Origin: a virus
Taxonomy: Duplodnaviria; Caudoviricetes
Direction: 5' to 3' (one strand)
Length of the DNA: 64,000 nucleotides
Virus record (IMG/VR): IMGVR_UViG_2687453341_000003
Location: 43,314 to 107,313 of that record
Shown here: piece after piece, positions 1 to 64,000 of the stretch
Layout: every line of letters begins with the position of its first letter
How positions within the stretch are numbered: the stretch's first letter is position 1
Notes under the pieces: model-generated
Told to the model about the DNA's origin: nothing
Databases searched by the model: none
The model's input: the letters and a program-made list of their open reading frames with translations, nothing else
Position numbers and translations under genes: made by a program

Positions 1-1
1 C

Positions 2-853
2 GATATTCCCAAACCACGCATCGAGCAATCGATCGAACTCGTTGTCGCTAACAAAGTCGTTCGCGAGGGGGCGATCCTTAGGCCGGAGCTTCTTATGCGT
101 TGCAGCGTGCTTTGGTTTCCCCGTCTCATGATCGACACCAAAGGAAGCAGCGTTCCCTTGCCCTTGCTTAAGTTTCCCCGACGCAGCGTCGTTGGTGAAC
201 GAGGATAGGCCGGCCGCGATCGCGTTGTTCGATCGTGGTTCCACTTTGACATTGTACGGAGGGTCAGTGTTGCAAAGATGAATCGCATTGCCGGCCAATA
301 AGCGATCTAGATCCGCAGGACTCGAAGAATCCCCACAGAGCAAACGATGATTTCCGAGGATCCAAAGATCCCCTGGCTTAGTGATCGCAGCATCTGGAGG
401 TTCCGGGATTTCGTCCGGGTCGGTCAAGCCTTCGTTGACTCCGGTATCCATCAGCTTCGCAAGTTCCTCCGCGTTAAACCCAAGCAGCCCGAGGTCGTAG
501 TTTGCTTCCTGCAATGCCGACAATTCGATCGGCAACAGATCGTAATTCCATTCCGCGATCTCAGCGGTCTTGTTATCTGCGATGCGGTAGGCTCGGACTT
601 GCTCAGGCGACAGGTGCGCCGCTACAACAACGGGCACTCGCTCGAGTCCGAGCTTCTGCGCGGCTTTCAATCTTGTATGCCCGACGATGATGACACTATC
701 ACTATCGACAACGATTGGCTGTGAGAAGCCATACTCCTTAATCGAAGCAGCGACGGCGTCAACGGCTTTATCGTTGTTGCGGGGGTTGTTTTCGTAGGGA
801 CGAACGCGATCGAGGGTCCACATTTCAATCTGCAATGCATTGATGGTTGACAT
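2..853 (-). CDS. ParB-like N-terminal domain fused to N4/N6 DNA methyltransferase (3' end outside window)
   Basis: Manual translation from ATG 853: MSTINALQIEMWTLDRVRPYENNPRNN...GFSQPIVVD...IIVGHTRLKAA...GDLWILGNHRLLCGDS...NTDPPYNV; not in ORF track because it runs off the window. Confidence 0.9.
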   Translation of the reverse strand, partial: MSTINALQIEMWTLDRVRPYENNPRNNDKAVDAVAASIKEYGFSQPIVVDSDSVIIVGHTRLKAAQKLGLERVPVVVAAHLSPEQVRAYRIADNKTAEIAEWNYDLLPIELSALQEANYDLGLLGFNAEELAKLMDTGVNEGLTDPDEIPEPPDAAITKPGDLWILGNHRLLCGDSSSPADLDRLLAGNAIHLCNTDPPYNVKVEPRSNNAIAAGLSSFTNDAASGKLKQGQGNAASFGVDHETGKPKHAATHKKLRPKDRPLANDFVSDNEFDRLLDAWFGNI

Positions 854-911
854 ACTGGTATCCTTCCGTGATGGACTCGTGTTGGAAATAGATCTCTAAT
901 CTTTGGTGGAA

Positions 912-1142
912 TTACTTGGCGTTGATGGGCTCGGGCTTCGCTTTCAACGCGTTGACGTTCACGTTTCTCGACGCCTTGCTTCGTACTTTTCGAAGCGCAC
1001 GTTTCAACGCTTCATCCCAGGTTGTTGGCTGGGGCTCTGATGGCTTCGAATCCACCTCGCCCGCTTCGCGTTTTGCAATCGAGCGTCTGGCTGCTGCATT
1101 GAATCGCTTCAATTTCCGGCGCATAGATGTGCCGAAATCCAT
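912..1142 (-). CDS. Small basic hypothetical protein
   Basis: AAGGAG RBS 6 nt before ATG 1142 (MDFGTSMRRK...). Confidence 0.55.
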   Translation of the reverse strand: MDFGTSMRRKLKRFNAAARRSIAKREAGEVDSKPSEPQPTTWDEALKRALRKVRSKASRNVNVNALKAKPEPINAK

Positions 1143-1215
1143 GAAAATCTCCTTGTAAAAATGGGGCGGAAGTCGCCCGGACCCAAAAAACAAACTCTGT
1201 CTAGTAAGGCTCCTG

Positions 1216-1257
1216 TTCCCGCGGCCCTAGAACGCGTTTTAGGGCGGGGTAGGACCC
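1216..1257 (-). other. Putative lambda-like cos packaging site (cosQ + cosN-like)
   Basis: Minus strand GGGTCCT + 23 nt + GGGCCGCGGGAA; lambda has GGGTCCT + 23 nt + GGGCGGCGACCT. Confidence 0.55.
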
Positions 1258-1429
1258 ATTACTATTCGTTGCACCGAAGCTGCTGAGTGCCACTTTGGCA
1301 GACGCAACGTGGGGGCCACTGTTGGCCCACTGACGCGTTCTCCGGTTGGTTTGGCGTTCCATACGAATGCGGTGCTTCGGTTGCGACGTGCGCTAACGTG
1401 TGCGATTCGTTGCGATTGCGCTTGGTTAC

Positions 1430-1900
1430 TCATGAGTAGTCTCGGATGATATTGCCTGCTGCCTTCCAGAGTTCGTTTGCATTCGTTGGCGTCCAGTTGC
1501 GAACGTTCTCGGCACCACCACCGGCGCCATGCCCCATTTCCCAATAGGTCACATCGGGATTGATTCCGAATGCGGCTGATGCGTCGGCAGGAATCGTTTC
1601 CTCATCGCCGTTTGGCTTGTTACTAGCGCCAAAGGAGAAGTCCATGCAGCGCCGGCCAGCAAACGCTGCAACTTCGTCAAAGGGTTGCACGTCGATCAAA
1701 AGCACATGGGTGTCAGGGCACTCGGAGTGCCCGCATGGAAACTCCACACGGAAGCTTGGCGTCCAACCAACGAGGTCAAACGGCTCATAGTCCCACTTCC
1801 ATTTCGCTTGATCGAAGAAGCACGCCCATTGCGCTTCCAAACGGGAACGGAACTGGACGCCGTTGTAGAAGGTGGACCGAGACTCAAATGCGTGATTCAT
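1430..1900 (-). CDS. Phage PD-(D/E)XK-like nuclease family protein
   Basis: T.YNGVQFRSRLEAQWACFFD...W.YEP...PSF motif typical of this phage family; probable start MNHAFES at 1900. Confidence 0.6.
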   Translation of the reverse strand: MNHAFESRSTFYNGVQFRSRLEAQWACFFDQAKWKWDYEPFDLVGWTPSFRVEFPCGHSECPDTHVLLIDVQPFDEVAAFAGRRCMDFSFGASNKPNGDEETIPADASAAFGINPDVTYWEMGHGAGGGAENVRNWTPTNANELWKAAGNIIRDYS

Positions 1901-1952
1901 ATCGCGGGTACCTTTCGATTTTGGGGTGACTGAGAAATGTGGTTTGAGGCAT

Positions 1953-2297
1953 TCCCGGACGTCCGGACGTTTAGGACGTGTTTCCCTATACGATCTACAT
2001 ACGGGAAAATACACATACGTTTACCCGTCCAATAACTAACTCCTGACAAACGTCCGGAACGTCCGGAACGTCCTAAACCGCCAATGAAAATGCTGGGTAA
2101 AACGTTAGGACGTTTCGAAATCTTTATGTCCGGGAAATGTCCTAAACGTCCGGAAGTGGACACTGAGCCTCGCATGTGGGAGCAGCGAAAGTGATCGAAC
2201 GCCGAACTGCTATCAGCGATTGTGATACTGATCATGAAAACAGCTCCATTTCCCGGACGTTCCCGGACGTTTGATTTTCAACGTCCGGAAGTCCTAA
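1953..2297. repeat. Cluster of direct and inverted (CC/TA)GGACGT repeats, putative replication origin
   Basis: A dozen or more GGACGT/ACGTCC/ATGTCC units in four groups at the 3' end of the primase gene. Confidence 0.65.
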
Positions 2298-4901
2298 GCG
2301 GTCATTGTGGGCCGACTCAACGAAGACCTGGTACTGGTTGTATTGGCCGTTGAACGAGCGCTTGAATACCGCGAAGGTGCCGTCATCAAGCTTGAAACGC
2401 TCGCCAACGAATCGCCCTGCCAGCTTGCCCATGCGTGTGGTCTGAGAGCGAGGAGTCCCGTCACCGAGTTCGGATTGCAGCACAAAGTGCTTGTTTGCGA
2501 GGTCGGTTAACTCAGACGAAGACCAGATCCCCTGTGGATGATGCGCAAGCGCCGTAACGAGCTCTTCGAACTCGCGGCGCGTCTCATCCATTTCACTGGC
2601 GGCATCTTCGGCATTGGTCATGAAGTCCGGTTCACCATTGGCTTCAAGAATTCCACCGATGATGTTGCCCCAGCCCTTCTTGTTGAATCGAGTTTGGATC
2701 TTGGCTAGAGGCATGCCACTGGCTTTCCAGCGTTCGACCATGTTTACCAGCTCACCGAGCAGTTGCAGCCGATGCGTTTGAACGTATGCCTCGGGATCAT
2801 CCATCGAGAATGAACGCCTAGATGGGTCGCCCTCGTATTCCAGGTTGATAACAACGCAGCGAGTGATAAGGTCGCGACTCACATCAGGCGAGTTGGCGGT
2901 GATGCAGAATAGATGCGAGTTCTCAGCGCGAATCTCTTGCGAGAATCCTAGCAGACGAAAGGACAGAATCGGATCGGTGATGGATCGCTCGAGGCAGGCG
3001 GAGTCGATCTTTGGATTGCGGCCGCGTGCCTTCGCGTTGTCGATGATGATAGTCGTTACACCACGTCTGACAATCGTTCCCAGTCGCTTCTCGAACTCTT
3101 CGTCGTTCGCGTTATAGGATGCAGTCTCCACATGATGGCCATCCCGGAGGATTGCCAGAATCTGTGCAAGAACCGATTTGCCTAGCTCGGGTTGATTCCC
3201 GTTGAACAGTACAGCAGGCTTAGAACCGATGAAGCGTGAGACTAGCAGCCCCGTTAGCAGGATACCTATGTAATTAGTGCGATCGGCCGGCTTCCGCCAA
3301 CAGAAGTCTCGCAGCAATGCGTCGAGATGCTTGGTCCCCTCAACGGGCTCGATGTTAGGACCAGCATAAAAGAAACCAGTCTGGGGATCGAAACCAGGAC
3401 TGACCAATCGCCAATCCTCTGTGTAGATCGGATTGTGGCTAAACAGCCGGATGGCTGGAAGGCGTTCTCTTTGCCCCACATTGTTGAGCCAGGTGTTCGC
3501 ATACGAGGATGGGAGCGGCTTGTACTCACCCCCATCGTCATTCACGAAATAGAACTCGACATGCTGGTTGAGTAGACCTGTCAATTCCGCCGAGGAGAGA
3601 ACCGGCGAGATCGATTGCTCCCTCACCACGACCATTTGTTCCACCCGATTGAAACAGGAGCCGGTGGCAAGTAGTCGGTCGGTGATCTGGTCCATGGTCG
3701 TGGCAACAGGCGTTGATCGCGAGTCGATCGTAATGGTTCGTCGTTCTTCGGACTCATCTGCCTGCTGGCCATCCGTTGGCGCAGCTACTGTAGGACTTTC
3801 CTTTGGCAAACGCTTTTGCAAGCGATCGCACAACGTAGCCCGCACATCGTACTCGCCACTTTCCCAGGTTAAGTCGAAGTAGCGGCGACCTTGCTCTGCG
3901 AACTTACCCACCGATTGCAGTCGATGCCAAACCTCATCCTTCTCGATCCCGTTTCGAATCGCATAGCAGCAGACTGCGAAGTCAGCCTCGGAACGTGCAC
4001 CATCGGGAGCGATCGCACAAGCCGCAATCAACTCCGAGAGCTTGTCCGATTTTCCAGCCGATAGTTTGCGAACAGATGGCAAGGGCATCGCCTCGATCTG
4101 CCGCCGGCGCTTGGTAGATTCGCTCGTCTTTGCAAACTTCTGAAATGCCTCGAGGGAATACCGCCTGGTTCCATCACATTCGATTAATTCTGCTTTGCCC
4201 GGTGCGCGACCATTACGTTGATCTTTGCGATTCAATGTGCCAGGAAGCCGGAGCAACCGAGTGAGGTCCGTTGTATGATCGGCGCTGATGGCAGACGCGA
4301 TGCCAGTTAAAAGGTCTTGGGCCTGAAGTGCTTTCGGGCTTGTTTTGGTCAAATGATGGCGTTGATCCACAAAAACACGATCATTACCATCCAGCATGTA
4401 TCGTCTCGGCTTCTTTCGCCCATCGCTGCCGAGAGCCCATTCCGTTTCAATGGGAGGCGGATCGCCCGCGTCGTCGATTAGGAATGGGCGATCCAGCAGC
4501 CAGTAAAGATGCACACCGTTCCCACTGCTAACGATCGCCGTAGGTGTAGGCATCGACTGCGATGCGCATCGTTCAAGGGACTGTGCAACGGTGCATCCAT
4601 CAATATCGGCCCACAGGCATCGAATAACGCGAATCTGCCAAGCGAGGTCGAATCGCCCTTTGTTTCCTACTCGGGGGCAGACTCCGAAAAACAAGTTCGT
4701 GCGCTCCGACTCGGAACTTGCTTCCAATCGAGCCAGTGTTTGTTCAAGAGTCGTCGCCTTGGCGGGCCGATAGCAAACATTGCGATAATCGACGCGGCTA
4801 CGTTTTCGTCCACTTTCATTCCAAGTCTCCACGGGACGAAAGAGGATGAGATCGGACGGATCATACAATGTTGTCAATAAGGTGATCGCTGGATGAGTCA
4901 A
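2232..4901 (-). CDS. RepB-type primase with C-terminal NTPase/helicase-like domain
   Basis: LWADID, SSGNGVHLYW, DLTRLLRLPGTLN primase motifs; RSEADF helical domain; GNQPELGKS P-loop-like motif and IIIDN. Confidence 0.8.
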   Translation of the reverse strand: MTHPAITLLTTLYDPSDLILFRPVETWNESGRKRSRVDYRNVCYRPAKATTLEQTLARLEASSESERTNLFFGVCPRVGNKGRFDLAWQIRVIRCLWADIDGCTVAQSLERCASQSMPTPTAIVSSGNGVHLYWLLDRPFLIDDAGDPPPIETEWALGSDGRKKPRRYMLDGNDRVFVDQRHHLTKTSPKALQAQDLLTGIASAISADHTTDLTRLLRLPGTLNRKDQRNGRAPGKAELIECDGTRRYSLEAFQKFAKTSESTKRRRQIEAMPLPSVRKLSAGKSDKLSELIAACAIAPDGARSEADFAVCCYAIRNGIEKDEVWHRLQSVGKFAEQGRRYFDLTWESGEYDVRATLCDRLQKRLPKESPTVAAPTDGQQADESEERRTITIDSRSTPVATTMDQITDRLLATGSCFNRVEQMVVVREQSISPVLSSAELTGLLNQHVEFYFVNDDGGEYKPLPSSYANTWLNNVGQRERLPAIRLFSHNPIYTEDWRLVSPGFDPQTGFFYAGPNIEPVEGTKHLDALLRDFCWRKPADRTNYIGILLTGLLVSRFIGSKPAVLFNGNQPELGKSVLAQILAILRDGHHVETASYNANDEEFEKRLGTIVRRGVTTIIIDNAKARGRNPKIDSACLERSITDPILSFRLLGFSQEIRAENSHLFCITANSPDVSRDLITRCVVINLEYEGDPSRRSFSMDDPEAYVQTHRLQLLGELVNMVERWKASGMPLAKIQTRFNKKGWGNIIGGILEANGEPDFMTNAEDAASEMDETRREFEELVTALAHHPQGIWSSSELTDLANKHFVLQSELGDGTPRSQTTRMGKLAGRFVGERFKLDDGTFAVFKRSFNGQYNQYQVFVESAHNDRLGLPDVENQTSGNVREMELFS

Positions 4902-5167
4902 GCTGCGCCACCCTTATTTGCTTGGTCGCTGGCTGGTACCCTTACTCCCATCGATTTCAAGACTCGCAACCCATGGTCCGTTTCACAAAACCGAACCACA
5001 GGCTCGTTCTCATCTGATAGTGATGCAAGCTGAGCCCAGCTAACGCTTTTCCATTTGCGACAGCGGTATGCACGAATGGCAATCCCAGAATCATCGAAAC
5101 GAACAACAAGGTTTAGACTTGGGAAATGCCGGACGATTGGGCGACTGAAACGGGTGAGTTGCGACAT
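4898..5167 (-). CDS. Hypothetical protein
   Basis: Coupled between rusA and primase (4-nt overlap with primase). Confidence 0.6.
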   Translation of the reverse strand: MSQLTRFSRPIVRHFPSLNLVVRFDDSGIAIRAYRCRKWKSVSWAQLASLSDENEPVVRFCETDHGLRVLKSMGVRVPASDQANKGGAA

Positions 5168-5169
5168 GG

Positions 5170-5553
5170 CTAGGCGATCTCCATGCTGGGAGAAAGCGAT
5201 TGCGACGTCTCATCGCTGAGTTGAACCCTGATTGTGCCGCTCTTCTGCGCTTCGTGCTTGATCGAGAGTAACCAGACAACTTGCGAGTCATCCCAGAAAG
5301 CGCCGGCATGTTGTAACGCATCGAGTACAGATTTTTGTACGTTATCTGCGTCGCGCCGACGATCATCCGGCGGGGTTATGTCGATACGAATCGCTAGCGG
5401 TCCCATCAAAGGTTTGATACCAGCGGCGATCGCCATTCGTCGAACCTGATGACGATAGGTCCTCGCATCCTTTGAAAGCACGGGACGTCCTTGGTAGTAG
5501 CTGAAGTAATGATTTATCGACGGTGGGTAAGGGAGTGTGAGCTCGGTAACCAT
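5170..5553 (-). CDS. rusA: RusA family Holliday junction resolvase
   Basis: LPYPPSIN, PPDDRRRDADNVQKSVLDALQHAGAFWDDSQV. Confidence 0.9.
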   Translation of the reverse strand: MVTELTLPYPPSINHYFSYYQGRPVLSKDARTYRHQVRRMAIAAGIKPLMGPLAIRIDITPPDDRRRDADNVQKSVLDALQHAGAFWDDSQVVWLLSIKHEAQKSGTIRVQLSDETSQSLSPSMEIA

Positions 5554-5577
5554 CCCTGCTTCCTTTTGCTGAAATAG

Positions 5578-5639
5578 AAAAAGCTGGAACGGAGCGAATG
5601 GCCGATTAGCAACGACTCATTCGCTTTGCCCGTCCCAGC
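5578..5639 (-). terminator. Long hairpin with U-tract between DUF669 gene and rusA
   Basis: GCTGG-GACGG..AGCGAATG..CATTCGCT-CCGTT-CCAGC-TTTTT on minus strand. Confidence 0.5.
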
Positions 5640-5669
5640 CGCACCCGTGCGAACTCAAGCCGCTTGTGA

Positions 5670-6134
5670 TCAGAACGGTATATCCCCTGATGATGGGACT
5701 TCACCGCTTGATGCCGCAGCAAGACGAATGCGTCGATTGAAGTAGACGTTGGTGTAGTCACCACGAGTCCGCTTCGTGACTTCCAAGGTCACATCGAGCA
5801 GTTCTTCGAGTCGCCCAGACAATTCGCTGAATTTGGAAAGTTCGATCCCCAGCGTTTTTAGGTCTCCCTTTACATAGGGAATCGACGCTTGGGTGATGAC
5901 CGAGTTCTTGAAGATGTGGCGGCCGGCCTGGGAGCCAGACATCACTTCCAAATCGAACTTAATCATCGGATCGCCCTTCTGACTTGACTCAAGCTTCACC
6001 GACTCGATGCGAGCTTGATACTTGCCATCGGGGACTTCGTCGTACTCCGGTGCCTCCGCAGTTTCGAACTCTTCATCGAACGACGACAAATCGACCGAGG
6101 GATTGTTGGGTTCGTATTCTTCGTAATCGCTCAT
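5670..6134 (-). CDS. DUF669 family protein (phage SSB-like)
   Basis: VPDGKY.A.I, acidic N-terminus, C-terminal DIPF tail; follows AAA ATPase. Confidence 0.8.
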   Translation of the reverse strand: MSDYEEYEPNNPSVDLSSFDEEFETAEAPEYDEVPDGKYQARIESVKLESSQKGDPMIKFDLEVMSGSQAGRHIFKNSVITQASIPYVKGDLKTLGIELSKFSELSGRLEELLDVTLEVTKRTRGDYTNVYFNRRIRLAAASSGEVPSSGDIPF

Positions 6135-7987
6135 TACTTAACAGCCTTTCCTGCTGGGGTGCTGCCCGGATTGGAAGAAGACGCAGCAGAGCCTTTGCCG
6201 GGCGCAGGGCTCTGTGCGGTTGAATTTGATGTGTTGCCGCTGAATGCCGAATTGAAAGCGGCATAGCTCAGTGGCAGCATTTCTGGCAAGCGACCCGTGC
6301 GATCGCCGGCTTCGTAAGTGGGATGCGGCTTGGTTCGGAGCACGCGATCGACAACAAGATTGCCTGCAGCGTCCTTACGCGAGACCGAGTCACCGTAGAG
6401 GATGATGTCGACTAGGCCCAACACAACGTTGCGAGCCCGATCAGGCAAGCTTGGGGTCGTTTTGGTGTATTCCCCGGTTCGCGTTTCAATTGTCTTGTCG
6501 ACGGCATGCGAAATGAGAATCAAGCCGTATGGCAAACTAGCCAAACGCGTCAGTACTCGATGCCATTCGTTCTTGACCAGAGCCCAGCCTTTGCCGTGGC
6601 CCATGTCCCCTTCGTACTCGATGCCATGTTTGGCACAGACATAGTCCGAGCACATCTTGAAGGCGTTGTCGACCGTGTCGATCACCAACGTCTTGAAGTT
6701 GTGATCACCCTTGGCGATGAGTTTGCAAGCTTCCAGGAATGTTTCCCACGAATAGGTTGGCACCTTGAACACTTCCAAGTGATTAAGACCTGGCTCGCAT
6801 TCGAAGAACATCGCCTCCGGGAATTGGGAAGCAAAACTCGAGTTATGAACGACGAAGTCGTTGGCTACGAAGTTATGAGTGTCCGGAATTGTGAGATCGT
6901 AGATTCGACCGGTGCCCAATGGAACAATACTCTTGATGCGATCAAAAAGTATGTTCCCCTGACGATCTAACTGTGTTGAAGCGGCGCGAATGGAGTATAA
7001 GCCTTGGCGAAGTTGCTCAGCCGCGATTTGCTTCTCGCCAAATACACCGATGTCGTCCAGAAATCGCAAGATGTCTTCTTTGGCGGCGATGTACAGCTCT
7101 GCGCCGTACAGCTCACCATCGATAAATCGATCTCGCATGAGACTGACGATTCCAAATCGCAGTAGCAGATGCTGAACCTGTCTCACCATTCGAATTGACT
7201 TCGAACTGTATGAGACCTTTTTCTTTTCGACCGAACCATCACAGCTAAACAAGCGATTCAAAAAGAGTGCCATTCGCTCTCGTTGAAGACCGAATACAAA
7301 ATCGGGAATGAATTTATCGCCAGATCGCAAGCCGTCGATGCCATGTTCTCGAATGAATCGCAAGACATTATTGCGACCAATACGCCCACCCTTCACTCGC
7401 ACCTGTGGGATGCCTTGATCATTGACGAACTCAAGGAATTCATCGCCAATCGATTCAACGGCCTGCTTGAAATCTTCGCGAACTTCTTCGTCAACCTTCG
7501 TAAATACTGGACTCGTACCGCCGAGGCTCCCATCAGCTAAGAGGTAAGCCAGGACTTTGAGAAATTCGGGTTCTGTCCGGACTGTACCGAACAGTGACGA
7601 ATACTCAGCGACGACACCGATTTTGTCATTCTCTTTCAATACGCTTAGCGGTGCCCATCCTTCGCGGGTTAAGAAGGGATGCTCAGCAGTCGCATCGATA
7701 GTGCGGCCTGACTGCGTCGTGATCCGAAACAACATGGCTTCGCCGTTGTCGATGTAGTCGGTTGGATCAGCTGACTTGATGATGCCGGCCATCCCCATCG
7801 ATAAGACTGTGCCTTCCTTGCTGGTCACAAGGTCTGCCAAGGTAACTGGCTGCCCAGAAGTTGGGTCATATAGGACTGTATTGCCAGCGAGACACTTGCC
7901 TAGTTTTGGAACGCCATAGAGCAAGATCGACTGCTTTGCCAAGTCGGTGGTCGGCCTGGTCTTGGCTGTTGGTAGAGTCAGTGTCAT
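6134..7987 (-). CDS. AAA_24/Sak4-like ATPase interrupted by an intein
   Basis: Walker A GVPKLGK|SS split by intein; LVIDTVD Walker B; LISH motif. Confidence 0.85.
   Translation of the reverse strand: MTLTLPTAKTRPTTDLAKQSILLYGVPKLGKCLAGNTVLYDPTSGQPVTLADLVTSKEGTVLSMGMAGIIKSADPTDYIDNGEAMLFRITTQSGRTIDATAEHPFLTREGWAPLSVLKENDKIGVVAEYSSLFGTVRTEPEFLKVLAYLLADGSLGGTSPVFTKVDEEVREDFKQAVESIGDEFLEFVNDQGIPQVRVKGGRIGRNNVLRFIREHGIDGLRSGDKFIPDFVFGLQRERMALFLNRLFSCDGSVEKKKVSYSSKSIRMVRQVQHLLLRFGIVSLMRDRFIDGELYGAELYIAAKEDILRFLDDIGVFGEKQIAAEQLRQGLYSIRAASTQLDRQGNILFDRIKSIVPLGTGRIYDLTIPDTHNFVANDFVVHNSSFASQFPEAMFFECEPGLNHLEVFKVPTYSWETFLEACKLIAKGDHNFKTLVIDTVDNAFKMCSDYVCAKHGIEYEGDMGHGKGWALVKNEWHRVLTRLASLPYGLILISHAVDKTIETRTGEYTKTTPSLPDRARNVVLGLVDIILYGDSVSRKDAAGNLVVDRVLRTKPHPTYEAGDRTGRLPEMLPLSYAAFNSAFSGNTSNSTAQSPAPGKGSAASSSNPGSTPAGKAVK
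6842..7894 (-). mobile_element. Intein with LAGLIDADG homing endonuclease (351 aa)
   Basis: Starts CLAGNT, block B ATAEHPF, LAYLLADGS and FLNRLFSCDGS motifs, ends YDLTIPDTHNFVANDFVVHN before Ser+1. Confidence 0.92.
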
Positions 7988-8007
7988 AAATGAGAATTCC
8001 TTTCAAA

Positions 8008-9054
8008 TCAGAACGGGGGTGCTTCAGAATCAACACGAGATAGCTCTTCGTTAGGGAGAGCGATCTCGTACAGGTTGTCAGCGACGTTTGGATTGAATCC
8101 CGACTGGCAATACGCTAAGTACTCGCAGGGTCGTTGGTACGAGAAACAGTTCGAGGTATTCAGCAGCCATTTGCCACGTCGGCGGGCATCGAGGTATTGC
8201 TGCGTGATCTCCCAGACCTCGTCTTGCAACATGGCGAGACGGTCTTCGGAGAGATAAATGAACTCGCGATGGAAGGCCTCGGGACGGGAATACCATTCCG
8301 TTAGCCGGACTTGGAACTCATCGTCGGTCTCAGGCATCTGCCGCTTGGCGGTTGACTTGCCGCTCTTGTTCTTGGCTGCCAATTCGGCTTTGCGAGCCTC
8401 GTACTCTTCCTGCGTTTCGCCTTTCCCTTGCTTGAGCCGACTCTTGAGCAACACGTTGTAGATGACGCCCACGATCGGATAGCCCAACTCTCGTAGGTAA
8501 TGGCAGTACAAGGCGATTTGAGTGTCGGTCCACAGTTTATCGAGATAGCTCGAATCAACCGTGGATGCCGTTTTATGCTCAATCAGGTACAAACCATCGT
8601 GGCAATGAACGATGCCATCAACCTTGCCAGCGATACGGAATGTTTGACTTTGCCGACCCGTATCAGGGTTGCGGATCTCGCCGACGAACTCCTTTTCCAC
8701 TTCGACAATCTCGAACTCTTCGATTGCATAGCGTTCGGCGTAGCCACGGATCATCGCCGTTGCTAGATGCCACTGAACCATCTGGTTCGAATCAGCGAGG
8801 CGATCTTCAAAAGCATCATCAATGTACGTGAGCACATCGCGTAGCCGCGATTCCGCATTTTGCGACCGATACCAAAGCTCGATCGCCGTATGGATAACGC
8901 TCCCGAACGACAACGCCTCTGCACGCTCACGCGGTCGCAATTTATCGAGATAGCGGTTCTTATACTTTCTTGGACAATTGCGAAACGTATTCAGCGCTGA
9001 ATAGGTCAGTAGCGTCTTGTCGTTCGCAGCGGATGGCGCAATAACTTGAGACAT
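8008..9054 (-). CDS. PD-(D/E)XK exonuclease (RecB/Cas4-like, Fe-S cysteines)
   Basis: TYSALNTFRNCPRKY, GSVIH, GKVDG...IEHKT, Q..LY, C-terminal C..C..C. Confidence 0.85.
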   Translation of the reverse strand: MSQVIAPSAANDKTLLTYSALNTFRNCPRKYKNRYLDKLRPRERAEALSFGSVIHTAIELWYRSQNAESRLRDVLTYIDDAFEDRLADSNQMVQWHLATAMIRGYAERYAIEEFEIVEVEKEFVGEIRNPDTGRQSQTFRIAGKVDGIVHCHDGLYLIEHKTASTVDSSYLDKLWTDTQIALYCHYLRELGYPIVGVIYNVLLKSRLKQGKGETQEEYEARKAELAAKNKSGKSTAKRQMPETDDEFQVRLTEWYSRPEAFHREFIYLSEDRLAMLQDEVWEITQQYLDARRRGKWLLNTSNCFSYQRPCEYLAYCQSGFNPNVADNLYEIALPNEELSRVDSEAPPF

Positions 9055-9077
9055 GGTTTTTCCGTTACAGAATCGGG

Positions 9078-9317
9078 CTAATTGAATTGGGAATCGGTGT
9101 TAGTCACTTCGTATATGCATGGCTCTTCAATGATGATTCCATTCAGTCGCTTCACGCCACGCTCAAGAGCCAGCTGCGCTTCGCTAACTTTCAGTGATGC
9201 GTTGATTCGCGCACAGTCTCGGCAGATGCGGTTTCCAGCGCCGCTTGATCGAAACTCTTGATTGCACTTGAGGCAGCGTCGTTCTCCGGGATCGGTTGGT
9301 CGTAATGGCTTGTTCAC
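9078..9317 (-). CDS. Small Zn-finger protein
   Basis: CLKC...ICRDC. Confidence 0.65.
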   Translation of the reverse strand: MNKPLRPTDPGERRCLKCNQEFRSSGAGNRICRDCARINASLKVSEAQLALERGVKRLNGIIIEEPCIYEVTNTDSQFN

Positions 9318-9365
9318 GGTGTCACTTTCAAGAGGCAGGGATGAGGACGCGAATCAACCAGGCAG

Positions 9366-9626
9366 CTAGAGCAGCTCGAGTTCCTCGACCTCGAAGTTGC
9401 GTTCCTGGTCGGAAGTGACCAAGTAATGCTTGAAGTCGATCTTGGTAACGAAGCGGCTTGGCTCAACCAGTTGGTCTCTCAGTCCCGAACACGCTTCGTT
9501 GAACTCCCTGGATGCTGCTTCGAAATGCTCAACAGCACGCAGGTACCGTCCGACTGCACGGGAAACGTTGACACGGGTCTCGACATTGGTTGTGGATGCT
9601 GACATGGATCTCTTCATTGCAGTCAC
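9366..9626 (-). CDS. Hypothetical protein
   Basis: Co-oriented ORF in early operon. Confidence 0.55.
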   Translation of the reverse strand: MTAMKRSMSASTTNVETRVNVSRAVGRYLRAVEHFEAASREFNEACSGLRDQLVEPSRFVTKIDFKHYLVTSDQERNFEVEELELL

Positions 9627-9708
9627 TTGGGAATGGTGGGTTGATTTGCCCTCTACCTCTTGAACTACTCAGCAAAGTGGCAAACTGGCGAAAGACTTTC
9701 AAAACTTT

Positions 9709-10302
9709 TCAGGCGATGTACTCGCGGAGTCCTTCTGCCTCGAATTGATCGGCGATCTGCCGGATCCAGCATCGAAGGGTCGACCTTGGGACGCCCATGA
9801 GTTCCGCCACCCGAGGTAGGGAGTGTGTTTTTCGCAATTCAAGCATCTGTTGCCATTGTTCAGGCAGTCGAGAAATCGCGATGGCAAGATCGGAAGCCAA
9901 GTCTTTCAATTCGTTGACCGGCTTGCGGTCGATTTGCAACCTGGCGTCACAGATCGACTCATCGAGCGTGTACTGCAAATCGATGGGACTCTCACCGGGA
10001 ATGGGTACAGGCACATTCAATGACTGGATTTGACTCTGGCCTTTGAACAGAGACGCACCGTCCCTGATCAGTGTGCTGGTTTGTCGTTCAACGACGGTGG
10101 TAACAAAAACGTTTCGGTGAGCGATCTGCGGGTCAAATGAGGGCATTGCCTCTATGACCTTTGTCAGAAGAGCGTGCTCGATCGATTCTAGATCCTGCTC
10201 TGAAAAGCCAGCCCTCTTCACGATCTGCATTGCTTTGCGGCGAATGATGCCGCGGGTGAACTTGTCGTTGATAACATCAAATGACTGGGACATGCGTGCC
10301 AT
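9709..10302 (-). CDS. ECF/sigma-70 region 4-like transcription factor
   Basis: Region-2-like DLE..LL...FDP...FV; C-terminal AISRLP...VAELMGVPRSTL HTH. Confidence 0.7.
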   Translation of the reverse strand: MARMSQSFDVINDKFTRGIIRRKAMQIVKRAGFSEQDLESIEHALLTKVIEAMPSFDPQIAHRNVFVTTVVERQTSTLIRDGASLFKGQSQIQSLNVPVPIPGESPIDLQYTLDESICDARLQIDRKPVNELKDLASDLAIAISRLPEQWQQMLELRKTHSLPRVAELMGVPRSTLRCWIRQIADQFEAEGLREYIA

Positions 10303-10570
10303 TCCTTGGCCGGCACACCAGCACAGCGTCCTAGCGACAGACCGTCCCGAAGGGCTTGGAAGCGGTGCTGATCTGCTGCGGCAAGGGAGACTTGTCGAAG
10401 CGTCGTTGGCCTGTCGCTCATGACTGACGACATGTCGCTGCTAAGCCGAAGAATCTCGAAAGTTGCTTGGCAGGTAATGAATTGGACAGCGAAATCGCGA
10501 GGCTTTCGAAGATAGGAAAATCCAAGAAATCTGCGAACGACTCAGCGACATGTCGCTGCGACAAGCCAGG

Positions 10571-11623
10571 TCAGGGTTCTGGATCGAGAGCAAAAAGAGT
10601 CTGCCAACCGCAGCGATCGGGCATCCAACGAATCGGATCGTCGGAAATGCCGAAGAACTCACAAAGCGTTTCGCTAAGCCGTTCTTTACGTTTCTGGTTT
10701 TGACGGCTGGCACCAGGTGATGTCCAAGTCAACGTGCCATAGCTTTTCGCAAACGCTCGCAACAATTCCCATTGAACATTCGAGCGTTTGTTGCCAGCCC
10801 GGGAGAACCCCATCTCGGTAAAGTGGTAGCGACCAACCACACCATTGGCTGTAATGGAAACAGTATCAATATCCAGAAACCGAATTTTGATTGCTGACCA
10901 GGAACAATTTGGTGGAGTTGGGAATCCTGGCGCGGTGATTTTGGCTGATTGCTTCGGCAGAAACTGCTGTAGAAAGGACGTGATGCTCTCCAGAACCGGT
11001 TGGGTAAACGCAATCGCGTTCGATTCCGTAGGCTGAGTTACCTCGGCAAGAGATAGCAACAAACCGCGCCGTTCATGCAACAGACGACCACAAAGAGAGT
11101 CGATCGGTTTGGTTCGTAGACGCAACACTACAAACGGCTGATTCGTTTGGTCGCCTATGGTAGTTAGAGTGTCCAACAATGGCCCTGACGCTAAGAACAG
11201 AGGGAACGCGAATCCCATTTGTGGATGCGCAGTCCCCCAATGCCAAACTGACCTCGTGCACGCAGAGGTTGCCGAGCGATGAAAACCACTTTGACAGCAG
11301 AGTGAATCGGCCACTCGCACCCAATCGATTCCAAAGACTGTAACTTCAGCACGGTCAATGGATCGGCTACGATGCGAGTCCTCATCGTAGATCAAATATC
11401 GATAAGGCTCATCTTCTGCAACTTTGAGCCATCGGCTCCTATCTCCCTGCCATGGAACCGCGCTGGCAACCTCCTGAGTGGGAACGAGCCAGCGTCTGGC
11501 TTGTTCGAAATCAGTATCTAAGAGGATCCGCCAGTGTGCGAGAGACGTTCGCTGCTCAGGCACCGCGGCTGCTGTGAGCCAAAGACGCTCCACCCAGCTT
11601 GAATGGCACAATGATTTTGCCAT
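10571..11623 (-). CDS. Hypothetical protein with probable C-terminal winged helix
   Basis: 350 aa ORF overlapping upstream gene; C-terminal W.LL..FA...LSETL...F helical motif. Confidence 0.6.
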   Translation of the reverse strand: MAKSLCHSSWVERLWLTAAAVPEQRTSLAHWRILLDTDFEQARRWLVPTQEVASAVPWQGDRSRWLKVAEDEPYRYLIYDEDSHRSRSIDRAEVTVFGIDWVRVADSLCCQSGFHRSATSACTRSVWHWGTAHPQMGFAFPLFLASGPLLDTLTTIGDQTNQPFVVLRLRTKPIDSLCGRLLHERRGLLLSLAEVTQPTESNAIAFTQPVLESITSFLQQFLPKQSAKITAPGFPTPPNCSWSAIKIRFLDIDTVSITANGVVGRYHFTEMGFSRAGNKRSNVQWELLRAFAKSYGTLTWTSPGASRQNQKRKERLSETLCEFFGISDDPIRWMPDRCGWQTLFALDPEP

Positions 11624-12770
11624 TGGTAAATCCTCGATCGTTCAGAAACAACTCGATAATGTCCGCATCACCATCGCGGGTGTAGACGGCGATATTCGGC
11701 GGCTTAATCGTTACCGATCGAGTTCTTCTTCCATCGATGAACCGCAATTCAATCCTGGCTTCTACGATTCGAACATCGATATCCAGACCCTCGTAGTACG
11801 CGATCCGTTCATCGAGGATATCAATCAAGTTATCTCGCTTCATTGTGACCAGTTCCGGCTTCGCGCCCGCGATGAAGAGGGTCACTGACGTCAGTGTTGC
11901 TGAAAGTAGTTCAGGTACGTTGACCACGGACAACGCAGCCTCGCTATTCTGTCGCAGTGGTTCGGTCGTCCAGATGTCACCTGGCGGGAACAAATTTTCG
12001 TCACCGAAGAAGAATCTGCCAAATGAGGAACGATACATCTCCTTCTGAATCGCAGTTACAGCATTGATTTTCAACTCACCGGTTAGTCGATTGAACTGCA
12101 GCAAATCTTCATGCAATGGCTGAAAACTCAAGATGTCGCGTACTCCATCGACTAAGACATCTTGTAATTGCCAAGGCCTACCATGGCTAACCGTGAGATC
12201 GAGGGAATCGCCGCTCAGCAGCATCGCCGCATGGGTACCACGGCCGCACTTTTTTGATTCAAAGTACGATCCAACGGCACTCTCAAAAGCAACGCGGCAT
12301 CGTTCCAGTGGCTCTTGCAAGCTTGGTACAAAATCACTGTTTGCTTGAAAGTACGAGTACGTTCGCCGAGTCGCTAACGACTGCAGGCGATGAATCGTCT
12401 CGACATGGTCACGATGCCGAAGGATTGCTTCAACCGCTACATCGGCAGGCATGATTCTTTCGTCACGATGAAAGGCTTCGGCTAACTCGTCGATCTGATG
12501 GAGCAGGGTTTCCATCATTGATTCGCGAGCCAACTCATTGACCATGTGTACCGCACGCATCAATTCGGCGGGTGTCTGACCGTCGGGAGCTCTAAGTATC
12601 TGGCCCAAGAGCTCGAACTGTGAATCGGTTAGCTTGCTTCCTAGTGGAAGCTCTAGGCCTCGTGAGGCGATATATTCTTTGTGGGGCGAGAGAAACTTCA
12701 ATAACCGATCGTTTTGGACGGATTTCAGCACTCGCAAGTTGGTAAATCGTTGGTACTTGGCTGTGGTCAT
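11556..12770 (-). CDS. Hypothetical protein
   Basis: 404 aa ORF; no motif recognised. Confidence 0.65.
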   Translation of the reverse strand: MTTAKYQRFTNLRVLKSVQNDRLLKFLSPHKEYIASRGLELPLGSKLTDSQFELLGQILRAPDGQTPAELMRAVHMVNELARESMMETLLHQIDELAEAFHRDERIMPADVAVEAILRHRDHVETIHRLQSLATRRTYSYFQANSDFVPSLQEPLERCRVAFESAVGSYFESKKCGRGTHAAMLLSGDSLDLTVSHGRPWQLQDVLVDGVRDILSFQPLHEDLLQFNRLTGELKINAVTAIQKEMYRSSFGRFFFGDENLFPPGDIWTTEPLRQNSEAALSVVNVPELLSATLTSVTLFIAGAKPELVTMKRDNLIDILDERIAYYEGLDIDVRIVEARIELRFIDGRRTRSVTIKPPNIAVYTRDGDADIIELFLNDRGFTNGKIIVPFKLGGASLAHSSRGA

Positions 12771-12992
12771 GTGATGCTCGAAAAAAATTAGTAGATCATG
12801 CGTACTTCCATGGGAAAAATAGGATTCCAGTGACTCCGACTAACTGGCAAGATGCCGATTGAGGAAGGGTCGACGGCGGTTCCACCACCGTGCGCTCCTG
12901 TAGCTTGCGTCCATTCGCTTCATCCTTGGCCATGCTCCTGATGCCTTCCTAGCGATCGACCCTTTGCTCAATCTGCAATTGCTAGCATTGCA

Positions 12993-13547
12993 TTACGATG
13001 TGACACGACTGGTCAGCATCTTCCAAAAACTTTCCATTTCTTCCGGAGTCGCATCCTCGCAATTTATCCTCAAGAGACTCTGTCCACCTTTGGGTTCCAC
13101 CTTTACACGCAATCCAGAACTCGACTCGGAAGAGTAGACCCAATTCTCTGAATCGCAGAGAGAGAACGTTTCAGGCAGTCTAAACGCGGGGCATTTCTCC
13201 GTGAGCAAGTCATCGACATCGCAACCTAGGAAATCGGCGATGTCATAGACCACATCTCGGCCAACCTCGCTAAATTCGCCGCGTTCGATTCTTCTCCAAT
13301 CTTCCTGCAAGTTGGACTCGCGAACGCAATCTTCTAGCCGGTACCTTGCGATCTCGCGGAACTTTCGCACCTTAGCGCGATCGAGTTTAGGTGCATTGTC
13401 AGTTGTTGAGGCTTGAGCCATTTCGGAACTCTCCAAGTGAATGGTGACGGGAACAAAAACGCTAATCTTCGACACCGCTTTGACTCCTCTGGTCACAGCT
13501 CTTTGGAAAATCGAAAAATCGCCGTTTTCAAGAATTTTGGCGCTCAT
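12993..13547 (-). CDS. XRE-family HTH regulator (putative repressor)
   Basis: KVRKFRE...WRRIERGE...IADFLGCDVDDLL; divergent from recombinase operon. Confidence 0.65.
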   Translation of the reverse strand: MSAKILENGDFSIFQRAVTRGVKAVSKISVFVPVTIHLESSEMAQASTTDNAPKLDRAKVRKFREIARYRLEDCVRESNLQEDWRRIERGEFSEVGRDVVYDIADFLGCDVDDLLTEKCPAFRLPETFSLCDSENWVYSSESSSGLRVKVEPKGGQSLLRINCEDATPEEMESFWKMLTSRVTS

Positions 13548-13632
13548 CGTTGCCAGTTCCTTCTCGTGCTGAGTAGTTCAAGGAGTAGGGGCTTGTGTTA
13601 AACGGAGTCTATGTAGCCGAATCGGAACCTTG

Positions 13633-13803
13633 ATGAGCAAACTGACCGAACTATCGACATTGAGCGTCGAGACTAGACGCCTTGAGCTTGCGAAGGTGCT
13701 TGCTGCAGGCTTGATCCGCACTCTGTTGAAGAAGGTATCCAACGCAACGGAAGAGGACAAAGAAACCCGACAATCTCCCGACGATGGGCTTGAAGATTCT
13801 TGA
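13633..13803 (+). CDS. Small leader protein preceding DUF2924
   Basis: Manual translation MSKLTELSTLSVETRRLELAKVLAAGLIR... (56 aa). Confidence 0.45.
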   Translation: MSKLTELSTLSVETRRLELAKVLAAGLIRTLLKKVSNATEEDKETRQSPDDGLEDS

Positions 13804-13877
13804 GAACTACCGCTCAGTGTGTCCACACGGGTTAACTACCGTCTTAGTTCTCAACCATTTACCAAGTCGAGGTAAGA

Positions 13878-14366
13878 ATGAACATCGATCGGGAAGTCGC
13901 ACTCATGAAGCTCATGAGCGTGGGTGAGCTTCGCAAGAAATATTGCGAAGTCTTCAAAGAGCCAACCAATGCGCGAAATAAGGTTTGGCTCATCAAACGG
14001 ATCGCTTGGCGTATGCAGGCGAATATCGAAGGAGATCTCTCCGAACGAGCGAGGCGTCGGGCCATGGAGATTGCAAACGACGCGGACATACGCATGATGC
14101 CACCACGCGAACGGAAGCCGCGTGAGTTTGTCCAGCAGCCGAATACGGTTGTCGTGAATGTTGATTCCAAGCCGACTCGTAGTCTGTCGGTAGGCCAGTC
14201 CCTCCAGCGGATTTACAAAGGGCAGAACATTGTTGTGGTCGTCCGAGGCGATGGCTTCGAATGGCAAGGGCAGAAGTACAAGTCTCTTACCGCCGTTGCC
14301 AAGGCCGTGACTGGTAAACACTGGAACGGCTTCAACTTCTTTCGCGTTGATGGGGGCAAAGCCTAA
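13878..14366 (+). CDS. DUF2924 domain protein
   Basis: L.KRIAWRMQA..EG.LS; YKSLTAVAKAVTGKHWNGFNFF. Confidence 0.9.
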   Translation: MNIDREVALMKLMSVGELRKKYCEVFKEPTNARNKVWLIKRIAWRMQANIEGDLSERARRRAMEIANDADIRMMPPRERKPREFVQQPNTVVVNVDSKPTRSLSVGQSLQRIYKGQNIVVVVRGDGFEWQGQKYKSLTAVAKAVTGKHWNGFNFFRVDGGKA

Positions 14367-15925
14367 TGTCGAACAAACATTCTGCAAAACCCGAAGCGAG
14401 GAAGACCTGTCGCTGTGCCATCTACACTCGCAAATCGACCGAAGAGGGATTGGAGCAAGAGTTCAATTCCCTGGATGCGCAGCGAGAAGCTGGCGAGCTC
14501 TACGTCAAGAGCCAGAAGCATGAAGGCTGGGAATGCCTCGAGACCAAGTACGACGACGGTGGATTCACCGGTGCAAATATGGATCGCCCGGGTCTTCGAC
14601 GGTTACTGGCTGACATCGCTGCCGGCAAGATCGACTGCGTTGTCGTCTATAAGGTCGACCGTCTCAGTCGAAGTCTGCTTGATTTCGCGAAAATCATCGA
14701 GGTCTTCGACCGTCATCAAGTCACGTTTGTGAGTGTAACACAGTCATTCAATACCGCCTCTTCAATGGGCCGATTGACGCTCAATGTTCTTTTGTCATTT
14801 GCTCAATTCGAACGCGATATGATCAGCGAGCGAACACGCGACAAGATGCGGGCAGCTCGGCGCAAGGGGCGTTGGATTGGAGGCAAGCCGATCCTTGGCT
14901 ACAACGTTGTCAACACGAAGCTGGTCGTTGATCCTCTCGAATCGCTACAAGTTCAAGAGATCTTCAAATTGTACTTAGAAATGAAATCGACTCTGCAGGT
15001 TGCACGGGTGTTGAACCAACGTGGTTGGCGAATCAAAGAGTGGACCACCAAGAAGGGTAGGACGATCGGTGGCGGTGAGTTCAACAAGAACAAGGTCACA
15101 GCCATCCTGACCAACGCGACTTACATCGGTATGATCGAGTACGAGGGCCAGCTCCATCCTGGCCTCCAAGATGCCATCATCAAGCGAGATTTATTCGACC
15201 GAGTCCAGGAGATCCTAAAGCTGAACAGCCGCATGAAGAAAGACCTCATGCGATGCAAGCACAATGCTTTGCTGCAGGGACTACTTCGCTGCGCTGCCTG
15301 CAATTGTGGGATGAGCCATTCGTACACAAAGAAAGGCTCGACTCTTTATCGCTACTACATTTGTCACAAAGCGCAAAAGCAAGGCTGGGCAAGTTGCCCA
15401 TCACCATCGCTTCCAGCTGCTGAGATCGAAAATTTCGTGATTGACCAAATACGAAGCGTTGGTCAAGACCCTGGCGTTGTTCGCGATACGTTGGCCCAGA
15501 GTCGCGTCCAAACTCAGACGACCGTAGAACGACTCAAGAAAGAAAAGAACGCGTTGGAACGGGCAATCCTTGGCCACTATGAGCGACTGAACCAAGCGAT
15601 CGCGGACGGTGCCAACGAGTCGGCGGTTGCCGATATCCAAGACCAGATTCGCGAGAAGGAACAACGGGTATCCGAGGTCGTTGACGAGATGACCTCCGTA
15701 TCCAGCCTGATGATCGATGAGTCGGACGTCCGCGAGTCGCTCGGTCGGTTCCAAGAAGTCTGGGCAGCGTTGTCTCCTGCCGAGAAAGCCAAAGCCATCC
15801 GCCAGATCGTCGATTCGATTCAGTACGACGGTCATAGCAAAGAGCTGTCCATCTCCTACCACCCGATCGGGATCAGAACATTCAGTCAAGAACAGCAAAG
15901 TAAAGTGGGAGCAGGCACATGCTAA
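14366..15925 (+). CDS. Large serine recombinase (integrase)
   Basis: AIYTRKST catalytic Ser, DDGGFTG, VYKVDRLSRS, Zn ribbon C..C...YYIC...C, coiled coil. Confidence 0.95.
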   Translation: MSNKHSAKPEARKTCRCAIYTRKSTEEGLEQEFNSLDAQREAGELYVKSQKHEGWECLETKYDDGGFTGANMDRPGLRRLLADIAAGKIDCVVVYKVDRLSRSLLDFAKIIEVFDRHQVTFVSVTQSFNTASSMGRLTLNVLLSFAQFERDMISERTRDKMRAARRKGRWIGGKPILGYNVVNTKLVVDPLESLQVQEIFKLYLEMKSTLQVARVLNQRGWRIKEWTTKKGRTIGGGEFNKNKVTAILTNATYIGMIEYEGQLHPGLQDAIIKRDLFDRVQEILKLNSRMKKDLMRCKHNALLQGLLRCAACNCGMSHSYTKKGSTLYRYYICHKAQKQGWASCPSPSLPAAEIENFVIDQIRSVGQDPGVVRDTLAQSRVQTQTTVERLKKEKNALERAILGHYERLNQAIADGANESAVADIQDQIREKEQRVSEVVDEMTSVSSLMIDESDVRESLGRFQEVWAALSPAEKAKAIRQIVDSIQYDGHSKELSISYHPIGIRTFSQEQQSKVGAGTC

Positions 15926-16320
15926 CCGCCACGCACAAATTGGAGTTCAAGTCCGGCAAGCGAACCGCCAAGACGATTGCGGAAGCCGGAACGCAGCCAG
16001 AGCAACCCACGCCAGGCCGATTGCCTCGCATCACCAAAATGATGGCCCTCGCCGTCCGCCTCGATCACTTGATCAAGAGCGGGCAAGTTACCGACCAAGC
16101 CGAGCTCGCACGAGTTGGCCATGTCAGTCGTGCTCGGCTTACCCAGATCATGGATTTGAACTTGCTTGCACCAGACATTCAGGAAGAGATCTTGTTTTTT
16201 GGAGGTTCTGTGACCACTTTTGCGGTTCCAATTGAACGCTCAGCGAGAAACATCGCCAAAATGACTGATTGGAGCTTACAACGGCGATCCTGGAGAAAAA
16301 GCAGGGCTACCAAGTACTGA
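15919..16320 (+). CDS. Recombinase-associated HTH protein
   Basis: AELARVGHVSRARLTQIMDLNLLAPDIQEEIL; overlaps recombinase stop. Confidence 0.7.
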   Translation: MLTATHKLEFKSGKRTAKTIAEAGTQPEQPTPGRLPRITKMMALAVRLDHLIKSGQVTDQAELARVGHVSRARLTQIMDLNLLAPDIQEEILFFGGSVTTFAVPIERSARNIAKMTDWSLQRRSWRKSRATKY

Positions 16321-16459
16321 TGACCAGCTCGGTGGATTTACAAGCTTCGCTTTGCTAGCTTTGACTTGGTGGTCGGCCGAAGGACCAAACTTGTCACCGC
16401 ATTGAAAAAAATGTATTCCCTGAAGTGCGATTCCCCGTAGCTATGTTGCAAGGAGATAA

Positions 16460-17284
16460 ATGATGAGCGTGAACTCCAAAATCGAGTGGACAGACACTAC
16501 GTGGAATCCAGTGCGCGGTTGCACGAAGATAAGCGCTGGCTGCAAGCACTGTTATGCGGAAACTTTTGCAGAACGCTTTCGCGGAGTCCCCGGCAATCCG
16601 TTTGAGTTCGGGTTCGACCTTCGCCTCGTACCACACAAATTGCCAGAGCCTTTTCATTGGACGAAGCCACAGATGGTCTTCGTGAATTCGATGAGCGATC
16701 TGTTTCATGAAGATGTCCCAGACGACTATATAGTCCAAGTTGCTCAAGTGATGGCAACGGCCAACTGGCATATCTACCAAGTGTTGACCAAACGAGCTGA
16801 ACGCTTGCGAGATTTGTTGAAAACCAAGCTGAGCTTCGCAGCCAAACTGGAACACATTTGGTGGGGCACAAGCGTCGAAAACAAGAAGTCGGGCGTACCA
16901 AGAATTCAGCAATTGCGTGATGCAAAAGCAGAGATGAATTTCCTTTCCATTGAGCCGCTACTTGAAGACTTGGGCCCGCTCAATCTCAAAGGCATGCAGT
17001 GGGTAATTGTGGGTGGCGAGAGCGGGAACGGAGCTAGGCCAATGCGAGTCGAGTGGGTCACTTCGATCCGAGCGCAATGCGAGAAACAGAACATTCCGTT
17101 CTTTTTCAAGCAGTGGGGAGGCGTAAGAAAGTCTCGACATGGGCGTGAGCTGGATGGCAGAACCTATGATGAATACCCGACAGTGATACGTCAGCCATTC
17201 CCACAGCTAGCAGTTCGTCGTGAATTAGAGGCAAGCTTAAACTTGCCACGAGACACTCGCTTGACGGTCGCAGCAATCGCCTAA
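16460..17284 (+). CDS. DUF5131 / phage Gp37-Gp68 family (three-Cys, radical-SAM-like) protein
   Basis: SKIEWTD.TWNP..GCTKISAGCKHCYAE, FVNSMSDLFH, SIEPLL, WVIVGGESG, FFFKQWGG. Confidence 0.92.
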   Translation: MMSVNSKIEWTDTTWNPVRGCTKISAGCKHCYAETFAERFRGVPGNPFEFGFDLRLVPHKLPEPFHWTKPQMVFVNSMSDLFHEDVPDDYIVQVAQVMATANWHIYQVLTKRAERLRDLLKTKLSFAAKLEHIWWGTSVENKKSGVPRIQQLRDAKAEMNFLSIEPLLEDLGPLNLKGMQWVIVGGESGNGARPMRVEWVTSIRAQCEKQNIPFFFKQWGGVRKSRHGRELDGRTYDEYPTVIRQPFPQLAVRRELEASLNLPRDTRLTVAAIA

Positions 17285-18171
17285 GGGCGAAGAATGTCTT
17301 GTGCCATCCGAACGGCAGTCGGTGCGCCTTTTTCATTGCCCACGGCAAAACAAAGCAGGTAGATGGGTGTGCCACGAGAATTGAACAGCAACAAGGGGTT
17401 CTTGGCTACGCTCTCAAAAACCGAGCTCAGTCGCTCTAGAAAGTAGGCTTCAATATCCGCAAAGTCAGCGGTCTTTGTTTCGAGTTCCTCATCTCCGAAT
17501 AGAGATGGCTGAACGGACTTCTTGTAGAACCTGTGTCGCCACGCATCTTCACCGAAAGTTCTCGTAAGGGCATTGGCCCAGTTTTCTGGTGGTGGCTTTC
17601 GGTTGACAAGTAAACGGTTTACTGCCTGGCCGATTGGAAAAAGAATCCACAGGTCGATTGCCTTGGTTGCCGCAATCGCCTCGATCGTTGACCAATTGAC
17701 CTGCATACCGTATGGATCCAGGAACACAACCGCGCGATGACTCTGCCAGTTTGTTTGTCGGCACCAGTTCGTTAGAACCGTGTTGGCGTCCCCGTGTTCG
17801 ATGAGTACGTTGCTCGCACGGCCGGGATAAAGAGCCTTTAACTTTTCCAGCTCAGCGATGCGTTTCTTGCTATGCTCGATGAACAGATAACGATCGAATC
17901 CCGGCTCGACTTCCAGAGCAATTCGCGAACTTCCCTTTTGTAGTTCTACGAAATCAGGATCGGATTCGACATCAAGCAAAGGAGTTTCGCTGATGCCCGC
18001 GATGTTTGAGTCCAGTCGATCGCCGGTTCCAGCAAAAGCGTCGACGAAGTAGGTGGTGAAGTATCTGGCTCGCACGTTGGTACGCATAATCGTCGTGTAC
18101 GCGGTGAGATACTTGCGGACACGCTCAAGCTTTTCAACAGTCCATTCTCCACCAAATATATGCTCACTCAT
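17281..18171 (-). CDS. tcmP: Three-Cys-motif partner protein TcmP (methyltransferase-like)
   Basis: GG.WT.EKL, FVDAFAGTG, GS..IAL, GDAN, FLDPYG, IDLWILFP; adjacent to DUF5131. Confidence 0.85.
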   Translation of the reverse strand: MSEHIFGGEWTVEKLERVRKYLTAYTTIMRTNVRARYFTTYFVDAFAGTGDRLDSNIAGISETPLLDVESDPDFVELQKGSSRIALEVEPGFDRYLFIEHSKKRIAELEKLKALYPGRASNVLIEHGDANTVLTNWCRQTNWQSHRAVVFLDPYGMQVNWSTIEAIAATKAIDLWILFPIGQAVNRLLVNRKPPPENWANALTRTFGEDAWRHRFYKKSVQPSLFGDEELETKTADFADIEAYFLERLSSVFESVAKNPLLLFNSRGTPIYLLCFAVGNEKGAPTAVRMAQDILRP

Positions 18172-18408
18172 AAATCTTCCTCCTTGGTAAAGCGTCGTAA
18201 TCCAGCTCTTTATTCGCTACGCGATCAGCTTCCTCCGCTGTTCAAGAAATTCGTCGTAGTTCAGCTCTTGGCCAGCGAGGAAACTGAATGTTCCGAATTT
18301 CGATTGTGGTTGCGTTTAGCATCGTAACTACTTACGGAGATTCGGGCGATTACAATATCCATAATAGGTGCAAGCATCGTATTGCCAAGTTGAAGACTTT
18401 GCTAGACT

Positions 18409-18645
18409 ATGAAGACTAGCCCGATGGCTCTTGGACCCAATCGCATGAAAAATCTGAGCGAATACGTGAAAACTGCAGAGGCGGCCCAGATACTTGGTGT
18501 CGCACAAAACACGCTCCGAAAATGGGCTGAGCAGGGAGATATCCCTGTGCACCGGAATCCAGCAAACGGATACAGGCTCTTCAAACGCGAGGACTTGATG
18601 CGATTCTTGAAGAAGATCGACCAGTCATCGAAGTCCGGGAGCTGA
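18409..18645 (+). CDS. Excisionase/MerR-like HTH DNA-binding protein
   Basis: TAEAAQILGVAQNTLRKW...RNPANGYRLF; immediately upstream of hsdR. Confidence 0.8.
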   Translation: MKTSPMALGPNRMKNLSEYVKTAEAAQILGVAQNTLRKWAEQGDIPVHRNPANGYRLFKREDLMRFLKKIDQSSKSGS

Positions 18646-18651
18646 AGCAGC

Positions 18652-21450
18652 ATGTCAAACGAATCCGCAACGCGACAACAGATCATCGACCACCGGCTAA
18701 AGGAAGCCGGTTGGGACGTTCTTGATCGCACGCAGGTTGTGGAAGAATTCACCATCGAAAAAGCCTCAGAGATGCAAGTGAAGGAGGAAGCTGCTTCCTT
18801 TGGCAATCGAGAGTTCAGCGACTACGTCCTTCTCGGAAAAAACGGCAAACCTTTGGCGGTAGTCGAAGCGAAGCGAACATCGAAGGATGCTGAACTCGGG
18901 CGTGAACAGGCAAAACAGTATTGCATTAATATTCAGGCGCGTATTGGCGGAGAACTACCCTTCTGCTTCTACACCAATGGTCACGAGATCTACTTTTGGA
19001 ATATCGGAGAAGGGCCACCACAGCGGGTCCATGGATTTCCAACGCGGCAGGATCTGGAGAGACTTTTATATATTCGGAAGAACAAAAAGCCACTCGTTGA
19101 TGAGCTGATAAACACGGACATTGCTGGACGCGACTACCAGATCCAAGCCATCCGAACAGTGATGGAAGGCATTGCTAAGAGCCGCCGTCAATTCCTGCTG
19201 GTAATGGCAACGGGAACAGGAAAAACCCGTACCTGTATTGCTCTGGTCGATGCTCTGATGCGTGCGGGGTACGTTCAGCGAGTTCTCTTTTTGGTGGACC
19301 GCATTGCCCTTCGCGGTCAGGCCCTCGATGCGTTCAAGGAACATATACCTGACGAACCCCGCTGGCCGGAGCCCGGTGAAAAGTCAATCACCACGGATCG
19401 CCGAATCTATGTTGCCACTTACCCAACGATGCTTAACATTGTGCGGGATGAAGAGAACTCTCTGTCGCCGCATTTCTTCGATCTTGTGATCGTCGATGAA
19501 AGCCATCGGTCTATTTACAACACCTACGGTGAAGTCCTCGATTATTTTCATTCAATCACGCTGGGGCTGACTGCCACGCCACGCGACGTCATAGATCACA
19601 ACACCTTTGCCGTATTCCACTGCGAGGACGGACTTCCCAGCTTCGCCTTCTCCTACGATGAAGCCATCAATCACGTCCCCCCATACCTATGCGACTTCCG
19701 AGTCCTGAAGATCAAAACCAAATTCCAGGACGAGGGCATCAGCAAACGCACAATCAGCCTCGAGGACCAAAAGCGTCTCATCCTCGAGGGTAAGGACATC
19801 GAGGAAATCGTTTACGAAGGCACCGACCTCGAAAAGAAGGTCACGAACCACGCTACTAACGCCCTCATCGTAAAGGAGTTCATGGAGGAATCCATCAAGG
19901 ACACCAACGGAGTTCTTCCTGGAAAGACGATTTTCTTTTGTATGTCGGTCGCCCACGCGCGACGCATCGAGCGCATCTTCGATTCACTCTATCCGGAATA
20001 CAAAGGCGAACTCGCCAAGGTCTTGGTTTCCGACGATCCTCGCGTCTACGGCAAGGGCGGATTGCTGGACCAGTTCACTCGGAGCGATATGCCCCGTGTG
20101 GCGATCAGCGTCGACATGCTCGATACCGGCATCGACGTTCGTGAAATCGTCAACCTCGTCTTCGCGAAGCCGGTGTTCTCGTACACAAAGTTCTGGCAGA
20201 TGATTGGTCGTGGTACGAGACTTCTGGAGTCCAATAAGATCAAGGCTTGGTGTCCTGAGAAGGATGTCTTCCAGATTATTGATTGCTGGGACAATTTTGA
20301 TTACTTCCAACTCTCTCCGAAGGGTAAAGAACCCAAGCCGCAGGTTCCGCTACCGGTTCGACTGGTTGGCGCTCGCATCGACAAGATTGAAGCCGCTCAG
20401 GCTCTTGGCAATTCGTCCGTAGCGGACAAAGAGATCGCTGCCCTTCGCGGCCAAATTGCAGTTCTCCCCGGCAATTCGGTCGCCATCATGGAATCGAAGG
20501 CCAATCTCGCGAAATGCGGCGCTGATGCTTTCTGGCAGCCATTGACGGCGGATGGCATCGCGTTCCTTCGCCATGTGATTCAGCCGCTATTCCGCGCTTT
20601 GTCGCAGGTCGATTTCAAAGCGATGCGATTCGAGAAAGACGTGCTCGAAGCATCTCTCGCGCATCTCAAGGGCGAAAAGGAGAAATACGCCTCCCTGACC
20701 GAGAGTCTTACCACTCAGATCAGTGAATTGCCGCTTTCCGTCAATGTTGTTGCGCAGGAAGCAGGGCTAATTCAAAAGGCTCAAACAAATCACTACTGGG
20801 CCACAATCACCGATCAAGGATTTGATGATCTTGTAAAGCGGCTAGGTCCACTGATGCACTATCGCGATGGACGCGGCCCAAGCGACGGCCCCGCAAACTT
20901 CAACTTTGCCGATGTGTTAACAGCCAAGGAATACATCGAATTCGGTCCGGAACACGAGTCGCTTAGCATTGCCCAATATCGCAAGCTAGTCGAAGAAAAG
21001 GTCAACGAACTGACCGCTAGTAATAGCATTCTGCAAAAGATTCGGGATGGACTGACTGTCACCGAAGAAGAGGCCGAAGAGTTGGCGACACAGCTTCACG
21101 ACGAACACCCGCACATCACGCTTCAACTGCTCCGAAGAGTCTACCAACATCAGCGAGCTTCATTCATTCGCTTCATCCGTCACATCCTCGGAATCGAAAT
21201 CCTCGAGAGTTTCCCAGATACTGTTTCCAAGTCGATCGATCAGTTCATCACCCAACATCCCGCACTCAATAGCCATCAGCTTCAGTTCTTGAGGCTGCTG
21301 CGTGATTTCCTGATTGAACGCGGTGGCATCGAGAAGCGAGACCTGATCCAAGCCCCGTTTACCGTCATTCATCCCAGCGGAATCCGCGGCATCTTCCCCC
21401 CAAATGAAATCAACGAAATTCTGGCCCTTACCGAAAGTCTGGTCGCCTAA
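18652..21450 (+). CDS. hsdR: Type I restriction enzyme R subunit (EcoAI/EcoEI-like)
   Basis: SDYVL...VEAK nuclease, MATGTGKT, DESH, LTATP, QMIGRGTR. Confidence 0.95.
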   Translation: MSNESATRQQIIDHRLKEAGWDVLDRTQVVEEFTIEKASEMQVKEEAASFGNREFSDYVLLGKNGKPLAVVEAKRTSKDAELGREQAKQYCINIQARIGGELPFCFYTNGHEIYFWNIGEGPPQRVHGFPTRQDLERLLYIRKNKKPLVDELINTDIAGRDYQIQAIRTVMEGIAKSRRQFLLVMATGTGKTRTCIALVDALMRAGYVQRVLFLVDRIALRGQALDAFKEHIPDEPRWPEPGEKSITTDRRIYVATYPTMLNIVRDEENSLSPHFFDLVIVDESHRSIYNTYGEVLDYFHSITLGLTATPRDVIDHNTFAVFHCEDGLPSFAFSYDEAINHVPPYLCDFRVLKIKTKFQDEGISKRTISLEDQKRLILEGKDIEEIVYEGTDLEKKVTNHATNALIVKEFMEESIKDTNGVLPGKTIFFCMSVAHARRIERIFDSLYPEYKGELAKVLVSDDPRVYGKGGLLDQFTRSDMPRVAISVDMLDTGIDVREIVNLVFAKPVFSYTKFWQMIGRGTRLLESNKIKAWCPEKDVFQIIDCWDNFDYFQLSPKGKEPKPQVPLPVRLVGARIDKIEAAQALGNSSVADKEIAALRGQIAVLPGNSVAIMESKANLAKCGADAFWQPLTADGIAFLRHVIQPLFRALSQVDFKAMRFEKDVLEASLAHLKGEKEKYASLTESLTTQISELPLSVNVVAQEAGLIQKAQTNHYWATITDQGFDDLVKRLGPLMHYRDGRGPSDGPANFNFADVLTAKEYIEFGPEHESLSIAQYRKLVEEKVNELTASNSILQKIRDGLTVTEEEAEELATQLHDEHPHITLQLLRRVYQHQRASFIRFIRHILGIEILESFPDTVSKSIDQFITQHPALNSHQLQFLRLLRDFLIERGGIEKRDLIQAPFTVIHPSGIRGIFPPNEINEILALTESLVA

Positions 21451-21453
21451 CTT

Positions 21454-23118
21454 ATGCTCCAACTAAACGCTAAACTCCGTGCACTGATCGCCAAGTTGTG
21501 GGACCGCTTCTGGTCCGGAGGCATTTCAAATCCGCTCTCTGCGATTGAACAGATCACCTATCTGCTTTTCATGAGGCAGATCGATGACCTCGATCTTAAG
21601 CGCGAGCAAGATGCAGAGTTCACCGGAGACAGCTACACCTCGCGATTCTCAGGGGAGTACTTCCTGCCGAATGATCGTTCCCGCATTGAGGAGATGGAAA
21701 AGCCCAGAGTAGGAGAAACTGCTTCCCAGAAGAAAACTCGAGAAGCCGAAGCAAAAAGCGAACGTAAGCGACTTGCCATCGATAAGGGCACTCTCCGTTG
21801 GAGCCACTTCCGGCAAATGAAAGCCGACGAGATGTTGCCGCACGTGCAGCAAAAGGTCTTCCCGTTCATTAAAGAGCTGAACGGCGACGGAAGTAATTTC
21901 GCGAAGCACATGGCAAACGCGGTATTCATCATTCCCAGTGCCAACCTATTGCAAGGGGCGGTGCAGATCATCGAAGAGATCTTCGTTGAAATCGAACGCG
22001 ATGCGAAGGAAGAAGGGCATCTTTTTCAGGACATTCAGGGTGATGTCTATGAGATGCTGCTAAACGAGATCAGTAGCGCTGGTAAGAACGGCCAGTTTCG
22101 CACGCCTCGGCACATCATCAAACTAATTAGCGAGTTGGCGAATCCCCAGCTCGGTCACCGCATCTGCGATCCCGCCTGCGGCACAGCGGGCTTTTTGCTG
22201 GATGCCTATCAATACATTGTTACCCAACTCGCGCAGAAGAAGTCCAAGAAGCAGCAGTTCCAACCCGACGAAGATGGCTTCATTCGTACGAGTGTCAGCG
22301 GCCAGCTTGACCAGAACAATAAGGACATCCTGGAACAAGGTCTCTTTGGCTTCGATTTCGACAGCACTATGGTTCGACTGGCCCTGATGAATCTAATGAT
22401 GCATGGCATCGACAATCCGCATGTCGACTACCAGGACACGCTCAGCAAGAGCTTTACGGAAGAAGCTAAGTACGACATCGTGATGGCCAATCCGCCATTC
22501 ACTGGCAGCATCGACAAAGGTGACATCAATGAGAGTCTAACGCTCAAGACCACCAAAACAGAGTTGCTTTTTACCGAACGTATCTTCACATTGCTTAGAA
22601 CAGGAGGTACAGCAGGCATTATCGTGCCGCAAGGCGTACTATTTGGCGCAGCCAACGCGTTCGTCGAGGCGAGAAAAAAGCTTGTAGAGGAGGCGGAACT
22701 TAAGGCGGTCATTTCGCTTCCCAGTGGCGTCTTCAAGCCCTATGCCGGTGTTGCCACAGCGATTCTGGTGTTCACTCGCGGCGGCAAGACGCAAAATACT
22801 TGGTTCTACAACCTAACGAACGACGGGATGACGCTCGATGATCGTCGCCAACGCGTTGTTGGGAGTGAACTTCCTGATGTTGTCGCCCAGTGGAATGCTC
22901 GCAACCCGAATGAACCGGGAGATCGGAAGTCGAATTGCTTCTTTGTTCCGGTGGAGGAGATTCGCGAAAAGTTGTATGACCTGTCGTTCAATCGCTACGG
23001 CAAGGTTGAGCACGACGAGACAGAACACGAGGATCCCAAATCCATCCTCCAGACGCTGGCGACCCTAGAAGACAAGATTCGGGCGGGAATCGTGGAATTG
23101 CAGGAGATTCTCGGATGA
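21454..23118 (+). CDS. hsdM: Type I R-M methyltransferase M subunit (m6A)
   Basis: GQFRTPRHI, DPACGTAGFL, NPPF, GVFKPYAGV. Confidence 0.95.
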   Translation: MLQLNAKLRALIAKLWDRFWSGGISNPLSAIEQITYLLFMRQIDDLDLKREQDAEFTGDSYTSRFSGEYFLPNDRSRIEEMEKPRVGETASQKKTREAEAKSERKRLAIDKGTLRWSHFRQMKADEMLPHVQQKVFPFIKELNGDGSNFAKHMANAVFIIPSANLLQGAVQIIEEIFVEIERDAKEEGHLFQDIQGDVYEMLLNEISSAGKNGQFRTPRHIIKLISELANPQLGHRICDPACGTAGFLLDAYQYIVTQLAQKKSKKQQFQPDEDGFIRTSVSGQLDQNNKDILEQGLFGFDFDSTMVRLALMNLMMHGIDNPHVDYQDTLSKSFTEEAKYDIVMANPPFTGSIDKGDINESLTLKTTKTELLFTERIFTLLRTGGTAGIIVPQGVLFGAANAFVEARKKLVEEAELKAVISLPSGVFKPYAGVATAILVFTRGGKTQNTWFYNLTNDGMTLDDRRQRVVGSELPDVVAQWNARNPNEPGDRKSNCFFVPVEEIREKLYDLSFNRYGKVEHDETEHEDPKSILQTLATLEDKIRAGIVELQEILG

Positions 23119-24695
23119 GCAACCTTGTCCCTCCTTCCCGAGACAATTGGTCTGAAGAACCGCTTGGCGATCTATGTGAGATTGTCATAGGTCGAACCCC
23201 GCGTCGGAACAACGCAGCATACTGGAACGGCTCGCTTCCATGGGTTTCAATTGCCGATTTGAACCAGGGCCGACTTCTTCGCAAGACGAAGGAATCGATT
23301 ACGCCTCTCGGGGCCACAGAGTCACGAAGTCGCTTGATTCCCACAGGCACCGTGCTACTGAGCTTCAAGCTCTCCATCGGCAAAGTGTCGATCACTGACA
23401 TTGACGTATTTACCAATGAAGCAATTGCCGCGCTACCGATTCGTGATTCCAGTAGGCTCAATCGAGACTATCTGTTTTGGTGCTTGAAGAGCATACGCCT
23501 TGATGAGGAAGTAGACGCTGCGGCAAAAGGGAAAACACTCAATTCAAAGAAACTGGAACGTATAGCCATTCCCATTCCGCCGTTGGACGAGCAACGGCGG
23601 ATTGCGGCGGTGTTGGACAAGGCCGATGCCCTCCGCCGCCAGCGCCAGGAATCACTGCAACTCACCGAGAAGCTCCTGCAATCCGTCTTCGTGGAGATGT
23701 TCGGAACCGAGAATTCCCCGCAATGCCCACGAGTGAAGCTTGCGGACCACCTCGAGTTCATTACGACTGGTGGCCGTGGCTGGGCCAAGTATTATTCCAA
23801 TGAGGGTGCCCGATTCATTCGTTCCTTGGATGTGCGGATGAATGAGATCGATAGCTCGCAGATGGTTTGCGTAAACGCACCCAAAAATGCGGAAGCGGAA
23901 CGCACTCGTACACGCGATGGCGACGTACTGTTGACGATGACTGGTTCACTCATCGGTCGAGTGGCTCCGGTTACTGCCCAACATTCGGGCGGATACATCA
24001 GCCAACACGTGGCGATCTTGCGAGCAAAGGGCTTTCAGCCGGAGTTTCTCTCATGGGCGATTTCCACAGAAGAAGGTCAACGCCAAATCCAGAAGCATCA
24101 GACTGGACAAACGAAGCCGGGATTAAATTTCGAGCAAGTTAGACGGCTACTCGTTCCTCGCCCGCCAATCGAGGATGAGAAGAAGTTCTGCGATTTGATC
24201 CGTCGTCGGCGCATTATTCTCGCTGATCAACGCGCATCATTGGCTCAATGCGAAAGCTTATTCGCCGCAACTCAACAGCGCGCCTTTCGTGGCGAACTGG
24301 ATCTGAGTCGACTCACACTCGAGGCATTGCCAGCGACTGAAATTGCCCCTGAATTGCCGGGGCATCACCATAACGATGGAGTTTACAATCGACCCGGTTT
24401 TTTTATCGCACCACCTGAAATAGAAGCAAAGCTTAAAACGATGGAGGAGCAACTTTCATGGGGGCCGGGAGATTCGATCCCATGGAGTGAAGACTATTTC
24501 AAGTATCGAACGCTAAGCCAACTTCTTGTCCCTCCATTCTCATTCGACGACGTTTGGCAGAAAACGATCTACGACATGGAAGAGGCTGATTACGAAACGG
24601 TCAAAGATAGAATTTTCAAGTATCTTGCGTCAGGACTCCTGGTGCAGGAGTTCGACGAGGAGCGGCGAGAGATTGTATTCAGGCCCCGGACATGA
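23115..24695 (+). CDS. hsdS: Type I R-M specificity subunit with ~130 aa C-terminal extension
   Basis: Two TRDs, IPIPPLDEQRRIAAVLDKAD, QQRAFRGEL followed by an extra domain. Confidence 0.9.
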   Translation: MSNLVPPSRDNWSEEPLGDLCEIVIGRTPRRNNAAYWNGSLPWVSIADLNQGRLLRKTKESITPLGATESRSRLIPTGTVLLSFKLSIGKVSITDIDVFTNEAIAALPIRDSSRLNRDYLFWCLKSIRLDEEVDAAAKGKTLNSKKLERIAIPIPPLDEQRRIAAVLDKADALRRQRQESLQLTEKLLQSVFVEMFGTENSPQCPRVKLADHLEFITTGGRGWAKYYSNEGARFIRSLDVRMNEIDSSQMVCVNAPKNAEAERTRTRDGDVLLTMTGSLIGRVAPVTAQHSGGYISQHVAILRAKGFQPEFLSWAISTEEGQRQIQKHQTGQTKPGLNFEQVRRLLVPRPPIEDEKKFCDLIRRRRIILADQRASLAQCESLFAATQQRAFRGELDLSRLTLEALPATEIAPELPGHHHNDGVYNRPGFFIAPPEIEAKLKTMEEQLSWGPGDSIPWSEDYFKYRTLSQLLVPPFSFDDVWQKTIYDMEEADYETVKDRIFKYLASGLLVQEFDEERREIVFRPRT

Positions 24696-26509
24696 AACTC
24701 ATTCGCCTCAAACTCGATGTCCCCTTCCGCAGCCTTCCTCCAGGTTTCGAGATTAACTTCCTGCGCGAATGGGACTTCGACCGCAGCTTCGAATTCCATC
24801 CCTACTGCTTCGCCGGTCGCAATGGCAGCGGCAAGTCGAATGTCCTCGAAGCACTAGCTTCCATTTTTTACCACATTGAGTGCATTCATCTCGAAAATCG
24901 CCCAGTGGGATTTGAATACGACGAGGAATCGAATCCGAAAGGCTTCACCGCCAAAGTCAGTACACCGGATGCGTTTGAACTGGAATACTTCATCGGGATA
25001 AGGCTTGGATCGCTCGATGGTCTCTCATCGGAGCAGGCGAGACAATTCGATTTGTCGGGAAAGCAAAAATTTCACGTTCTTATGACGAAACGGGTTGGTC
25101 AACCGCCCATCATGCGTTGCGTGAACTTTGGCTTCCTTAATGACAAGAACGGGGAGGTACCTCGAAAAAGAGTGAAGTGGCTACTACCATCGCATGTGGT
25201 AGGGTTCTCGTCGGGAAGGAACGAGGTTTTGAGCCTTCCATTCCTAAAGATGCGGTTTATTCACTTTGACGAATATCGCTCCAAACTATTACAAGGTTCT
25301 GACTACTCTACTCCTGAGGGACGATTAGTTTTCCTTGACGAACAGTTCAGCCAAGCGATTCTGATCTGCCACTTTCTGTTTCCCAGCGATCCCGTAATTC
25401 GCGTATTTGAAGAGAAGATTGGACTCAAGGGAATTCAGCGGTTCCGACTCATCATCCGTCGACATCACCGTCTTCAACGAGCGGAAGAACATCTCAAGAC
25501 GCTGACGAAAGATGATCTGAAGGACTCCTCGAAGACCACAATCGAATTAACCTCGAAACTTTCTGGCTATTACGACGAGAACAACGCCCTGCAGCCAGGT
25601 CTCATCGACAAGCTCATCAAATGCTCGACCGCCCATTACGAGGACTACTCTGCGTATTCGGACGATGAAAGCTACGACCTATATCTGGATTACTGGATCG
25701 ACGATGAGACCAAGAAGGCATTTCGGTACTACTTTGGGGAAGCGTCCGGTGAATCACGCGAAGTTGACACAGCCAAGTCTGCTCTGAACTTGTTCCAGGC
25801 TTTTCAGACCCTGCTAACGCTCAATCACTATTCGGTTGACGAAAAGACGAAGCTTGAGTTGTACCAATCTCGCAGTCTTTATGTGAACGAGACGATCTCG
25901 ACGCCGGCGTCTCATGACCGAATCACTCGCTTTAAAGAAGGTGAGCTGATCAAAGACGGCGTTCGTGAGCCTCTCTATGTCAAAGCCCTTTCCGACGGCG
26001 AACACCAGTTCCTGCACACGATTGGCCTATGTCTGCTCTACCGCCACGAGTCTGCACTCTTTCTGCTCGACGAGCCAGAAACCCACCTCAATCCCGACTG
26101 GCGAGCGTCGTATGTCTCTACTCTGCGAGCCGCCCTCGAAGCCGACGCAGCCACGAAGAACGTGATGCGGGAAGTTCTGCTGACATCGCACTCACCGTTT
26201 ATTGTCTCAGACTGCCGAAAAGAAAACGTGCGTGTTTTCACCAAAGATCCGAAGACCCAAAAGGTGAGCTGGCAACCGCCTGACTTTGAAACGTTCGGTG
26301 CATCTGCGAATGCAATCACGATTAAGGTGTTCGGCCAAATCGAAACGATCGGTGATTATGCAATGTCGATCCTGAATGCCTTACGGCACCGGCTAGACGC
26401 TGGGGAAGATCCCGAATTACTCATCAAAGAGGCAGATAGAGCACTCGGTGACTCGGTAGAGAAAGTCCTCTTCGTGAACCAAGCCTTAAAGAAGAAAGAG
26501 GGCAAATAG
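24692..26509 (+). CDS. Restriction-system-associated ABC-type ATPase (PtuA-like)
   Basis: GRNGSGKS, LSDGEHQ, LLDEPETHLNP, TSHSP; 4-nt overlap with hsdS. Confidence 0.85.
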   Translation: MKLIRLKLDVPFRSLPPGFEINFLREWDFDRSFEFHPYCFAGRNGSGKSNVLEALASIFYHIECIHLENRPVGFEYDEESNPKGFTAKVSTPDAFELEYFIGIRLGSLDGLSSEQARQFDLSGKQKFHVLMTKRVGQPPIMRCVNFGFLNDKNGEVPRKRVKWLLPSHVVGFSSGRNEVLSLPFLKMRFIHFDEYRSKLLQGSDYSTPEGRLVFLDEQFSQAILICHFLFPSDPVIRVFEEKIGLKGIQRFRLIIRRHHRLQRAEEHLKTLTKDDLKDSSKTTIELTSKLSGYYDENNALQPGLIDKLIKCSTAHYEDYSAYSDDESYDLYLDYWIDDETKKAFRYYFGEASGESREVDTAKSALNLFQAFQTLLTLNHYSVDEKTKLELYQSRSLYVNETISTPASHDRITRFKEGELIKDGVREPLYVKALSDGEHQFLHTIGLCLLYRHESALFLLDEPETHLNPDWRASYVSTLRAALEADAATKNVMREVLLTSHSPFIVSDCRKENVRVFTKDPKTQKVSWQPPDFETFGASANAITIKVFGQIETIGDYAMSILNALRHRLDAGEDPELLIKEADRALGDSVEKVLFVNQALKKKEGK

Positions 26510-26513
26510 TCTT

Positions 26514-27587
26514 ATGCTCTTTAACTATCGCTATGTAACGCACGACATCGAGAAATTCCAAACATGGCTCCATCACCTGGTCAAGTCTGTGTGGTGCCGT
26601 AACGGAGGCGTTTATTCGCTCAGTCTTCTTCATCCAGATTTGAAAGCTGTCATCGAAGAAATCGCAAACGACGACAGCATAACCAAAGATCACCTTGACG
26701 GACCAATCAAGACGATCGACGCAATCTTTCAGAGTCAATTGACCCAGGCTCAACGAGCTCAAATGAGCCAGTGGTACGATCACAACAACGATATCGAAAC
26801 GCTCTGCGGAAACGATCCCAGTAAGTCGCCAGGAACGTATGCGGATGTCAGAGCAATCAATGCGGATTTAGAAACGGTGCTGAAGGCATTTTGCAAATGC
26901 CTATTTTCAGACGTGATTCACCTGAAAGCGGTCTCTAGTCGAACCGCTGCGATCGAGCATCACTATGATGCCTTTGTCACGGAAAACGACGAAGGCAAGT
27001 GCCCCTATTGTGGCTACAACGACATCAAGGGACTAAATAATACGAAGAAGGAAGCGTACGATCACTTTTTACCCAAGGGAACGTATCCATTCAACTCCGT
27101 GAATTTCAAGAACCTGGCATTAATGTGCCACGAGTGCAACTCAAGCTACAAACTACAAAAGGACCCGCTTCGTCATATCGACCCAATCCGAAAAGCCGCA
27201 GGCGGCACTCGCCGCAAGGCGTTTTACAGCTTTGCGAACGTGGCTCCCACCATCACGATTAGCATGACGATTGCGTCGTCGGATGTTAACAAATTGAGCC
27301 CGTCGGAGATTGCGTTGACCGTCGATGCTGCCGGCCGAGATGAAGAACTGGAGTCATGGATGGATGTTTACGGTATCGAAGAACGCTATAAGGCTAAGCT
27401 TTGCGCTAAGAATGACGGCAAGTACTGGCTTGTGCAGGCGATTGAAGAATGCGCTAATGGCGGAACGACACCTCAGAAGATCGTCGAGAAGATTGAACAA
27501 AACGCCAATTCGAATCCGTGGGCCGAAATAAACTTTCTCAAGTTCCCATTCCTTCAAGCTTGCAAAGACTCAGGCCTTCTGCGGTGA
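26514..27587 (+). CDS. HNH endonuclease (PtuB-like)
   Basis: CPYCG...DHFLPK..YP....NL..MCHECN. Confidence 0.85.
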   Translation: MLFNYRYVTHDIEKFQTWLHHLVKSVWCRNGGVYSLSLLHPDLKAVIEEIANDDSITKDHLDGPIKTIDAIFQSQLTQAQRAQMSQWYDHNNDIETLCGNDPSKSPGTYADVRAINADLETVLKAFCKCLFSDVIHLKAVSSRTAAIEHHYDAFVTENDEGKCPYCGYNDIKGLNNTKKEAYDHFLPKGTYPFNSVNFKNLALMCHECNSSYKLQKDPLRHIDPIRKAAGGTRRKAFYSFANVAPTITISMTIASSDVNKLSPSEIALTVDAAGRDEELESWMDVYGIEERYKAKLCAKNDGKYWLVQAIEECANGGTTPQKIVEKIEQNANSNPWAEINFLKFPFLQACKDSGLLR

Positions 27588-27799
27588 CCTCCTAGCTCCT
27601 GGCGGCGGCCATACAAGTGATCGACGCGGCGATGGATCGGAATGATCACCATGTGATTCCCAGGAGATACAGATGCGAGTGAAAAGCTCCAGCATATACG
27701 GTTGGAGTCGAAGGAAAAATGAACCCTTGAGCCACTAACTGCCTTTCTACTTAGAACACAATGGATAGAGAAAATGCAAAAAGCGAAAGGCATTGATCG

Positions 27800-28336
27800 A
27801 TGAAAACCAAATACAACAAGACCTTCGGCCCAAGTGACACCGACTTCGATATGAATGCCTGCGTGGGTTATGACCCAAATTCATGGGGAACCAATGCGTC
27901 GGGCTTTCAATTGAGCGCAAACAAGCTCGTGGATTTTGCGAGAACTAGTGAATCGGATATTGATATCTTGATTTACCCGATCGCCTTTCTTTTCCGCCAT
28001 ACGATTGAGCTATTACTTAAGAAGGCCACTCAAACTACGGGTACTTCGAGAGTCATTGAAAAGGGACATAATCTACTTGATCGGTGGGATGCAATCGCAC
28101 CTCAAGCGGAGGAGCGATTCAAGGGCAATCCCTCTTATATCGACTTCAAGGGACTACGAGAGGTCATCAAAGACTTCGAAAATGTCGATAGTGGGTCATT
28201 TGATTTTCGTTATCCATTTACCACAAGTGGCAATCGAACGCTCGACGGCGTCACCAACGTCAACATAAACGTCTTGGCACAACGTGCCAACAATGCAATC
28301 GAGCAACTCACATTGATCATCGATGCTTATCCGTAG
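27800..28336 (+). CDS. HEPN-like protein
   Basis: YPIAFLFRHTIELLLK...GHNL...D..S..FRYP. Confidence 0.55.
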   Translation: MKTKYNKTFGPSDTDFDMNACVGYDPNSWGTNASGFQLSANKLVDFARTSESDIDILIYPIAFLFRHTIELLLKKATQTTGTSRVIEKGHNLLDRWDAIAPQAEERFKGNPSYIDFKGLREVIKDFENVDSGSFDFRYPFTTSGNRTLDGVTNVNINVLAQRANNAIEQLTLIIDAYP

Positions 28337-28417
28337 GTGCCTGGATTCTGGTAGCCCGGAATAGGATCACAAGATTTTATTTAAAACTGACTAGTTGCGA
28401 ACGGATACTCCAATCGA

Positions 28418-29203
28418 ATGGACGAAGATGCAATCCATGAGCCGATAGCTTTACTTCACTCGCTTGTACCCGAAGTCCATCGCCGTATTGCGGGCGGGAT
28501 TATCGATCGCTTTCCTCGTGGCGGCAACTTCTATAGTTTCATCCGGCGATACCACAGCGTTATTGGAAAGGATCTGCGGAATCAGAGGGGCATCGAAGAT
28601 TGCAAAGACGTTCTTTCTGAACTTGAGTTTGCGGCACTGACAGCAAATTTTTTTGCATCCCTTCAGTACCAAGTCTCAACTCCTACAGGCAAGAAAATTG
28701 ACTTCCTTGCGGAGTTCGAGCAGACAGGGCATGTAGGCATAGAAGTCAAGCGAATCAGAGAGATTCCAGAGCCGACCTCTTACAACGAAGAAGATCAAAT
28801 TCACGAGATCAACTACTCTCAGAAGGAGTCATTTAAGTTCACTGGTAACATCATGGCTGCGATGCATCAATTGATGCCAGATGTTCCGAATGTGATTTAC
28901 GTGAAGATCGAAAGCACCGTCCACGAATTTTATGACGCTGCCGTCGCATTGAACGCCATCGTCCAACGAGTCCGCAACAAGGATATCGACTTCCTTCGAA
29001 AGCACAAATTCGATTCTACCGCACAGTTTCTCGACCATTATCAGCGTATGAACCTTCTGGTTGTCCGGTCAAAGTGGGGGCAAAGCATTTCGTCCACCGG
29101 GACAGACTTTAACTCCAATCGAATTTGGAGAAACGAAGAAGCCGCAATTGGTCTTCCTGAAAACGTGGTGGACATCTTTCGTCGGGGGGAAAATTGGGGA
29201 TAA
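28418..29203 (+). CDS. PD-(D/E)XK-like hypothetical protein
   Basis: SELE...KKIDF...GIEVKRI. Confidence 0.5.
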   Translation: MDEDAIHEPIALLHSLVPEVHRRIAGGIIDRFPRGGNFYSFIRRYHSVIGKDLRNQRGIEDCKDVLSELEFAALTANFFASLQYQVSTPTGKKIDFLAEFEQTGHVGIEVKRIREIPEPTSYNEEDQIHEINYSQKESFKFTGNIMAAMHQLMPDVPNVIYVKIESTVHEFYDAAVALNAIVQRVRNKDIDFLRKHKFDSTAQFLDHYQRMNLLVVRSKWGQSISSTGTDFNSNRIWRNEEAAIGLPENVVDIFRRGENWG

Positions 29204-29456
29204 ATTCACCTCCGCAACTCGTTCCTGCGGGCGTCTCCATTTGCGAGAGAGTTCTCGCGGTTCAGATCTAGATCGGAAAACAAGTCGTGGGCACCTCCTT
29301 CGACTGTTAAACAGAACTACTCTGTCAAACAGAGAATCTGAGAGTTGCAGACGAATTTGCGCGGTCCGGTCGCGGAAATGCGATTTTCGGGCGAAATGAG
29401 AGCGCTCTCTGTTTGGCGGCCAGCGGGACGAGAAACCCGAAAACCCCCAGAAAACA

Positions 29457-31396
29457 ATCGGGTAGGAGGCGGGATTACTCCCGCCGTCCTCCCACACCAC
29501 CGTACGTACGGTTCCGTATACGGCGGTTCAGGTCTAACGACGATTCAGCTCAGTGCCTTTCTGGACGAGGCTTATCAGCCCAAGTTGCGTGAGGTGGCGA
29601 GTAGGCAGGGCCTGATTCATGTGGCTAGCGCCAGCATTCCACCAGGGGCCATGACCATTGCCAGCACAGACCCACGCTCGCACGCGGTCAATGCCAAGGC
29701 GAGTCAGTTCGCGGGCTCGTTTGGGCGGACGCTTCCATTGGCGCCAGTAGATGGCGCGTAACTTCCTGCGTAACCAGCTATCAAGTTCCTCGAACGTTTT
29801 CTTCACTTCACTCTTCCGGTAGTACGACACCCAACCGATCAGGACCGGCTGCAACTGAGCAAGCACCGTACGCACATTGCGACCTCGTGCCTTGCGGAGT
29901 TCCTCGCGTAGGCGACCCTTGAAGCGTTTGACCGATTCAGGAGACACCTTAAACTTCGGTTGGTGATGGTGCGTGAACGTATAGCCCAGGAACTTGCGGT
30001 TCCAGGGGCGGTCCACGGCACTCTTGGCTCGATTCACTGTCAGTCGCAGTTTCTCGCTCAGGAAGCGTTCGACACCATTAAGCACTCGCTCACCGGCGCG
30101 GTGACTGCGAACGTAAATGTTACAGTCATCAGCGTAGCGAACGAATTTGTGGCCTCGGCGTTCCAGCTCCTTGTCCAGCTCATCGAGCAGGACGTTGGAC
30201 AGAAGCGGTGATAAGGGACCGCCTTGCGGCGTTCCCTCGCTGCGTGGACTCACGATGCCGCCTTCCATGATGCCAGCTTGCAGATACAAGCGGATCAGTT
30301 TCAGGATGCGTTTGTCTTGGATCTGACGTGCAAGGCGACTCATCAGGATGTCGTGATTGACGCGATCGAAGAACTTTTCCAAGTCCATGTCGACAACCCA
30401 GCGATGCCCTGAAGCAATGTGTTCCTTGGCACGATCCAACGCCTGATGCGTACTCCGGCCTGGGCGAAACCCAAAGCTAGAATCCGAAAACATTGGATCG
30501 TAGAGCCTCGTGAGCACTTGCAGTAAAGCTTGCTGGATCAAGCGATCTAGCACTGTCGGTATGCCCAGCATGCGCATCCCTTTGCCACCGGGTTTAGGTA
30601 TTTCTACCTTTCGCACAGGGCTCGGACGATACGTTCCGCTGAACAGTTCTTCCCGGTGGCGTTCCCAATGCTCTCGGCAGTAGCCTGGCAGTTCATCGAC
30701 GGTCACCCCATCAACGCCTGCGGCTCCTTTATTACCGACAACACGGCTCAACGCCTGCAACATATTGCTGCGGCTTAGCACCTCCTCCATCGTGACGGTG
30801 ACTGAATGTTCAGTGTTCTCATTGCATGCCGGAAGTGTTTGACGCGCGTACGAATTACCCTCAGCGGTTCCGCCGCATACTCTTGTTCGCCGCTCAGGCT
30901 TCTCAGCCGTCATCTCTGCGTCTACCTCACATCACGAATACTTTGCACCAAACGGTTAAACTTGTTCGGCCCTTCGTCAGCTAAAGCCTCCGACTACTAT
31001 GGCCTCTGCTGACTTCTACGGTGACATCGTAACCTCTTGCGAGGCAACTAGCTTTGCAGCATCCCCGTAGATCTCTCAGGGTAAGACGCGTAACTTTCCT
31101 CTCGTATATTCGCCGCATATACGCCGACTCGGTCCGAATGACATTGGGCTTTGAATCTTCGTGCCTTCTCGCCCACCGGGTCGTCGCCTCGTATACGGTT
31201 CGTGTACCTCGAACCGAGAGTTTGCCTGCTGCTTCCTTCAGATTCAGAGTTGCCCCTGACACCCTTGCAGTCGACTAGGAGTTCCTGTCATCAAGGCCTC
31301 CATCGGGACTTGCACCCGACAAGTTACTTCCTGGTTCACTTTCGCTTGCCAGTTGCGAGCGTCAGTCAATGACGCTCCGCGTCATGCCTGACGCAC
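29457..31396 (-). mobile_element. Group IIC intron
   Basis: 5' GTGCGTCAGGCATGACGC; 3' domain V/VI GAACCGCCGTATACGGAACCGTACGTACGGTGGTGTGGGAGGACGGCGGGAGTAATCCCGCCTCCTACCCGAT; inserted after a terminator. Confidence 0.92.
29534..30913 (-). CDS. ltrA: Group II intron reverse transcriptase/maturase (no endonuclease domain)
   Basis: NKGAAGVDG, LGIPTVLDRLIQQA, GTPQGGPLSPLL, RYADD. Confidence 0.95.
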   Translation of the reverse strand: MTAEKPERRTRVCGGTAEGNSYARQTLPACNENTEHSVTVTMEEVLSRSNMLQALSRVVGNKGAAGVDGVTVDELPGYCREHWERHREELFSGTYRPSPVRKVEIPKPGGKGMRMLGIPTVLDRLIQQALLQVLTRLYDPMFSDSSFGFRPGRSTHQALDRAKEHIASGHRWVVDMDLEKFFDRVNHDILMSRLARQIQDKRILKLIRLYLQAGIMEGGIVSPRSEGTPQGGPLSPLLSNVLLDELDKELERRGHKFVRYADDCNIYVRSHRAGERVLNGVERFLSEKLRLTVNRAKSAVDRPWNRKFLGYTFTHHHQPKFKVSPESVKRFKGRLREELRKARGRNVRTVLAQLQPVLIGWVSYYRKSEVKKTFEELDSWLRRKLRAIYWRQWKRPPKRARELTRLGIDRVRAWVCAGNGHGPWWNAGASHMNQALPTRHLTQLGLISLVQKGTELNRR

Positions 31397-31399
31397 ACG

Positions 31400-31429
31400 A
31401 AAAAAGCCGAGGGATTTAATCCTCGGCTT
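31400..31429 (-). terminator. Rho-independent terminator (intron target)
   Basis: AAGCCGAGG-ATTAAATC-CCTCGGCTT-TTTT, 3 nt before the intron 5' end. Confidence 0.8.
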
Positions 31430-31470
31430 CTCTGTTAAATCGAACCCTCGGAAATTCCGAGGATTTGAAA

Positions 31471-31520
31471 GGCTCCCCCGGGTGGGCTCGAACCACCGAC
31501 ACGCGGATTAACAGTCCGCC
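31471..31520 (-). tRNA. 3' fragment of tRNA-Asn(GTT), putative prophage att site
   Basis: GCGGA-CTGTTAA-TCCGC anticodon arm, GGTGG-TTCGAGC-CCACC T arm, GGGGGAGCC 3' end; no D arm or 5' acceptor strand upstream. Confidence 0.8.
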
Positions 31521-31829
31521 TTGGGAGCTCTACTTGTTGAGTCGAGTTGAGTTGGTGAATCGTATCGGATTTCAATGAAATCGCAACCTCGCGGAGTGCT
31601 CGGGTATCGATCGAGCGAATACTATCCCGCAGCAGCCAGCGGACCATGGGACCAGGCCTGTCCGCATGCCGGCGTGGGTCCCATTTCGGCCGGCCACGCC
31701 GGCGACCCCTACGGGAACAACCGCCTATTATGACACACTTGCTTGCTCGCAGGCTCGCGGCGAGTTTGTAGCGACGAATTCGGTACTCCGGATGGGTGGT
31801 TGACTAGGTAAATCGCTAGTCTTCCGCCC

Positions 31830-32030
31830 ATGGCTACCAAGCAACAACTCCAGCAGCGACTCGACGACATCGACGCGATTCTCGCGTCAGGTTCGACCTC
31901 CCTCCAGGTCGACGGTGTGACAGTTTCCTTCGACCACGCCGCGCTGAAAAACGAGCGAGCCAGGATCGAGGGGGAGCTTGGAAAAAAAACGCGGAAGCCA
32001 GTCGCCTACCGAGTGAATCTAGGGGGCTGA
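31830..32030 (+). CDS. gpW-like head completion protein
   Basis: 66 aa helix-hairpin-helix pattern directly before a lambda-type portal. Confidence 0.6.
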   Translation: MATKQQLQQRLDDIDAILASGSTSLQVDGVTVSFDHAALKNERARIEGELGKKTRKPVAYRVNLGG

Positions 32031-32031
32031 C

Positions 32032-33528
32032 ATGACATTCGATCCCACGTTTCAGTTCTCTGTTGGAGCAACGGAATACTCGAGCGCGACCGCACCAGGA
32101 TCTTCCTCCGGATACGACGCTCTCGAACCGAAGGGCCGAAGAAAAGCGCCGCCGGCAACAGTCGTTCGCGAAGACGCCATCGTAAAGGGCGGAAAGCGAA
32201 CGAGGCTGCAGGCGAATGCAAACGACATCGCTCGCAACTTCTCCATTGCGGCTTGGGCTGTCCGTCGACATCTCGATTACGTCTCGCGTTTTACATTCCA
32301 CGCCCGGTGTAAAGATCGCGGATTGAATCGAGATGTCGAGCAGCTCATCAAGAACCAGTCGCAGGCGAAGAAATGCGATCGCGGTGGACGCATGAATCGG
32401 GAACGAATGTTCCGTATGGCGGAAGCCAGGCGAGTGCTCGACGGAGACGTCGGATTCATCCTCCTGAACGACCGTCGGATGCAGACCATCGAGTCGGATT
32501 TGATTCGACAACCCGAGAAGCTGCTCGGTCCACACGAATGGGTTGATGGCATCGAGGCCGATTATGCCGGCGAACCCAAGCAATACTCTATCTGGGGACG
32601 AAGCCGGGGAGGCGTCGGGTATCAATGGCGTCGAAATGTACCGGCCAAAAACTTCATTCACTACGGATTCTTTGAACGATGTGCGAGCGACCAGTATCGT
32701 GGGATTTCCCCAATAGTTTCGAGTCTCAATAACTATCGCGATGTCTACGAGAAGATTGATTACGCGTTGGTGAAGTCGAAGCTCCAGCAACTCTTCGCGC
32801 TCGCGTTGATGCGAGACAAAGATGCAACTTCCCTTGATGGTGCGATGCCGGGAGCAAATGGATCGACGGATGACGAAGATGACGACGACAGCAACAACGA
32901 GGCACAGCCTCGGACCATCGATTTGACCCACGGTCCAACCGTGCTCGATCTCGACGACGGTGAAAAAGTCGAAGTGATTGAGAGCAAGAATCCATCGAAT
33001 GAGTTTCAGAACTTCACGCGACTCGTGATCATGATCGCGTTGAAAGCCCTGGACATCCCGTATTCATTCTTCGACGAGTCCCACACGAACTACAGCGGAT
33101 CTCGTACGGGATGGCTTCACTACGAGCGATCGACCCTCGCAAATCGCGATGACCAAGTCGAGATGCGAACCCGATGGACCGATTTTCAGCTCCAAGGTGC
33201 GGTGCTGAATGGTGAGCTCGTGTTGCCATCCCGTATGAGCGTTGAAGACGTCATTTATGAATGGGTCCCACTCGGGATGCCATGGTGGAAGCCGTCCGAA
33301 GAAATCGTAGGGGACCTGAAAGCGATTGCTAGTGGTCTCGATTCCCCAATCAACATCACCAAGAGTCGTGGCACGGGTGACATCTTCGACAACATCGACG
33401 ACTTATGCGAAGTGATCGCCTACGCGAACAAGAAGGGTGAAGAGGTTCTTGGTCACGCCCTCCGCCTGAACTTCGATCCCGGTCCATTCCCAGCAGCTGT
33501 AACCACGGCCAATCAGGATTCCAAATAA
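32032..33528 (+). CDS. Phage portal protein, lambda family
   Basis: DIARN, DGD, DQYRGIS, L..GEKV, NYSGSR, W.P.G.PW..P..E. Confidence 0.9.
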   Translation: MTFDPTFQFSVGATEYSSATAPGSSSGYDALEPKGRRKAPPATVVREDAIVKGGKRTRLQANANDIARNFSIAAWAVRRHLDYVSRFTFHARCKDRGLNRDVEQLIKNQSQAKKCDRGGRMNRERMFRMAEARRVLDGDVGFILLNDRRMQTIESDLIRQPEKLLGPHEWVDGIEADYAGEPKQYSIWGRSRGGVGYQWRRNVPAKNFIHYGFFERCASDQYRGISPIVSSLNNYRDVYEKIDYALVKSKLQQLFALALMRDKDATSLDGAMPGANGSTDDEDDDDSNNEAQPRTIDLTHGPTVLDLDDGEKVEVIESKNPSNEFQNFTRLVIMIALKALDIPYSFFDESHTNYSGSRTGWLHYERSTLANRDDQVEMRTRWTDFQLQGAVLNGELVLPSRMSVEDVIYEWVPLGMPWWKPSEEIVGDLKAIASGLDSPINITKSRGTGDIFDNIDDLCEVIAYANKKGEEVLGHALRLNFDPGPFPAAVTTANQDSK

Positions 33529-33529
33529 C

Positions 33530-34891
33530 ATGGATGTGCAACTTGCCGTACCACGTGAAGCTATTCCCCACTTTGCATGCTGGGTGGGCGCGTGGGCGAT
33601 GTACGAGCCACACTTCAATGCTTTGTATGAGCAGATGCAACGTACCAATTTTACGGTGCACTTTGCTGACCTCGAAGGGCATCGCAAAGAAGCATTGGAG
33701 AGGATTGAGAATTACGAGCCCAACGTTGTGGATGGAATCGCCATCGTGTCCATCGAAGGGCCGATGATGAAACATCAGGCGAGCATGAGTGACAACGTTT
33801 CGACTGTCATCACGCGACGTTCAATCATCTCTCTGGCAAACGATCCGACCGTCCAGGGAATCATGGTGAAGCTCTGCACGCCAGGCGGGACAGTCCAGGG
33901 AACACCAGAACTCGGTGAATCAATTCTATTCGCTCGCGAAAAGAAGCCTGTTTGGGCTTATGGTTGCGACCTGCTGGCTTCCGCCGGCTATTGGGTCGGC
34001 AGCCAGTGTGAAAGGATCGAAACGAATGCGCTTTGCAAGGTCGGATCCATCGGTACGTTGAACGTTGCATTTGATCTATCGGAAAAGGCGTCAAAGGAAG
34101 GGATCAAAGTTCACGTACTCAGTACTGGCCAATTCAAAGGTGCATTTGTACCTGGCGCACCCATCACAGAGGCCCATTTGCTTGAAGCAAAAAGCCAAAT
34201 CGAAAAGATCAACGGATTCTTCCTCGAAGCCATTCAGTCAGGACGCGGGTTTGATGCAGAAAAGGCAAAGCAGCTTGCCGACGGCCGTGTTTGGATTGGA
34301 GCCGATGCAGTTGCGCTCGGCTTATCGGACGGTGTGAGCAAGTTCGATGACTACTTCGGGCGTTTTGTAACCCACTGCAATGCTCAGTCGAACAAGTATC
34401 GACGAAGTGACAATCCGCGAATGCAGACGGGGGCTCGATCTTCTACCGTGGGCTCTTCCAATTCATCACGCAATCAACTTTCTGGCAGCCAAGGCGAAAA
34501 GATGTCCGAATCCAATCCAAACCCATCCAATGTTGATGCACGAGCCGAACTACAGGCATATACGTCGCGTTTCGGCCTCGAACTTGGTGTCGATTTCTTC
34601 CAACGAAACGTGTCACTCGCCGACGCGTCTATCGAGTACTCCACCAAGGTGACAGCACAGCACAAAACGGAGCTCGAGCGAGTCAACAAGGAACACGCCG
34701 AAGCGATCGCTGGGTTAAACACTCAACTCGCCGCGGTCGCCAAAGAGCGTGATGAGTTCAGAGCAAAACTGGAAGCGGCCAAGATCTCGTTGGGAGAGCC
34801 AACAGCGGTCGATACCGGCAAACCGGCTCCAAACGGCGCCCCTGGCAAGTCATTCGGTTCCCTCATTCGTCCTGCAAGTCCAACCAAATAA
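33530..34891 (+). CDS. S49 head maturation protease with C-terminal scaffold region
   Basis: TPGG, ASAGYWVGS, VGSIG, G.FKG, DGRVWIG..A. Confidence 0.88.
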   Translation: MDVQLAVPREAIPHFACWVGAWAMYEPHFNALYEQMQRTNFTVHFADLEGHRKEALERIENYEPNVVDGIAIVSIEGPMMKHQASMSDNVSTVITRRSIISLANDPTVQGIMVKLCTPGGTVQGTPELGESILFAREKKPVWAYGCDLLASAGYWVGSQCERIETNALCKVGSIGTLNVAFDLSEKASKEGIKVHVLSTGQFKGAFVPGAPITEAHLLEAKSQIEKINGFFLEAIQSGRGFDAEKAKQLADGRVWIGADAVALGLSDGVSKFDDYFGRFVTHCNAQSNKYRRSDNPRMQTGARSSTVGSSNSSRNQLSGSQGEKMSESNPNPSNVDARAELQAYTSRFGLELGVDFFQRNVSLADASIEYSTKVTAQHKTELERVNKEHAEAIAGLNTQLAAVAKERDEFRAKLEAAKISLGEPTAVDTGKPAPNGAPGKSFGSLIRPASPTK

Positions 34892-34953
34892 GCGGTCAAC
34901 GACTTCGTTGCCTGTCGCCCATTCTCATTTTCGTCTAGGAATCCAACGCAATC

Positions 34954-35898
34954 ATGGCTGATACCCTCATTACCCTCGCGGATGTTGTCAAGATCAACGA
35001 TGTATCGGTCCGTGATATGGGTGCAACGGACATCTTCAACGATGCTCCCCTCCTTGCAGCTCTTCATGCGATCACTGCATCAAACGGAACCGTCCACAGT
35101 TACCTCAAAGAAGCAACTGCCCCTGTCGTAGGTTTCCGCGCGGCGAACACGGGCTTGGATGTTACCAGTTCGACCGATACCAAAGTCGATCTCGCCCTGC
35201 ACTACTTGGACGCTCGGGTCACGATGGACAAAATGCTCGCCGATTCCGGCAAGGGTCGCGACTACCATCTTGAACGGCAATCGAAGCGTAACCTACGCCA
35301 AGGCCTCTTCGTCGCTGAAAACCAAATCATTAACGGCGGTACGGCTAATGGTACGGCGTTCAATGGTTTCCTGCAGGCTCTAAATGCACTCGCCAACCCT
35401 ATGGTAGTGAATGCGGCAGGGGCTGCAGCTCGGAGTAGCGTGTACGCGATCCGCTGCACTCCCGACGAAGCGAATGTCTGCGTGATCATGGGGAACGATG
35501 GCGAAATCAAGATTGACCCATACTTCGAGTCTCTGCAAACCGATGGGACTGGTAAGGCATTCGTTGGCTACACCGTTCCAATCGCAGGCTGGATTGGCCT
35601 CCAGGTCGGTGCGGCAAAGTCAATCGCCCGCCTCGCTAACATTCCGGCTTCTGGTACAGGTTCGGTAACCGATGTGCTTCTCCAAAGCCTGTTCGATTTG
35701 TTCCCATCGAGTGCCCCACCCACGCACTTCGTAATGAACCGTCGATCCAGGGGCCAACTCCAGGCCTCGCGTGCGACGGTGAACGTGGGAGGAAACAGCA
35801 AGTTGATCACCAAGCACGCCCCCATTCCTACCGACTGGGAAGGAATTCCAATCGTCTGTGTGGAGTCAATTGGTAACGCCGAAACGGCTGTTGCTTAA
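34954..35898 (+). CDS. Major capsid protein
   Basis: Position after protease; P.VGFRAAN, FNG, MNRRSR..LQ, W.GIPI. Confidence 0.8.
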   Translation: MADTLITLADVVKINDVSVRDMGATDIFNDAPLLAALHAITASNGTVHSYLKEATAPVVGFRAANTGLDVTSSTDTKVDLALHYLDARVTMDKMLADSGKGRDYHLERQSKRNLRQGLFVAENQIINGGTANGTAFNGFLQALNALANPMVVNAAGAAARSSVYAIRCTPDEANVCVIMGNDGEIKIDPYFESLQTDGTGKAFVGYTVPIAGWIGLQVGAAKSIARLANIPASGTGSVTDVLLQSLFDLFPSSAPPTHFVMNRRSRGQLQASRATVNVGGNSKLITKHAPIPTDWEGIPIVCVESIGNAETAVA

Positions 35899-35934
35899 TT
35901 CCCTGGAGCAAGCTCGATCGAGGATTGATTCGCG

Positions 35935-36309
35935 ATGACCGTTTTGGGGCGATTGATACCCGCAACCTTTCGCACCTTGCAGAGACTCAACGGCGTCGCT
36001 GTTCGCTACCACTACAACGACGAACAATTCATCCCGATCGAGCTTGCAGTCCGGACAAAACCAAAGCCGCAGCGACAAGACATCGTCGATGGGATTGGTT
36101 TCGATTCATTGCGATGGGATTGGCTGATTGCCCCTGAGTGTTTAGTTGATGGAAACGGTGCACCGATCGTTCCGACGGTAGGACACCGAATTGAGCGACT
36201 TTGCGACAAGCTCATTCACGTAGTCGTTCGCGATCCGCGTGAGAATTGCTGGCGCTGGTCGGATGATAGCCATACTTGGCGACGCGTTTACACCGAGGAG
36301 CTTTCCTGA
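35935..36309 (+). CDS. Putative head-tail joining/closure protein
   Basis: Position; beta-rich, DWLI...P.VG.RI. Confidence 0.55.
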   Translation: MTVLGRLIPATFRTLQRLNGVAVRYHYNDEQFIPIELAVRTKPKPQRQDIVDGIGFDSLRWDWLIAPECLVDGNGAPIVPTVGHRIERLCDKLIHVVVRDPRENCWRWSDDSHTWRRVYTEELS

Positions 36310-36761
36310 TGTCCCATCCGCTTCTCACGCTGCGGGATGCACTCGTTGCCAAGCTCATCGCGATGAACAAGTCAGCTGAAGCAAGGTACGTCGAGTACAA
36401 AAGCAAAAGAGAGGTGAAGGATGGAAAGTACTTGGTAGCTATCGCGAGTGAATCAGATAAGCAGTTCCGGAACGTCGACCAACGAGACTACTTCATAGAT
36501 GTTGCATACCAGAGGAGCCTTCCGGAAGCGACAAAAGAAAAGCCCGACCCTCTTGAGAACAACGCTTTTCTTGACGCGTGCGTGATTGAGGTCGCGACGG
36601 TCAAGGCGTTGTTCCAAGAGGGAGGCGAACTGCGAGGAAATGCACTGGCTGATTGCGTTGCCATTGAGATCCTCGACGGACCTTTGTATCTGCCAAATCA
36701 CCTGACTGAACACAACATTTTCACCTCTTCGTTCCGAGTCCGATTTCGGTTGGAAGGGTAA
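36309..36761 (+). CDS. Putative tail terminator/completion protein
   Basis: TGATG coupling to previous gene; position before tail tube. Confidence 0.5.
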   Translation: MSHPLLTLRDALVAKLIAMNKSAEARYVEYKSKREVKDGKYLVAIASESDKQFRNVDQRDYFIDVAYQRSLPEATKEKPDPLENNAFLDACVIEVATVKALFQEGGELRGNALADCVAIEILDGPLYLPNHLTEHNIFTSSFRVRFRLEG

Positions 36762-36778
36762 TACCAAAGGATTAAACC

Positions 36779-37279
36779 ATGAGTGCAGGACGCAGACGCG
36801 CGGCATACGTCAATACGGGCACCTACTCGACACCTGTATGGGCCGAGATGTCGAGGATTAGTGGAGTGCAACGAGGTCGCTCTCGCGGCACCTCCGACCG
36901 AAAATACCGTGGCTCCCCGAACGTAAAGACGGTGACAGGTTACAAAACCAACACCTTCACCTTCAAGTACCACATTAAGGGACCAAAATTCACTACCGAT
37001 GCGGTTCTTGCGCTGCTGGAAGCTTCTTACGAAGACGAAACGCCAATGGACGTATGCTTCCTGAATCAGAAGATCGTTCAACCGACCGGCACATTCACCC
37101 CAGGCGCTAACGCAGTCGGAGTCCGGGGATTCGTAGTCGCTGTGAAAATGGACATCTCGGAGGAGGATGAAGAAGGTGTTACCTACGATGTCGAACTTCG
37201 CGAGATTGAACACGAGGAGCCTTCCGGAACAGCTCGCGATATCGCGGCCTATTCGGTAGCGGTGACTGCGCCGGCTTAA
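36779..37279 (+). CDS. Major tail tube protein
   Basis: Y.NTGTY.TP.W, beta-rich 166 aa; position. Confidence 0.7.
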   Translation: MSAGRRRAAYVNTGTYSTPVWAEMSRISGVQRGRSRGTSDRKYRGSPNVKTVTGYKTNTFTFKYHIKGPKFTTDAVLALLEASYEDETPMDVCFLNQKIVQPTGTFTPGANAVGVRGFVVAVKMDISEEDEEGVTYDVELREIEHEEPSGTARDIAAYSVAVTAPA

Positions 37280-37328
37280 ACGACAGCGACTACCAGTTGA
37301 TGCTTCCACCCTTTTTGCAGGTCGATTA

Positions 37329-37691
37329 ATGTGCAAGTCCTCCGAGCCCGCCGGATATATTGGCCACTACCTGGCCCTGATTATGCGGCAGGGCTCGGAC
37401 TTTGTATTGAGAATCATCCTCACGGAAGAGGACGGTGAGACACCTTTTGATGCGACCGGTTTTACCGCTCGGGCGCATATGTCGAATGGTAAGACTCGAA
37501 CTGCGATCGCCGCCAATTTTGAACCGGGCGGTGTCTTAGTTCTTTCCAAGCCGGCGAGTGAAACAACATTGTTGAAGGCGGGATCTCTGAGCGACTCACT
37601 CGGCTCGTATGAATGGGATTGCGAATTCCTGCATGGGCAAGAAGTCGTTCCAGCGTTCTACGGACCGGTTACCGTTGTGAAGGATATCTGA
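37329..37691 (+). CDS. Virion structural protein (BppU-like N-terminal domain)
   Basis: RQGSDF...DATGFTARA...YEWD..; precedes fibre gene. Confidence 0.5.
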   Translation: MCKSSEPAGYIGHYLALIMRQGSDFVLRIILTEEDGETPFDATGFTARAHMSNGKTRTAIAANFEPGGVLVLSKPASETTLLKAGSLSDSLGSYEWDCEFLHGQEVVPAFYGPVTVVKDI

Positions 37692-37693
37692 CC

Positions 37694-39826
37694 GTGAGTT
37701 CGTTCAAGTTCGCTGTTCAATCTACTCCAACGTACAACGCGGTGGTCGTGCGTGGCCCCAAGGGCGACAAGGGAGACGAAGGTGCATCGGGCACAAGTGA
37801 AATTGGTGCGCAAACTGCCACGGACTTGACCGGTCTCCTGTACGGTAACGGTAGTACGGTTTCGTCGCTCTCTGCAGCGTCCGGTCGCGATTTTCTCGAG
37901 GTCCTGTCCCAGTCCGAAACGCAATCAGCGATCACGGCCGCTCTCGCTGCATACACTCCGACGGCGAACCTCGCACCCATCGCTACCTCGGGCAGCGCAT
38001 CCGATCTCATCACCGGTACGCTCGCTAACGCTCGGCTCTCGCCCCAGGTTGTCCGCAGCGACTTCTCTTACTCGGATCCTGCGTGGATAAGTGCGATCGC
38101 AGCATCGAAGCTAACCGGGTTCGTCGATGATGCTCGTTTGTCTGGTAATGTCGCGTTAAAAAACGGGAGCAATGTATTTTCGGCGGGTAATACGTTCCAG
38201 GCCTCGCAGGTCTTTGACGCGTCAATCGTTGTCGGTGGGGTGACGGGTCCGAGGATCCGTGCAGTGAGTGGGGTTTTCCGGTTGAACAACAACGCGGATT
38301 CAGCGCGGGCTGGTCTCGAAATATCTGATCTTACGGCGACAGGCAACGCGTCGATCACGGGTACATTGCAGATCGGCGGAGCGGGAGCCCATTTGCTCCG
38401 TTGGAACTCTGGCGCATCGTCATTAGAAGTACGAGACTCCTCGAATTCCTTCTACAGAAAAATGCGATTCGGAGAGCTCCAAGCGATCGCCGATCTCGGC
38501 GGTAGCTTTGCAACCCCCGCGAATGCACGCATCGGATTGCTGACCCAAATTGGGGGATACATTGCTGGGGCAATCTCTGGCAGGACCTATTCCAGTAATG
38601 CGATTCACGGGGATGTCATCATCTCGGCATCCGTGAACATGACCACGGGTCAAAACGACTACTCGGGCTTAACCGATGACCTCGCGATTCGCGGCAACAC
38701 GGGCAACGTGGAAATCAATCGAGGTCTCCTTGGGATTGGAATGGCGGGCCAATCAGCTCGCTCAGTCTCGATCCTTCCCGTAAACACAGGCGATCGAACC
38801 GGCGTGCGAGTCTATGACTATGGGGCATTCGCGAGTGCGGTTTCGCAAACGGGATTCGATGTCGCGTACCTCGGAGGAACGCTGTCCGCCCCGGCGACTC
38901 CGGTATCAGGGCACTACCGAAACATTCTTAGCTTCAAGACTGGCGGGACCAACGGTTTGGTATCTGGGTCGCCGTCCTTTGCAATCCGCAGCACCATCGG
39001 AAGCGTGATTGGCTCGTCGCTTTGCGAAGTAAACACCTCGTTCATGGTGACTCCTACCATCACGGGCGTGACAACTGCCGTCCAAACGATCTTTGGACAG
39101 TCAGGCCTAGTTGATTTCCCAATCGGGCAAATCCAACTCGGTACCAATGTTCGCCTTAAGAACAACGCAGGCTCGCTCCAAGCACGCAACAGCGGGGACT
39201 CCGCATTCGCGAATCTCGAAGCGGCCGTCATCACCTCGGCGTTCCAAACCCTTGCGGGCGATCCGAGCACGCTTGATATTGCTACTGGCTTAGGGCGTCT
39301 CGTTAAGAACACTCTCACAAACGAGATCGCCAAGTTCATCAACGATGCTGGCGTGATTCGAAGGATCACCACGAGCCCGCCCTGGTCGTCGATCCTCAGC
39401 AAACCAACAACGCTCGCGGGATACGGGATTACCGATGCTGTCGCTTCGAACGATGCGCGCATCACCAATGGAGCCATAACATTCCTGATCGATGGGGGAG
39501 GCTCTGTGATCGCAGTCGGTGAAAAGTCGCTCCTCTTCCGCGTGCCTTACAACTGCACAATCACCGGCTGGGAGCTCGTCGCGAACGCATCCGGATCGAT
39601 CGTAATAGACGTCTGGAAGGACTCGTACGCGAACTTCCCACCGACGAACGGGGATTCGATCGTCGCGGCCGCAAAGCCCACGCTCGCCTCCCAGGTCAAG
39701 GCTCAATCGTCGACGCTGACCGGATGGACCACCGCATTGAACGCTGGGGACTACATCAAGCTCGAAGTCGAATCAGCATCGACCGTAAATGTCGCGGTAC
39801 TCACTCTCACGGTGACGAGGACATAG
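37694..39826 (+). CDS. Tail fibre protein
   Basis: GPKGDKGDEG collagen-like repeat, LAPIATSGSASDL, KPTTLAGYGITDA fibre motifs; GTG start at 37694. Confidence 0.75.
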   Translation: MSSFKFAVQSTPTYNAVVVRGPKGDKGDEGASGTSEIGAQTATDLTGLLYGNGSTVSSLSAASGRDFLEVLSQSETQSAITAALAAYTPTANLAPIATSGSASDLITGTLANARLSPQVVRSDFSYSDPAWISAIAASKLTGFVDDARLSGNVALKNGSNVFSAGNTFQASQVFDASIVVGGVTGPRIRAVSGVFRLNNNADSARAGLEISDLTATGNASITGTLQIGGAGAHLLRWNSGASSLEVRDSSNSFYRKMRFGELQAIADLGGSFATPANARIGLLTQIGGYIAGAISGRTYSSNAIHGDVIISASVNMTTGQNDYSGLTDDLAIRGNTGNVEINRGLLGIGMAGQSARSVSILPVNTGDRTGVRVYDYGAFASAVSQTGFDVAYLGGTLSAPATPVSGHYRNILSFKTGGTNGLVSGSPSFAIRSTIGSVIGSSLCEVNTSFMVTPTITGVTTAVQTIFGQSGLVDFPIGQIQLGTNVRLKNNAGSLQARNSGDSAFANLEAAVITSAFQTLAGDPSTLDIATGLGRLVKNTLTNEIAKFINDAGVIRRITTSPPWSSILSKPTTLAGYGITDAVASNDARITNGAITFLIDGGGSVIAVGEKSLLFRVPYNCTITGWELVANASGSIVIDVWKDSYANFPPTNGDSIVAAAKPTLASQVKAQSSTLTGWTTALNAGDYIKLEVESASTVNVAVLTLTVTRT

Positions 39827-39827
39827 C

Positions 39828-40979
39828 ATGGCAGTGGTGACTCGATGGTTTTCAACGACATCGGCAGGGGCAGGCGATGGGACATCGTGGGCTGATCGTG
39901 CTCAATTGGTGAGTGGTGCTACGTGGTCGAGTGTAATCACCGGCTTTAATTTCTCTTTAGGTGATTCGCTTGAGTGCAGAATTGGGCCAGGAACTTATGC
40001 GTACACAGCAACGTTGACCAACGCTTCATTTACAACCCCCCCTACAAGATCTAACCGAATATACATTATTGGATCAGATTCGTGGGGAATGCCGATTCAA
40101 CCCAGCGGTTGGATTTCGCCAGTACCAATCTACCCGTCAACTAACTACCCGTTATTCACGTCTAGCTCCGGAGTGGGGTTGTTCGGGGTAACCTGGCTGG
40201 AAGTAGCTTTCATCAAAGCAATAGTATCGTCTAACGGAAGCATCATCGGTGCCCCAGTAGTTATGTTTTGTGATTTAGAAAACACGGCTAGCCACGCGTC
40301 TGCAAGATGCTTCTCCATAACCCGTCTTGGTATGCACTTTGTAAATAACAAACTTAAATGCTCTGGTTCAATCTACGACAGAATCATAGACATTCAGGAT
40401 TCAGGGTACGCCAACATTATAAATTGCCGACTAGAAGGAAACGCGTCTGCTTCATCCGGCGGAAGGCATGGACTGACCGCCAATTCATGGCAACCGGCAA
40501 ATAACTATAAAAACCTAACTATCGTGAACAATCCGGGTACAGCGATTCACATAAACGCAGGCAGTCCAAGTTGGTATGGAGAAGGTCTAACGAATTCCAT
40601 TTTGAGCAACAACGGAAGAGGTTATTACGTTGATCCAAACGCAAGTATAGCTGGAAGTATTCCAATTACTTTATCTGGGAACATGATAACTGGCAACGCG
40701 ACTTATGGCGTTGAGCTAGGAACCAACAACGACGAAGTATGGCTCCTCAATAATCGATTTCGCAACAACGGAACTGCTGACTACAACTCACTGCTAAACG
40801 TCCCATTCACTAGCAACTACACCGCAGCCGGGACCGATGCCGATGAGTTCGTCGATGCTCTCAATGGTGACTACCGAATCAAGCTAGGCTCCGCGTACTG
40901 GGGCAAAGGCATCGGTGCAGGCGACGAGCCCTCCAGCGGTTCTTTCATTCTTCCTTCTAACTCCGCATGGGTAGCGTAA
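39828..40979 (+). CDS. Right-handed beta-helix (pectin-lyase-like) tailspike/receptor-binding protein
   Basis: GAGDGTSWAD N-terminus, Asn-rich repeats (NNGRG, GNATYGV, NNGT), F.D..NGDYR C-terminus. Confidence 0.65.
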   Translation: MAVVTRWFSTTSAGAGDGTSWADRAQLVSGATWSSVITGFNFSLGDSLECRIGPGTYAYTATLTNASFTTPPTRSNRIYIIGSDSWGMPIQPSGWISPVPIYPSTNYPLFTSSSGVGLFGVTWLEVAFIKAIVSSNGSIIGAPVVMFCDLENTASHASARCFSITRLGMHFVNNKLKCSGSIYDRIIDIQDSGYANIINCRLEGNASASSGGRHGLTANSWQPANNYKNLTIVNNPGTAIHINAGSPSWYGEGLTNSILSNNGRGYYVDPNASIAGSIPITLSGNMITGNATYGVELGTNNDEVWLLNNRFRNNGTADYNSLLNVPFTSNYTAAGTDADEFVDALNGDYRIKLGSAYWGKGIGAGDEPSSGSFILPSNSAWVA

Positions 40980-41386
40980 TGTTTGCATCACCGACGATTC
41001 CTACGAATCCCGAGTCTTTGCTGATCGCGAAAGAGTTGCTCGATTCCAGCAATTCGACACTCGCTAACCTCGCCAAGTTCAGACGGGAGCAGTTCCAACG
41101 GTTCTGGTACCAATCGCGCCAACAGCTTCGGACGCGACAGGATGTTAACGAGATTCTCTCTCAAATGGACGCGGCATCGCCCGGTCAATCTGCTCGGTTT
41201 TTTGCAAGTGCGAAGGCACTAGTGGACCTCATCGAAGCCATTTCGGGCGAACCGATGGAGCCTGAAGAATGGATGCCTCCTTATGAATACACGATTGATC
41301 CGGAGACTTATTCACTCCGAATGACGATCCCGCCTGAACCCGAGTCCGAGCCTGAGCCCGAGCCTGAAGCTGAACCCAACGAGTAA
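40979..41386 (+). CDS. Hypothetical protein with C-terminal PE repeats
   Basis: TAATG coupling; PEPESEPEPEPE tail. Confidence 0.6.
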   Translation: MFASPTIPTNPESLLIAKELLDSSNSTLANLAKFRREQFQRFWYQSRQQLRTRQDVNEILSQMDAASPGQSARFFASAKALVDLIEAISGEPMEPEEWMPPYEYTIDPETYSLRMTIPPEPESEPEPEPEAEPNE

Positions 41387-41409
41387 ACGCTATACCTACC
41401 GAGGAAACC

Positions 41410-42333
41410 ATGTCAGAAGTTCGTTCCGCATTGCCTTACATTTCGCACCTTCGCGTGACCAAGCGCCCCACGATCAAGTGGGAGCCTATCGGCTACGACG
41501 CTCAAAACGGTGAGGATCTTTACCGCCAGGGGGTCGATCTCCCCGGCATCGAGTGCGAAGTGACGCCCTACATGGGAAGCGTGAAGGGGCCAGCCGCAAC
41601 GTATCGATTCCCCCTGAAGGCCTTCTTCGAGGCGAACTTGGCCAAGCTGCAAGCCAAGCCGCAGAAGAACGACCAGGACAACGCTGCGATTGCCAACTTG
41701 CAAGCTACGATCGCCAATCCGGAGACGATTTGGGCCGAGTCGATTCTGCTCGCCGGAGGCCTCCCAACGCTCACCGCATTGTGGCAAGACGTGTTTAGCG
41801 ACGCGCTCGACGAGTTCACGGAGTGGAGCGAACCCGAAGTAGCGGCCGGTGGAATCCCACTCTACGTGCGCGAGATGCAATGGGACGCTCGCATCCCCTA
41901 CGAGTCTGCCAAGTCGATCACCCTTAAAGTGGGCCTGTTCGATACCGAACAGGAGGAAGGCGCTCCTGCGTTGTACACGCTCAGTTTCGAGGACGCCGCG
42001 ACGCGGGCCCAACGCGAGGCCTACAACGCGCAGCTCGTTCAACGCATCACGCAGCTGACGGCCGCGATCGCGGGACTTCCTGAAGGTCCAAGCGAGACGC
42101 GAACGCAAATGGAACAGGAGCTCGCTGGATACCAAGCCGAAAAGGCCCAACGCGACGCAGTCGAGAACGGACTCATGAGCGATCTACTATCCAACGCGTC
42201 CGTGCAGCAATCGCTCCCGACGTTGCTGGTGGCGATCCTCGGTGCATTGAAAGCCGTCTACTGGCCCGACCTCGACATGTCGCTCGTGCAGACCAGGTTG
42301 GCCGAGACGCTGGGGGAATTGGCAGTCGCGTAA
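41410..42333 (+). CDS. Hypothetical acidic coiled-coil protein
   Basis: GAGGA RBS; last gene of plus-strand structural operon. Confidence 0.65.
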   Translation: MSEVRSALPYISHLRVTKRPTIKWEPIGYDAQNGEDLYRQGVDLPGIECEVTPYMGSVKGPAATYRFPLKAFFEANLAKLQAKPQKNDQDNAAIANLQATIANPETIWAESILLAGGLPTLTALWQDVFSDALDEFTEWSEPEVAAGGIPLYVREMQWDARIPYESAKSITLKVGLFDTEQEEGAPALYTLSFEDAATRAQREAYNAQLVQRITQLTAAIAGLPEGPSETRTQMEQELAGYQAEKAQRDAVENGLMSDLLSNASVQQSLPTLLVAILGALKAVYWPDLDMSLVQTRLAETLGELAVA

Positions 42334-42350
42334 GTGCGGCTCGTTCATCC

Positions 42351-42785
42351 TCACTTGCACCGATACCTTCTCCAAAATCGGCCGCAGCTCCACACGCTGC
42401 GGCCGATTCGTTTTGATACAGAATTGTGTGCACGATGCGACCACCAAAAGAACTCGATTCGAGAATGAAACCTCGGTGGATCCAGTTCCTTAAATCCGGC
42501 CCAATGCCGTCGGCAGGCGCCGCACGGAATCGATATCGATTCCCACATCCGATACCACGCTTCGATATCGGCCCATGTCTGCAGTCGAAACGCGACTCGA
42601 TGAAGTGGCACCCACCCAACGTCAAAAACGTGATCCTGCAGGAGCGGAGCCGGAACCGCGATCGATGGTTGAGTGGGCGCGGAGTCCAATTGCGATGGGT
42701 ACAAACTGGCGAATTCACTCGGAGTGATTTCCCCACGCAACAACCGCAGCACCGGGTTTACAACCGAGAAAACTGGATCGTCCAT
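42351..42785 (-). CDS. Erv1/Alr-family FAD-linked sulfhydryl oxidase
   Basis: GWVPLH, IPCGACRRHW (CxxC), FFWWSHRAHNSVSKRIG match Erv/Alr motifs W..LH, PCxxCxxH, WxxxxHNxVxxRLG. Confidence 0.8.
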   Translation of the reverse strand: MDDPVFSVVNPVLRLLRGEITPSEFASLYPSQLDSAPTQPSIAVPAPLLQDHVFDVGWVPLHRVAFRLQTWADIEAWYRMWESISIPCGACRRHWAGFKELDPPRFHSRIEFFWWSHRAHNSVSKRIGRSVWSCGRFWRRYRCK

Positions 42786-43960
42786 GTGCCGAGGTCCAAT
42801 GGTGCAATGACTGGATCCGGAGAGCTACCGTCCATGGTTTCTTCTACAAATCGGTAGCTAGTTTGGCAATGTCGATACGCTCGATTGAAGCCGGATCCAC
42901 CGGGCGGTGTAGGAGTAATCGGTGTGCAGTCGCTATAGGGCGATGCTCCTAATGTGTCTGTGAGGAAAGCAGGGCATGTGCTGGTAACGGTCGTGTCTGA
43001 AGAAGACCAACTGACAGGGGATGTAATCGTAGGAGCAGCATCGGACCCATAGCTCGGAATGGAACACTTTGTCCCGCATGAGTCAGTGAATGCTGAGATC
43101 GGAAGAACATCGCTGGGGAGAAAATCGAAGTCTTTACAGAAGGACTTCGCGAATGCGTAAGTGGTACCAAAGCCGGGTGTGAGCGTGTCCTCGGAAATCC
43201 ACGGCATCATACCGGCATTTGCATTCACTCCACTAAACCACGGGCCTATCCCAAAACAGGCAGTGCCGTATTCGGTTGGGTCACATGGCGTGGGAACATT
43301 GAAACTGGCCGATTCCCATCCCGTCAATCCGTTCACTGTCTCGAAGTGGCACCCTGTATTGGGGCGACCATCGTTTGTCTTGTTGAGAATTCGAGTCTCG
43401 ACGAAGTGGGTGCCGTAGATGGTGAATGCAATACGCACCTTGCAAATGCCACCTACGATGATTGGGTGCACGGTAACGCGGTACTGATTTAGCGTGAAAT
43501 GATAGAACCAGGCCAACGCCTTCGAAATGGTGATGAATGTCGTGTAGGTCCATTTATCGACGGGAGTGTAAGCACCTCCTGTAATTCGATCCTGCTGGGA
43601 AACGTTCCAAGTCTCCAAACGACGGTTGCGGTAATGCTTCCAGTAGCCCCATTGGTAATAGGGTCCATACCCAGCCAAAGCTGGGAGACTGAATTGTGCA
43701 GCTCCGCAACATGTCTTGGTATTCCCCATGGTCCCGGACACGGTCCACTGCGATCGCAAGGAGTTGGTGATCGCAATCGAAACTTGCCCCCATCGGGGTA
43801 CTCGGCACTTTCCAGCATGGCCACCGCATGGAACGCATCCGCCGGTACCGACGAGCTCCGCGTCGCACCACAAACATTGATGGGGAACTTCCAACGGAGC
43901 ATAGCTACCTGGTGGAGTTTCCCCGATCGGTCCCCCGATTGGTTCTAATGTTTCAGTCAT
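42758..43960 (-). CDS. Cysteine-rich (17 Cys) tail-operon protein
   Basis: 400 aa, Thr/Gly/aromatic-rich, after tape-measure downstream genes; overlaps Erv gene by 28 nt. Confidence 0.7.
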   Translation of the reverse strand: MTETLEPIGGPIGETPPGSYAPLEVPHQCLWCDAELVGTGGCVPCGGHAGKCRVPRWGQVSIAITNSLRSQWTVSGTMGNTKTCCGAAQFSLPALAGYGPYYQWGYWKHYRNRRLETWNVSQQDRITGGAYTPVDKWTYTTFITISKALAWFYHFTLNQYRVTVHPIIVGGICKVRIAFTIYGTHFVETRILNKTNDGRPNTGCHFETVNGLTGWESASFNVPTPCDPTEYGTACFGIGPWFSGVNANAGMMPWISEDTLTPGFGTTYAFAKSFCKDFDFLPSDVLPISAFTDSCGTKCSIPSYGSDAAPTITSPVSWSSSDTTVTSTCPAFLTDTLGASPYSDCTPITPTPPGGSGFNRAYRHCQTSYRFVEETMDGSSPDPVIAPLDLGTWTIQFSRL

Positions 43961-43976
43961 CCTTTTCCTTTCCGCG

Positions 43977-44711
43977 TTACTCGATGCACCATGGAACCGT
44001 GATGACGAATCGATTACCCAACCACATTGCGATTCCTTGGTCTCCGATCAGCTGCAGTGCGGCGCATCCGTATGAATCGACAACGAACGCATTGGGCCCG
44101 AGCGACAGTTGTGCGTTTGTCGCGGCGGGTGGCACCTGGCGGTTCTGCGTCAGCGTGTAGGTTAGGAAGTTGCTGACACAGTTGAGATCGCACAAAGCGA
44201 ATCCGTTTCCGAGATCCGCAATCTTCCGCGCGAACCCAAACCCGGAGCTCACGGCCGCAGAGTCTTGGTAGCTGGCCGTTTTAACTCGAGGGAGAACAAA
44301 CCCGGCTCCTGAGTCACACTTAATCTCGACCGTTCCGGATACCGCAACGTCGCCAAATGCGTTGGCCTCGATTGCATCTCCCACCACAACTCCAACGTTG
44401 AAGAGTGAGCTCGCTAGTTCGTTTGCTTCGGTGATATTGATGGGTAGGTAACATGGATGCACATTCAACCATCCGTTGCGACTATTCCCCCATCCCGTTC
44501 CCTCGCCCGTATAAGTCCCCAGAATCACGGGACTACCTGGCTGCAAGGTGTAGGTGCAGTTGTTCTTGGCAACGACCGATACAAAACGGTGGGAAGTTCG
44601 ACCGCTGATCGCCCGTGCACCCGCTTGTTCACCCTGGATCGCCAGAAGGCGATTGAACGCCCTGGCGGAGACATCGTTGATCCTCGAACCCTTCTTAAGC
44701 CGAGATTGCAT
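43977..44711 (-). CDS. Putative tail tip/baseplate protein
   Basis: Second gene after tape measure; probable start MQSRLKKG. Confidence 0.55.
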   Translation of the reverse strand: MQSRLKKGSRINDVSARAFNRLLAIQGEQAGARAISGRTSHRFVSVVAKNNCTYTLQPGSPVILGTYTGEGTGWGNSRNGWLNVHPCYLPINITEANELASSLFNVGVVVGDAIEANAFGDVAVSGTVEIKCDSGAGFVLPRVKTASYQDSAAVSSGFGFARKIADLGNGFALCDLNCVSNFLTYTLTQNRQVPPAATNAQLSLGPNAFVVDSYGCAALQLIGDQGIAMWLGNRFVITVPWCIE

Positions 44712-44712
44712 T

Positions 44713-45567
44713 TCAAAGCCCCAGTAAGGTCGGTGCGAACTCGTCGTAGACACGTTCGACATATGCCCACTTCGGGCGTCTCACGCGGCTGCCGCTCACT
44801 ACGTTGTGCTCGTACTTCACCCAGACGTAGTCATGCCCCTTTTTGGCAATGCCCGATATGGCTCCGATCGCATAGGACGCGATGTTCTGCGATGCCGCGA
44901 AATGGTACTCCACCTCGTTGTCTTTGTAGGGAACGTACTCACCACTCGCCCCCAAGAAGAGCAGTTCACCAGCACCGAAAGTTTGCCAGGGAACCGAATT
45001 GGTTCTGCCGGTGTAGGCTGCCATGGCCTTCATATAGTCGATAAAGGACGTTGGGCCGAACAGCGTGCTGTTCTTGTTCCACCTCTTCCGAACGCTGAGT
45101 TTGAGTGCGGGAAGAATGATCTCCACGCCTTGTGCTTCGTTCTCGTCGTTGACGTCAATGGAGCCCTGATGGTCCGGAGCTCCTGCAGGATAACGCTGGG
45201 TTGCCCGAGAGGTGAAAACCTTCACTGTCCCCCCCTGGGTATCAAACGACCACCGATAAATCGATTCGCTGATCTCGGCAGTCCGGTAATTCACATCGAA
45301 GATGAATCGCTTTGTGTCGTCATCTTCTCGCCATGAGATCTTGCCTCGATAAAGGGTCTGAACGTCGCTACTGGAACTCGGAGTCTGTACATAAAAGCCC
45401 GGTACATTGCTTCGCAAATGGTTCAAGCAATTCGGGAAGTACTGCTCGTCGTTCCTTTCGGCTGGAGTATTCGCCCAAACCTCCCACGAGAGATTCATTT
45501 CATCATCCGCACCACGGTCCGTCGCGCTACCCGTGGCACCGCAAAGCATTTTGATTCGAAACGCCAT
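44713..45567 (-). CDS. Putative distal tail/hub protein
   Basis: First gene after tape measure; GELLFLGASG, KKGHDYVWV, YVERVY. Confidence 0.6.
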   Translation of the reverse strand: MAFRIKMLCGATGSATDRGADDEMNLSWEVWANTPAERNDEQYFPNCLNHLRSNVPGFYVQTPSSSSDVQTLYRGKISWREDDDTKRFIFDVNYRTAEISESIYRWSFDTQGGTVKVFTSRATQRYPAGAPDHQGSIDVNDENEAQGVEIILPALKLSVRKRWNKNSTLFGPTSFIDYMKAMAAYTGRTNSVPWQTFGAGELLFLGASGEYVPYKDNEVEYHFAASQNIASYAIGAISGIAKKGHDYVWVKYEHNVVSGSRVRRPKWAYVERVYDEFAPTLLGL

Positions 45568-45571
45568 CGAT

Positions 45572-47656
45572 CTAATCCTTCATCCCTTCGCGTTCCTCAC
45601 GCTTCTTTTCTTTCGCGATCTTCACGAGTTCCCCGGTGTTCTTCGCCGTGGATTCCATCGCGGTATTCCTGCCTAATCCGGATAGCATCGAACCGAGTGC
45701 TGAGAACGTTCCGGAATTCGGTGCACCACCCTTTACCGCACCCGTTGCTCCTGCAAGGAGTGCCTGCGGGCCTCCCGCCATTTGCTCTGCGCTCGCTTCT
45801 TTTCTCTCTCGTTCCGCATTGGCGGCATTGAGTGCGTTGTTAAGAGCTTCCTGGGCCTGCCGGGCCTTATCTCCGAGAGTATTCAAACCTTGCTCGGCTG
45901 CCGCTTGGTTGGCCTCTTGTTGGTATTGATTCAACTCGTCTTGCAGCTTCTTCTCCGCAGCGGCTCGTTGGCCCATATTGCTAAGGTTCGCGGCGTCACG
46001 TCGTCTCATGCTGGCGTTGTAGGCCTTGTCATCTTCTCGTTGGGCTTGGGCCTGCATTTCCGAGAGGACATTTCCGATCCCTTGACCGTTGAAGCTTTCT
46101 CGAACTGTATTGAAGAGGTCTTTCTTACCGATGTACTCAAAGATGGGTTCGAGGTAGCCGAGCAAATCATAGAACCGTTGGCCAATCCAAACGATGGATT
46201 GTGCGATGCCAAACACCATCGTGCGAAAGGCAGTGCGCATCCCCCACACGATGCCATCCCAAACCGTCCCCATACCGGTAGCTGCCATGTCCCAAAAGAA
46301 CTTGATTCCATTCCACGCCTTCAAGACCGTCAAACGAACGTTGCCCATGGCGATGGCTGCCATCAGGTCCCATCGCCCTGCGAGAATTGCTTTACCGATG
46401 GAGCCAGTCGCTTCCCATACCCCACCGAGCAACGAATCGAGAGCAGTCCAAGCGAGAGCTTGAAACCCAGCCCAAGCGATCGCGGCAGCACCTTCAATAT
46501 CGCCGGATCGCATCGCGGCCACGATTCCGTTGAAAGTACTTGTAAAGATCCCCCATAGAACCATTAGTGCGTCAATCGCAGGCTGGATAAATGCGATCAG
46601 CGGAGCCAATAGGATGGCCAACTCGGACCGAAACGAATAGGCGGCGACAGCCAGCCCCACGAGGATGCCGATGAGAATTCCCATCGGGCTCAGAACAAAT
46701 GCGGCCACGGCAACCAGTGACCCGATTGCGGAGCCAATCAGCCCGACAGCGAACGATGCTCCCATGATGACAGCACCGAGCCCCATGAATGCCCCCGCAA
46801 CCGAGACGACCACGAGAGCCACGGTACCAATCGTTTGGAACAACTCCCCATTCTTCTCCACGAAGTTGGTGATGACCTTCGAAAGCGTGATTCCAATCTG
46901 GGTGAATGTCTTCAGCGTTGGGAGCATTGCATTGCCAAGTGCCCGAGCAACGATCGCGGCATTATCCATCAACGTGGAGAACAACCCGGTGAGTGTCGCG
47001 GACTGCTTCTGCATCATCCCATTGAACCGACCACCGGGCCCGGAAGCGGAAGCAAAAGCCGTGGCGAGCATTCGAGAGGAGATTTGACCTGCTTCCATTT
47101 CCTCGGAAAGCTTGGCCATAGATTTGCCAGTGATCCGCGAAATCTCCTGAAGTGGATTGAAACCGGCTTCAATCATCTGATTGACTTCCTGGCCCATCAG
47201 ACGACCTTTACCCATGACTTGGCCAAATGCGAGAGCGAGGCGGGAAAAACGCTCGGCATCTCCTCCCGATACATCTCCGAGATTCCTAAGCGTTGGTAAC
47301 AGGGCGTCGGCGCTCACCCCAAAATTGAGCAACGTTTGTGCACCGTCTTTGAGTTGGTCGAATGTGAATGGGGTTTCAGCCCCCAACTGCTCGATCTCTT
47401 TGAGCTTCTTCTCAGCGAGGTTTGCATCGCCGAGGAACACCGCAAAGGATGTCTTCGTTTGCTCCATGTTGGCAGCGAGCTTGATGGGCCATGCGAGCGC
47501 AGCCCCCATCCCGGCGCCAATGACACCGCCACTCGTTGCCATCATGGTACCGAACTGTCGTAGTCGTTTCTCAGCTACTTTGAGGCCCTGCTGCATGCGG
47601 TCTCGAATACTCAAGAGGACGTGAGCTCTACCCGCTTCTATGTCTTTGGCTGCCAT
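45572..47656 (-). CDS. Tail tape measure protein
   Basis: AETPF, LGDVSGG, FGQV..KGRLMGQEVNQM.EAG, GG.F.G.M..QS.TL.G..STL.D. Confidence 0.92.
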   Translation of the reverse strand: MAAKDIEAGRAHVLLSIRDRMQQGLKVAEKRLRQFGTMMATSGGVIGAGMGAALAWPIKLAANMEQTKTSFAVFLGDANLAEKKLKEIEQLGAETPFTFDQLKDGAQTLLNFGVSADALLPTLRNLGDVSGGDAERFSRLALAFGQVMGKGRLMGQEVNQMIEAGFNPLQEISRITGKSMAKLSEEMEAGQISSRMLATAFASASGPGGRFNGMMQKQSATLTGLFSTLMDNAAIVARALGNAMLPTLKTFTQIGITLSKVITNFVEKNGELFQTIGTVALVVVSVAGAFMGLGAVIMGASFAVGLIGSAIGSLVAVAAFVLSPMGILIGILVGLAVAAYSFRSELAILLAPLIAFIQPAIDALMVLWGIFTSTFNGIVAAMRSGDIEGAAAIAWAGFQALAWTALDSLLGGVWEATGSIGKAILAGRWDLMAAIAMGNVRLTVLKAWNGIKFFWDMAATGMGTVWDGIVWGMRTAFRTMVFGIAQSIVWIGQRFYDLLGYLEPIFEYIGKKDLFNTVRESFNGQGIGNVLSEMQAQAQREDDKAYNASMRRRDAANLSNMGQRAAAEKKLQDELNQYQQEANQAAAEQGLNTLGDKARQAQEALNNALNAANAERERKEASAEQMAGGPQALLAGATGAVKGGAPNSGTFSALGSMLSGLGRNTAMESTAKNTGELVKIAKEKKREEREGMKD

Positions 47657-47668
47657 CGAATTCGATTC

Positions 47669-48232
47669 CTATCTGGTGACCCAGAGATTTCCAATGGTGC
47701 CCGCTTTGATTTCTGCGTCCAACGCGGGCCCCATGAATGGACGAGGTTCATAACGAGCCATGTAATGGACCTTTTCAGCGTCCTTCCAACGTTCCCCTTT
47801 TCGATCACCGTACAGCCACACACCCGATATCGAACTGGTTCTCTCTCCTGTGAGCCTCGTTTTGGTGACCATCGAAGTACCGCCCTTTTCGAGCAGCTCG
47901 GGGACGGTCCTGCGGTTGGACCGCTTTAGCCTGGCACTCGGTACCACACGAGGACCGATGACAACGGATTCCCAATCCTTGCTGAGAAAGAACAGGATGT
48001 TGCGAAGGTTTGCGAACGAATCTCGCGAACGAACGCTCGGAGGTTCTCCCGGCTTCGAAACTCGCTTTCGGCGGCGAAGAATGGCCGTGCGTGCTCTCTG
48101 CCGAATGAACGCCCCGGCCTTCGACAACCGTTTATGATTCTCTGCCGTTATCGCGTTGATAACTCGAGCGCGATCGAAGAAGAGATCTTTCGCGCTCGCG
48201 TGGATATTGAACTCGGACGCTATCTTTGCCAT
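47669..48232 (-). CDS. HK97 gp10-like neck/tail completion protein
   Basis: Basic; LSKAGAFIR..AR, S.PG.PP, PRPFMGPAL. Confidence 0.6.
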   Translation of the reverse strand: MAKIASEFNIHASAKDLFFDRARVINAITAENHKRLSKAGAFIRQRARTAILRRRKRVSKPGEPPSVRSRDSFANLRNILFFLSKDWESVVIGPRVVPSARLKRSNRRTVPELLEKGGTSMVTKTRLTGERTSSISGVWLYGDRKGERWKDAEKVHYMARYEPRPFMGPALDAEIKAGTIGNLWVTR

Positions 48233-48235
48233 CGG

Positions 48236-48484
48236 TCAGGCGACCTTTCCACGTCTCTTCAGACGCTCGTATTCGTGTTCGATCGCAATGGACCCGTATT
48301 CACTGCGACGTTTCCGATACGGATTCAAATCAAACGGATGCACGGATTCCGTGCAATGAATGACCTGCAACATCGCGATCCGATCCCACGATTCTCTTTG
48401 ATACGCGAGGTACATCGTTCGCAACTCGCGAGCACTGTAAGGGCCGGGATCCACTTGAAGAATCCCAGACCATTCGAAAATCAT
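48236..48484 (-). CDS. Tail assembly chaperone C-terminal part (T-like)
   Basis: VDPGPYS.REL..M motif; in -1 frame relative to upstream gene, with ATGA overlap. Confidence 0.55.
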   Translation of the reverse strand: MIFEWSGILQVDPGPYSARELRTMYLAYQRESWDRIAMLQVIHCTESVHPFDLNPYRKRRSEYGSIAIEHEYERLKRRGKVA

Positions 48485-49023
48485 CTTCCAGCACTGTCTA
48501 GCAAGCTTCCGGGCTTTGCCTCGAGCGCGTCGAATTCGGCGTTCATTCGCTCGATCGCTTCGCGTTCCATTCTGCTGGCCAGTTTCTGCGTCCGCTGATC
48601 GGCGATCGCTGCGGCCTGTTCCATGATCCGATTCGCCGATTCCATTGCCCGCTCGGCCACGACGGCGTAATGCTTGTGGCCGAGACGGCGGAAAAAATCG
48701 GCAAAGGAGTACTCGATCGAGGACTGCATGGATGTAAACGAATGCTCTTCCTGCGTCAGCAGATCGGAGAATTGCTCGTAGCACATCCCTTTATGCTGCC
48801 ACTCATCTCGCATCATCTCGGCGACGAATTCGATCAGCGAGAGTGGTGATGAGAACAGCTTTTTAACCGTTTCGGGGTTTAGAACGTCGATTCCATCCCC
48901 TTTTAGACGTCGAGCTTTGGAAATGGTGATTCGGAAATCCCACTTTGATCCTGCAGCATCGGTCCAGGTAGTTGTTCGGAGAGAATCGGGTCGGGGTTCG
49001 ACGGTGTCAATTGATTGAGACAT
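48481..49023 (-). CDS. Tail assembly chaperone (G-like)
   Basis: W.D..G..W, helical, DFF motif; upstream of tape measure. Confidence 0.65.
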   Translation of the reverse strand: MSQSIDTVEPRPDSLRTTTWTDAAGSKWDFRITISKARRLKGDGIDVLNPETVKKLFSSPLSLIEFVAEMMRDEWQHKGMCYEQFSDLLTQEEHSFTSMQSSIEYSFADFFRRLGHKHYAVVAERAMESANRIMEQAAAIADQRTQKLASRMEREAIERMNAEFDALEAKPGSLLDSAGR

Positions 49024-49175
49024 GCTTCGGCAATCTTGTCGTGCACAGGTAACGCGACTTCGTCCCCGTAACCCTCATGGGCCTTGACCGTATTCCGAAT
49101 GGCGATCCCGTGATCGAGCTTTGGGTCGATGGTCTTTTCAATTGAACGGAGTTGGCCGAGGGTAACGGTTTGCAT
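48903..49175 (-). CDS. Hypothetical protein
   Basis: First ORF of minus-strand tail operon; overlaps next gene by ~120 nt. Confidence 0.35.
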   Translation of the reverse strand: MQTVTLGQLRSIEKTIDPKLDHGIAIRNTVKAHEGYGDEVALPVHDKIAEACLNQLTPSNPDPILSEQLPGPMLQDQSGISESPFPKLDV

Positions 49176-49497
49176 GATGTCGCCATGTGCGAAGTGGATG
49201 GATCTCTAAGAATAAATTCGCAAGGTTGAGCCGAAGGCATCCAACCTCGCGAATACACCACGTTGGACGAACGTGGCCAACAACGGAGGAGTCATGCCTA
49301 GACCATCTCACGAATCGCATGTGGTGTCCCCTCGGGCTGAAGACTCCGTCGTTAGAAAGTAACTCCGCAGTGCGCACCGCGATGATGCGCCGATATGGTC
49401 CGCTGCTAGGATGGGACCCGTCACGCGGGCGGAAAAGCATGATGCAGCGAATGGATTCGCTCCGCCCGCGTTCTTCAAACTCGATAGGGCACACAGG

Positions 49498-49926
49498 ATG
49501 GATGCGAAATCGGCTTTCTGGGCAGCAATCAACTACCTGGCGAAGAACCGCTTTGATCGCGAACAGCTACCACCTGGCGAAGCCGAAGTCGAGCTCACCG
49601 TATCGGGCACAGTTCGAGCAAAGGGACTTCGCAAGAAGGCCATCTCAGAATCCTTCGTTGGAAAGCTGAACATCGCGGAGGATCAAACCTCCGCATGCTC
49701 CAGTGCTCCTAACGCGGCCCATCTGATCGCGTTATTGCTCGCCGATCATCCCAATGCTGAGCGAGCATTGCAAAACGTCGAGGCCTACTTCGCACAGCAC
49801 AAAGCCCTCAAGGCTGTTGGGGCGGAAAAGATCGCGGCTATCGACCTGGTGCTAAAGCGTCTACGCCAGGTCGCAAATGTTACTAAGTCTGGATCCATCA
49901 CCTTTAAGGTTCTAACCAATGAATGA
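49498..49926 (+). CDS. Hypothetical protein
   Basis: First ORF of plus-strand lysis/terminase operon; overlaps next gene. Confidence 0.6.
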   Translation: MDAKSAFWAAINYLAKNRFDREQLPPGEAEVELTVSGTVRAKGLRKKAISESFVGKLNIAEDQTSACSSAPNAAHLIALLLADHPNAERALQNVEAYFAQHKALKAVGAEKIAAIDLVLKRLRQVANVTKSGSITFKVLTNE

Positions 49927-50167
49927 TGCCATCGCTTCCATTCTCAAATCTCGTCGCGCTTGGGCTCTCATTGTCGGGGTTCTCGTCGTGGTCTTCCAAT
50001 CCAAAACAGGGATGACGCCTGACCAGGTCCAAGCGATCTGGCAAACGATGTTGGCCTACGCAGGGATCGAGACCATTCGGTCCTCGAAAGACGGATCTCT
50101 TCCGATTCTTGAACTGCTCCGGTCACTCTTGGATTCGAAAAAGCCGGATCCTCCAGCACTGAGTTAA
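49919..50167 (+). CDS. Putative holin
   Basis: LKSRRAWALIVGVLVVVF plus second hydrophobic segment, 82 aa. Confidence 0.55.
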   Translation: MNDAIASILKSRRAWALIVGVLVVVFQSKTGMTPDQVQAIWQTMLAYAGIETIRSSKDGSLPILELLRSLLDSKKPDPPALS

Positions 50168-50215
50168 GCAACTCAGCCCGAACAATTTCATCTTCGTTCC
50201 GAGCGGATCACCACG

Positions 50216-50533
50216 ATGGCCACCCTACGACGACTGCAAAAAATCCGCCTGCGACATATTGCACGCGAGAAGTGGAATCGCCATTGCGAGTCTGCCAGAG
50301 TTCCATCCGCTGCTGAATTCGAAGGAGAGTTTGGAACCGAAACCCAGCATCCTCTCATCGTCGCCGTGAAGAAGGATCCAAGAGTCGCTGGGATGGATGT
50401 CGAGACGATCTTGTTAATGCTTCAGCTCGCATGGTTGCTTTACCAAGTATGGTCACGGTGGAAGCAACCCGAACCATCCACCGTGATCGATGCGGAGGAA
50501 TGGCGAGTCATGGGAGAATCGATCGATGACTAA
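50216..50533 (+). CDS. Hypothetical protein with hydrophobic C-terminal helix
   Basis: GMDVETILLMLQLAWLLYQVW. Confidence 0.5.
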   Translation: MATLRRLQKIRLRHIAREKWNRHCESARVPSAAEFEGEFGTETQHPLIVAVKKDPRVAGMDVETILLMLQLAWLLYQVWSRWKQPEPSTVIDAEEWRVMGESIDD

Positions 50534-50948
50534 AGCATCACAGCCGGTCTCTCCCATCGCGATCATTGTCCCGATTGCGATCGCAATCCTTTTTTTGCGC
50601 TCGCTACCCGAATCGTCCGCCCCAGGACCTCTCCCCACTCCCGACAACGTACCGATCGCCAAGACGATTGAGGACGAAACCGTGGAGATGATGCGTCGAA
50701 CGAGCGAGGGCTATCGCCGGGTGTTCGCCGATGCGGCCGTAGAGATTGGAACCGCGATCAAAACGGAAGAGCAGCTGCTCCGTTTCCTCGCCGAAAAAAC
50801 CAAAGCGGTTCGAGAGGAGGCCAAGAGTGGCTTCGACAATGCGTTTGAAAAGGCAATGCCTTTTCAAGGTGAAATCCCGGAAGAGAAGTACGACCAGGCT
50901 CGTGCTGTACTCGAGCGCGTTTCCAAAGCCTTCCCGAGGATCAAATAA
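50526..50948 (+). CDS. Membrane-anchored helical protein (i-spanin-like topology)
   Basis: N-terminal TM, Pro-rich linker, helical C-terminus. Confidence 0.45.
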   Translation: MTKASQPVSPIAIIVPIAIAILFLRSLPESSAPGPLPTPDNVPIAKTIEDETVEMMRRTSEGYRRVFADAAVEIGTAIKTEEQLLRFLAEKTKAVREEAKSGFDNAFEKAMPFQGEIPEEKYDQARAVLERVSKAFPRIK

Positions 50949-50950
50949 TC

Positions 50951-51775
50951 ATGACCGTATTCACCGGCTATGCGATCCAGCGCGAGAGACGTGAGGAAAT
51001 CCGATCGACGGCGATCAACCTGCCGTTCACCGTCCGTGATTACACTCCGCCCGAGGAAATCGACCCGCGTCAACTGGTACGACACGATCTGCAGGGCAAC
51101 ATGGGATCGTGTGGCGGATTCGGTAGCACGAATTGCGGGGAACGCCTGTTCATCTACGCAATGGGTGAAAGCAAGTACTCGGCCGAGCGACAATTTTCGC
51201 CGTTGTTCCAATACCTCGAAGCTCAACGCTTCGATGATCTCATTGGTCGAGACGATGGATCCACAATCGCGGGACATCTCCGAGCAGCTCGCGAGGTAGG
51301 CTACTGCCCCCTCCGGCTTTGCCCTTACGTCACCCCGTATCCGCGTAACGCCAGGTCCTTAATAACGGCGGAGATGCGAAAGGCTGCGGAGCCATACCGG
51401 ATTCAGTCTCACACCTGGTGTGAGTCCTACGACGATTGCTTCAACTACCTCGCATCGCGAGTCGGAACTCTGTTGTTCGGTACCTCTTGGAACGACTCGT
51501 TCTACGCGCCCAATGGACAACTCGAGCGCGTGCGTTTCACTCGCTTCGACGGTGGCCACGCATACGCAGTGCTCGGTTACTCCAAGCGAAAAGACTCGCG
51601 TGGCAGGAACTATCTCTGGCGACTCAATTCGCACCAGGACTCCTACACGGAGATATCACCTGCTGCCATCGATCAAATGTGCGCTCACCCCTACACCGCA
51701 ATCGTAGGTATGAGCGATCTCTCAACCCCACGACCTCGTAACGTCGATTTCTCGAAAGAAAGTGTGATTGGATGA
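50951..51775 (+). CDS. Papain-like C1 cysteine peptidase
   Basis: QGNMGSCGGF (Gln/Cys), FSP.F.Y, D.GSTI, GGHAY (His), LNSH (Asn). Confidence 0.8.
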   Translation: MTVFTGYAIQRERREEIRSTAINLPFTVRDYTPPEEIDPRQLVRHDLQGNMGSCGGFGSTNCGERLFIYAMGESKYSAERQFSPLFQYLEAQRFDDLIGRDDGSTIAGHLRAAREVGYCPLRLCPYVTPYPRNARSLITAEMRKAAEPYRIQSHTWCESYDDCFNYLASRVGTLLFGTSWNDSFYAPNGQLERVRFTRFDGGHAYAVLGYSKRKDSRGRNYLWRLNSHQDSYTEISPAAIDQMCAHPYTAIVGMSDLSTPRPRNVDFSKESVIG

Positions 51776-52452
51776 AAACCAAACGAATGGGATGTAGCTC
51801 GGTACTTCTTGTCTTCGCATGCTTGGCACTGGGAATGTTTCTCGGCTGCCAGACCACCGCAGATTATCCGCGAGCTCCGGAGCCACCCCCAAGTCTCCCG
51901 GCTTCAGCAAAACAAGTCAGCTTCGATGTGCGACATATGACTTTCTCCCCGCTTAGCGAGGATGGCTCGATCGACATGTCACTTGTCACTGAAGCTCGCC
52001 TCGAGAAACCGCCCTCGTCGCCGGAACCCTCCCCATCACCAGATGGGAGCGGCAGTAAAAGCCCCCAGTCTGCATTCGACGAGCGCATTGATGCACTGGA
52101 GCAACAAAGCGTTGAAACCGATGGACGCCTCGACGATCTCGAGGCACGCGTCGATCATCTCGAACGGCCGTCGGCGAATAAGACGATCGATCCGGAGGCT
52201 AACTTGGTTCCGTCGGTACCGAAATGGTCCGCTGTCGGAACGGGCACGAAAACGTATCAATCGCCAAAGGTGTGCCCACCGGAGGGCTGCCCGGTTCCTG
52301 GCCCATCAACGTCGGTTTCAACCTCACTCGAGAGAGTTCTCGAGACGAGGCCGGTAAAGTCGCCACGCGTGCAGTACTCCCAATGTCCCCCCGGTGGCTG
52401 CCCGCCCAAACAATCGACGGTGAAACGGTCTCGCTTCCTGCGTTGGAAGTGA
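51772..52452 (+). CDS. Putative lipoprotein with Pro-rich linkers and CPPxGCP motifs
   Basis: Signal with lipobox-like FLGC; coiled coil; CPPEGCP and CPPGGCP. Confidence 0.6.
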   Translation: MKTKRMGCSSVLLVFACLALGMFLGCQTTADYPRAPEPPPSLPASAKQVSFDVRHMTFSPLSEDGSIDMSLVTEARLEKPPSSPEPSPSPDGSGSKSPQSAFDERIDALEQQSVETDGRLDDLEARVDHLERPSANKTIDPEANLVPSVPKWSAVGTGTKTYQSPKVCPPEGCPVPGPSTSVSTSLERVLETRPVKSPRVQYSQCPPGGCPPKQSTVKRSRFLRWK

Positions 52453-52474
52453 TTCGTTTCGTCTTGAATGCCCG

Positions 52475-52795
52475 ATGTCCACGCCTCCCAAGGTCCACGC
52501 CATGGATTCTGCAATGAACTATCTCAACAACGGCTTAGCAGTCGTTGTCCTCATCGCCATCGGCGTGGGAGCTTGGAAACTCGCCCACGTAGCGGGAGGC
52601 GCCATTTCGAATGGCTGCCGCAAAACCTTCGATGAGTTGATTCTGCCCCTGAAGGATTCCGCCATCAACCACTTGAAGCGAACCGATCAGACTTTGACTT
52701 CCGTTCAGGAAACCAATCAGGAGGTTTGTCAAAACCTTCGCGATATTCGTTCGATGGTGGGAGAAATCCACGAACGCGTTTGCTCCGAGAACTGA
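52475..52795 (+). CDS. Membrane protein with coiled coil (holin/antiholin-like)
   Basis: GLAVVVLIAIGVGAW TM then coiled coil. Confidence 0.5.
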   Translation: MSTPPKVHAMDSAMNYLNNGLAVVVLIAIGVGAWKLAHVAGGAISNGCRKTFDELILPLKDSAINHLKRTDQTLTSVQETNQEVCQNLRDIRSMVGEIHERVCSEN

Positions 52796-52807
52796 TCCCG
52801 CAACAGC

Positions 52808-55027
52808 ATGGTCGCCTCTGATGATGACTCGCCTGGCGATCGGTACCGACGCCGGAAGGAGCGGGAACGACAACGCCAGGCGGATCAGTCCCGCGAGGGT
52901 CGCGATATTGGCCCCATCCCGAAGGTAAAGGATGCGAAGCTCCGGGAACGGTGCATCAAGTCGTTTCGAGCGTTCTGCGAAGTTTGCTTTCCTGCCAAAT
53001 TCAAAATCGACTGGTCTCCGGATCACATCGAGGTTCTCGCCCGGATCCAGGCCTGTATCGTCGACGGCCAGCTCTACACGTTGGCCATGCCGCGTGGATC
53101 CGGGAAAACGACCATTGTTCAGGTCGCATGCCTCTGGGCGATTCTCACCGGCCGTCGAAAGTACGTCGCACTCATCGGCGCCGATCGCGACGCGGCAATC
53201 AAGCTCTTGGTGGCCCTCAAAGCCGAACTGGAATCTAACGACCGGCTGCTCGAACTCTTCCCAGAAGCGGTGTTTCCGATCCGAGCCCTACAGGGACGCG
53301 GGAACAAGGCGATTGGCCAACTTCACCTCGGCAAACGCACACACATCGAGTGGAAGGGGCCTCGGATCGTTTTCCCGACCGTTCGGGCCAAAGTAGACGA
53401 GGACGCGGGAAAAGGCCCAAAACGGCCCTCAGCCGCGAAGCGAAAGAGCACCAAAGAACCCCCTGTGGCTGAAACGGAGGTCGATCGCGAGGAAAATGGA
53501 GTCGATCGCGCAAACCTCACCCCATGCTCGGGTGCGGTAATCGAATGCTGCGGGATCCTCGGGAGAGTCCGGGGAATGAACCACACGACGCCTGCCGGAG
53601 AGCAAATTCGGCCCGACCTATTCGTGCTGGACGATCCCCAGACGGACCGTTCGGCCGTCTCGACGAGTCAGGTCAACCGAAGGCTTTCCATCATCACCGG
53701 TGCAGTACTCGGTTTGGCGGGGCCCGATGTCGCGATCGCAGGGTTCGCAACGGTAACCGTGATCGCCAAGGATGATGTCGCGGATCAATTGCTCGACCGC
53801 GAGAAGTTTCCCGATTGGCAAGGAAAACGCTACCAGCTGGTATACAAGTGGCCAGACCGTATGGACCTATGGGAACAGTACGCTGTTCTCCGGGCCGAAG
53901 GCCTCCGGACCGAAGGTTCGTTTGCCGCAGCGACCGAATGGTATCTGCAGAATCGCGACGAGATGGATCGTGGTTCCAAAGTCTCTTGGGACGGACGGTA
54001 CAAGCCTGGCGAGATATCCGCCCTCCAATCCGCGTTCAATCAGAAGCTCCGATCCCCAGCGACGTTCGACGCAGAGTTTCAGAACAGTCCGCAGGATCAA
54101 ACAATCGATGTCGAAATGATTTCGATCGAATCGATCGAATCGAAGATTTCGAACTATGCCCGCAGCGAGCTCCCGATCGAAGCGAATCTCATCACCGCCT
54201 TTATCGATGTTCAGGGCCAACTTCTGTATTACATCGTCGTGGGATGGGAGAAAGATACTTACTCCGGATGGGTACTGGAGTATGGCACCTGGCCGGAACA
54301 AGTCGCGAAACATTTTTCCCTTCGAAACGCACAATCCACGCTCACTCGAAAGTATCCTCGCCGTGGGCTAGAAGGGCGTTTGACGGCTGGCCTGAATGAT
54401 TTGATCAACTACTTGGCGGAATGCCGTTACTCGGTACCGTCCCAACAGTCCGACCCTCGCACCGCGTCAATCGAGTTGATCGGAATCGACCAGGCCTGGG
54501 GACCGTCGACCAAAACGGTGAGGGCTATCTGTGCTGGCCATCCTAAAAGGCAATTGCTGCTCCCATGCCAGGGTAAGGCCTTCGACGTCGGGGCGAGGAA
54601 CCTCAACGAGTGGGCCATCAAACCGGGTGAGCTTCGAGGTGACAATTGGATCGTGAAACACAGCACCGACGGTGGTCGCCATTGCCTCGCGGATAGTAAT
54701 GCGTTTAAATCATTCGTGAATGCACGGCTAAACGTCGCGACGGGTGACCCTGGGTCGCTCTCTCTCTATCGTCCACGTTTGGCCACCGAACATCGATTGA
54801 TCGCGGAACACTGGCGAGCGGAAAAACCGCAAACCCGATCCGACGGGGATCGAAGTATTGAGAAGTGGGTATTGCCTCCAGCCAAACCAGACAACCACTG
54901 GTGGGACGGGCTTTATTGGAGTGCAGTACTCGCGAGCATTCGCGGTGCACGACTTGGTTCGATCATCAAGTTGGAACCGAAACGCGTGAAGAAGCCAAAG
55001 CGAAGGCCAACAAAACTCATCGCATAG
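52808..55027 (+). CDS. Terminase large subunit (GpA-like nuclease domain)
   Basis: AMPRGSGKTT, RPDLFVLDDPQ, F.AEFQN.P, FIDVQ, DNHWWDG. Confidence 0.88.
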   Translation: MVASDDDSPGDRYRRRKERERQRQADQSREGRDIGPIPKVKDAKLRERCIKSFRAFCEVCFPAKFKIDWSPDHIEVLARIQACIVDGQLYTLAMPRGSGKTTIVQVACLWAILTGRRKYVALIGADRDAAIKLLVALKAELESNDRLLELFPEAVFPIRALQGRGNKAIGQLHLGKRTHIEWKGPRIVFPTVRAKVDEDAGKGPKRPSAAKRKSTKEPPVAETEVDREENGVDRANLTPCSGAVIECCGILGRVRGMNHTTPAGEQIRPDLFVLDDPQTDRSAVSTSQVNRRLSIITGAVLGLAGPDVAIAGFATVTVIAKDDVADQLLDREKFPDWQGKRYQLVYKWPDRMDLWEQYAVLRAEGLRTEGSFAAATEWYLQNRDEMDRGSKVSWDGRYKPGEISALQSAFNQKLRSPATFDAEFQNSPQDQTIDVEMISIESIESKISNYARSELPIEANLITAFIDVQGQLLYYIVVGWEKDTYSGWVLEYGTWPEQVAKHFSLRNAQSTLTRKYPRRGLEGRLTAGLNDLINYLAECRYSVPSQQSDPRTASIELIGIDQAWGPSTKTVRAICAGHPKRQLLLPCQGKAFDVGARNLNEWAIKPGELRGDNWIVKHSTDGGRHCLADSNAFKSFVNARLNVATGDPGSLSLYRPRLATEHRLIAEHWRAEKPQTRSDGDRSIEKWVLPPAKPDNHWWDGLYWSAVLASIRGARLGSIIKLEPKRVKKPKRRPTKLIA

Positions 55028-55037
55028 GAGAGAGGCG

Positions 55038-55286
55038 ATGCCAGCCAAACCAATCAGGGCAGGAAAAGCGACAGGCCAACCAACGCGGCGGAGGCAATCC
55101 GTCATCCGCTCGATTCTCACCTCCCTAGATCGCTCGCTTCCCGACTACTCCGGCGAGCATCTCGAAAAGCCAGTTCTGACAACGATCGATAGGATCGAGC
55201 TCAACCGGGGTCTGATTACCGGGGAGTATGTCGCGATGAATCGAAATCTGCTCCGTGCCATCATCGACTCCTTGGAGGCCAAATGA
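55038..55286 (+). CDS. Hypothetical protein
   Basis: RBS GGAGAG, coupled to next ORF. Confidence 0.5.
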   Translation: MPAKPIRAGKATGQPTRRRQSVIRSILTSLDRSLPDYSGEHLEKPVLTTIDRIELNRGLITGEYVAMNRNLLRAIIDSLEAK

Positions 55287-55552
55287 ATCGCACACGCGCG
55301 CGTCTCAACAAAGTTGGCTCGGCATGTTCCGTTCTGTTCGTTCGGGTCACTCCCGGCGAGCTCGCCGAGATGCACGATTCTGCCAAAGAGCAGAATCGGT
55401 CCCTGAACTCCTATGCGCGCTCGAGGCTAGGATTGCCCGATCGGCGTGGGTATCGCTATCGCAATGGAGCAACGAATGCCACGCAAGAAAGCGCGAAAGA
55501 CCGCACGCCCAACGATCAAGAGCCGTCGGGGAATCCCCAATCGGAAGTATGA
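55283..55552 (+). CDS. Ribbon-helix-helix-like DNA-binding protein
   Basis: LFVRVTP.E...AKEQNRSLNSYAR. Confidence 0.5.
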   Translation: MNRTRARLNKVGSACSVLFVRVTPGELAEMHDSAKEQNRSLNSYARSRLGLPDRRGYRYRNGATNATQESAKDRTPNDQEPSGNPQSEV

Positions 55553-55745
55553 AGAATGTGCGGTGAGGGGATCGCGTTGCCCTCGCTGCTGTAGTTCTCT
55601 CCGGACAAAGTACTACCGAAAGCACGTATTCGCCTACGAAGGCGTTTCCAAGGACGGGGACCGCTTCAATCGGGTCGTGTTGAGGTACTGCACCTGCACC
55701 AAATGCCAAACCCCTCGTTGCGATCGCAGTTACGAGTTGGTTTGA
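55476..55745 (+). CDS. Zn-ribbon protein (Ogr/Delta-like)
   Basis: CPRC...CTKC. Confidence 0.55.
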   Translation: MPRKKARKTARPTIKSRRGIPNRKYEECAVRGSRCPRCCSSLRTKYYRKHVFAYEGVSKDGDRFNRVVLRYCTCTKCQTPRCDRSYELV

Positions 55746-55981
55746 GCTTCTAAAATTGCCAATCGCTAATTGGCACCAAAAAAACTTGGGAATTCGTGTC
55801 CCATTGTAAAAAATCGAACGGGCCTCGCGTTCTTAATGGTAGGCAGATTCACCCATTTTGAGAATCACACAACCGTGTGTTACGTTCGGGTGATCGGATA
55901 TTTAGAAACACGAAAGCCGCCCCCCATGTCTCAACGCTGCTATGTTCGGACATGGGGAGACGGCCTCCTGGGAGTCTCAGT

Positions 55982-56173
55982 ATGAACGACGGAAATAGAC
56001 ATTGGCAAGACTGGGCTATCGAGTTGATTAAGCTTGCAAGCAGCGTGTTGATCGTGATCGGTGCTTGGATGAAAAACAAAGAACGATGGTACGGGCCTCA
56101 ACAAACGTCCCAAACGAAGCCTGCTAGGTCCAAGCCAAAGGAACGGAATAAGACTCGCGCGCGTGCTCGATGA
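55982..56173 (+). CDS. Small membrane protein
   Basis: Single hydrophobic helix and basic tail. Confidence 0.4.
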   Translation: MNDGNRHWQDWAIELIKLASSVLIVIGAWMKNKERWYGPQQTSQTKPARSKPKERNKTRARAR

Positions 56174-56268
56174 AAGTAGGTCGAAGTGGTCTTGCTGTGG
56201 AAATCTCGCATCAGAGATACACACGCCCCCATTGATGCACAGCTTGACTCCTAACGAAAGTTCTGACC

Positions 56269-56970
56269 ATGCCCCGAACCGCAAGCAAGGTTTCCCCCTG
56301 CGCGAACACTGCCTGGCGTCCCGCAGCTCGCCCGCCCCTCCCGCTCAAGCCCTACTACAGCAAGGAGGGTATCACGCTCTACCACGCGGACAATCGCCAC
56401 ATCCTCCCGTACCTCGACACGTTCGATTTGCTTCTCACGGATCCGCCGTATGGGATCAAAGCGGACCGATGTGGCGGACGTCAACAAGCGAAGAAAGGAA
56501 AGGGGACGTGGCGTGACTATGGAGACACCAACTGGGACGAATCCCGCCCACCGGCATCGGTCTTTGCGTTGATGCTCGAGCGCACCAAGCAACAGATCAT
56601 TTGGGGCGGAAACTACTTTTCCGATTACCTCACGCCCTCCATGCGATGGTTGGTATGGGACAAGGGCCAGCGCAAGTTCTCGCTCGCAGATTGTGAGTTC
56701 GCCTGGACCAATCAACGAAAGGCGGCTCGAATTTTCACGTACTCGCGCTCGAAAGCCCTACAGGATGGAAAGGTTCACCCGACCCAGAAGCCACTTGCAT
56801 TGATGGAGTGGTGCCTCGGGTTTGCGAAAGATGCCCGCACGGTCTTGGATCCATTCGCTGGATCCGGAACGTCGTTGCTTGCGTGCAAACGGTTAGGCAT
56901 GACGGCCGTTGGAATTGAAATCAACGAAGCCTACTGCGAAGAAGCAGCAAAGCGATTGGAGGCGAGCTAA
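56269..56970 (+). CDS. Orphan N4/N6 DNA methyltransferase (beta class)
   Basis: LTDPPYG, HPTQKP, VLDPFAGSGTS. Confidence 0.92.
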   Translation: MPRTASKVSPCANTAWRPAARPPLPLKPYYSKEGITLYHADNRHILPYLDTFDLLLTDPPYGIKADRCGGRQQAKKGKGTWRDYGDTNWDESRPPASVFALMLERTKQQIIWGGNYFSDYLTPSMRWLVWDKGQRKFSLADCEFAWTNQRKAARIFTYSRSKALQDGKVHPTQKPLALMEWCLGFAKDARTVLDPFAGSGTSLLACKRLGMTAVGIEINEAYCEEAAKRLEAS

Positions 56971-56971
56971 C

Positions 56972-57022
56972 AAAAAAACCGGGCCGAGTACTGGTTTAAC
57001 CCAGAGCGCGAACTCGGACCGG
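56972..57022 (-). terminator. Terminator-like hairpin at convergence of late and early operons
   Basis: CCGG-TCCGAGT...ACTCGG-CCCGG-TTTTTTT on minus strand. Confidence 0.55.
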
Positions 57023-57095
57023 CCCCAATTCCCTAATCTTTCGATCAGGAGTCTGGGACGGAGCTTACCTGCGAATTAGCTCCCGCGTCAAGTCG

Positions 57096-57413
57096 CTACA
57101 GGTTTGACCAAATTAGAAGCATATCTGCATGGCATCGCTTTTCCGGGGGACAGTAGCAAGCGAGGTTTTTACCTTTGAGCTCATCCATATGCTCAATGAT
57201 CCAAAGTATGCGTTGCCCTTTCTCAAAATCCATCCACTCCGGAACATGGCGTAGTTCAGAACAGCACTCGACCGCTTCGTTAAACTCTGATGCGGATCCG
57301 AATGGATTTCCCCACGGACCTGGACGAGTTACGCAAACCGTGTTCGCCGGTAGTCTCCATCCCTTGACTCGCTTTCGTTGAATTCGCATCGGTTGTGTGA
57401 TCAAGTCAGACAT
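57096..57413 (-). CDS. DUF4326 domain protein
   Basis: RIQRKR.KGWR.P, V.RPG.WGNPF, LKGKNLACYC....CHAD.L. Confidence 0.85.
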   Translation of the reverse strand: MSDLITQPMRIQRKRVKGWRLPANTVCVTRPGPWGNPFGSASEFNEAVECCSELRHVPEWMDFEKGQRILWIIEHMDELKGKNLACYCPPEKRCHADMLLIWSNL

Positions 57414-58464
57414 GTTCAACTCCGATCGATGAATGGGGGAATTCATCATGCACTTCCCCGTCTAGTTTCCGGCCCGCGTAGTGCTTTCCCACGTTGATCG
57501 AAATCTCGCCATCGGGCCATTCGTGAACGGCTCCATTGTTCCCGCCCTGGCTCGCAGGTAGCCACTCGCCCCATTGTTTGAACAAAAACGGAACGTTGTG
57601 CTTCTTGCATTGTTCGCTCAACCCTTGAAACCACGCCGGATGACTTGGCCGAGCCTCTAAGCCGCTCTCGCCGCCCGCTATAACCCAATCGATCCCCAAC
57701 GGCGGATAGTCGCAATCGCACCCTCCGATATCGTCGCAGTTGCGACATGCGTTAGCGATTGATCGAAGGTCGACCGGCCCCAACAAGGGTTCGCAGGAGA
57801 GAAACAATACAGGCGCGAATTTGCGGCACTTCATCAACTCAGGAAGTCGCTTCTCCCCGAACTCCTGATTCTCAACCGATGTACCAAGCCACACGTTTGT
57901 CCGGTACCTGGATCTCATTCTATCCGCGTGGCCCATATAGTTTGGCATTGGGTGTGAAACCCACAATGAAGGCCAGAACCGAGGAATGTTCTCCGGTCTC
58001 TTGGTGAGCAACAACCAATCGATGCTTGGGGTCGCGTCGATCACCTGAAACAAACGCCGCCGGATATCGTCCAAATGCAGCGGTGTTCCCGTGTTCGGAT
58101 CGTCAAGTACTTCTTTGTATCCCCAGCACTCATCATTTCCATCCGGAACATTCATTCGCCACATTGGGACTCCGGAGGAGTGGTGCACCTGGCCTGTCCA
58201 ATCTTCAAACACATCCGCGAGGGATGCACAAAAGACCCGGTAGCGAACTCCCTTCTCTCTTGCCTCTCGCTCCCATTTCATCGGCTTACGCCAGTACTCC
58301 TCGCCGGTAACAACGCGTGTTCCATGCTCCCCCCACCTCGCAATTCCTAATCTCCGATCCATGTCGCGTTCCGCATAGCAGTACTTGCACGCGGGGCTTA
58401 CTTTGACGCATCCCATCCACGGATTGAATGTGTGCGTGGCCCATTCAATTTTTGTGTTTTCCAT
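57406..58464 (-). CDS. DUF5131 / Gp37-Gp68 family protein (second copy)
   Basis: TKIEWA.HTFNPW.GC.KVSPAC.YCYAE, VFCASLADVF, LLTKRPEN, SCEPLLG, GGESG, FKQWG. Confidence 0.92.
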   Translation of the reverse strand: MENTKIEWATHTFNPWMGCVKVSPACKYCYAERDMDRRLGIARWGEHGTRVVTGEEYWRKPMKWEREAREKGVRYRVFCASLADVFEDWTGQVHHSSGVPMWRMNVPDGNDECWGYKEVLDDPNTGTPLHLDDIRRRLFQVIDATPSIDWLLLTKRPENIPRFWPSLWVSHPMPNYMGHADRMRSRYRTNVWLGTSVENQEFGEKRLPELMKCRKFAPVLFLSCEPLLGPVDLRSIANACRNCDDIGGCDCDYPPLGIDWVIAGGESGLEARPSHPAWFQGLSEQCKKHNVPFLFKQWGEWLPASQGGNNGAVHEWPDGEISINVGKHYAGRKLDGEVHDEFPHSSIGVEHV

Positions 58465-58516
58465 TGCCAGTCTCTCTCCTCTTCGTTGCCCGTACTCAGT
58501 CCGCACTGACTGCAAT

Positions 58517-58777
58517 CTAAAGATTCGTGTGTCCATTCAACGCTTCGTGGACTCGCATCTTCCATTCGGGTTTAGGAAAACCACGTGCGTATAAGTACGC
58601 GATCAACTCACCGACACCAAACCCGCCACGGCATTCACCCTCTACCAGTGCTTGCTGAGGTTGAAAGACGTGAGAATAGACCTCGTACGCTGCCATATGA
58701 ACCGATTCCGCAATTCGCGACCGTTCATTTCGGCGCGGAACAGACTGTACCGGCTTGCTCGACTTTTCATTTTGCAT
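58517..58777 (-). CDS. Hypothetical phage protein
   Basis: AYEVY...Q......RGGFG..EL motif; early operon. Confidence 0.55.
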   Translation of the reverse strand: MQNEKSSKPVQSVPRRNERSRIAESVHMAAYEVYSHVFQPQQALVEGECRGGFGVGELIAYLYARGFPKPEWKMRVHEALNGHTNL

Positions 58778-58849
58778 AAATACGCTCCCCCATTGCGGCC
58801 CACTTCGGTGCACGTTGTTAATTGATGCGTTGTTCAAGACCGCTGTTGC

Positions 58850-59143
58850 TCAATCTTCGAAAGCTCGTTTGATAGCGGCCTTGCTCAATCCAATTGCCTT
58901 GCAGCCCGCCTCGGTTGCCCGGTAGTAGCGATTCGTGCTGTTGTTGATCTCCCCGCCTCGTTCTGCCAATCCGTAAGACACCATTTCCTCCCATACATCG
59001 CACGTCGGAGTTCCGATCACCGCGCAGAAGTGATTCCTATAGCCGTGCTTTGATTTCCGAACGCGTGCTCCTGCCCCAAGCGTGTGCGTCAAAAGACGAA
59101 CCCACTCTTCCGGCAACTCGACTTTCGTTAATTCGCTCATCAT
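58850..59143 (-). CDS. Hypothetical phage protein (wHTH-like)
   Basis: L.HTLG...YRNHFC...Y.ATEAG; GGAGGA RBS. Confidence 0.6.
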   Translation of the reverse strand: MMSELTKVELPEEWVRLLTHTLGAGARVRKSKHGYRNHFCAVIGTPTCDVWEEMVSYGLAERGGEINNSTNRYYRATEAGCKAIGLSKAAIKRAFED

Positions 59144-59370
59144 TCCTCCGATGCGATGGTGCAAGCCCGCTTTTCTATCTGTGCAACTCGAATTGAAACT
59201 TTTGTCCGACGGCCGTCGAACACTTCCTCTACCGTTACGTCCGGCGCTCCCACGCGTCTCGCGACGTCAACACATTCCGCGAGTACGGACCAAATCGGTT
59301 CTGGGCCCGGAGGAGGTGTGAACTCACGAAAACCATCTGGAAGCGATCGTATTGACCTAACTCTTTGCAT
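59140..59370 (-). CDS. Hypothetical protein
   Basis: Coupled ORF in early operon. Confidence 0.45.
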   Translation of the reverse strand: MQRVRSIRSLPDGFREFTPPPGPEPIWSVLAECVDVARRVGAPDVTVEEVFDGRRTKVSIRVAQIEKRACTIASEE

Positions 59371-59611
59371 GTACTTGCTCCGAATCGTAGGCGGGGATCG
59401 GGCTAGTGTTCTTGGAGTACTCGGTAACCGAATACTCCATCTTCCGTCGCTCTAAGTGCTCGATCTCACCTTTCAACGACTCCGCGTCGCACCAAACATG
59501 AAATCGCCTTACGTCTTTCTTTCCATCGCGTTCCGCCTCGATGTGGTCCCATTGCACCATGTAAACCACCTCAGGCGGATGTTTCGATGTCCAAGTTGTG
59601 AATGCACTCAT
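59357..59611 (-). CDS. Hypothetical protein
   Basis: ATGA coupling with upstream gene. Confidence 0.5.
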   Translation of the reverse strand: MSAFTTWTSKHPPEVVYMVQWDHIEAERDGKKDVRRFHVWCDAESLKGEIEHLERRKMEYSVTEYSKNTSPIPAYDSEQVHAKS

Positions 59612-60171
59612 GAATCGATCAAACTCCTCGCCGCAGGCAGAGCGTGATACATGACTGACCAGTCTGGGCCAACCACCCATTTGCAGGCCGCTTCGCATTG
59701 CCTTATCCGAAGGCCAAATTCGTCATCTTGAAGCCATTGGGCACATTCCCAATAGAACCAGCGATCGAACAACCGTCCGATCGCTAAATTCGCTGCTGGG
59801 GACCACGAGCAGGGTGAATGCTTGATCCGATCATGAATGTTTGGTTCGCGTCCACCTAGATCGTTGTAGAGAACTCGTTCGATCGGCTGATGAAACAATT
59901 TGTCAGCAACCCTCCAGCGCTGAAGCACAACGTAGGTGGACGAGTAGATGCCTGAACCATCGCATCGGTAGCAGTCGTCATACTCGAAATGCCTGCCGGA
60001 TCCTCCACATGACCAACAAGTCTGCACGATGCGTTGCAAATCGGTTCCGTCTTTCACTCCAAATCGCTGGCAGATTAGCGACTTGATCGGATAGAAGTGC
60101 ATCTTCGAAATAGGCGCCGTGTTGGCAGCCCAAAGCACGTGGGCCAATCGCCGAATTCGTTCGCGAGTCAT
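59608..60171 (-). CDS. DnaJ-type Zn-finger-containing hypothetical protein
   Basis: CWSCGGSG...CYRCDGSG. Confidence 0.6.
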   Translation of the reverse strand: MTRERIRRLAHVLWAANTAPISKMHFYPIKSLICQRFGVKDGTDLQRIVQTCWSCGGSGRHFEYDDCYRCDGSGIYSSTYVVLQRWRVADKLFHQPIERVLYNDLGGREPNIHDRIKHSPCSWSPAANLAIGRLFDRWFYWECAQWLQDDEFGLRIRQCEAACKWVVGPDWSVMYHALPAARSLIDS

Positions 60172-60597
60172 CTAGTAGGCCCCATTTCTGGCGTGCTCGA
60201 TCGCGTCTCGAATCTCTTGCCCAATCGAAACATGGTTGCTCGCAAACTCGATTGTTTCCCCTTCAGGCCCAATCAACTCCACCATTCGGAAATGAACACC
60301 GATTGCGATATGAACTTCAAAGCCTTTCGGGATTTCGTCTGCAATCGGCGTTAACGCACAATCCAATTCGGTAGCCTGCGATCCGGTGGCATCGGAAACG
60401 ATGCCCTCGGGAGGATTCGGAAATGGTTTGTACGGCCACTTGAACCCTTCTGCATGCTCGCGGTTAAGCCATACGGTCCTTTCCGCTGACTCCCCAACCA
60501 TTCTAACGACACAGCCAATTTTTCTTAACTTCTCGGCTATGAACAAGGCTGTGGACGTCTTTCCGCAGCCCCGAGGGCCTGTAACTGATATCTTCAT
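60172..60597 (-). CDS. Hypothetical protein with N-terminal P-loop
   Basis: KISVTGPRGCGKTS. Confidence 0.55.
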   Translation of the reverse strand: MKISVTGPRGCGKTSTALFIAEKLRKIGCVVRMVGESAERTVWLNREHAEGFKWPYKPFPNPPEGIVSDATGSQATELDCALTPIADEIPKGFEVHIAIGVHFRMVELIGPEGETIEFASNHVSIGQEIRDAIEHARNGAY

Positions 60598-60609
60598 TTC
60601 CGACTCCTT

Positions 60610-60873
60610 CTAGAACTGATATTCACTCTTCGGTACGCTCCGCGACTCGCGGTTAAGCGGTAGCTTTTCACGGCGGGCACATTTTCCGCAGTACTTCACC
60701 CACTCCATGTGGTACTTCTCGCCTGGCTCAATGATTCGATGACATTCATCGCACTCACCCGCGTTCGAAATGCGAAGCTTCTCCGCGCAGAACTTACAAG
60801 TACTGAAATCTTCGTATCGATCGACGATTGCGAAATCCGAACCGCATTCGACGCATGCCTTTGGCCGCTGCAT
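60610..60873 (-). CDS. Double Zn-finger protein
   Basis: CVEC, CKFC, CDEC, CGKC. Confidence 0.55.
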   Translation of the reverse strand: MQRPKACVECGSDFAIVDRYEDFSTCKFCAEKLRISNAGECDECHRIIEPGEKYHMEWVKYCGKCARREKLPLNRESRSVPKSEYQF

Positions 60874-60883
60874 GGCTGCTCCT

Positions 60884-61234
60884 TTACTCGTCTTCAAGCC
60901 CGAGCTCTGGCTGCCTGGCGTCGGTACCGGAGGAAGCGAAAACCAAGTGCATTCGCTTGTCCATGATCTTCGGAGTGAGGGTGCACTCACGGCCCTCGTG
61001 GCCTGCGATGTTGTGTGTGACTTTGTATTCGACCTTTACTCGGTCCAAGTCGTTCTGATGGGCACAAGGGACAAACGACATCACGAGTGTGAGCTTCCGG
61101 GTTCGATCGTCGTGTGGACGGTCGTTCAGGTCGGAGATGATCAGTTTGAGGTTGGCAGCGAAAGCAGCGGCGAGGAGCCCATCATCGAAGGCACCCAAGT
61201 TTTCAAGAGTCAGGAGTTGTGTTTGAGCATTCAT
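60884..61234 (-). CDS. Conserved phage protein
   Basis: L.LENL...G...I.D..D.P.....RKLTL; typical partner of the upstream gene. Confidence 0.6.
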   Translation of the reverse strand: MNAQTQLLTLENLGAFDDGLLAAAFAANLKLIISDLNDRPHDDRTRKLTLVMSFVPCAHQNDLDRVKVEYKVTHNIAGHEGRECTLTPKIMDKRMHLVFASSGTDARQPELGLEDE

Positions 61235-61284
61235 TTTGATTGTGACTTTAAGAGAGTGAAAGAACGGGCGTGATGGGAATGGAA

Positions 61285-62076
61285 CTAGTTCGCGACGCCA
61301 TACTCGCCGTCGTAAACGGCTACTGGTCGTTCCTTCGTTCCGTCAACGATGATTCCGATCAGCTCCATCTTTTCTCGGATGATGGCATCTTCCATTTGGG
61401 CCTCATCCGGCTCGAACTTCACATATCCTCGATTCGCAAAGTCGATCGACAACCAAACTCGAATCGACCTAATGTCCACTGTCCCGGTCTTGAGAAACAC
61501 GGGTGTGCGAACCTCGATCGACTCTGGAAGATTGGCAGCCCCAACAGCTTCCTGCACCAGAGACTTCCCTAGACGAGCGGCAGTATGTCCCTGCTCGGTT
61601 GTGAAATCGTCCTGCGTCGAAATCTTCAGATTGCGAATCGCGGTGAGAGCCGTCGAACCAGGGTCGAACTCCGCAAATCGCTGTCGCAGGAGCTTGATGG
61701 CCTCGTGCTGGGGCAGCGAAGCTTGCAGCACCAGGTCGCGAAGAGTTTCGAAGGTAGGATGAAATCGGAACGGCATTGTCAGAACGTCTTTTGGATCATT
61801 CTCGACCACCTCCACGGTAACCCGTTCTACCCCCACCCAGATATTCGTCCGTGCCTCCGATTTCAAATTGTTGACATAGTCGATCAACGAATCGACACCA
61901 TGCAAAACGTGTGTATTGTCAGGGCGATCCATCTCGACGGTCGCGAGCTCTTTTGCCGCAGGATTCCACATGAACCGCTTCCGCTTGCCAGGCCTGAAGG
62001 TTTCAAGCACGGTAGGAGTAACCTTTGCTTGGTCGGTAAAGTAGTCGCGCAGCCAGTTCAACGTTTTCTCTAACAT
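61285..62076 (-). CDS. Conserved phage protein (DUF2303-like)
   Basis: L..VDSLIDY, PVF, position after replication gene. Confidence 0.5.
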   Translation of the reverse strand: MLEKTLNWLRDYFTDQAKVTPTVLETFRPGKRKRFMWNPAAKELATVEMDRPDNTHVLHGVDSLIDYVNNLKSEARTNIWVGVERVTVEVVENDPKDVLTMPFRFHPTFETLRDLVLQASLPQHEAIKLLRQRFAEFDPGSTALTAIRNLKISTQDDFTTEQGHTAARLGKSLVQEAVGAANLPESIEVRTPVFLKTGTVDIRSIRVWLSIDFANRGYVKFEPDEAQMEDAIIREKMELIGIIVDGTKERPVAVYDGEYGVAN

Positions 62077-62083
62077 TTGGGTC

Positions 62084-63196
62084 TCACTTCGATTTAGAAA
62101 TTCCGAGCTTCTTCATTGCTTCGATCCACTCGGGATCGTCTGCACTCGCCGGTCTATCCGGCTTATGAATCGTTTCGAACAGCTTGGTGCGGGACTCACG
62201 CGATTGCTCGCGTGCTCGATCGACCTGCATTCGATTCCGCTCTGAGGCGGGTACCAAACCTCCGATCCATCCGATTGCGATATCCATTCCTGGCCGTTGG
62301 GACTGGATCCGGCGAAGCAACACGTAGGGTGGGCATTGCCAGTGATCTCGATAGGAACGAATCGTCTCGCGATACCGGGCTAGGATTGCTTCGATCTCGT
62401 GGAGCTCCACTCCTGCGATGCGAGCATCCGCGATGCACTCGCGAGCCTTGGCGACACCGAGCTTACGAATCTCCTCCTCCACCTCCCCCCAAGTTCTCTC
62501 CAGACTTGAAGAGAGAGGAGGAGGAGTGTTTCTAGGTTGGTGGTTTAATAATGGTTTACCGGACATAGTGTCCGGTTGCTTCGTCACAATGTCCGGTTGG
62601 TCTTCCTCTATGTCCGGTCGGTCGGACCGCATGACCGGTTGAGGTAGATGCATGTCCGATCGATCGAGGGACCGATCAGCATGAATCAACGCAGGGCCAA
62701 CATGGGATGTCCGAGGGGTTTCATCCGTGTTGGCCAACGCGCTCGCAACCTGCCGAGGGGTTTGGTCGCTGTCGGTCGATCGAGGGATCGAACGCGACGC
62801 GCGTTGGCTCTGCATAAGGTCTCGCCATCGTGCTCTTCGCGAGGGCTCAAGCATGGCGAGTTCTGTCCACACGATCCGGTAGTGGAGTGATACCGTTCCG
62901 TGCGGGTTCTTTCGTCGTTGAGTGATGAGGAGGCTCATCGCTTCAAGTGCTTCGGTTGCGCGCCGGATGGTTCGTTCTGTGCATCCGAGCTCGCCAGCGA
63001 GTGTCTGTTGAGAGGGCCAAGCCCACTCGTTCTTCCCCAAGTGATTTTCGATCGCTCGGAGCATGTGTTTCATCGTTTGCGGTGCTACCGTGGCTCCGTC
63101 CACTGCTTGGCCGGTGGGTAGCTCCGCTTCATTGATCCAACCCAAGCGATCCGCTTTGTTGAAATCAAATTCCGCTTGCTTGATGGAGTCCGTCAT
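62084..63196 (-). CDS. Phage replication initiator with N-terminal HTH
   Basis: AWPSQQTLAGELGCTERTIRR...L...LI; internal 21-bp repeats. Confidence 0.8.
   Translation of the reverse strand: MTDSIKQAEFDFNKADRLGWINEAELPTGQAVDGATVAPQTMKHMLRAIENHLGKNEWAWPSQQTLAGELGCTERTIRRATEALEAMSLLITQRRKNPHGTVSLHYRIVWTELAMLEPSRRARWRDLMQSQRASRSIPRSTDSDQTPRQVASALANTDETPRTSHVGPALIHADRSLDRSDMHLPQPVMRSDRPDIEEDQPDIVTKQPDTMSGKPLLNHQPRNTPPPLSSSLERTWGEVEEEIRKLGVAKARECIADARIAGVELHEIEAILARYRETIRSYRDHWQCPPYVLLRRIQSQRPGMDIAIGWIGGLVPASERNRMQVDRAREQSRESRTKLFETIHKPDRPASADDPEWIEAMKKLGISKSK
62559..62672. repeat. Five 21-bp-period iterons (core RTGWCCGR) within replication gene
   Basis: Units start at 62568, 62589, 62610, 62631, 62652; inverted copy at 62559; short AT-rich tract at 62541-62558. 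Confidence 0.75.
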
Positions 63197-63429
63197 CCTG
63201 CAAAGTACCCTTCCAATCCCAAGGCTCGTTGGGCAAGGACCGATTTGATTCGCAGACTCATGATGGTTTCGATGCAGCGCTCTAAATGTGCACCATCGTT
63301 GAGCCGCTCTCGCACGGAGGGTGGCAGGACGGATCTGGCTTGATCGCCAAATTCGTCGAGCAGTACTTTCCAAAAACAGTCGACCAGGACGTGTGCCGGG
63401 TCGACGAAGTTCCTTCCCATGTGTTCCAT
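63193..63429 (-). CDS. Hypothetical protein
   Basis: ATGA coupling to replication gene. Confidence 0.5.
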   Translation of the reverse strand: MEHMGRNFVDPAHVLVDCFWKVLLDEFGDQARSVLPPSVRERLNDGAHLERCIETIMSLRIKSVLAQRALGLEGYFAG

Positions 63430-63433
63430 CGTG

Positions 63434-63733
63434 CTAGATCCATCCGTGGTAGCGTGCTGTCGTTCGTATCTTGATTTCGCACCACTTCGCAAGCTCGAAG
63501 GTCAAGGCTTCATCCCTTGAACCAGCCAGGTGCGCGATGTGGAGAATGGTGGTGATCCAGGTCGTTCGATCGAACCGGAATTCATAACAATGCAGTGCCC
63601 CATCGGCACTCAGTGCAGCGGGTCGGACTGCGTATTTCGGATGGAGCGATCGGGTGCAGACCATGGGAGCAGGACTTCGCATCGCATCAGACCAATCCCT
63701 CGGTGCAAATCCAAAGTTCGGGAGGGTACTCAT
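63434..63733 (-). CDS. Hypothetical protein
   Basis: Starts immediately after previous stop. Confidence 0.5.
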   Translation of the reverse strand: MSTLPNFGFAPRDWSDAMRSPAPMVCTRSLHPKYAVRPAALSADGALHCYEFRFDRTTWITTILHIAHLAGSRDEALTFELAKWCEIKIRTTARYHGWI

Positions 63734-64000
63734 TTAGCGACACCCCCTGCCGATGGCAAAGGCGAGTGTCGACGCGATCAGTACCGCGACGATTGGATAA
63801 ATACGACTAGCGAATACACCCGACGTGTATCCGCTGAAGAATCCCAGCGAGAATCCCATCCAAATGTCGCTGTTGCACGAATCCGATTGATGAGGCAATG
63901 GTCCCATCAATCGGTCGCGGTTTTCTTGGTAGAACTCCATCGCAGAATCGTGCGACGCCTGGCGGGCGTCGACCGATTTGCTCGGCGGGTCCAATTCCAT
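63734..64000 (-). CDS. Hypothetical membrane protein (possibly 5'-truncated by window)
   Basis: C-terminal hydrophobic helix. Confidence 0.4.
   Translation of the reverse strand: MELDPPSKSVDARQASHDSAMEFYQENRDRLMGPLPHQSDSCNSDIWMGFSLGFFSGYTSGVFASRIYPIVAVLIASTLAFAIGRGCR

What the first reader, a model, noticed from the sequence alone, without database searches (positions are those of the whole stretch)
42351..43960. Prophage-encoded Erv1/Alr sulfhydryl oxidase coupled to a Cys-rich tail gene: candidate cytoplasmic disulfide-bond system in a tailed phage
Seen: the last gene of the minus-strand tail operon encodes a 144-aa protein with the three Erv/Alr signature blocks in order (GWVPLH; PCGACRRHW; WWSHRAHNSVSKRIG). 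It has no signal peptide and overlaps by 28 nt a 400-aa gene with 17 Cys. Established: Erv/Alr FAD oxidases are typical of eukaryotes and nucleocytoplasmic large DNA viruses (e.g. vaccinia E10R, ASFV pB119L), which use them to form disulfides in virion proteins in the reducing cytoplasm; bacteria normally use periplasmic DsbA/DsbB. Inference: this phage oxidatively folds a disulfide-bonded tail-tip protein in the host cytoplasm. I know of no characterised example in tailed phages, though unannotated homologs may exist.
Basis: partly seen in the sequence, partly recalled or inferred. Interest (0 to 1): 0.92.

Follow-up and report, generated by a model that had tools for sequence, protein, structure and literature searches.

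The report
Prophage Erv oxidase beside cysteine-rich tail protein
A prophage in a planctomycete genome carries a small flavin-type disulfide-forming enzyme, of a kind otherwise known from eukaryotes and giant viruses, overlapping a cysteine-packed tail gene, so the phage probably cross-links its own tail protein inside the bacterial cell.

Summary
ORF 42351-42785(-) is 144 aa and scores above Pfam's Erv1/Alr cut-off (36.6 against 27.6 bits). It matches solved Erv1, Erv2, ALR and ASFV pB119L by sequence. It folds with confidence into their helical bundle. It overlaps by 28 nt a 400-aa gene with 17 Cys, the third gene after the tape measure.

New here: this genome has three Erv genes. Each is the last gene of a prophage tail operon and overlaps a ~400-aa protein with 17-18 Cys. 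These partners rank in the top 18 of 3302 long ORFs for Cys content. Their cysteines are almost all invariant. The pairing recurs in other Pirellulaceae genomes and IMG/VR contigs.

Caveats: one related phage keeps the 17-Cys partner but has an Erv homolog without the His-Asn motif and with CxC in place of CxxC. The partner could not be modelled. No biochemistry exists.

Eight literature searches found no phage Erv. Earlier notes of this scan report the same pairing on other DNA. Best reading (0.6): a dedicated oxidase-substrate pair that forms disulfides in the cytoplasm.

The parts
42351..42785 (-). Erv/ALR-family FAD-type sulfhydryl oxidase, 144 aa. Residues 1-55 form an N-terminal extension and residues ~57-143 the Erv core.
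   Evidence: PF04777 36.6 bits against a cut-off of 27.6. PDB sequence hits to Erv1p, Erv2, ALR and pB119L. AF2 mean pLDDT 85.5, core blocks 95-98. The 27 best-ranked rows shown by Foldseek against PDB are all Erv, ALR, pB119L, R596 or QSOX.
42513..42524 (-). Codons of the putative redox-active C88-G-A-C91 motif.
   Evidence: C88 and C91 are invariant in a 50-sequence family alignment. They lie at the start of model helix 89-101. Codons were read.
42758..43960 (-). Cysteine-rich 400-aa protein with 17 Cys, the presumed substrate. By position it is a tail-tip or receptor-binding protein.
   Evidence: 17 Cys, 4.25%. Rank 18 of 3302 ORFs of at least 250 aa in the genome for Cys fraction. 17 of 17 Cys are invariant in homologs at 89% and 56% identity. 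No Pfam, PHROG or PDB match.
42758..42785 (-). 28-nt overlap of the two genes. The Erv ATG lies inside the end of the Cys-rich gene.
   Evidence: Similar overlaps of 37, 34 and 25 nt occur in L004, L005, L006, L009 and L056.
43977..44762 (-). 261-aa tail-module protein with 7 Cys, function unknown.
   Evidence: Position between the post-tape-measure gene and the Cys-rich gene. 33% identical homolog at the same position in L057. No family or PDB hit.
44713..45567 (-). 284-aa protein directly after the tape measure. A distal-tail-like role is inferred from position only.
   Evidence: no hits. 33% identical homolog in L057.
45572..47656 (-). Tail tape measure protein, 694 aa.
   Evidence: PF20155 TMP_3 at 109 bits; phrog_9959 at E 5.5e-42.
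47669..48784 (-). Two upstream tail-module ORFs of 187 and 182 aa, with no family match.
   Evidence: Weak homologs in the same order in L057.
42376..42408 (+). 13-bp-stem hairpin followed by a T-run, read on the + strand. It lies inside the 3' coding part of the Erv gene and is a likely terminator of the convergent + strand gene that ends at 42333.
   Evidence: 13 pairs, 9 G-C. It covers the codons for RIGRSVWSCGRF.

Best explanation
A siphovirus-like prophage of a planctomycete (probably Pirellulaceae) encodes a dedicated two-gene module at the end of its tail operon. The module is a ~400-aa, all-beta-looking protein with 17 cysteines (by position the tail tip or receptor-binding protein) and, overlapping its last 28 nt, a compact Erv/ALR-type flavin sulfhydryl oxidase.

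Proposed mechanism:
- The two genes are made together late in infection (translational coupling; inferred).
- The oxidase holds FAD in its helical bundle. Its C88-x-x-C91 disulfide takes electrons from the partner's thiols and passes them through the flavin to oxygen. This is family chemistry, not shown here.
- The partner therefore gains disulfide bonds while still in the reducing cytoplasm, before assembly onto the tail.
- No conserved shuttle disulfide and no thioredoxin-like relay was found, so oxidation is probably direct.
- The 55-residue N-terminal extension is a candidate docking element (inferred).

The gene sits in the slot where many phages encode a tail-fibre assembly chaperone (that slot is recalled, not tested). 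It is best seen as an oxidative assembly factor for one virion protein.
For: Enzyme identity:
- PF04777 above the cut-off. Sequence matches to solved Erv1p, Erv2, ALR and pB119L.
- AF2 core pLDDT 95-98. Foldseek TM 0.56-0.70 by target, rmsd 2.4-3.3 A over ~90 residues to ALR, Erv2p, Erv1, AtErv1 and pB119L. All named rows among the top 50 BFVD matches are giant-virus sulfhydryl oxidases.
- W58, C88 and C91 are invariant, and L61, H62, P87, W115, H120, N121 and V123 at least 90% conserved, in 50 family members of which 49 hit PF04777.

Coupling:
- All 3 Erv matches in the 6.53-Mb genome lie at the end of prophage tail operons. Each overlaps a 396-400-aa protein with 17-18 Cys.
- Those three partners are among the 18 most Cys-rich of 3302 ORFs of at least 250 aa (genome median 1.19% Cys).
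- The window prophage and the L004-type prophage share no BLAST-detectable similarity in the tape measure, the post-tape-measure gene or the Cys-rich gene. Their Erv cores are 52% identical.
- The same adjacency is seen in L006, L007, L009/L011, L016, L017 and L054.

Cysteines under selection:
- 17 of 17 invariant at 56% identity.
- 15 of 18 invariant at 42% identity.
- 10 invariant plus 6 at least 90% conserved across 11 sequences reaching down to 27% identity.

Mobile, not host:
- PF04777 matches in 4 of 201 genomes of the family sample (2 over the cut-off) and 1 of 401 of the phylum sample, both counts including this genome.

Background:
- Erv oxidases of large DNA viruses act in virion morphogenesis (passages read in PMC10598087).
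Against: - No experiment exists: FAD binding, activity, disulfides and virion location are all untested.
- The Cys-rich protein could not be modelled (pLDDT 33.7), so no cysteine pairing can be read.
- 17 is an odd number of cysteines. The N-terminal C29-x2-C32-x9-C42-x2-C45 cluster has the spacing of a zinc site (my reading of the sequence).
- In a syntenic relative (L056/L057 and L058) the partner keeps 17 Cys, but the overlapping 141-aa Erv homolog has no Pfam hit. It is 26% identical (pairwise E 1e-13). His-Asn is replaced by Lys-Ser, the H62 position is not conserved, and CxC replaces CxxC. It is still intact, with pN/pS about 0.24 from only 10.5 synonymous and 8.5 non-synonymous differences. 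So the partner's cysteines can persist without a canonical oxidase next door.
- In the wider IMG/VR set of Erv genes (giant viruses included), only 2 of 25 loci with a callable Erv ORF had a neighbour of at least 200 aa and at least 4% Cys directly upstream.
- No thioredoxin-like relay was found among the 48 window ORFs scanned.
- The host's thiol-reducing systems would oppose cytoplasmic disulfides.
Confidence: 0.6

Rival explanations
1. The Erv-fold protein is mainly a non-catalytic assembly chaperone for the Cys-rich protein, like a tail-fibre assembly protein. The redox motifs are dispensable or vestigial.
For: It lies immediately downstream of, and overlaps, the presumed receptor-binding gene. 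A syntenic homolog has lost His-Asn and the CxxC spacing yet stays intact with pN/pS about 0.24. That homolog keeps the N-terminal extension, e.g. the N-P-x-L-x-x-x-R-G-E stretch.
Against: The window's copy, and its relatives L004, L005, L009 and P0002-P0006, keep C88, C91, W58, H62, H120 and N121. These are the positions conserved across the whole family at 20-45% identity, which argues for retained chemistry. No similarity to any known chaperone family was found.
Confidence: 0.15
2. The partner's cysteines are metal ligands (zinc or iron-sulfur), or they oxidise spontaneously after lysis. The oxidase then acts on something else, such as other virion proteins or host proteins during takeover or lysis.
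For: The CxxC-x9-CxxC cluster and the odd Cys count. The motif-less Erv homolog sits beside a fully Cys-conserved partner. The 261-aa neighbour also has 7 Cys.
Against: Recurrent, overlapping adjacency to the most Cys-rich protein of each tail module, in phages whose other tail genes have diverged beyond recognition. Most of the 17 Cys are scattered singly through 400 residues rather than lying in ligand-like clusters.
Confidence: 0.12
3. The genes are decaying or silent cargo of a defective prophage with no present function.
For: No RNA evidence could be obtained. The module order is unusual, with the terminase separated from the portal by an inverted tail block.
Against: All ORFs are intact. 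Close homologs of both genes exist in other genomes and metagenomes with conserved cysteines and motifs. The partner shows strong purifying selection in the related pair (pN/pS 0.09). Portal, protease, capsid, head-tail joining, tape measure and terminase genes are all present.
Confidence: 0.05

Closest known systems
ASFV pB119L (PDB 3GWL) and vaccinia E10R: compact Erv-family oxidases of nucleocytoplasmic large DNA viruses
   Same: A small virus-encoded Erv domain with a single CxxC and no signal peptide, thought to act in the cytoplasm on virion proteins. Best target-normalised TM-score here: 0.70, rmsd 2.4 A over 91 columns. Their role in virion morphogenesis is stated in passages of PMC10598087.
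   Different: The host here is a bacterium and the virus is a tailed phage. Identity is only ~22%. No thioredoxin-like relay partner was found (the existence of such partners for E10R and pB119L is recalled, not from a call). The gene is fused into a tail operon and overlaps one specific Cys-rich gene. It carries a 55-residue N-terminal extension.
Cellular Erv1, ALR and Erv2 (PDB 1OQC, 1JR8/1JRA, 4E0H, 2HJ3)
   Same: Pfam family, helical-bundle fold, CxxC at the start of a core helix, and the conserved Trp, His and His-Asn positions.
   Different: It lacks the Cys that precedes His-Asn in ALR and Erv1, having Ser instead (alignments); only 17 of 142 top relatives have that Cys. It has no conserved shuttle disulfide: C134 and C143 are present here, but C143 is missing in the closest relatives. 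It is not organellar.
Giant-virus sulfhydryl oxidases (mimivirus R596, PDB 3GWN; pandoravirus and pithovirus entries in BFVD)
   Same: Same fold. Several share the W-[ST]-V-x-A-H-N-x-V-N type motif with many metagenomic relatives.
   Different: In a quick tree of 105 Erv domains, the window's clade of 8 rows groups apart (SH-aLRT 87) from the giant-virus contigs and from the ALR-like group. The backbone is unresolved, so no origin can be named.
Phage tail-fibre assembly chaperones (lambda Tfa, T4 gp38; recalled)
   Same: The position of the gene, directly downstream of the presumed receptor-binding gene.
   Different: No sequence or fold similarity. This protein has an oxidase fold and active-site motifs.
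Bacterial DsbA/DsbB periplasmic disulfide system (recalled)
   Same: The net outcome, disulfide bonds in exported or extracellular proteins.
   Different: A different fold, cofactor and compartment. The two proteins here lack signal peptides (judged by eye) and phage tails assemble in the cytoplasm.

Membership tests
Erv1/ALR sulfhydryl oxidase family (Pfam PF04777) | Profile HMM match above the curated gathering score | tested here: met
   36.6 bits against 27.6, residues 58-142 on profile positions 4-93 of 93. A six-frame genome search gives 37.3 bits.
Erv1/ALR sulfhydryl oxidase family (Pfam PF04777) | Helical-bundle Erv fold | tested here: met
   The AF2 model has helices 59-67, 71-85, 89-101, 109-126 and 134-142, with core pLDDT 95-98. 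Foldseek PDB: ALR, Erv2p, Erv1, AtErv1 and pB119L at probability 1.00, TM by target 0.56-0.70. BFVD: giant-virus sulfhydryl oxidases.
Erv1/ALR sulfhydryl oxidase family (Pfam PF04777) | Redox-active CxxC at the N-terminal end of a core helix next to the flavin | tested here: met
   C88-G-A-C91 is invariant in 50 sequences and lies at the start of helix 89-101. That it adjoins the flavin is assumed from the family (recalled), not modelled.
Erv1/ALR sulfhydryl oxidase family (Pfam PF04777) | Conserved flavin-contact positions (Trp and His of the first core helix, His-Asn of the fourth) | tested here: met
   W58 is invariant. H62, W115, H120 and N121 are at least 90% conserved in the 50-sequence alignment and present in the window protein. 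That these residues contact FAD is recalled.
Erv1/ALR sulfhydryl oxidase family (Pfam PF04777) | Bound FAD and oxygen-dependent thiol oxidase activity | not testable with these tools
   Needs purified protein.
Erv1/ALR sulfhydryl oxidase family (Pfam PF04777) | Homodimer | not tested
Erv1/ALR sulfhydryl oxidase family (Pfam PF04777) | Structural disulfide of ALR and Erv1 (Cys three residues before His-Asn, paired with a Cys ~16 residues on) | tested here: not met
   Ser117 stands at that position (alignments). Only 17 of the 142 top relatives with a readable motif have the Cys, so this marks a subgroup and does not define the family.
Erv1/ALR sulfhydryl oxidase family (Pfam PF04777) | Second, shuttle disulfide on a flexible arm | tested here: inconclusive
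   C134 and C143 exist in the window protein. C143 is absent from P0002 and P0003. L004, L005 and L009 have only the CxxC pair.
Viral cytoplasmic disulfide pathway of poxvirus type (Erv oxidase, relay protein, thioredoxin-like protein, virion substrates; the pathway is recalled) | Virus-encoded Erv oxidase without a signal peptide | tested here: met
   The prophage context comes from the portal, S49 protease, capsid, head-tail joining, tape measure and terminase genes. The absence of a signal peptide was judged by eye.
Viral cytoplasmic disulfide pathway of poxvirus type (Erv oxidase, relay protein, thioredoxin-like protein, virion substrates; the pathway is recalled) | Virus-encoded thioredoxin- or glutaredoxin-like relay | tested here: not met
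   None of the 48 window ORFs scanned against Pfam matched a thioredoxin-type family. ORFs under ~70 aa were not scanned.
Viral cytoplasmic disulfide pathway of poxvirus type (Erv oxidase, relay protein, thioredoxin-like protein, virion substrates; the pathway is recalled) | Disulfide-bonded virion proteins as substrates | tested here: inconclusive
   The candidate substrate is named by adjacency, Cys content and Cys conservation. The structure model failed. There are no virion data.
Tail-fibre assembly chaperones | Homology to a known chaperone family | tested here: not met
   No PHROG match, and only the Erv match in Pfam.

The most novel reading that the evidence does not exclude
The pair is a redox device for adsorption. 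The oxidase loads the tail-tip protein with strained or exposed disulfides. These then undergo thiol-disulfide exchange with the cysteine-rich YTV proteins of the planctomycete cell wall, so that the phage binds covalently to, or cuts through, a protein wall held together by disulfides. This would explain why the gene pair is concentrated in phages of Pirellula-type hosts. [quoted passage not shown] Nothing here tests the exchange.
Probability: 0.07. Interest if true: 0.9.

Novelty: new variant of a known kind. Interest (0 to 1): 0.72.

Why it matters
Erv oxidases are described as a trait of eukaryotes and their large DNA viruses. One recent analysis states that bacterial homologs are absent (passage in PMC10598087).

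A tailed phage that brings its own flavin oxidase, hard-wired to one cysteine-rich tail protein, would show that bacteria's viruses also solve the problem of making disulfide-bonded virion proteins in a reducing cytoplasm. They would do so with the same enzyme family as giant viruses.

It gives a directly testable two-gene system: co-expression, disulfide mapping and prophage mutants. It could also be a compact natural tool for cytoplasmic disulfide formation in bacteria. It bears on where the viral Erv genes came from. The motif-less homolog offers a natural comparison between the catalytic and non-catalytic roles of the fold.

Tried and rejected
Structure of the 400-aa protein. AF2 on a 3-sequence alignment gave mean pLDDT 33.7, which is unusable. 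The ESM Atlas holds the same sequence at pLDDT 0.30 with no usable feature hit, and its structure rows all have TM under 0.5. A PDB profile search found nothing. The 284-aa and 261-aa neighbours also had no PDB sequence hit.

Homology between the two Cys-rich partner families (window type A2, L004 type A3/A7). BLASTP gave E 0.039 out of register. hhalign gave probability 0.3% and 0.1%. A forced MAFFT alignment shows colinear short motifs: CC-[GW]-AA, G-C, LG-x-[SD]-PY and a terminal WTI. I treat that as suggestive only.

Wider searches:
- tblastn of the Erv protein against 50,697 deposited phage records found no match at E 0.01.
- PHROGs had no family for it.
- The metagenome scan gave one short 1848-base locus, L012, which I did not use.
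- The wide IMG/VR scan mixes giant-virus and phage-like contigs. 13 of 44 loci gave no Erv ORF in my crude gene set and were dropped from the neighbour count.
- The two weak family-sample hits, G038 and G060 (22.9 and 22.5 bits, inside 756- and 905-aa frames), were not followed up.

Expression. No RNA holder was listed. Laying four metagenome runs showed only partial contigs, 85-99% alike, over parts of the tail module. That shows relatives in other samples but nothing about transcription.

Tree. The quick tree of 105 Erv domains has an unresolved backbone (54 of 101 inner branches open), so no origin is claimed. Seven rows without a readable motif were skipped, six near-duplicate loci were left out, and representatives over 260 aa were left out.

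Discarded result. The third comparison printed (L004 against L005 Erv) was out of frame through my own slip and is discarded.

Literature. Eight searches were made. None listed a paper on an Erv oxidase in a tailed phage or prophage. I saw only listings, plus passages of PMC10598087, PMC6372840 and PMC8567305. Supplements were not opened.
Full report
1. The observation.
One search lists a 144-aa ORF at 42351..42785(-) and a 400-aa ORF at 42758..43960(-). They overlap by 28 nt: the Erv ATG is at 42785 and the upstream gene's TAA ends at 42758. The 400-aa protein has 17 Cys and the small one has 4, at positions 88, 91, 134 and 143.

Upstream on the same strand lie a 261-aa ORF, a 284-aa ORF and a 694-aa tape measure protein (PF20155 109 bits; phrog_9959 E 5.5e-42). 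Downstream is a convergent + strand gene that ends at 42333. The Erv gene is therefore the last gene of the tail operon.

The surrounding DNA is phage. It holds a lambda-type portal, an S49 protease, a major capsid protein, a head-tail joining protein, a gpA-type large terminase, a DNA methylase and a large serine recombinase. The window lies in a single-contig genome of 6.53 Mb.

2. The small protein is an Erv/ALR enzyme by every test available.
- Pfam PF04777 scores 36.6 bits against a cut-off of 27.6.
- phmmer against PDB chains returns Erv1p, Erv2, yeast Erv1, ASFV pB119L and ALR at E 6e-5 to 1e-3.
- An AF2 model from a 50-sequence alignment has mean pLDDT 85.5, with 95-98 across residues ~60-140.
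- The 27 best-ranked rows that Foldseek shows against PDB are all Erv, ALR, pB119L, R596 or QSOX. For the best of them TM by target is 0.56-0.70 and rmsd 2.4-3.3 A over ~90 residues.
- Against BFVD, every named row among the top 50 is a giant-virus sulfhydryl oxidase. Nine rows carry no name.
- In the 50-sequence alignment, 49 members hit PF04777. W58, C88 and C91 are invariant. L61, H62, P87, P103, P104, W115, H120, N121 and V123 are at least 90% conserved.
- C88-G-A-C91 sits at the start of helix 89-101.

The ALR-type structural Cys before His-Asn is replaced by Ser. Only 17 of 142 top relatives have that Cys, and 24 of 142 have CxC instead of CxxC. C134 and C143 could form a second disulfide, but C143 is not conserved.

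3. How rare is it?
An exhaustive phmmer search of 1.84 billion representatives gave 399 hits at E up to 1e-3. Only 6 reached E up to 1e-10, and the nearest is 66% identical.

PF04777 was found in 4 of 201 genomes sampled from the host's family, with 2 over the cut-off and none in the 2 other genomes of the same genus. It was found in 1 of 401 genomes sampled from the phylum. Both counts include this genome. The gene is therefore mobile cargo and not a host gene.

Record titles of related loci name Pirellulaceae.

4. The coupling to a Cys-rich gene recurs.
The genome has three PF04777 matches. The other two lie in a pair of near-identical prophages, L004 and L005. Their order is major head protein ... 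tape measure (752 or 739 aa) - 277 or 305 aa - 106 aa - 396 aa with 18 Cys - Erv of 136 or 135 aa, overlapping by 37 or 34 nt.

Among 3302 non-overlapping ORFs of at least 250 aa in the genome, the median Cys content is 1.19% and only 18 reach 4.25%. The three Erv neighbours are among those 18 (this is a crude ORF set, not gene calls).

The window prophage and the L004 type share no BLAST-detectable similarity in the tape measure, the next gene or the Cys-rich gene. Their Erv cores are 52% identical.

The same arrangement appears in these loci:
- L006, a Pirellulaceae chromosome.
- L009/L011, IMG/VR contigs, with a 413-aa partner of 17 Cys and a further 314-aa protein of 18 Cys.
- L007, a Pirellulaceae MAG, where an Erv domain lies in a 370-aa ORF that scores 24.6 bits (below the cut-off), preceded by proteins of 226 aa with 10 Cys and 219 aa with 11 Cys.
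- L054 in genome G153, with an Erv of 173 aa at 25.0 bits, preceded by proteins of 425 aa with 16 Cys and 504 aa with 14 Cys.
- L016 (574 aa, 28 Cys) and L017 (203 aa, 10 Cys).
L008 and L010 duplicate L004 and L005.

The pairing is not general to viral Erv genes. In the wide IMG/VR set, 25 loci had a callable Erv ORF, and only L016 and L017 had such a neighbour. Many of the rest are giant-virus contigs.

5. The cysteines are under selection.
In the window-type partner family, 17 of 17 Cys are invariant at 89% and 56% identity. In the L004-type family, 15 of 18 are invariant at 42% identity. Across 11 sequences reaching down to 27% identity, 10 are invariant and 6 more are at least 90% conserved.

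Neither family matches Pfam, PHROGs or PDB. The two families are not demonstrably homologous, although colinear short motifs hint at it.

6. A counter-example.
A second prophage in the genome that holds L006 (loci L056/L057), and an IMG/VR contig (L058), are syntenic with the window's tail module. Identities are 33% for the 284-aa protein, 33% for the 261-aa protein and 55% for the Cys-rich protein.

There the overlapping downstream ORF of 141 aa is a homolog of the window's Erv: 26% identical over 140 residues, pairwise E 1e-13, including the N-terminal extension. It has no Pfam hit. His-Asn is replaced by Lys-Ser, the H62 position is not conserved, and the motif reads F-C-S-C. The Pfam search of that genome found only the L006-type Erv.

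The ORF is intact in both sources, with pN/pS about 0.24 from few differences. Its partner has pN/pS 0.09. So either the fold also has a non-catalytic, partner-binding role, or that phage uses another oxidant. This lowers my confidence in a strict oxidase-substrate reading but does not touch the window's copy, which keeps every family motif.

7. Mechanism.
Shown: family membership, fold, motif conservation, gene overlap, recurrent synteny, Cys enrichment and Cys conservation.
Inferred:
- co-translation of the two proteins late in infection;
- FAD-dependent transfer of electrons from the partner's thiols through C88/C91 to oxygen;
- direct action without a relay, since no thioredoxin-type match was found in 48 scanned ORFs;
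- docking through the N-terminal extension;
- a tail-tip or receptor-binding role for the partner, from its place as the third gene after the tape measure.

The N-terminal CxxC-x9-CxxC cluster of the partner may bind zinc instead.

8. What is known.
Erv oxidases of large DNA viruses, such as E10R and Ac92, act in virion morphogenesis. A recent analysis states that bacterial homologs are absent (passages of PMC10598087). The mimivirus R596 structure paper was seen only as a listing and abstract start.

Eight full-text searches listed no paper on an Erv oxidase of a tailed phage. No deposited phage genome matched by tblastn and PHROGs has no family for it.

Earlier notes of this scan describe the same kind of pair in other genomes. 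Those are unchecked AI notes and I did not count them as evidence. One of them mentions a CxC site, which I then counted myself (24 of 142).

9. Verdict.
I rate it a new variant of a known kind, namely virus-encoded cytoplasmic disulfide formation, here in tailed phages as a two-gene tail module. Interest is 0.72.

Noticed in passing
window 42376-42408 (+): A perfect 13-bp-stem hairpin with a T-run lies inside the 3' coding part of the Erv gene (codons RIGRSVWSCGRF). It looks like the terminator of the convergent + strand gene that ends at 42333. The same peptide is kept in relatives P0002 and P0003, so C134 may be held by RNA structure as much as by protein function.
   Followed up: partly
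L056 1097-1522 (-) and L058 7143-7568 (+): A 141-aa homolog of the Erv protein that has lost His-Asn (now Lys-Ser) and has CxC in place of CxxC. It still overlaps a 17-Cys partner and is intact in two sources. It may be a pseudo-enzyme or chaperone form.
   Followed up: partly
G000:C1:5098000-5117900 (L004) and G000:C1:4133000-4152900 (L005): Two near-identical prophage copies lie elsewhere in the same genome. Their Cys-rich proteins are 96% identical, and each has its own Erv and 18-Cys pair.
   Followed up: yes
window 6134-7987 (-): An AAA_24-type ATPase gene is interrupted by an intein with a LAGLIDADG homing endonuclease domain. It sits next to a PD-(D/E)XK nuclease at 8008-9054.
   Followed up: no
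window 29534-30913 (-): A group II intron reverse transcriptase/maturase (RVT_1 plus GIIM) lies just upstream of the phage head genes.
   Followed up: no
window 18652-27587 (+): A type I restriction-modification system (HsdR, HsdM) with an AAA_21/AbiEii-like ATPase sits between the serine recombinase (14366-15925) and the head module. It may be defence cargo of the prophage.
   Followed up: no
window 32032-55027: The module order is unusual. Portal, protease, capsid and further genes run on the + strand up to 42333. The tail operon is inverted on the - strand (42351-49494). The large terminase (52808-55027, +) lies beyond it.
   Followed up: no
proteins P0002-P0151: Among the 150 best Erv relatives, 24 of 142 with a readable motif have CxC instead of CxxC. 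50 carry three or more Cys in an N-terminal extension, often with zinc-ribbon-like CxxC...CxC spacing.
   Followed up: partly
L009 4971-5915 (+): The IMG/VR relative carries a second Cys-rich protein (314 aa, 18 Cys, 5.7%) two genes upstream of the 413-aa partner and Erv pair.
   Followed up: no
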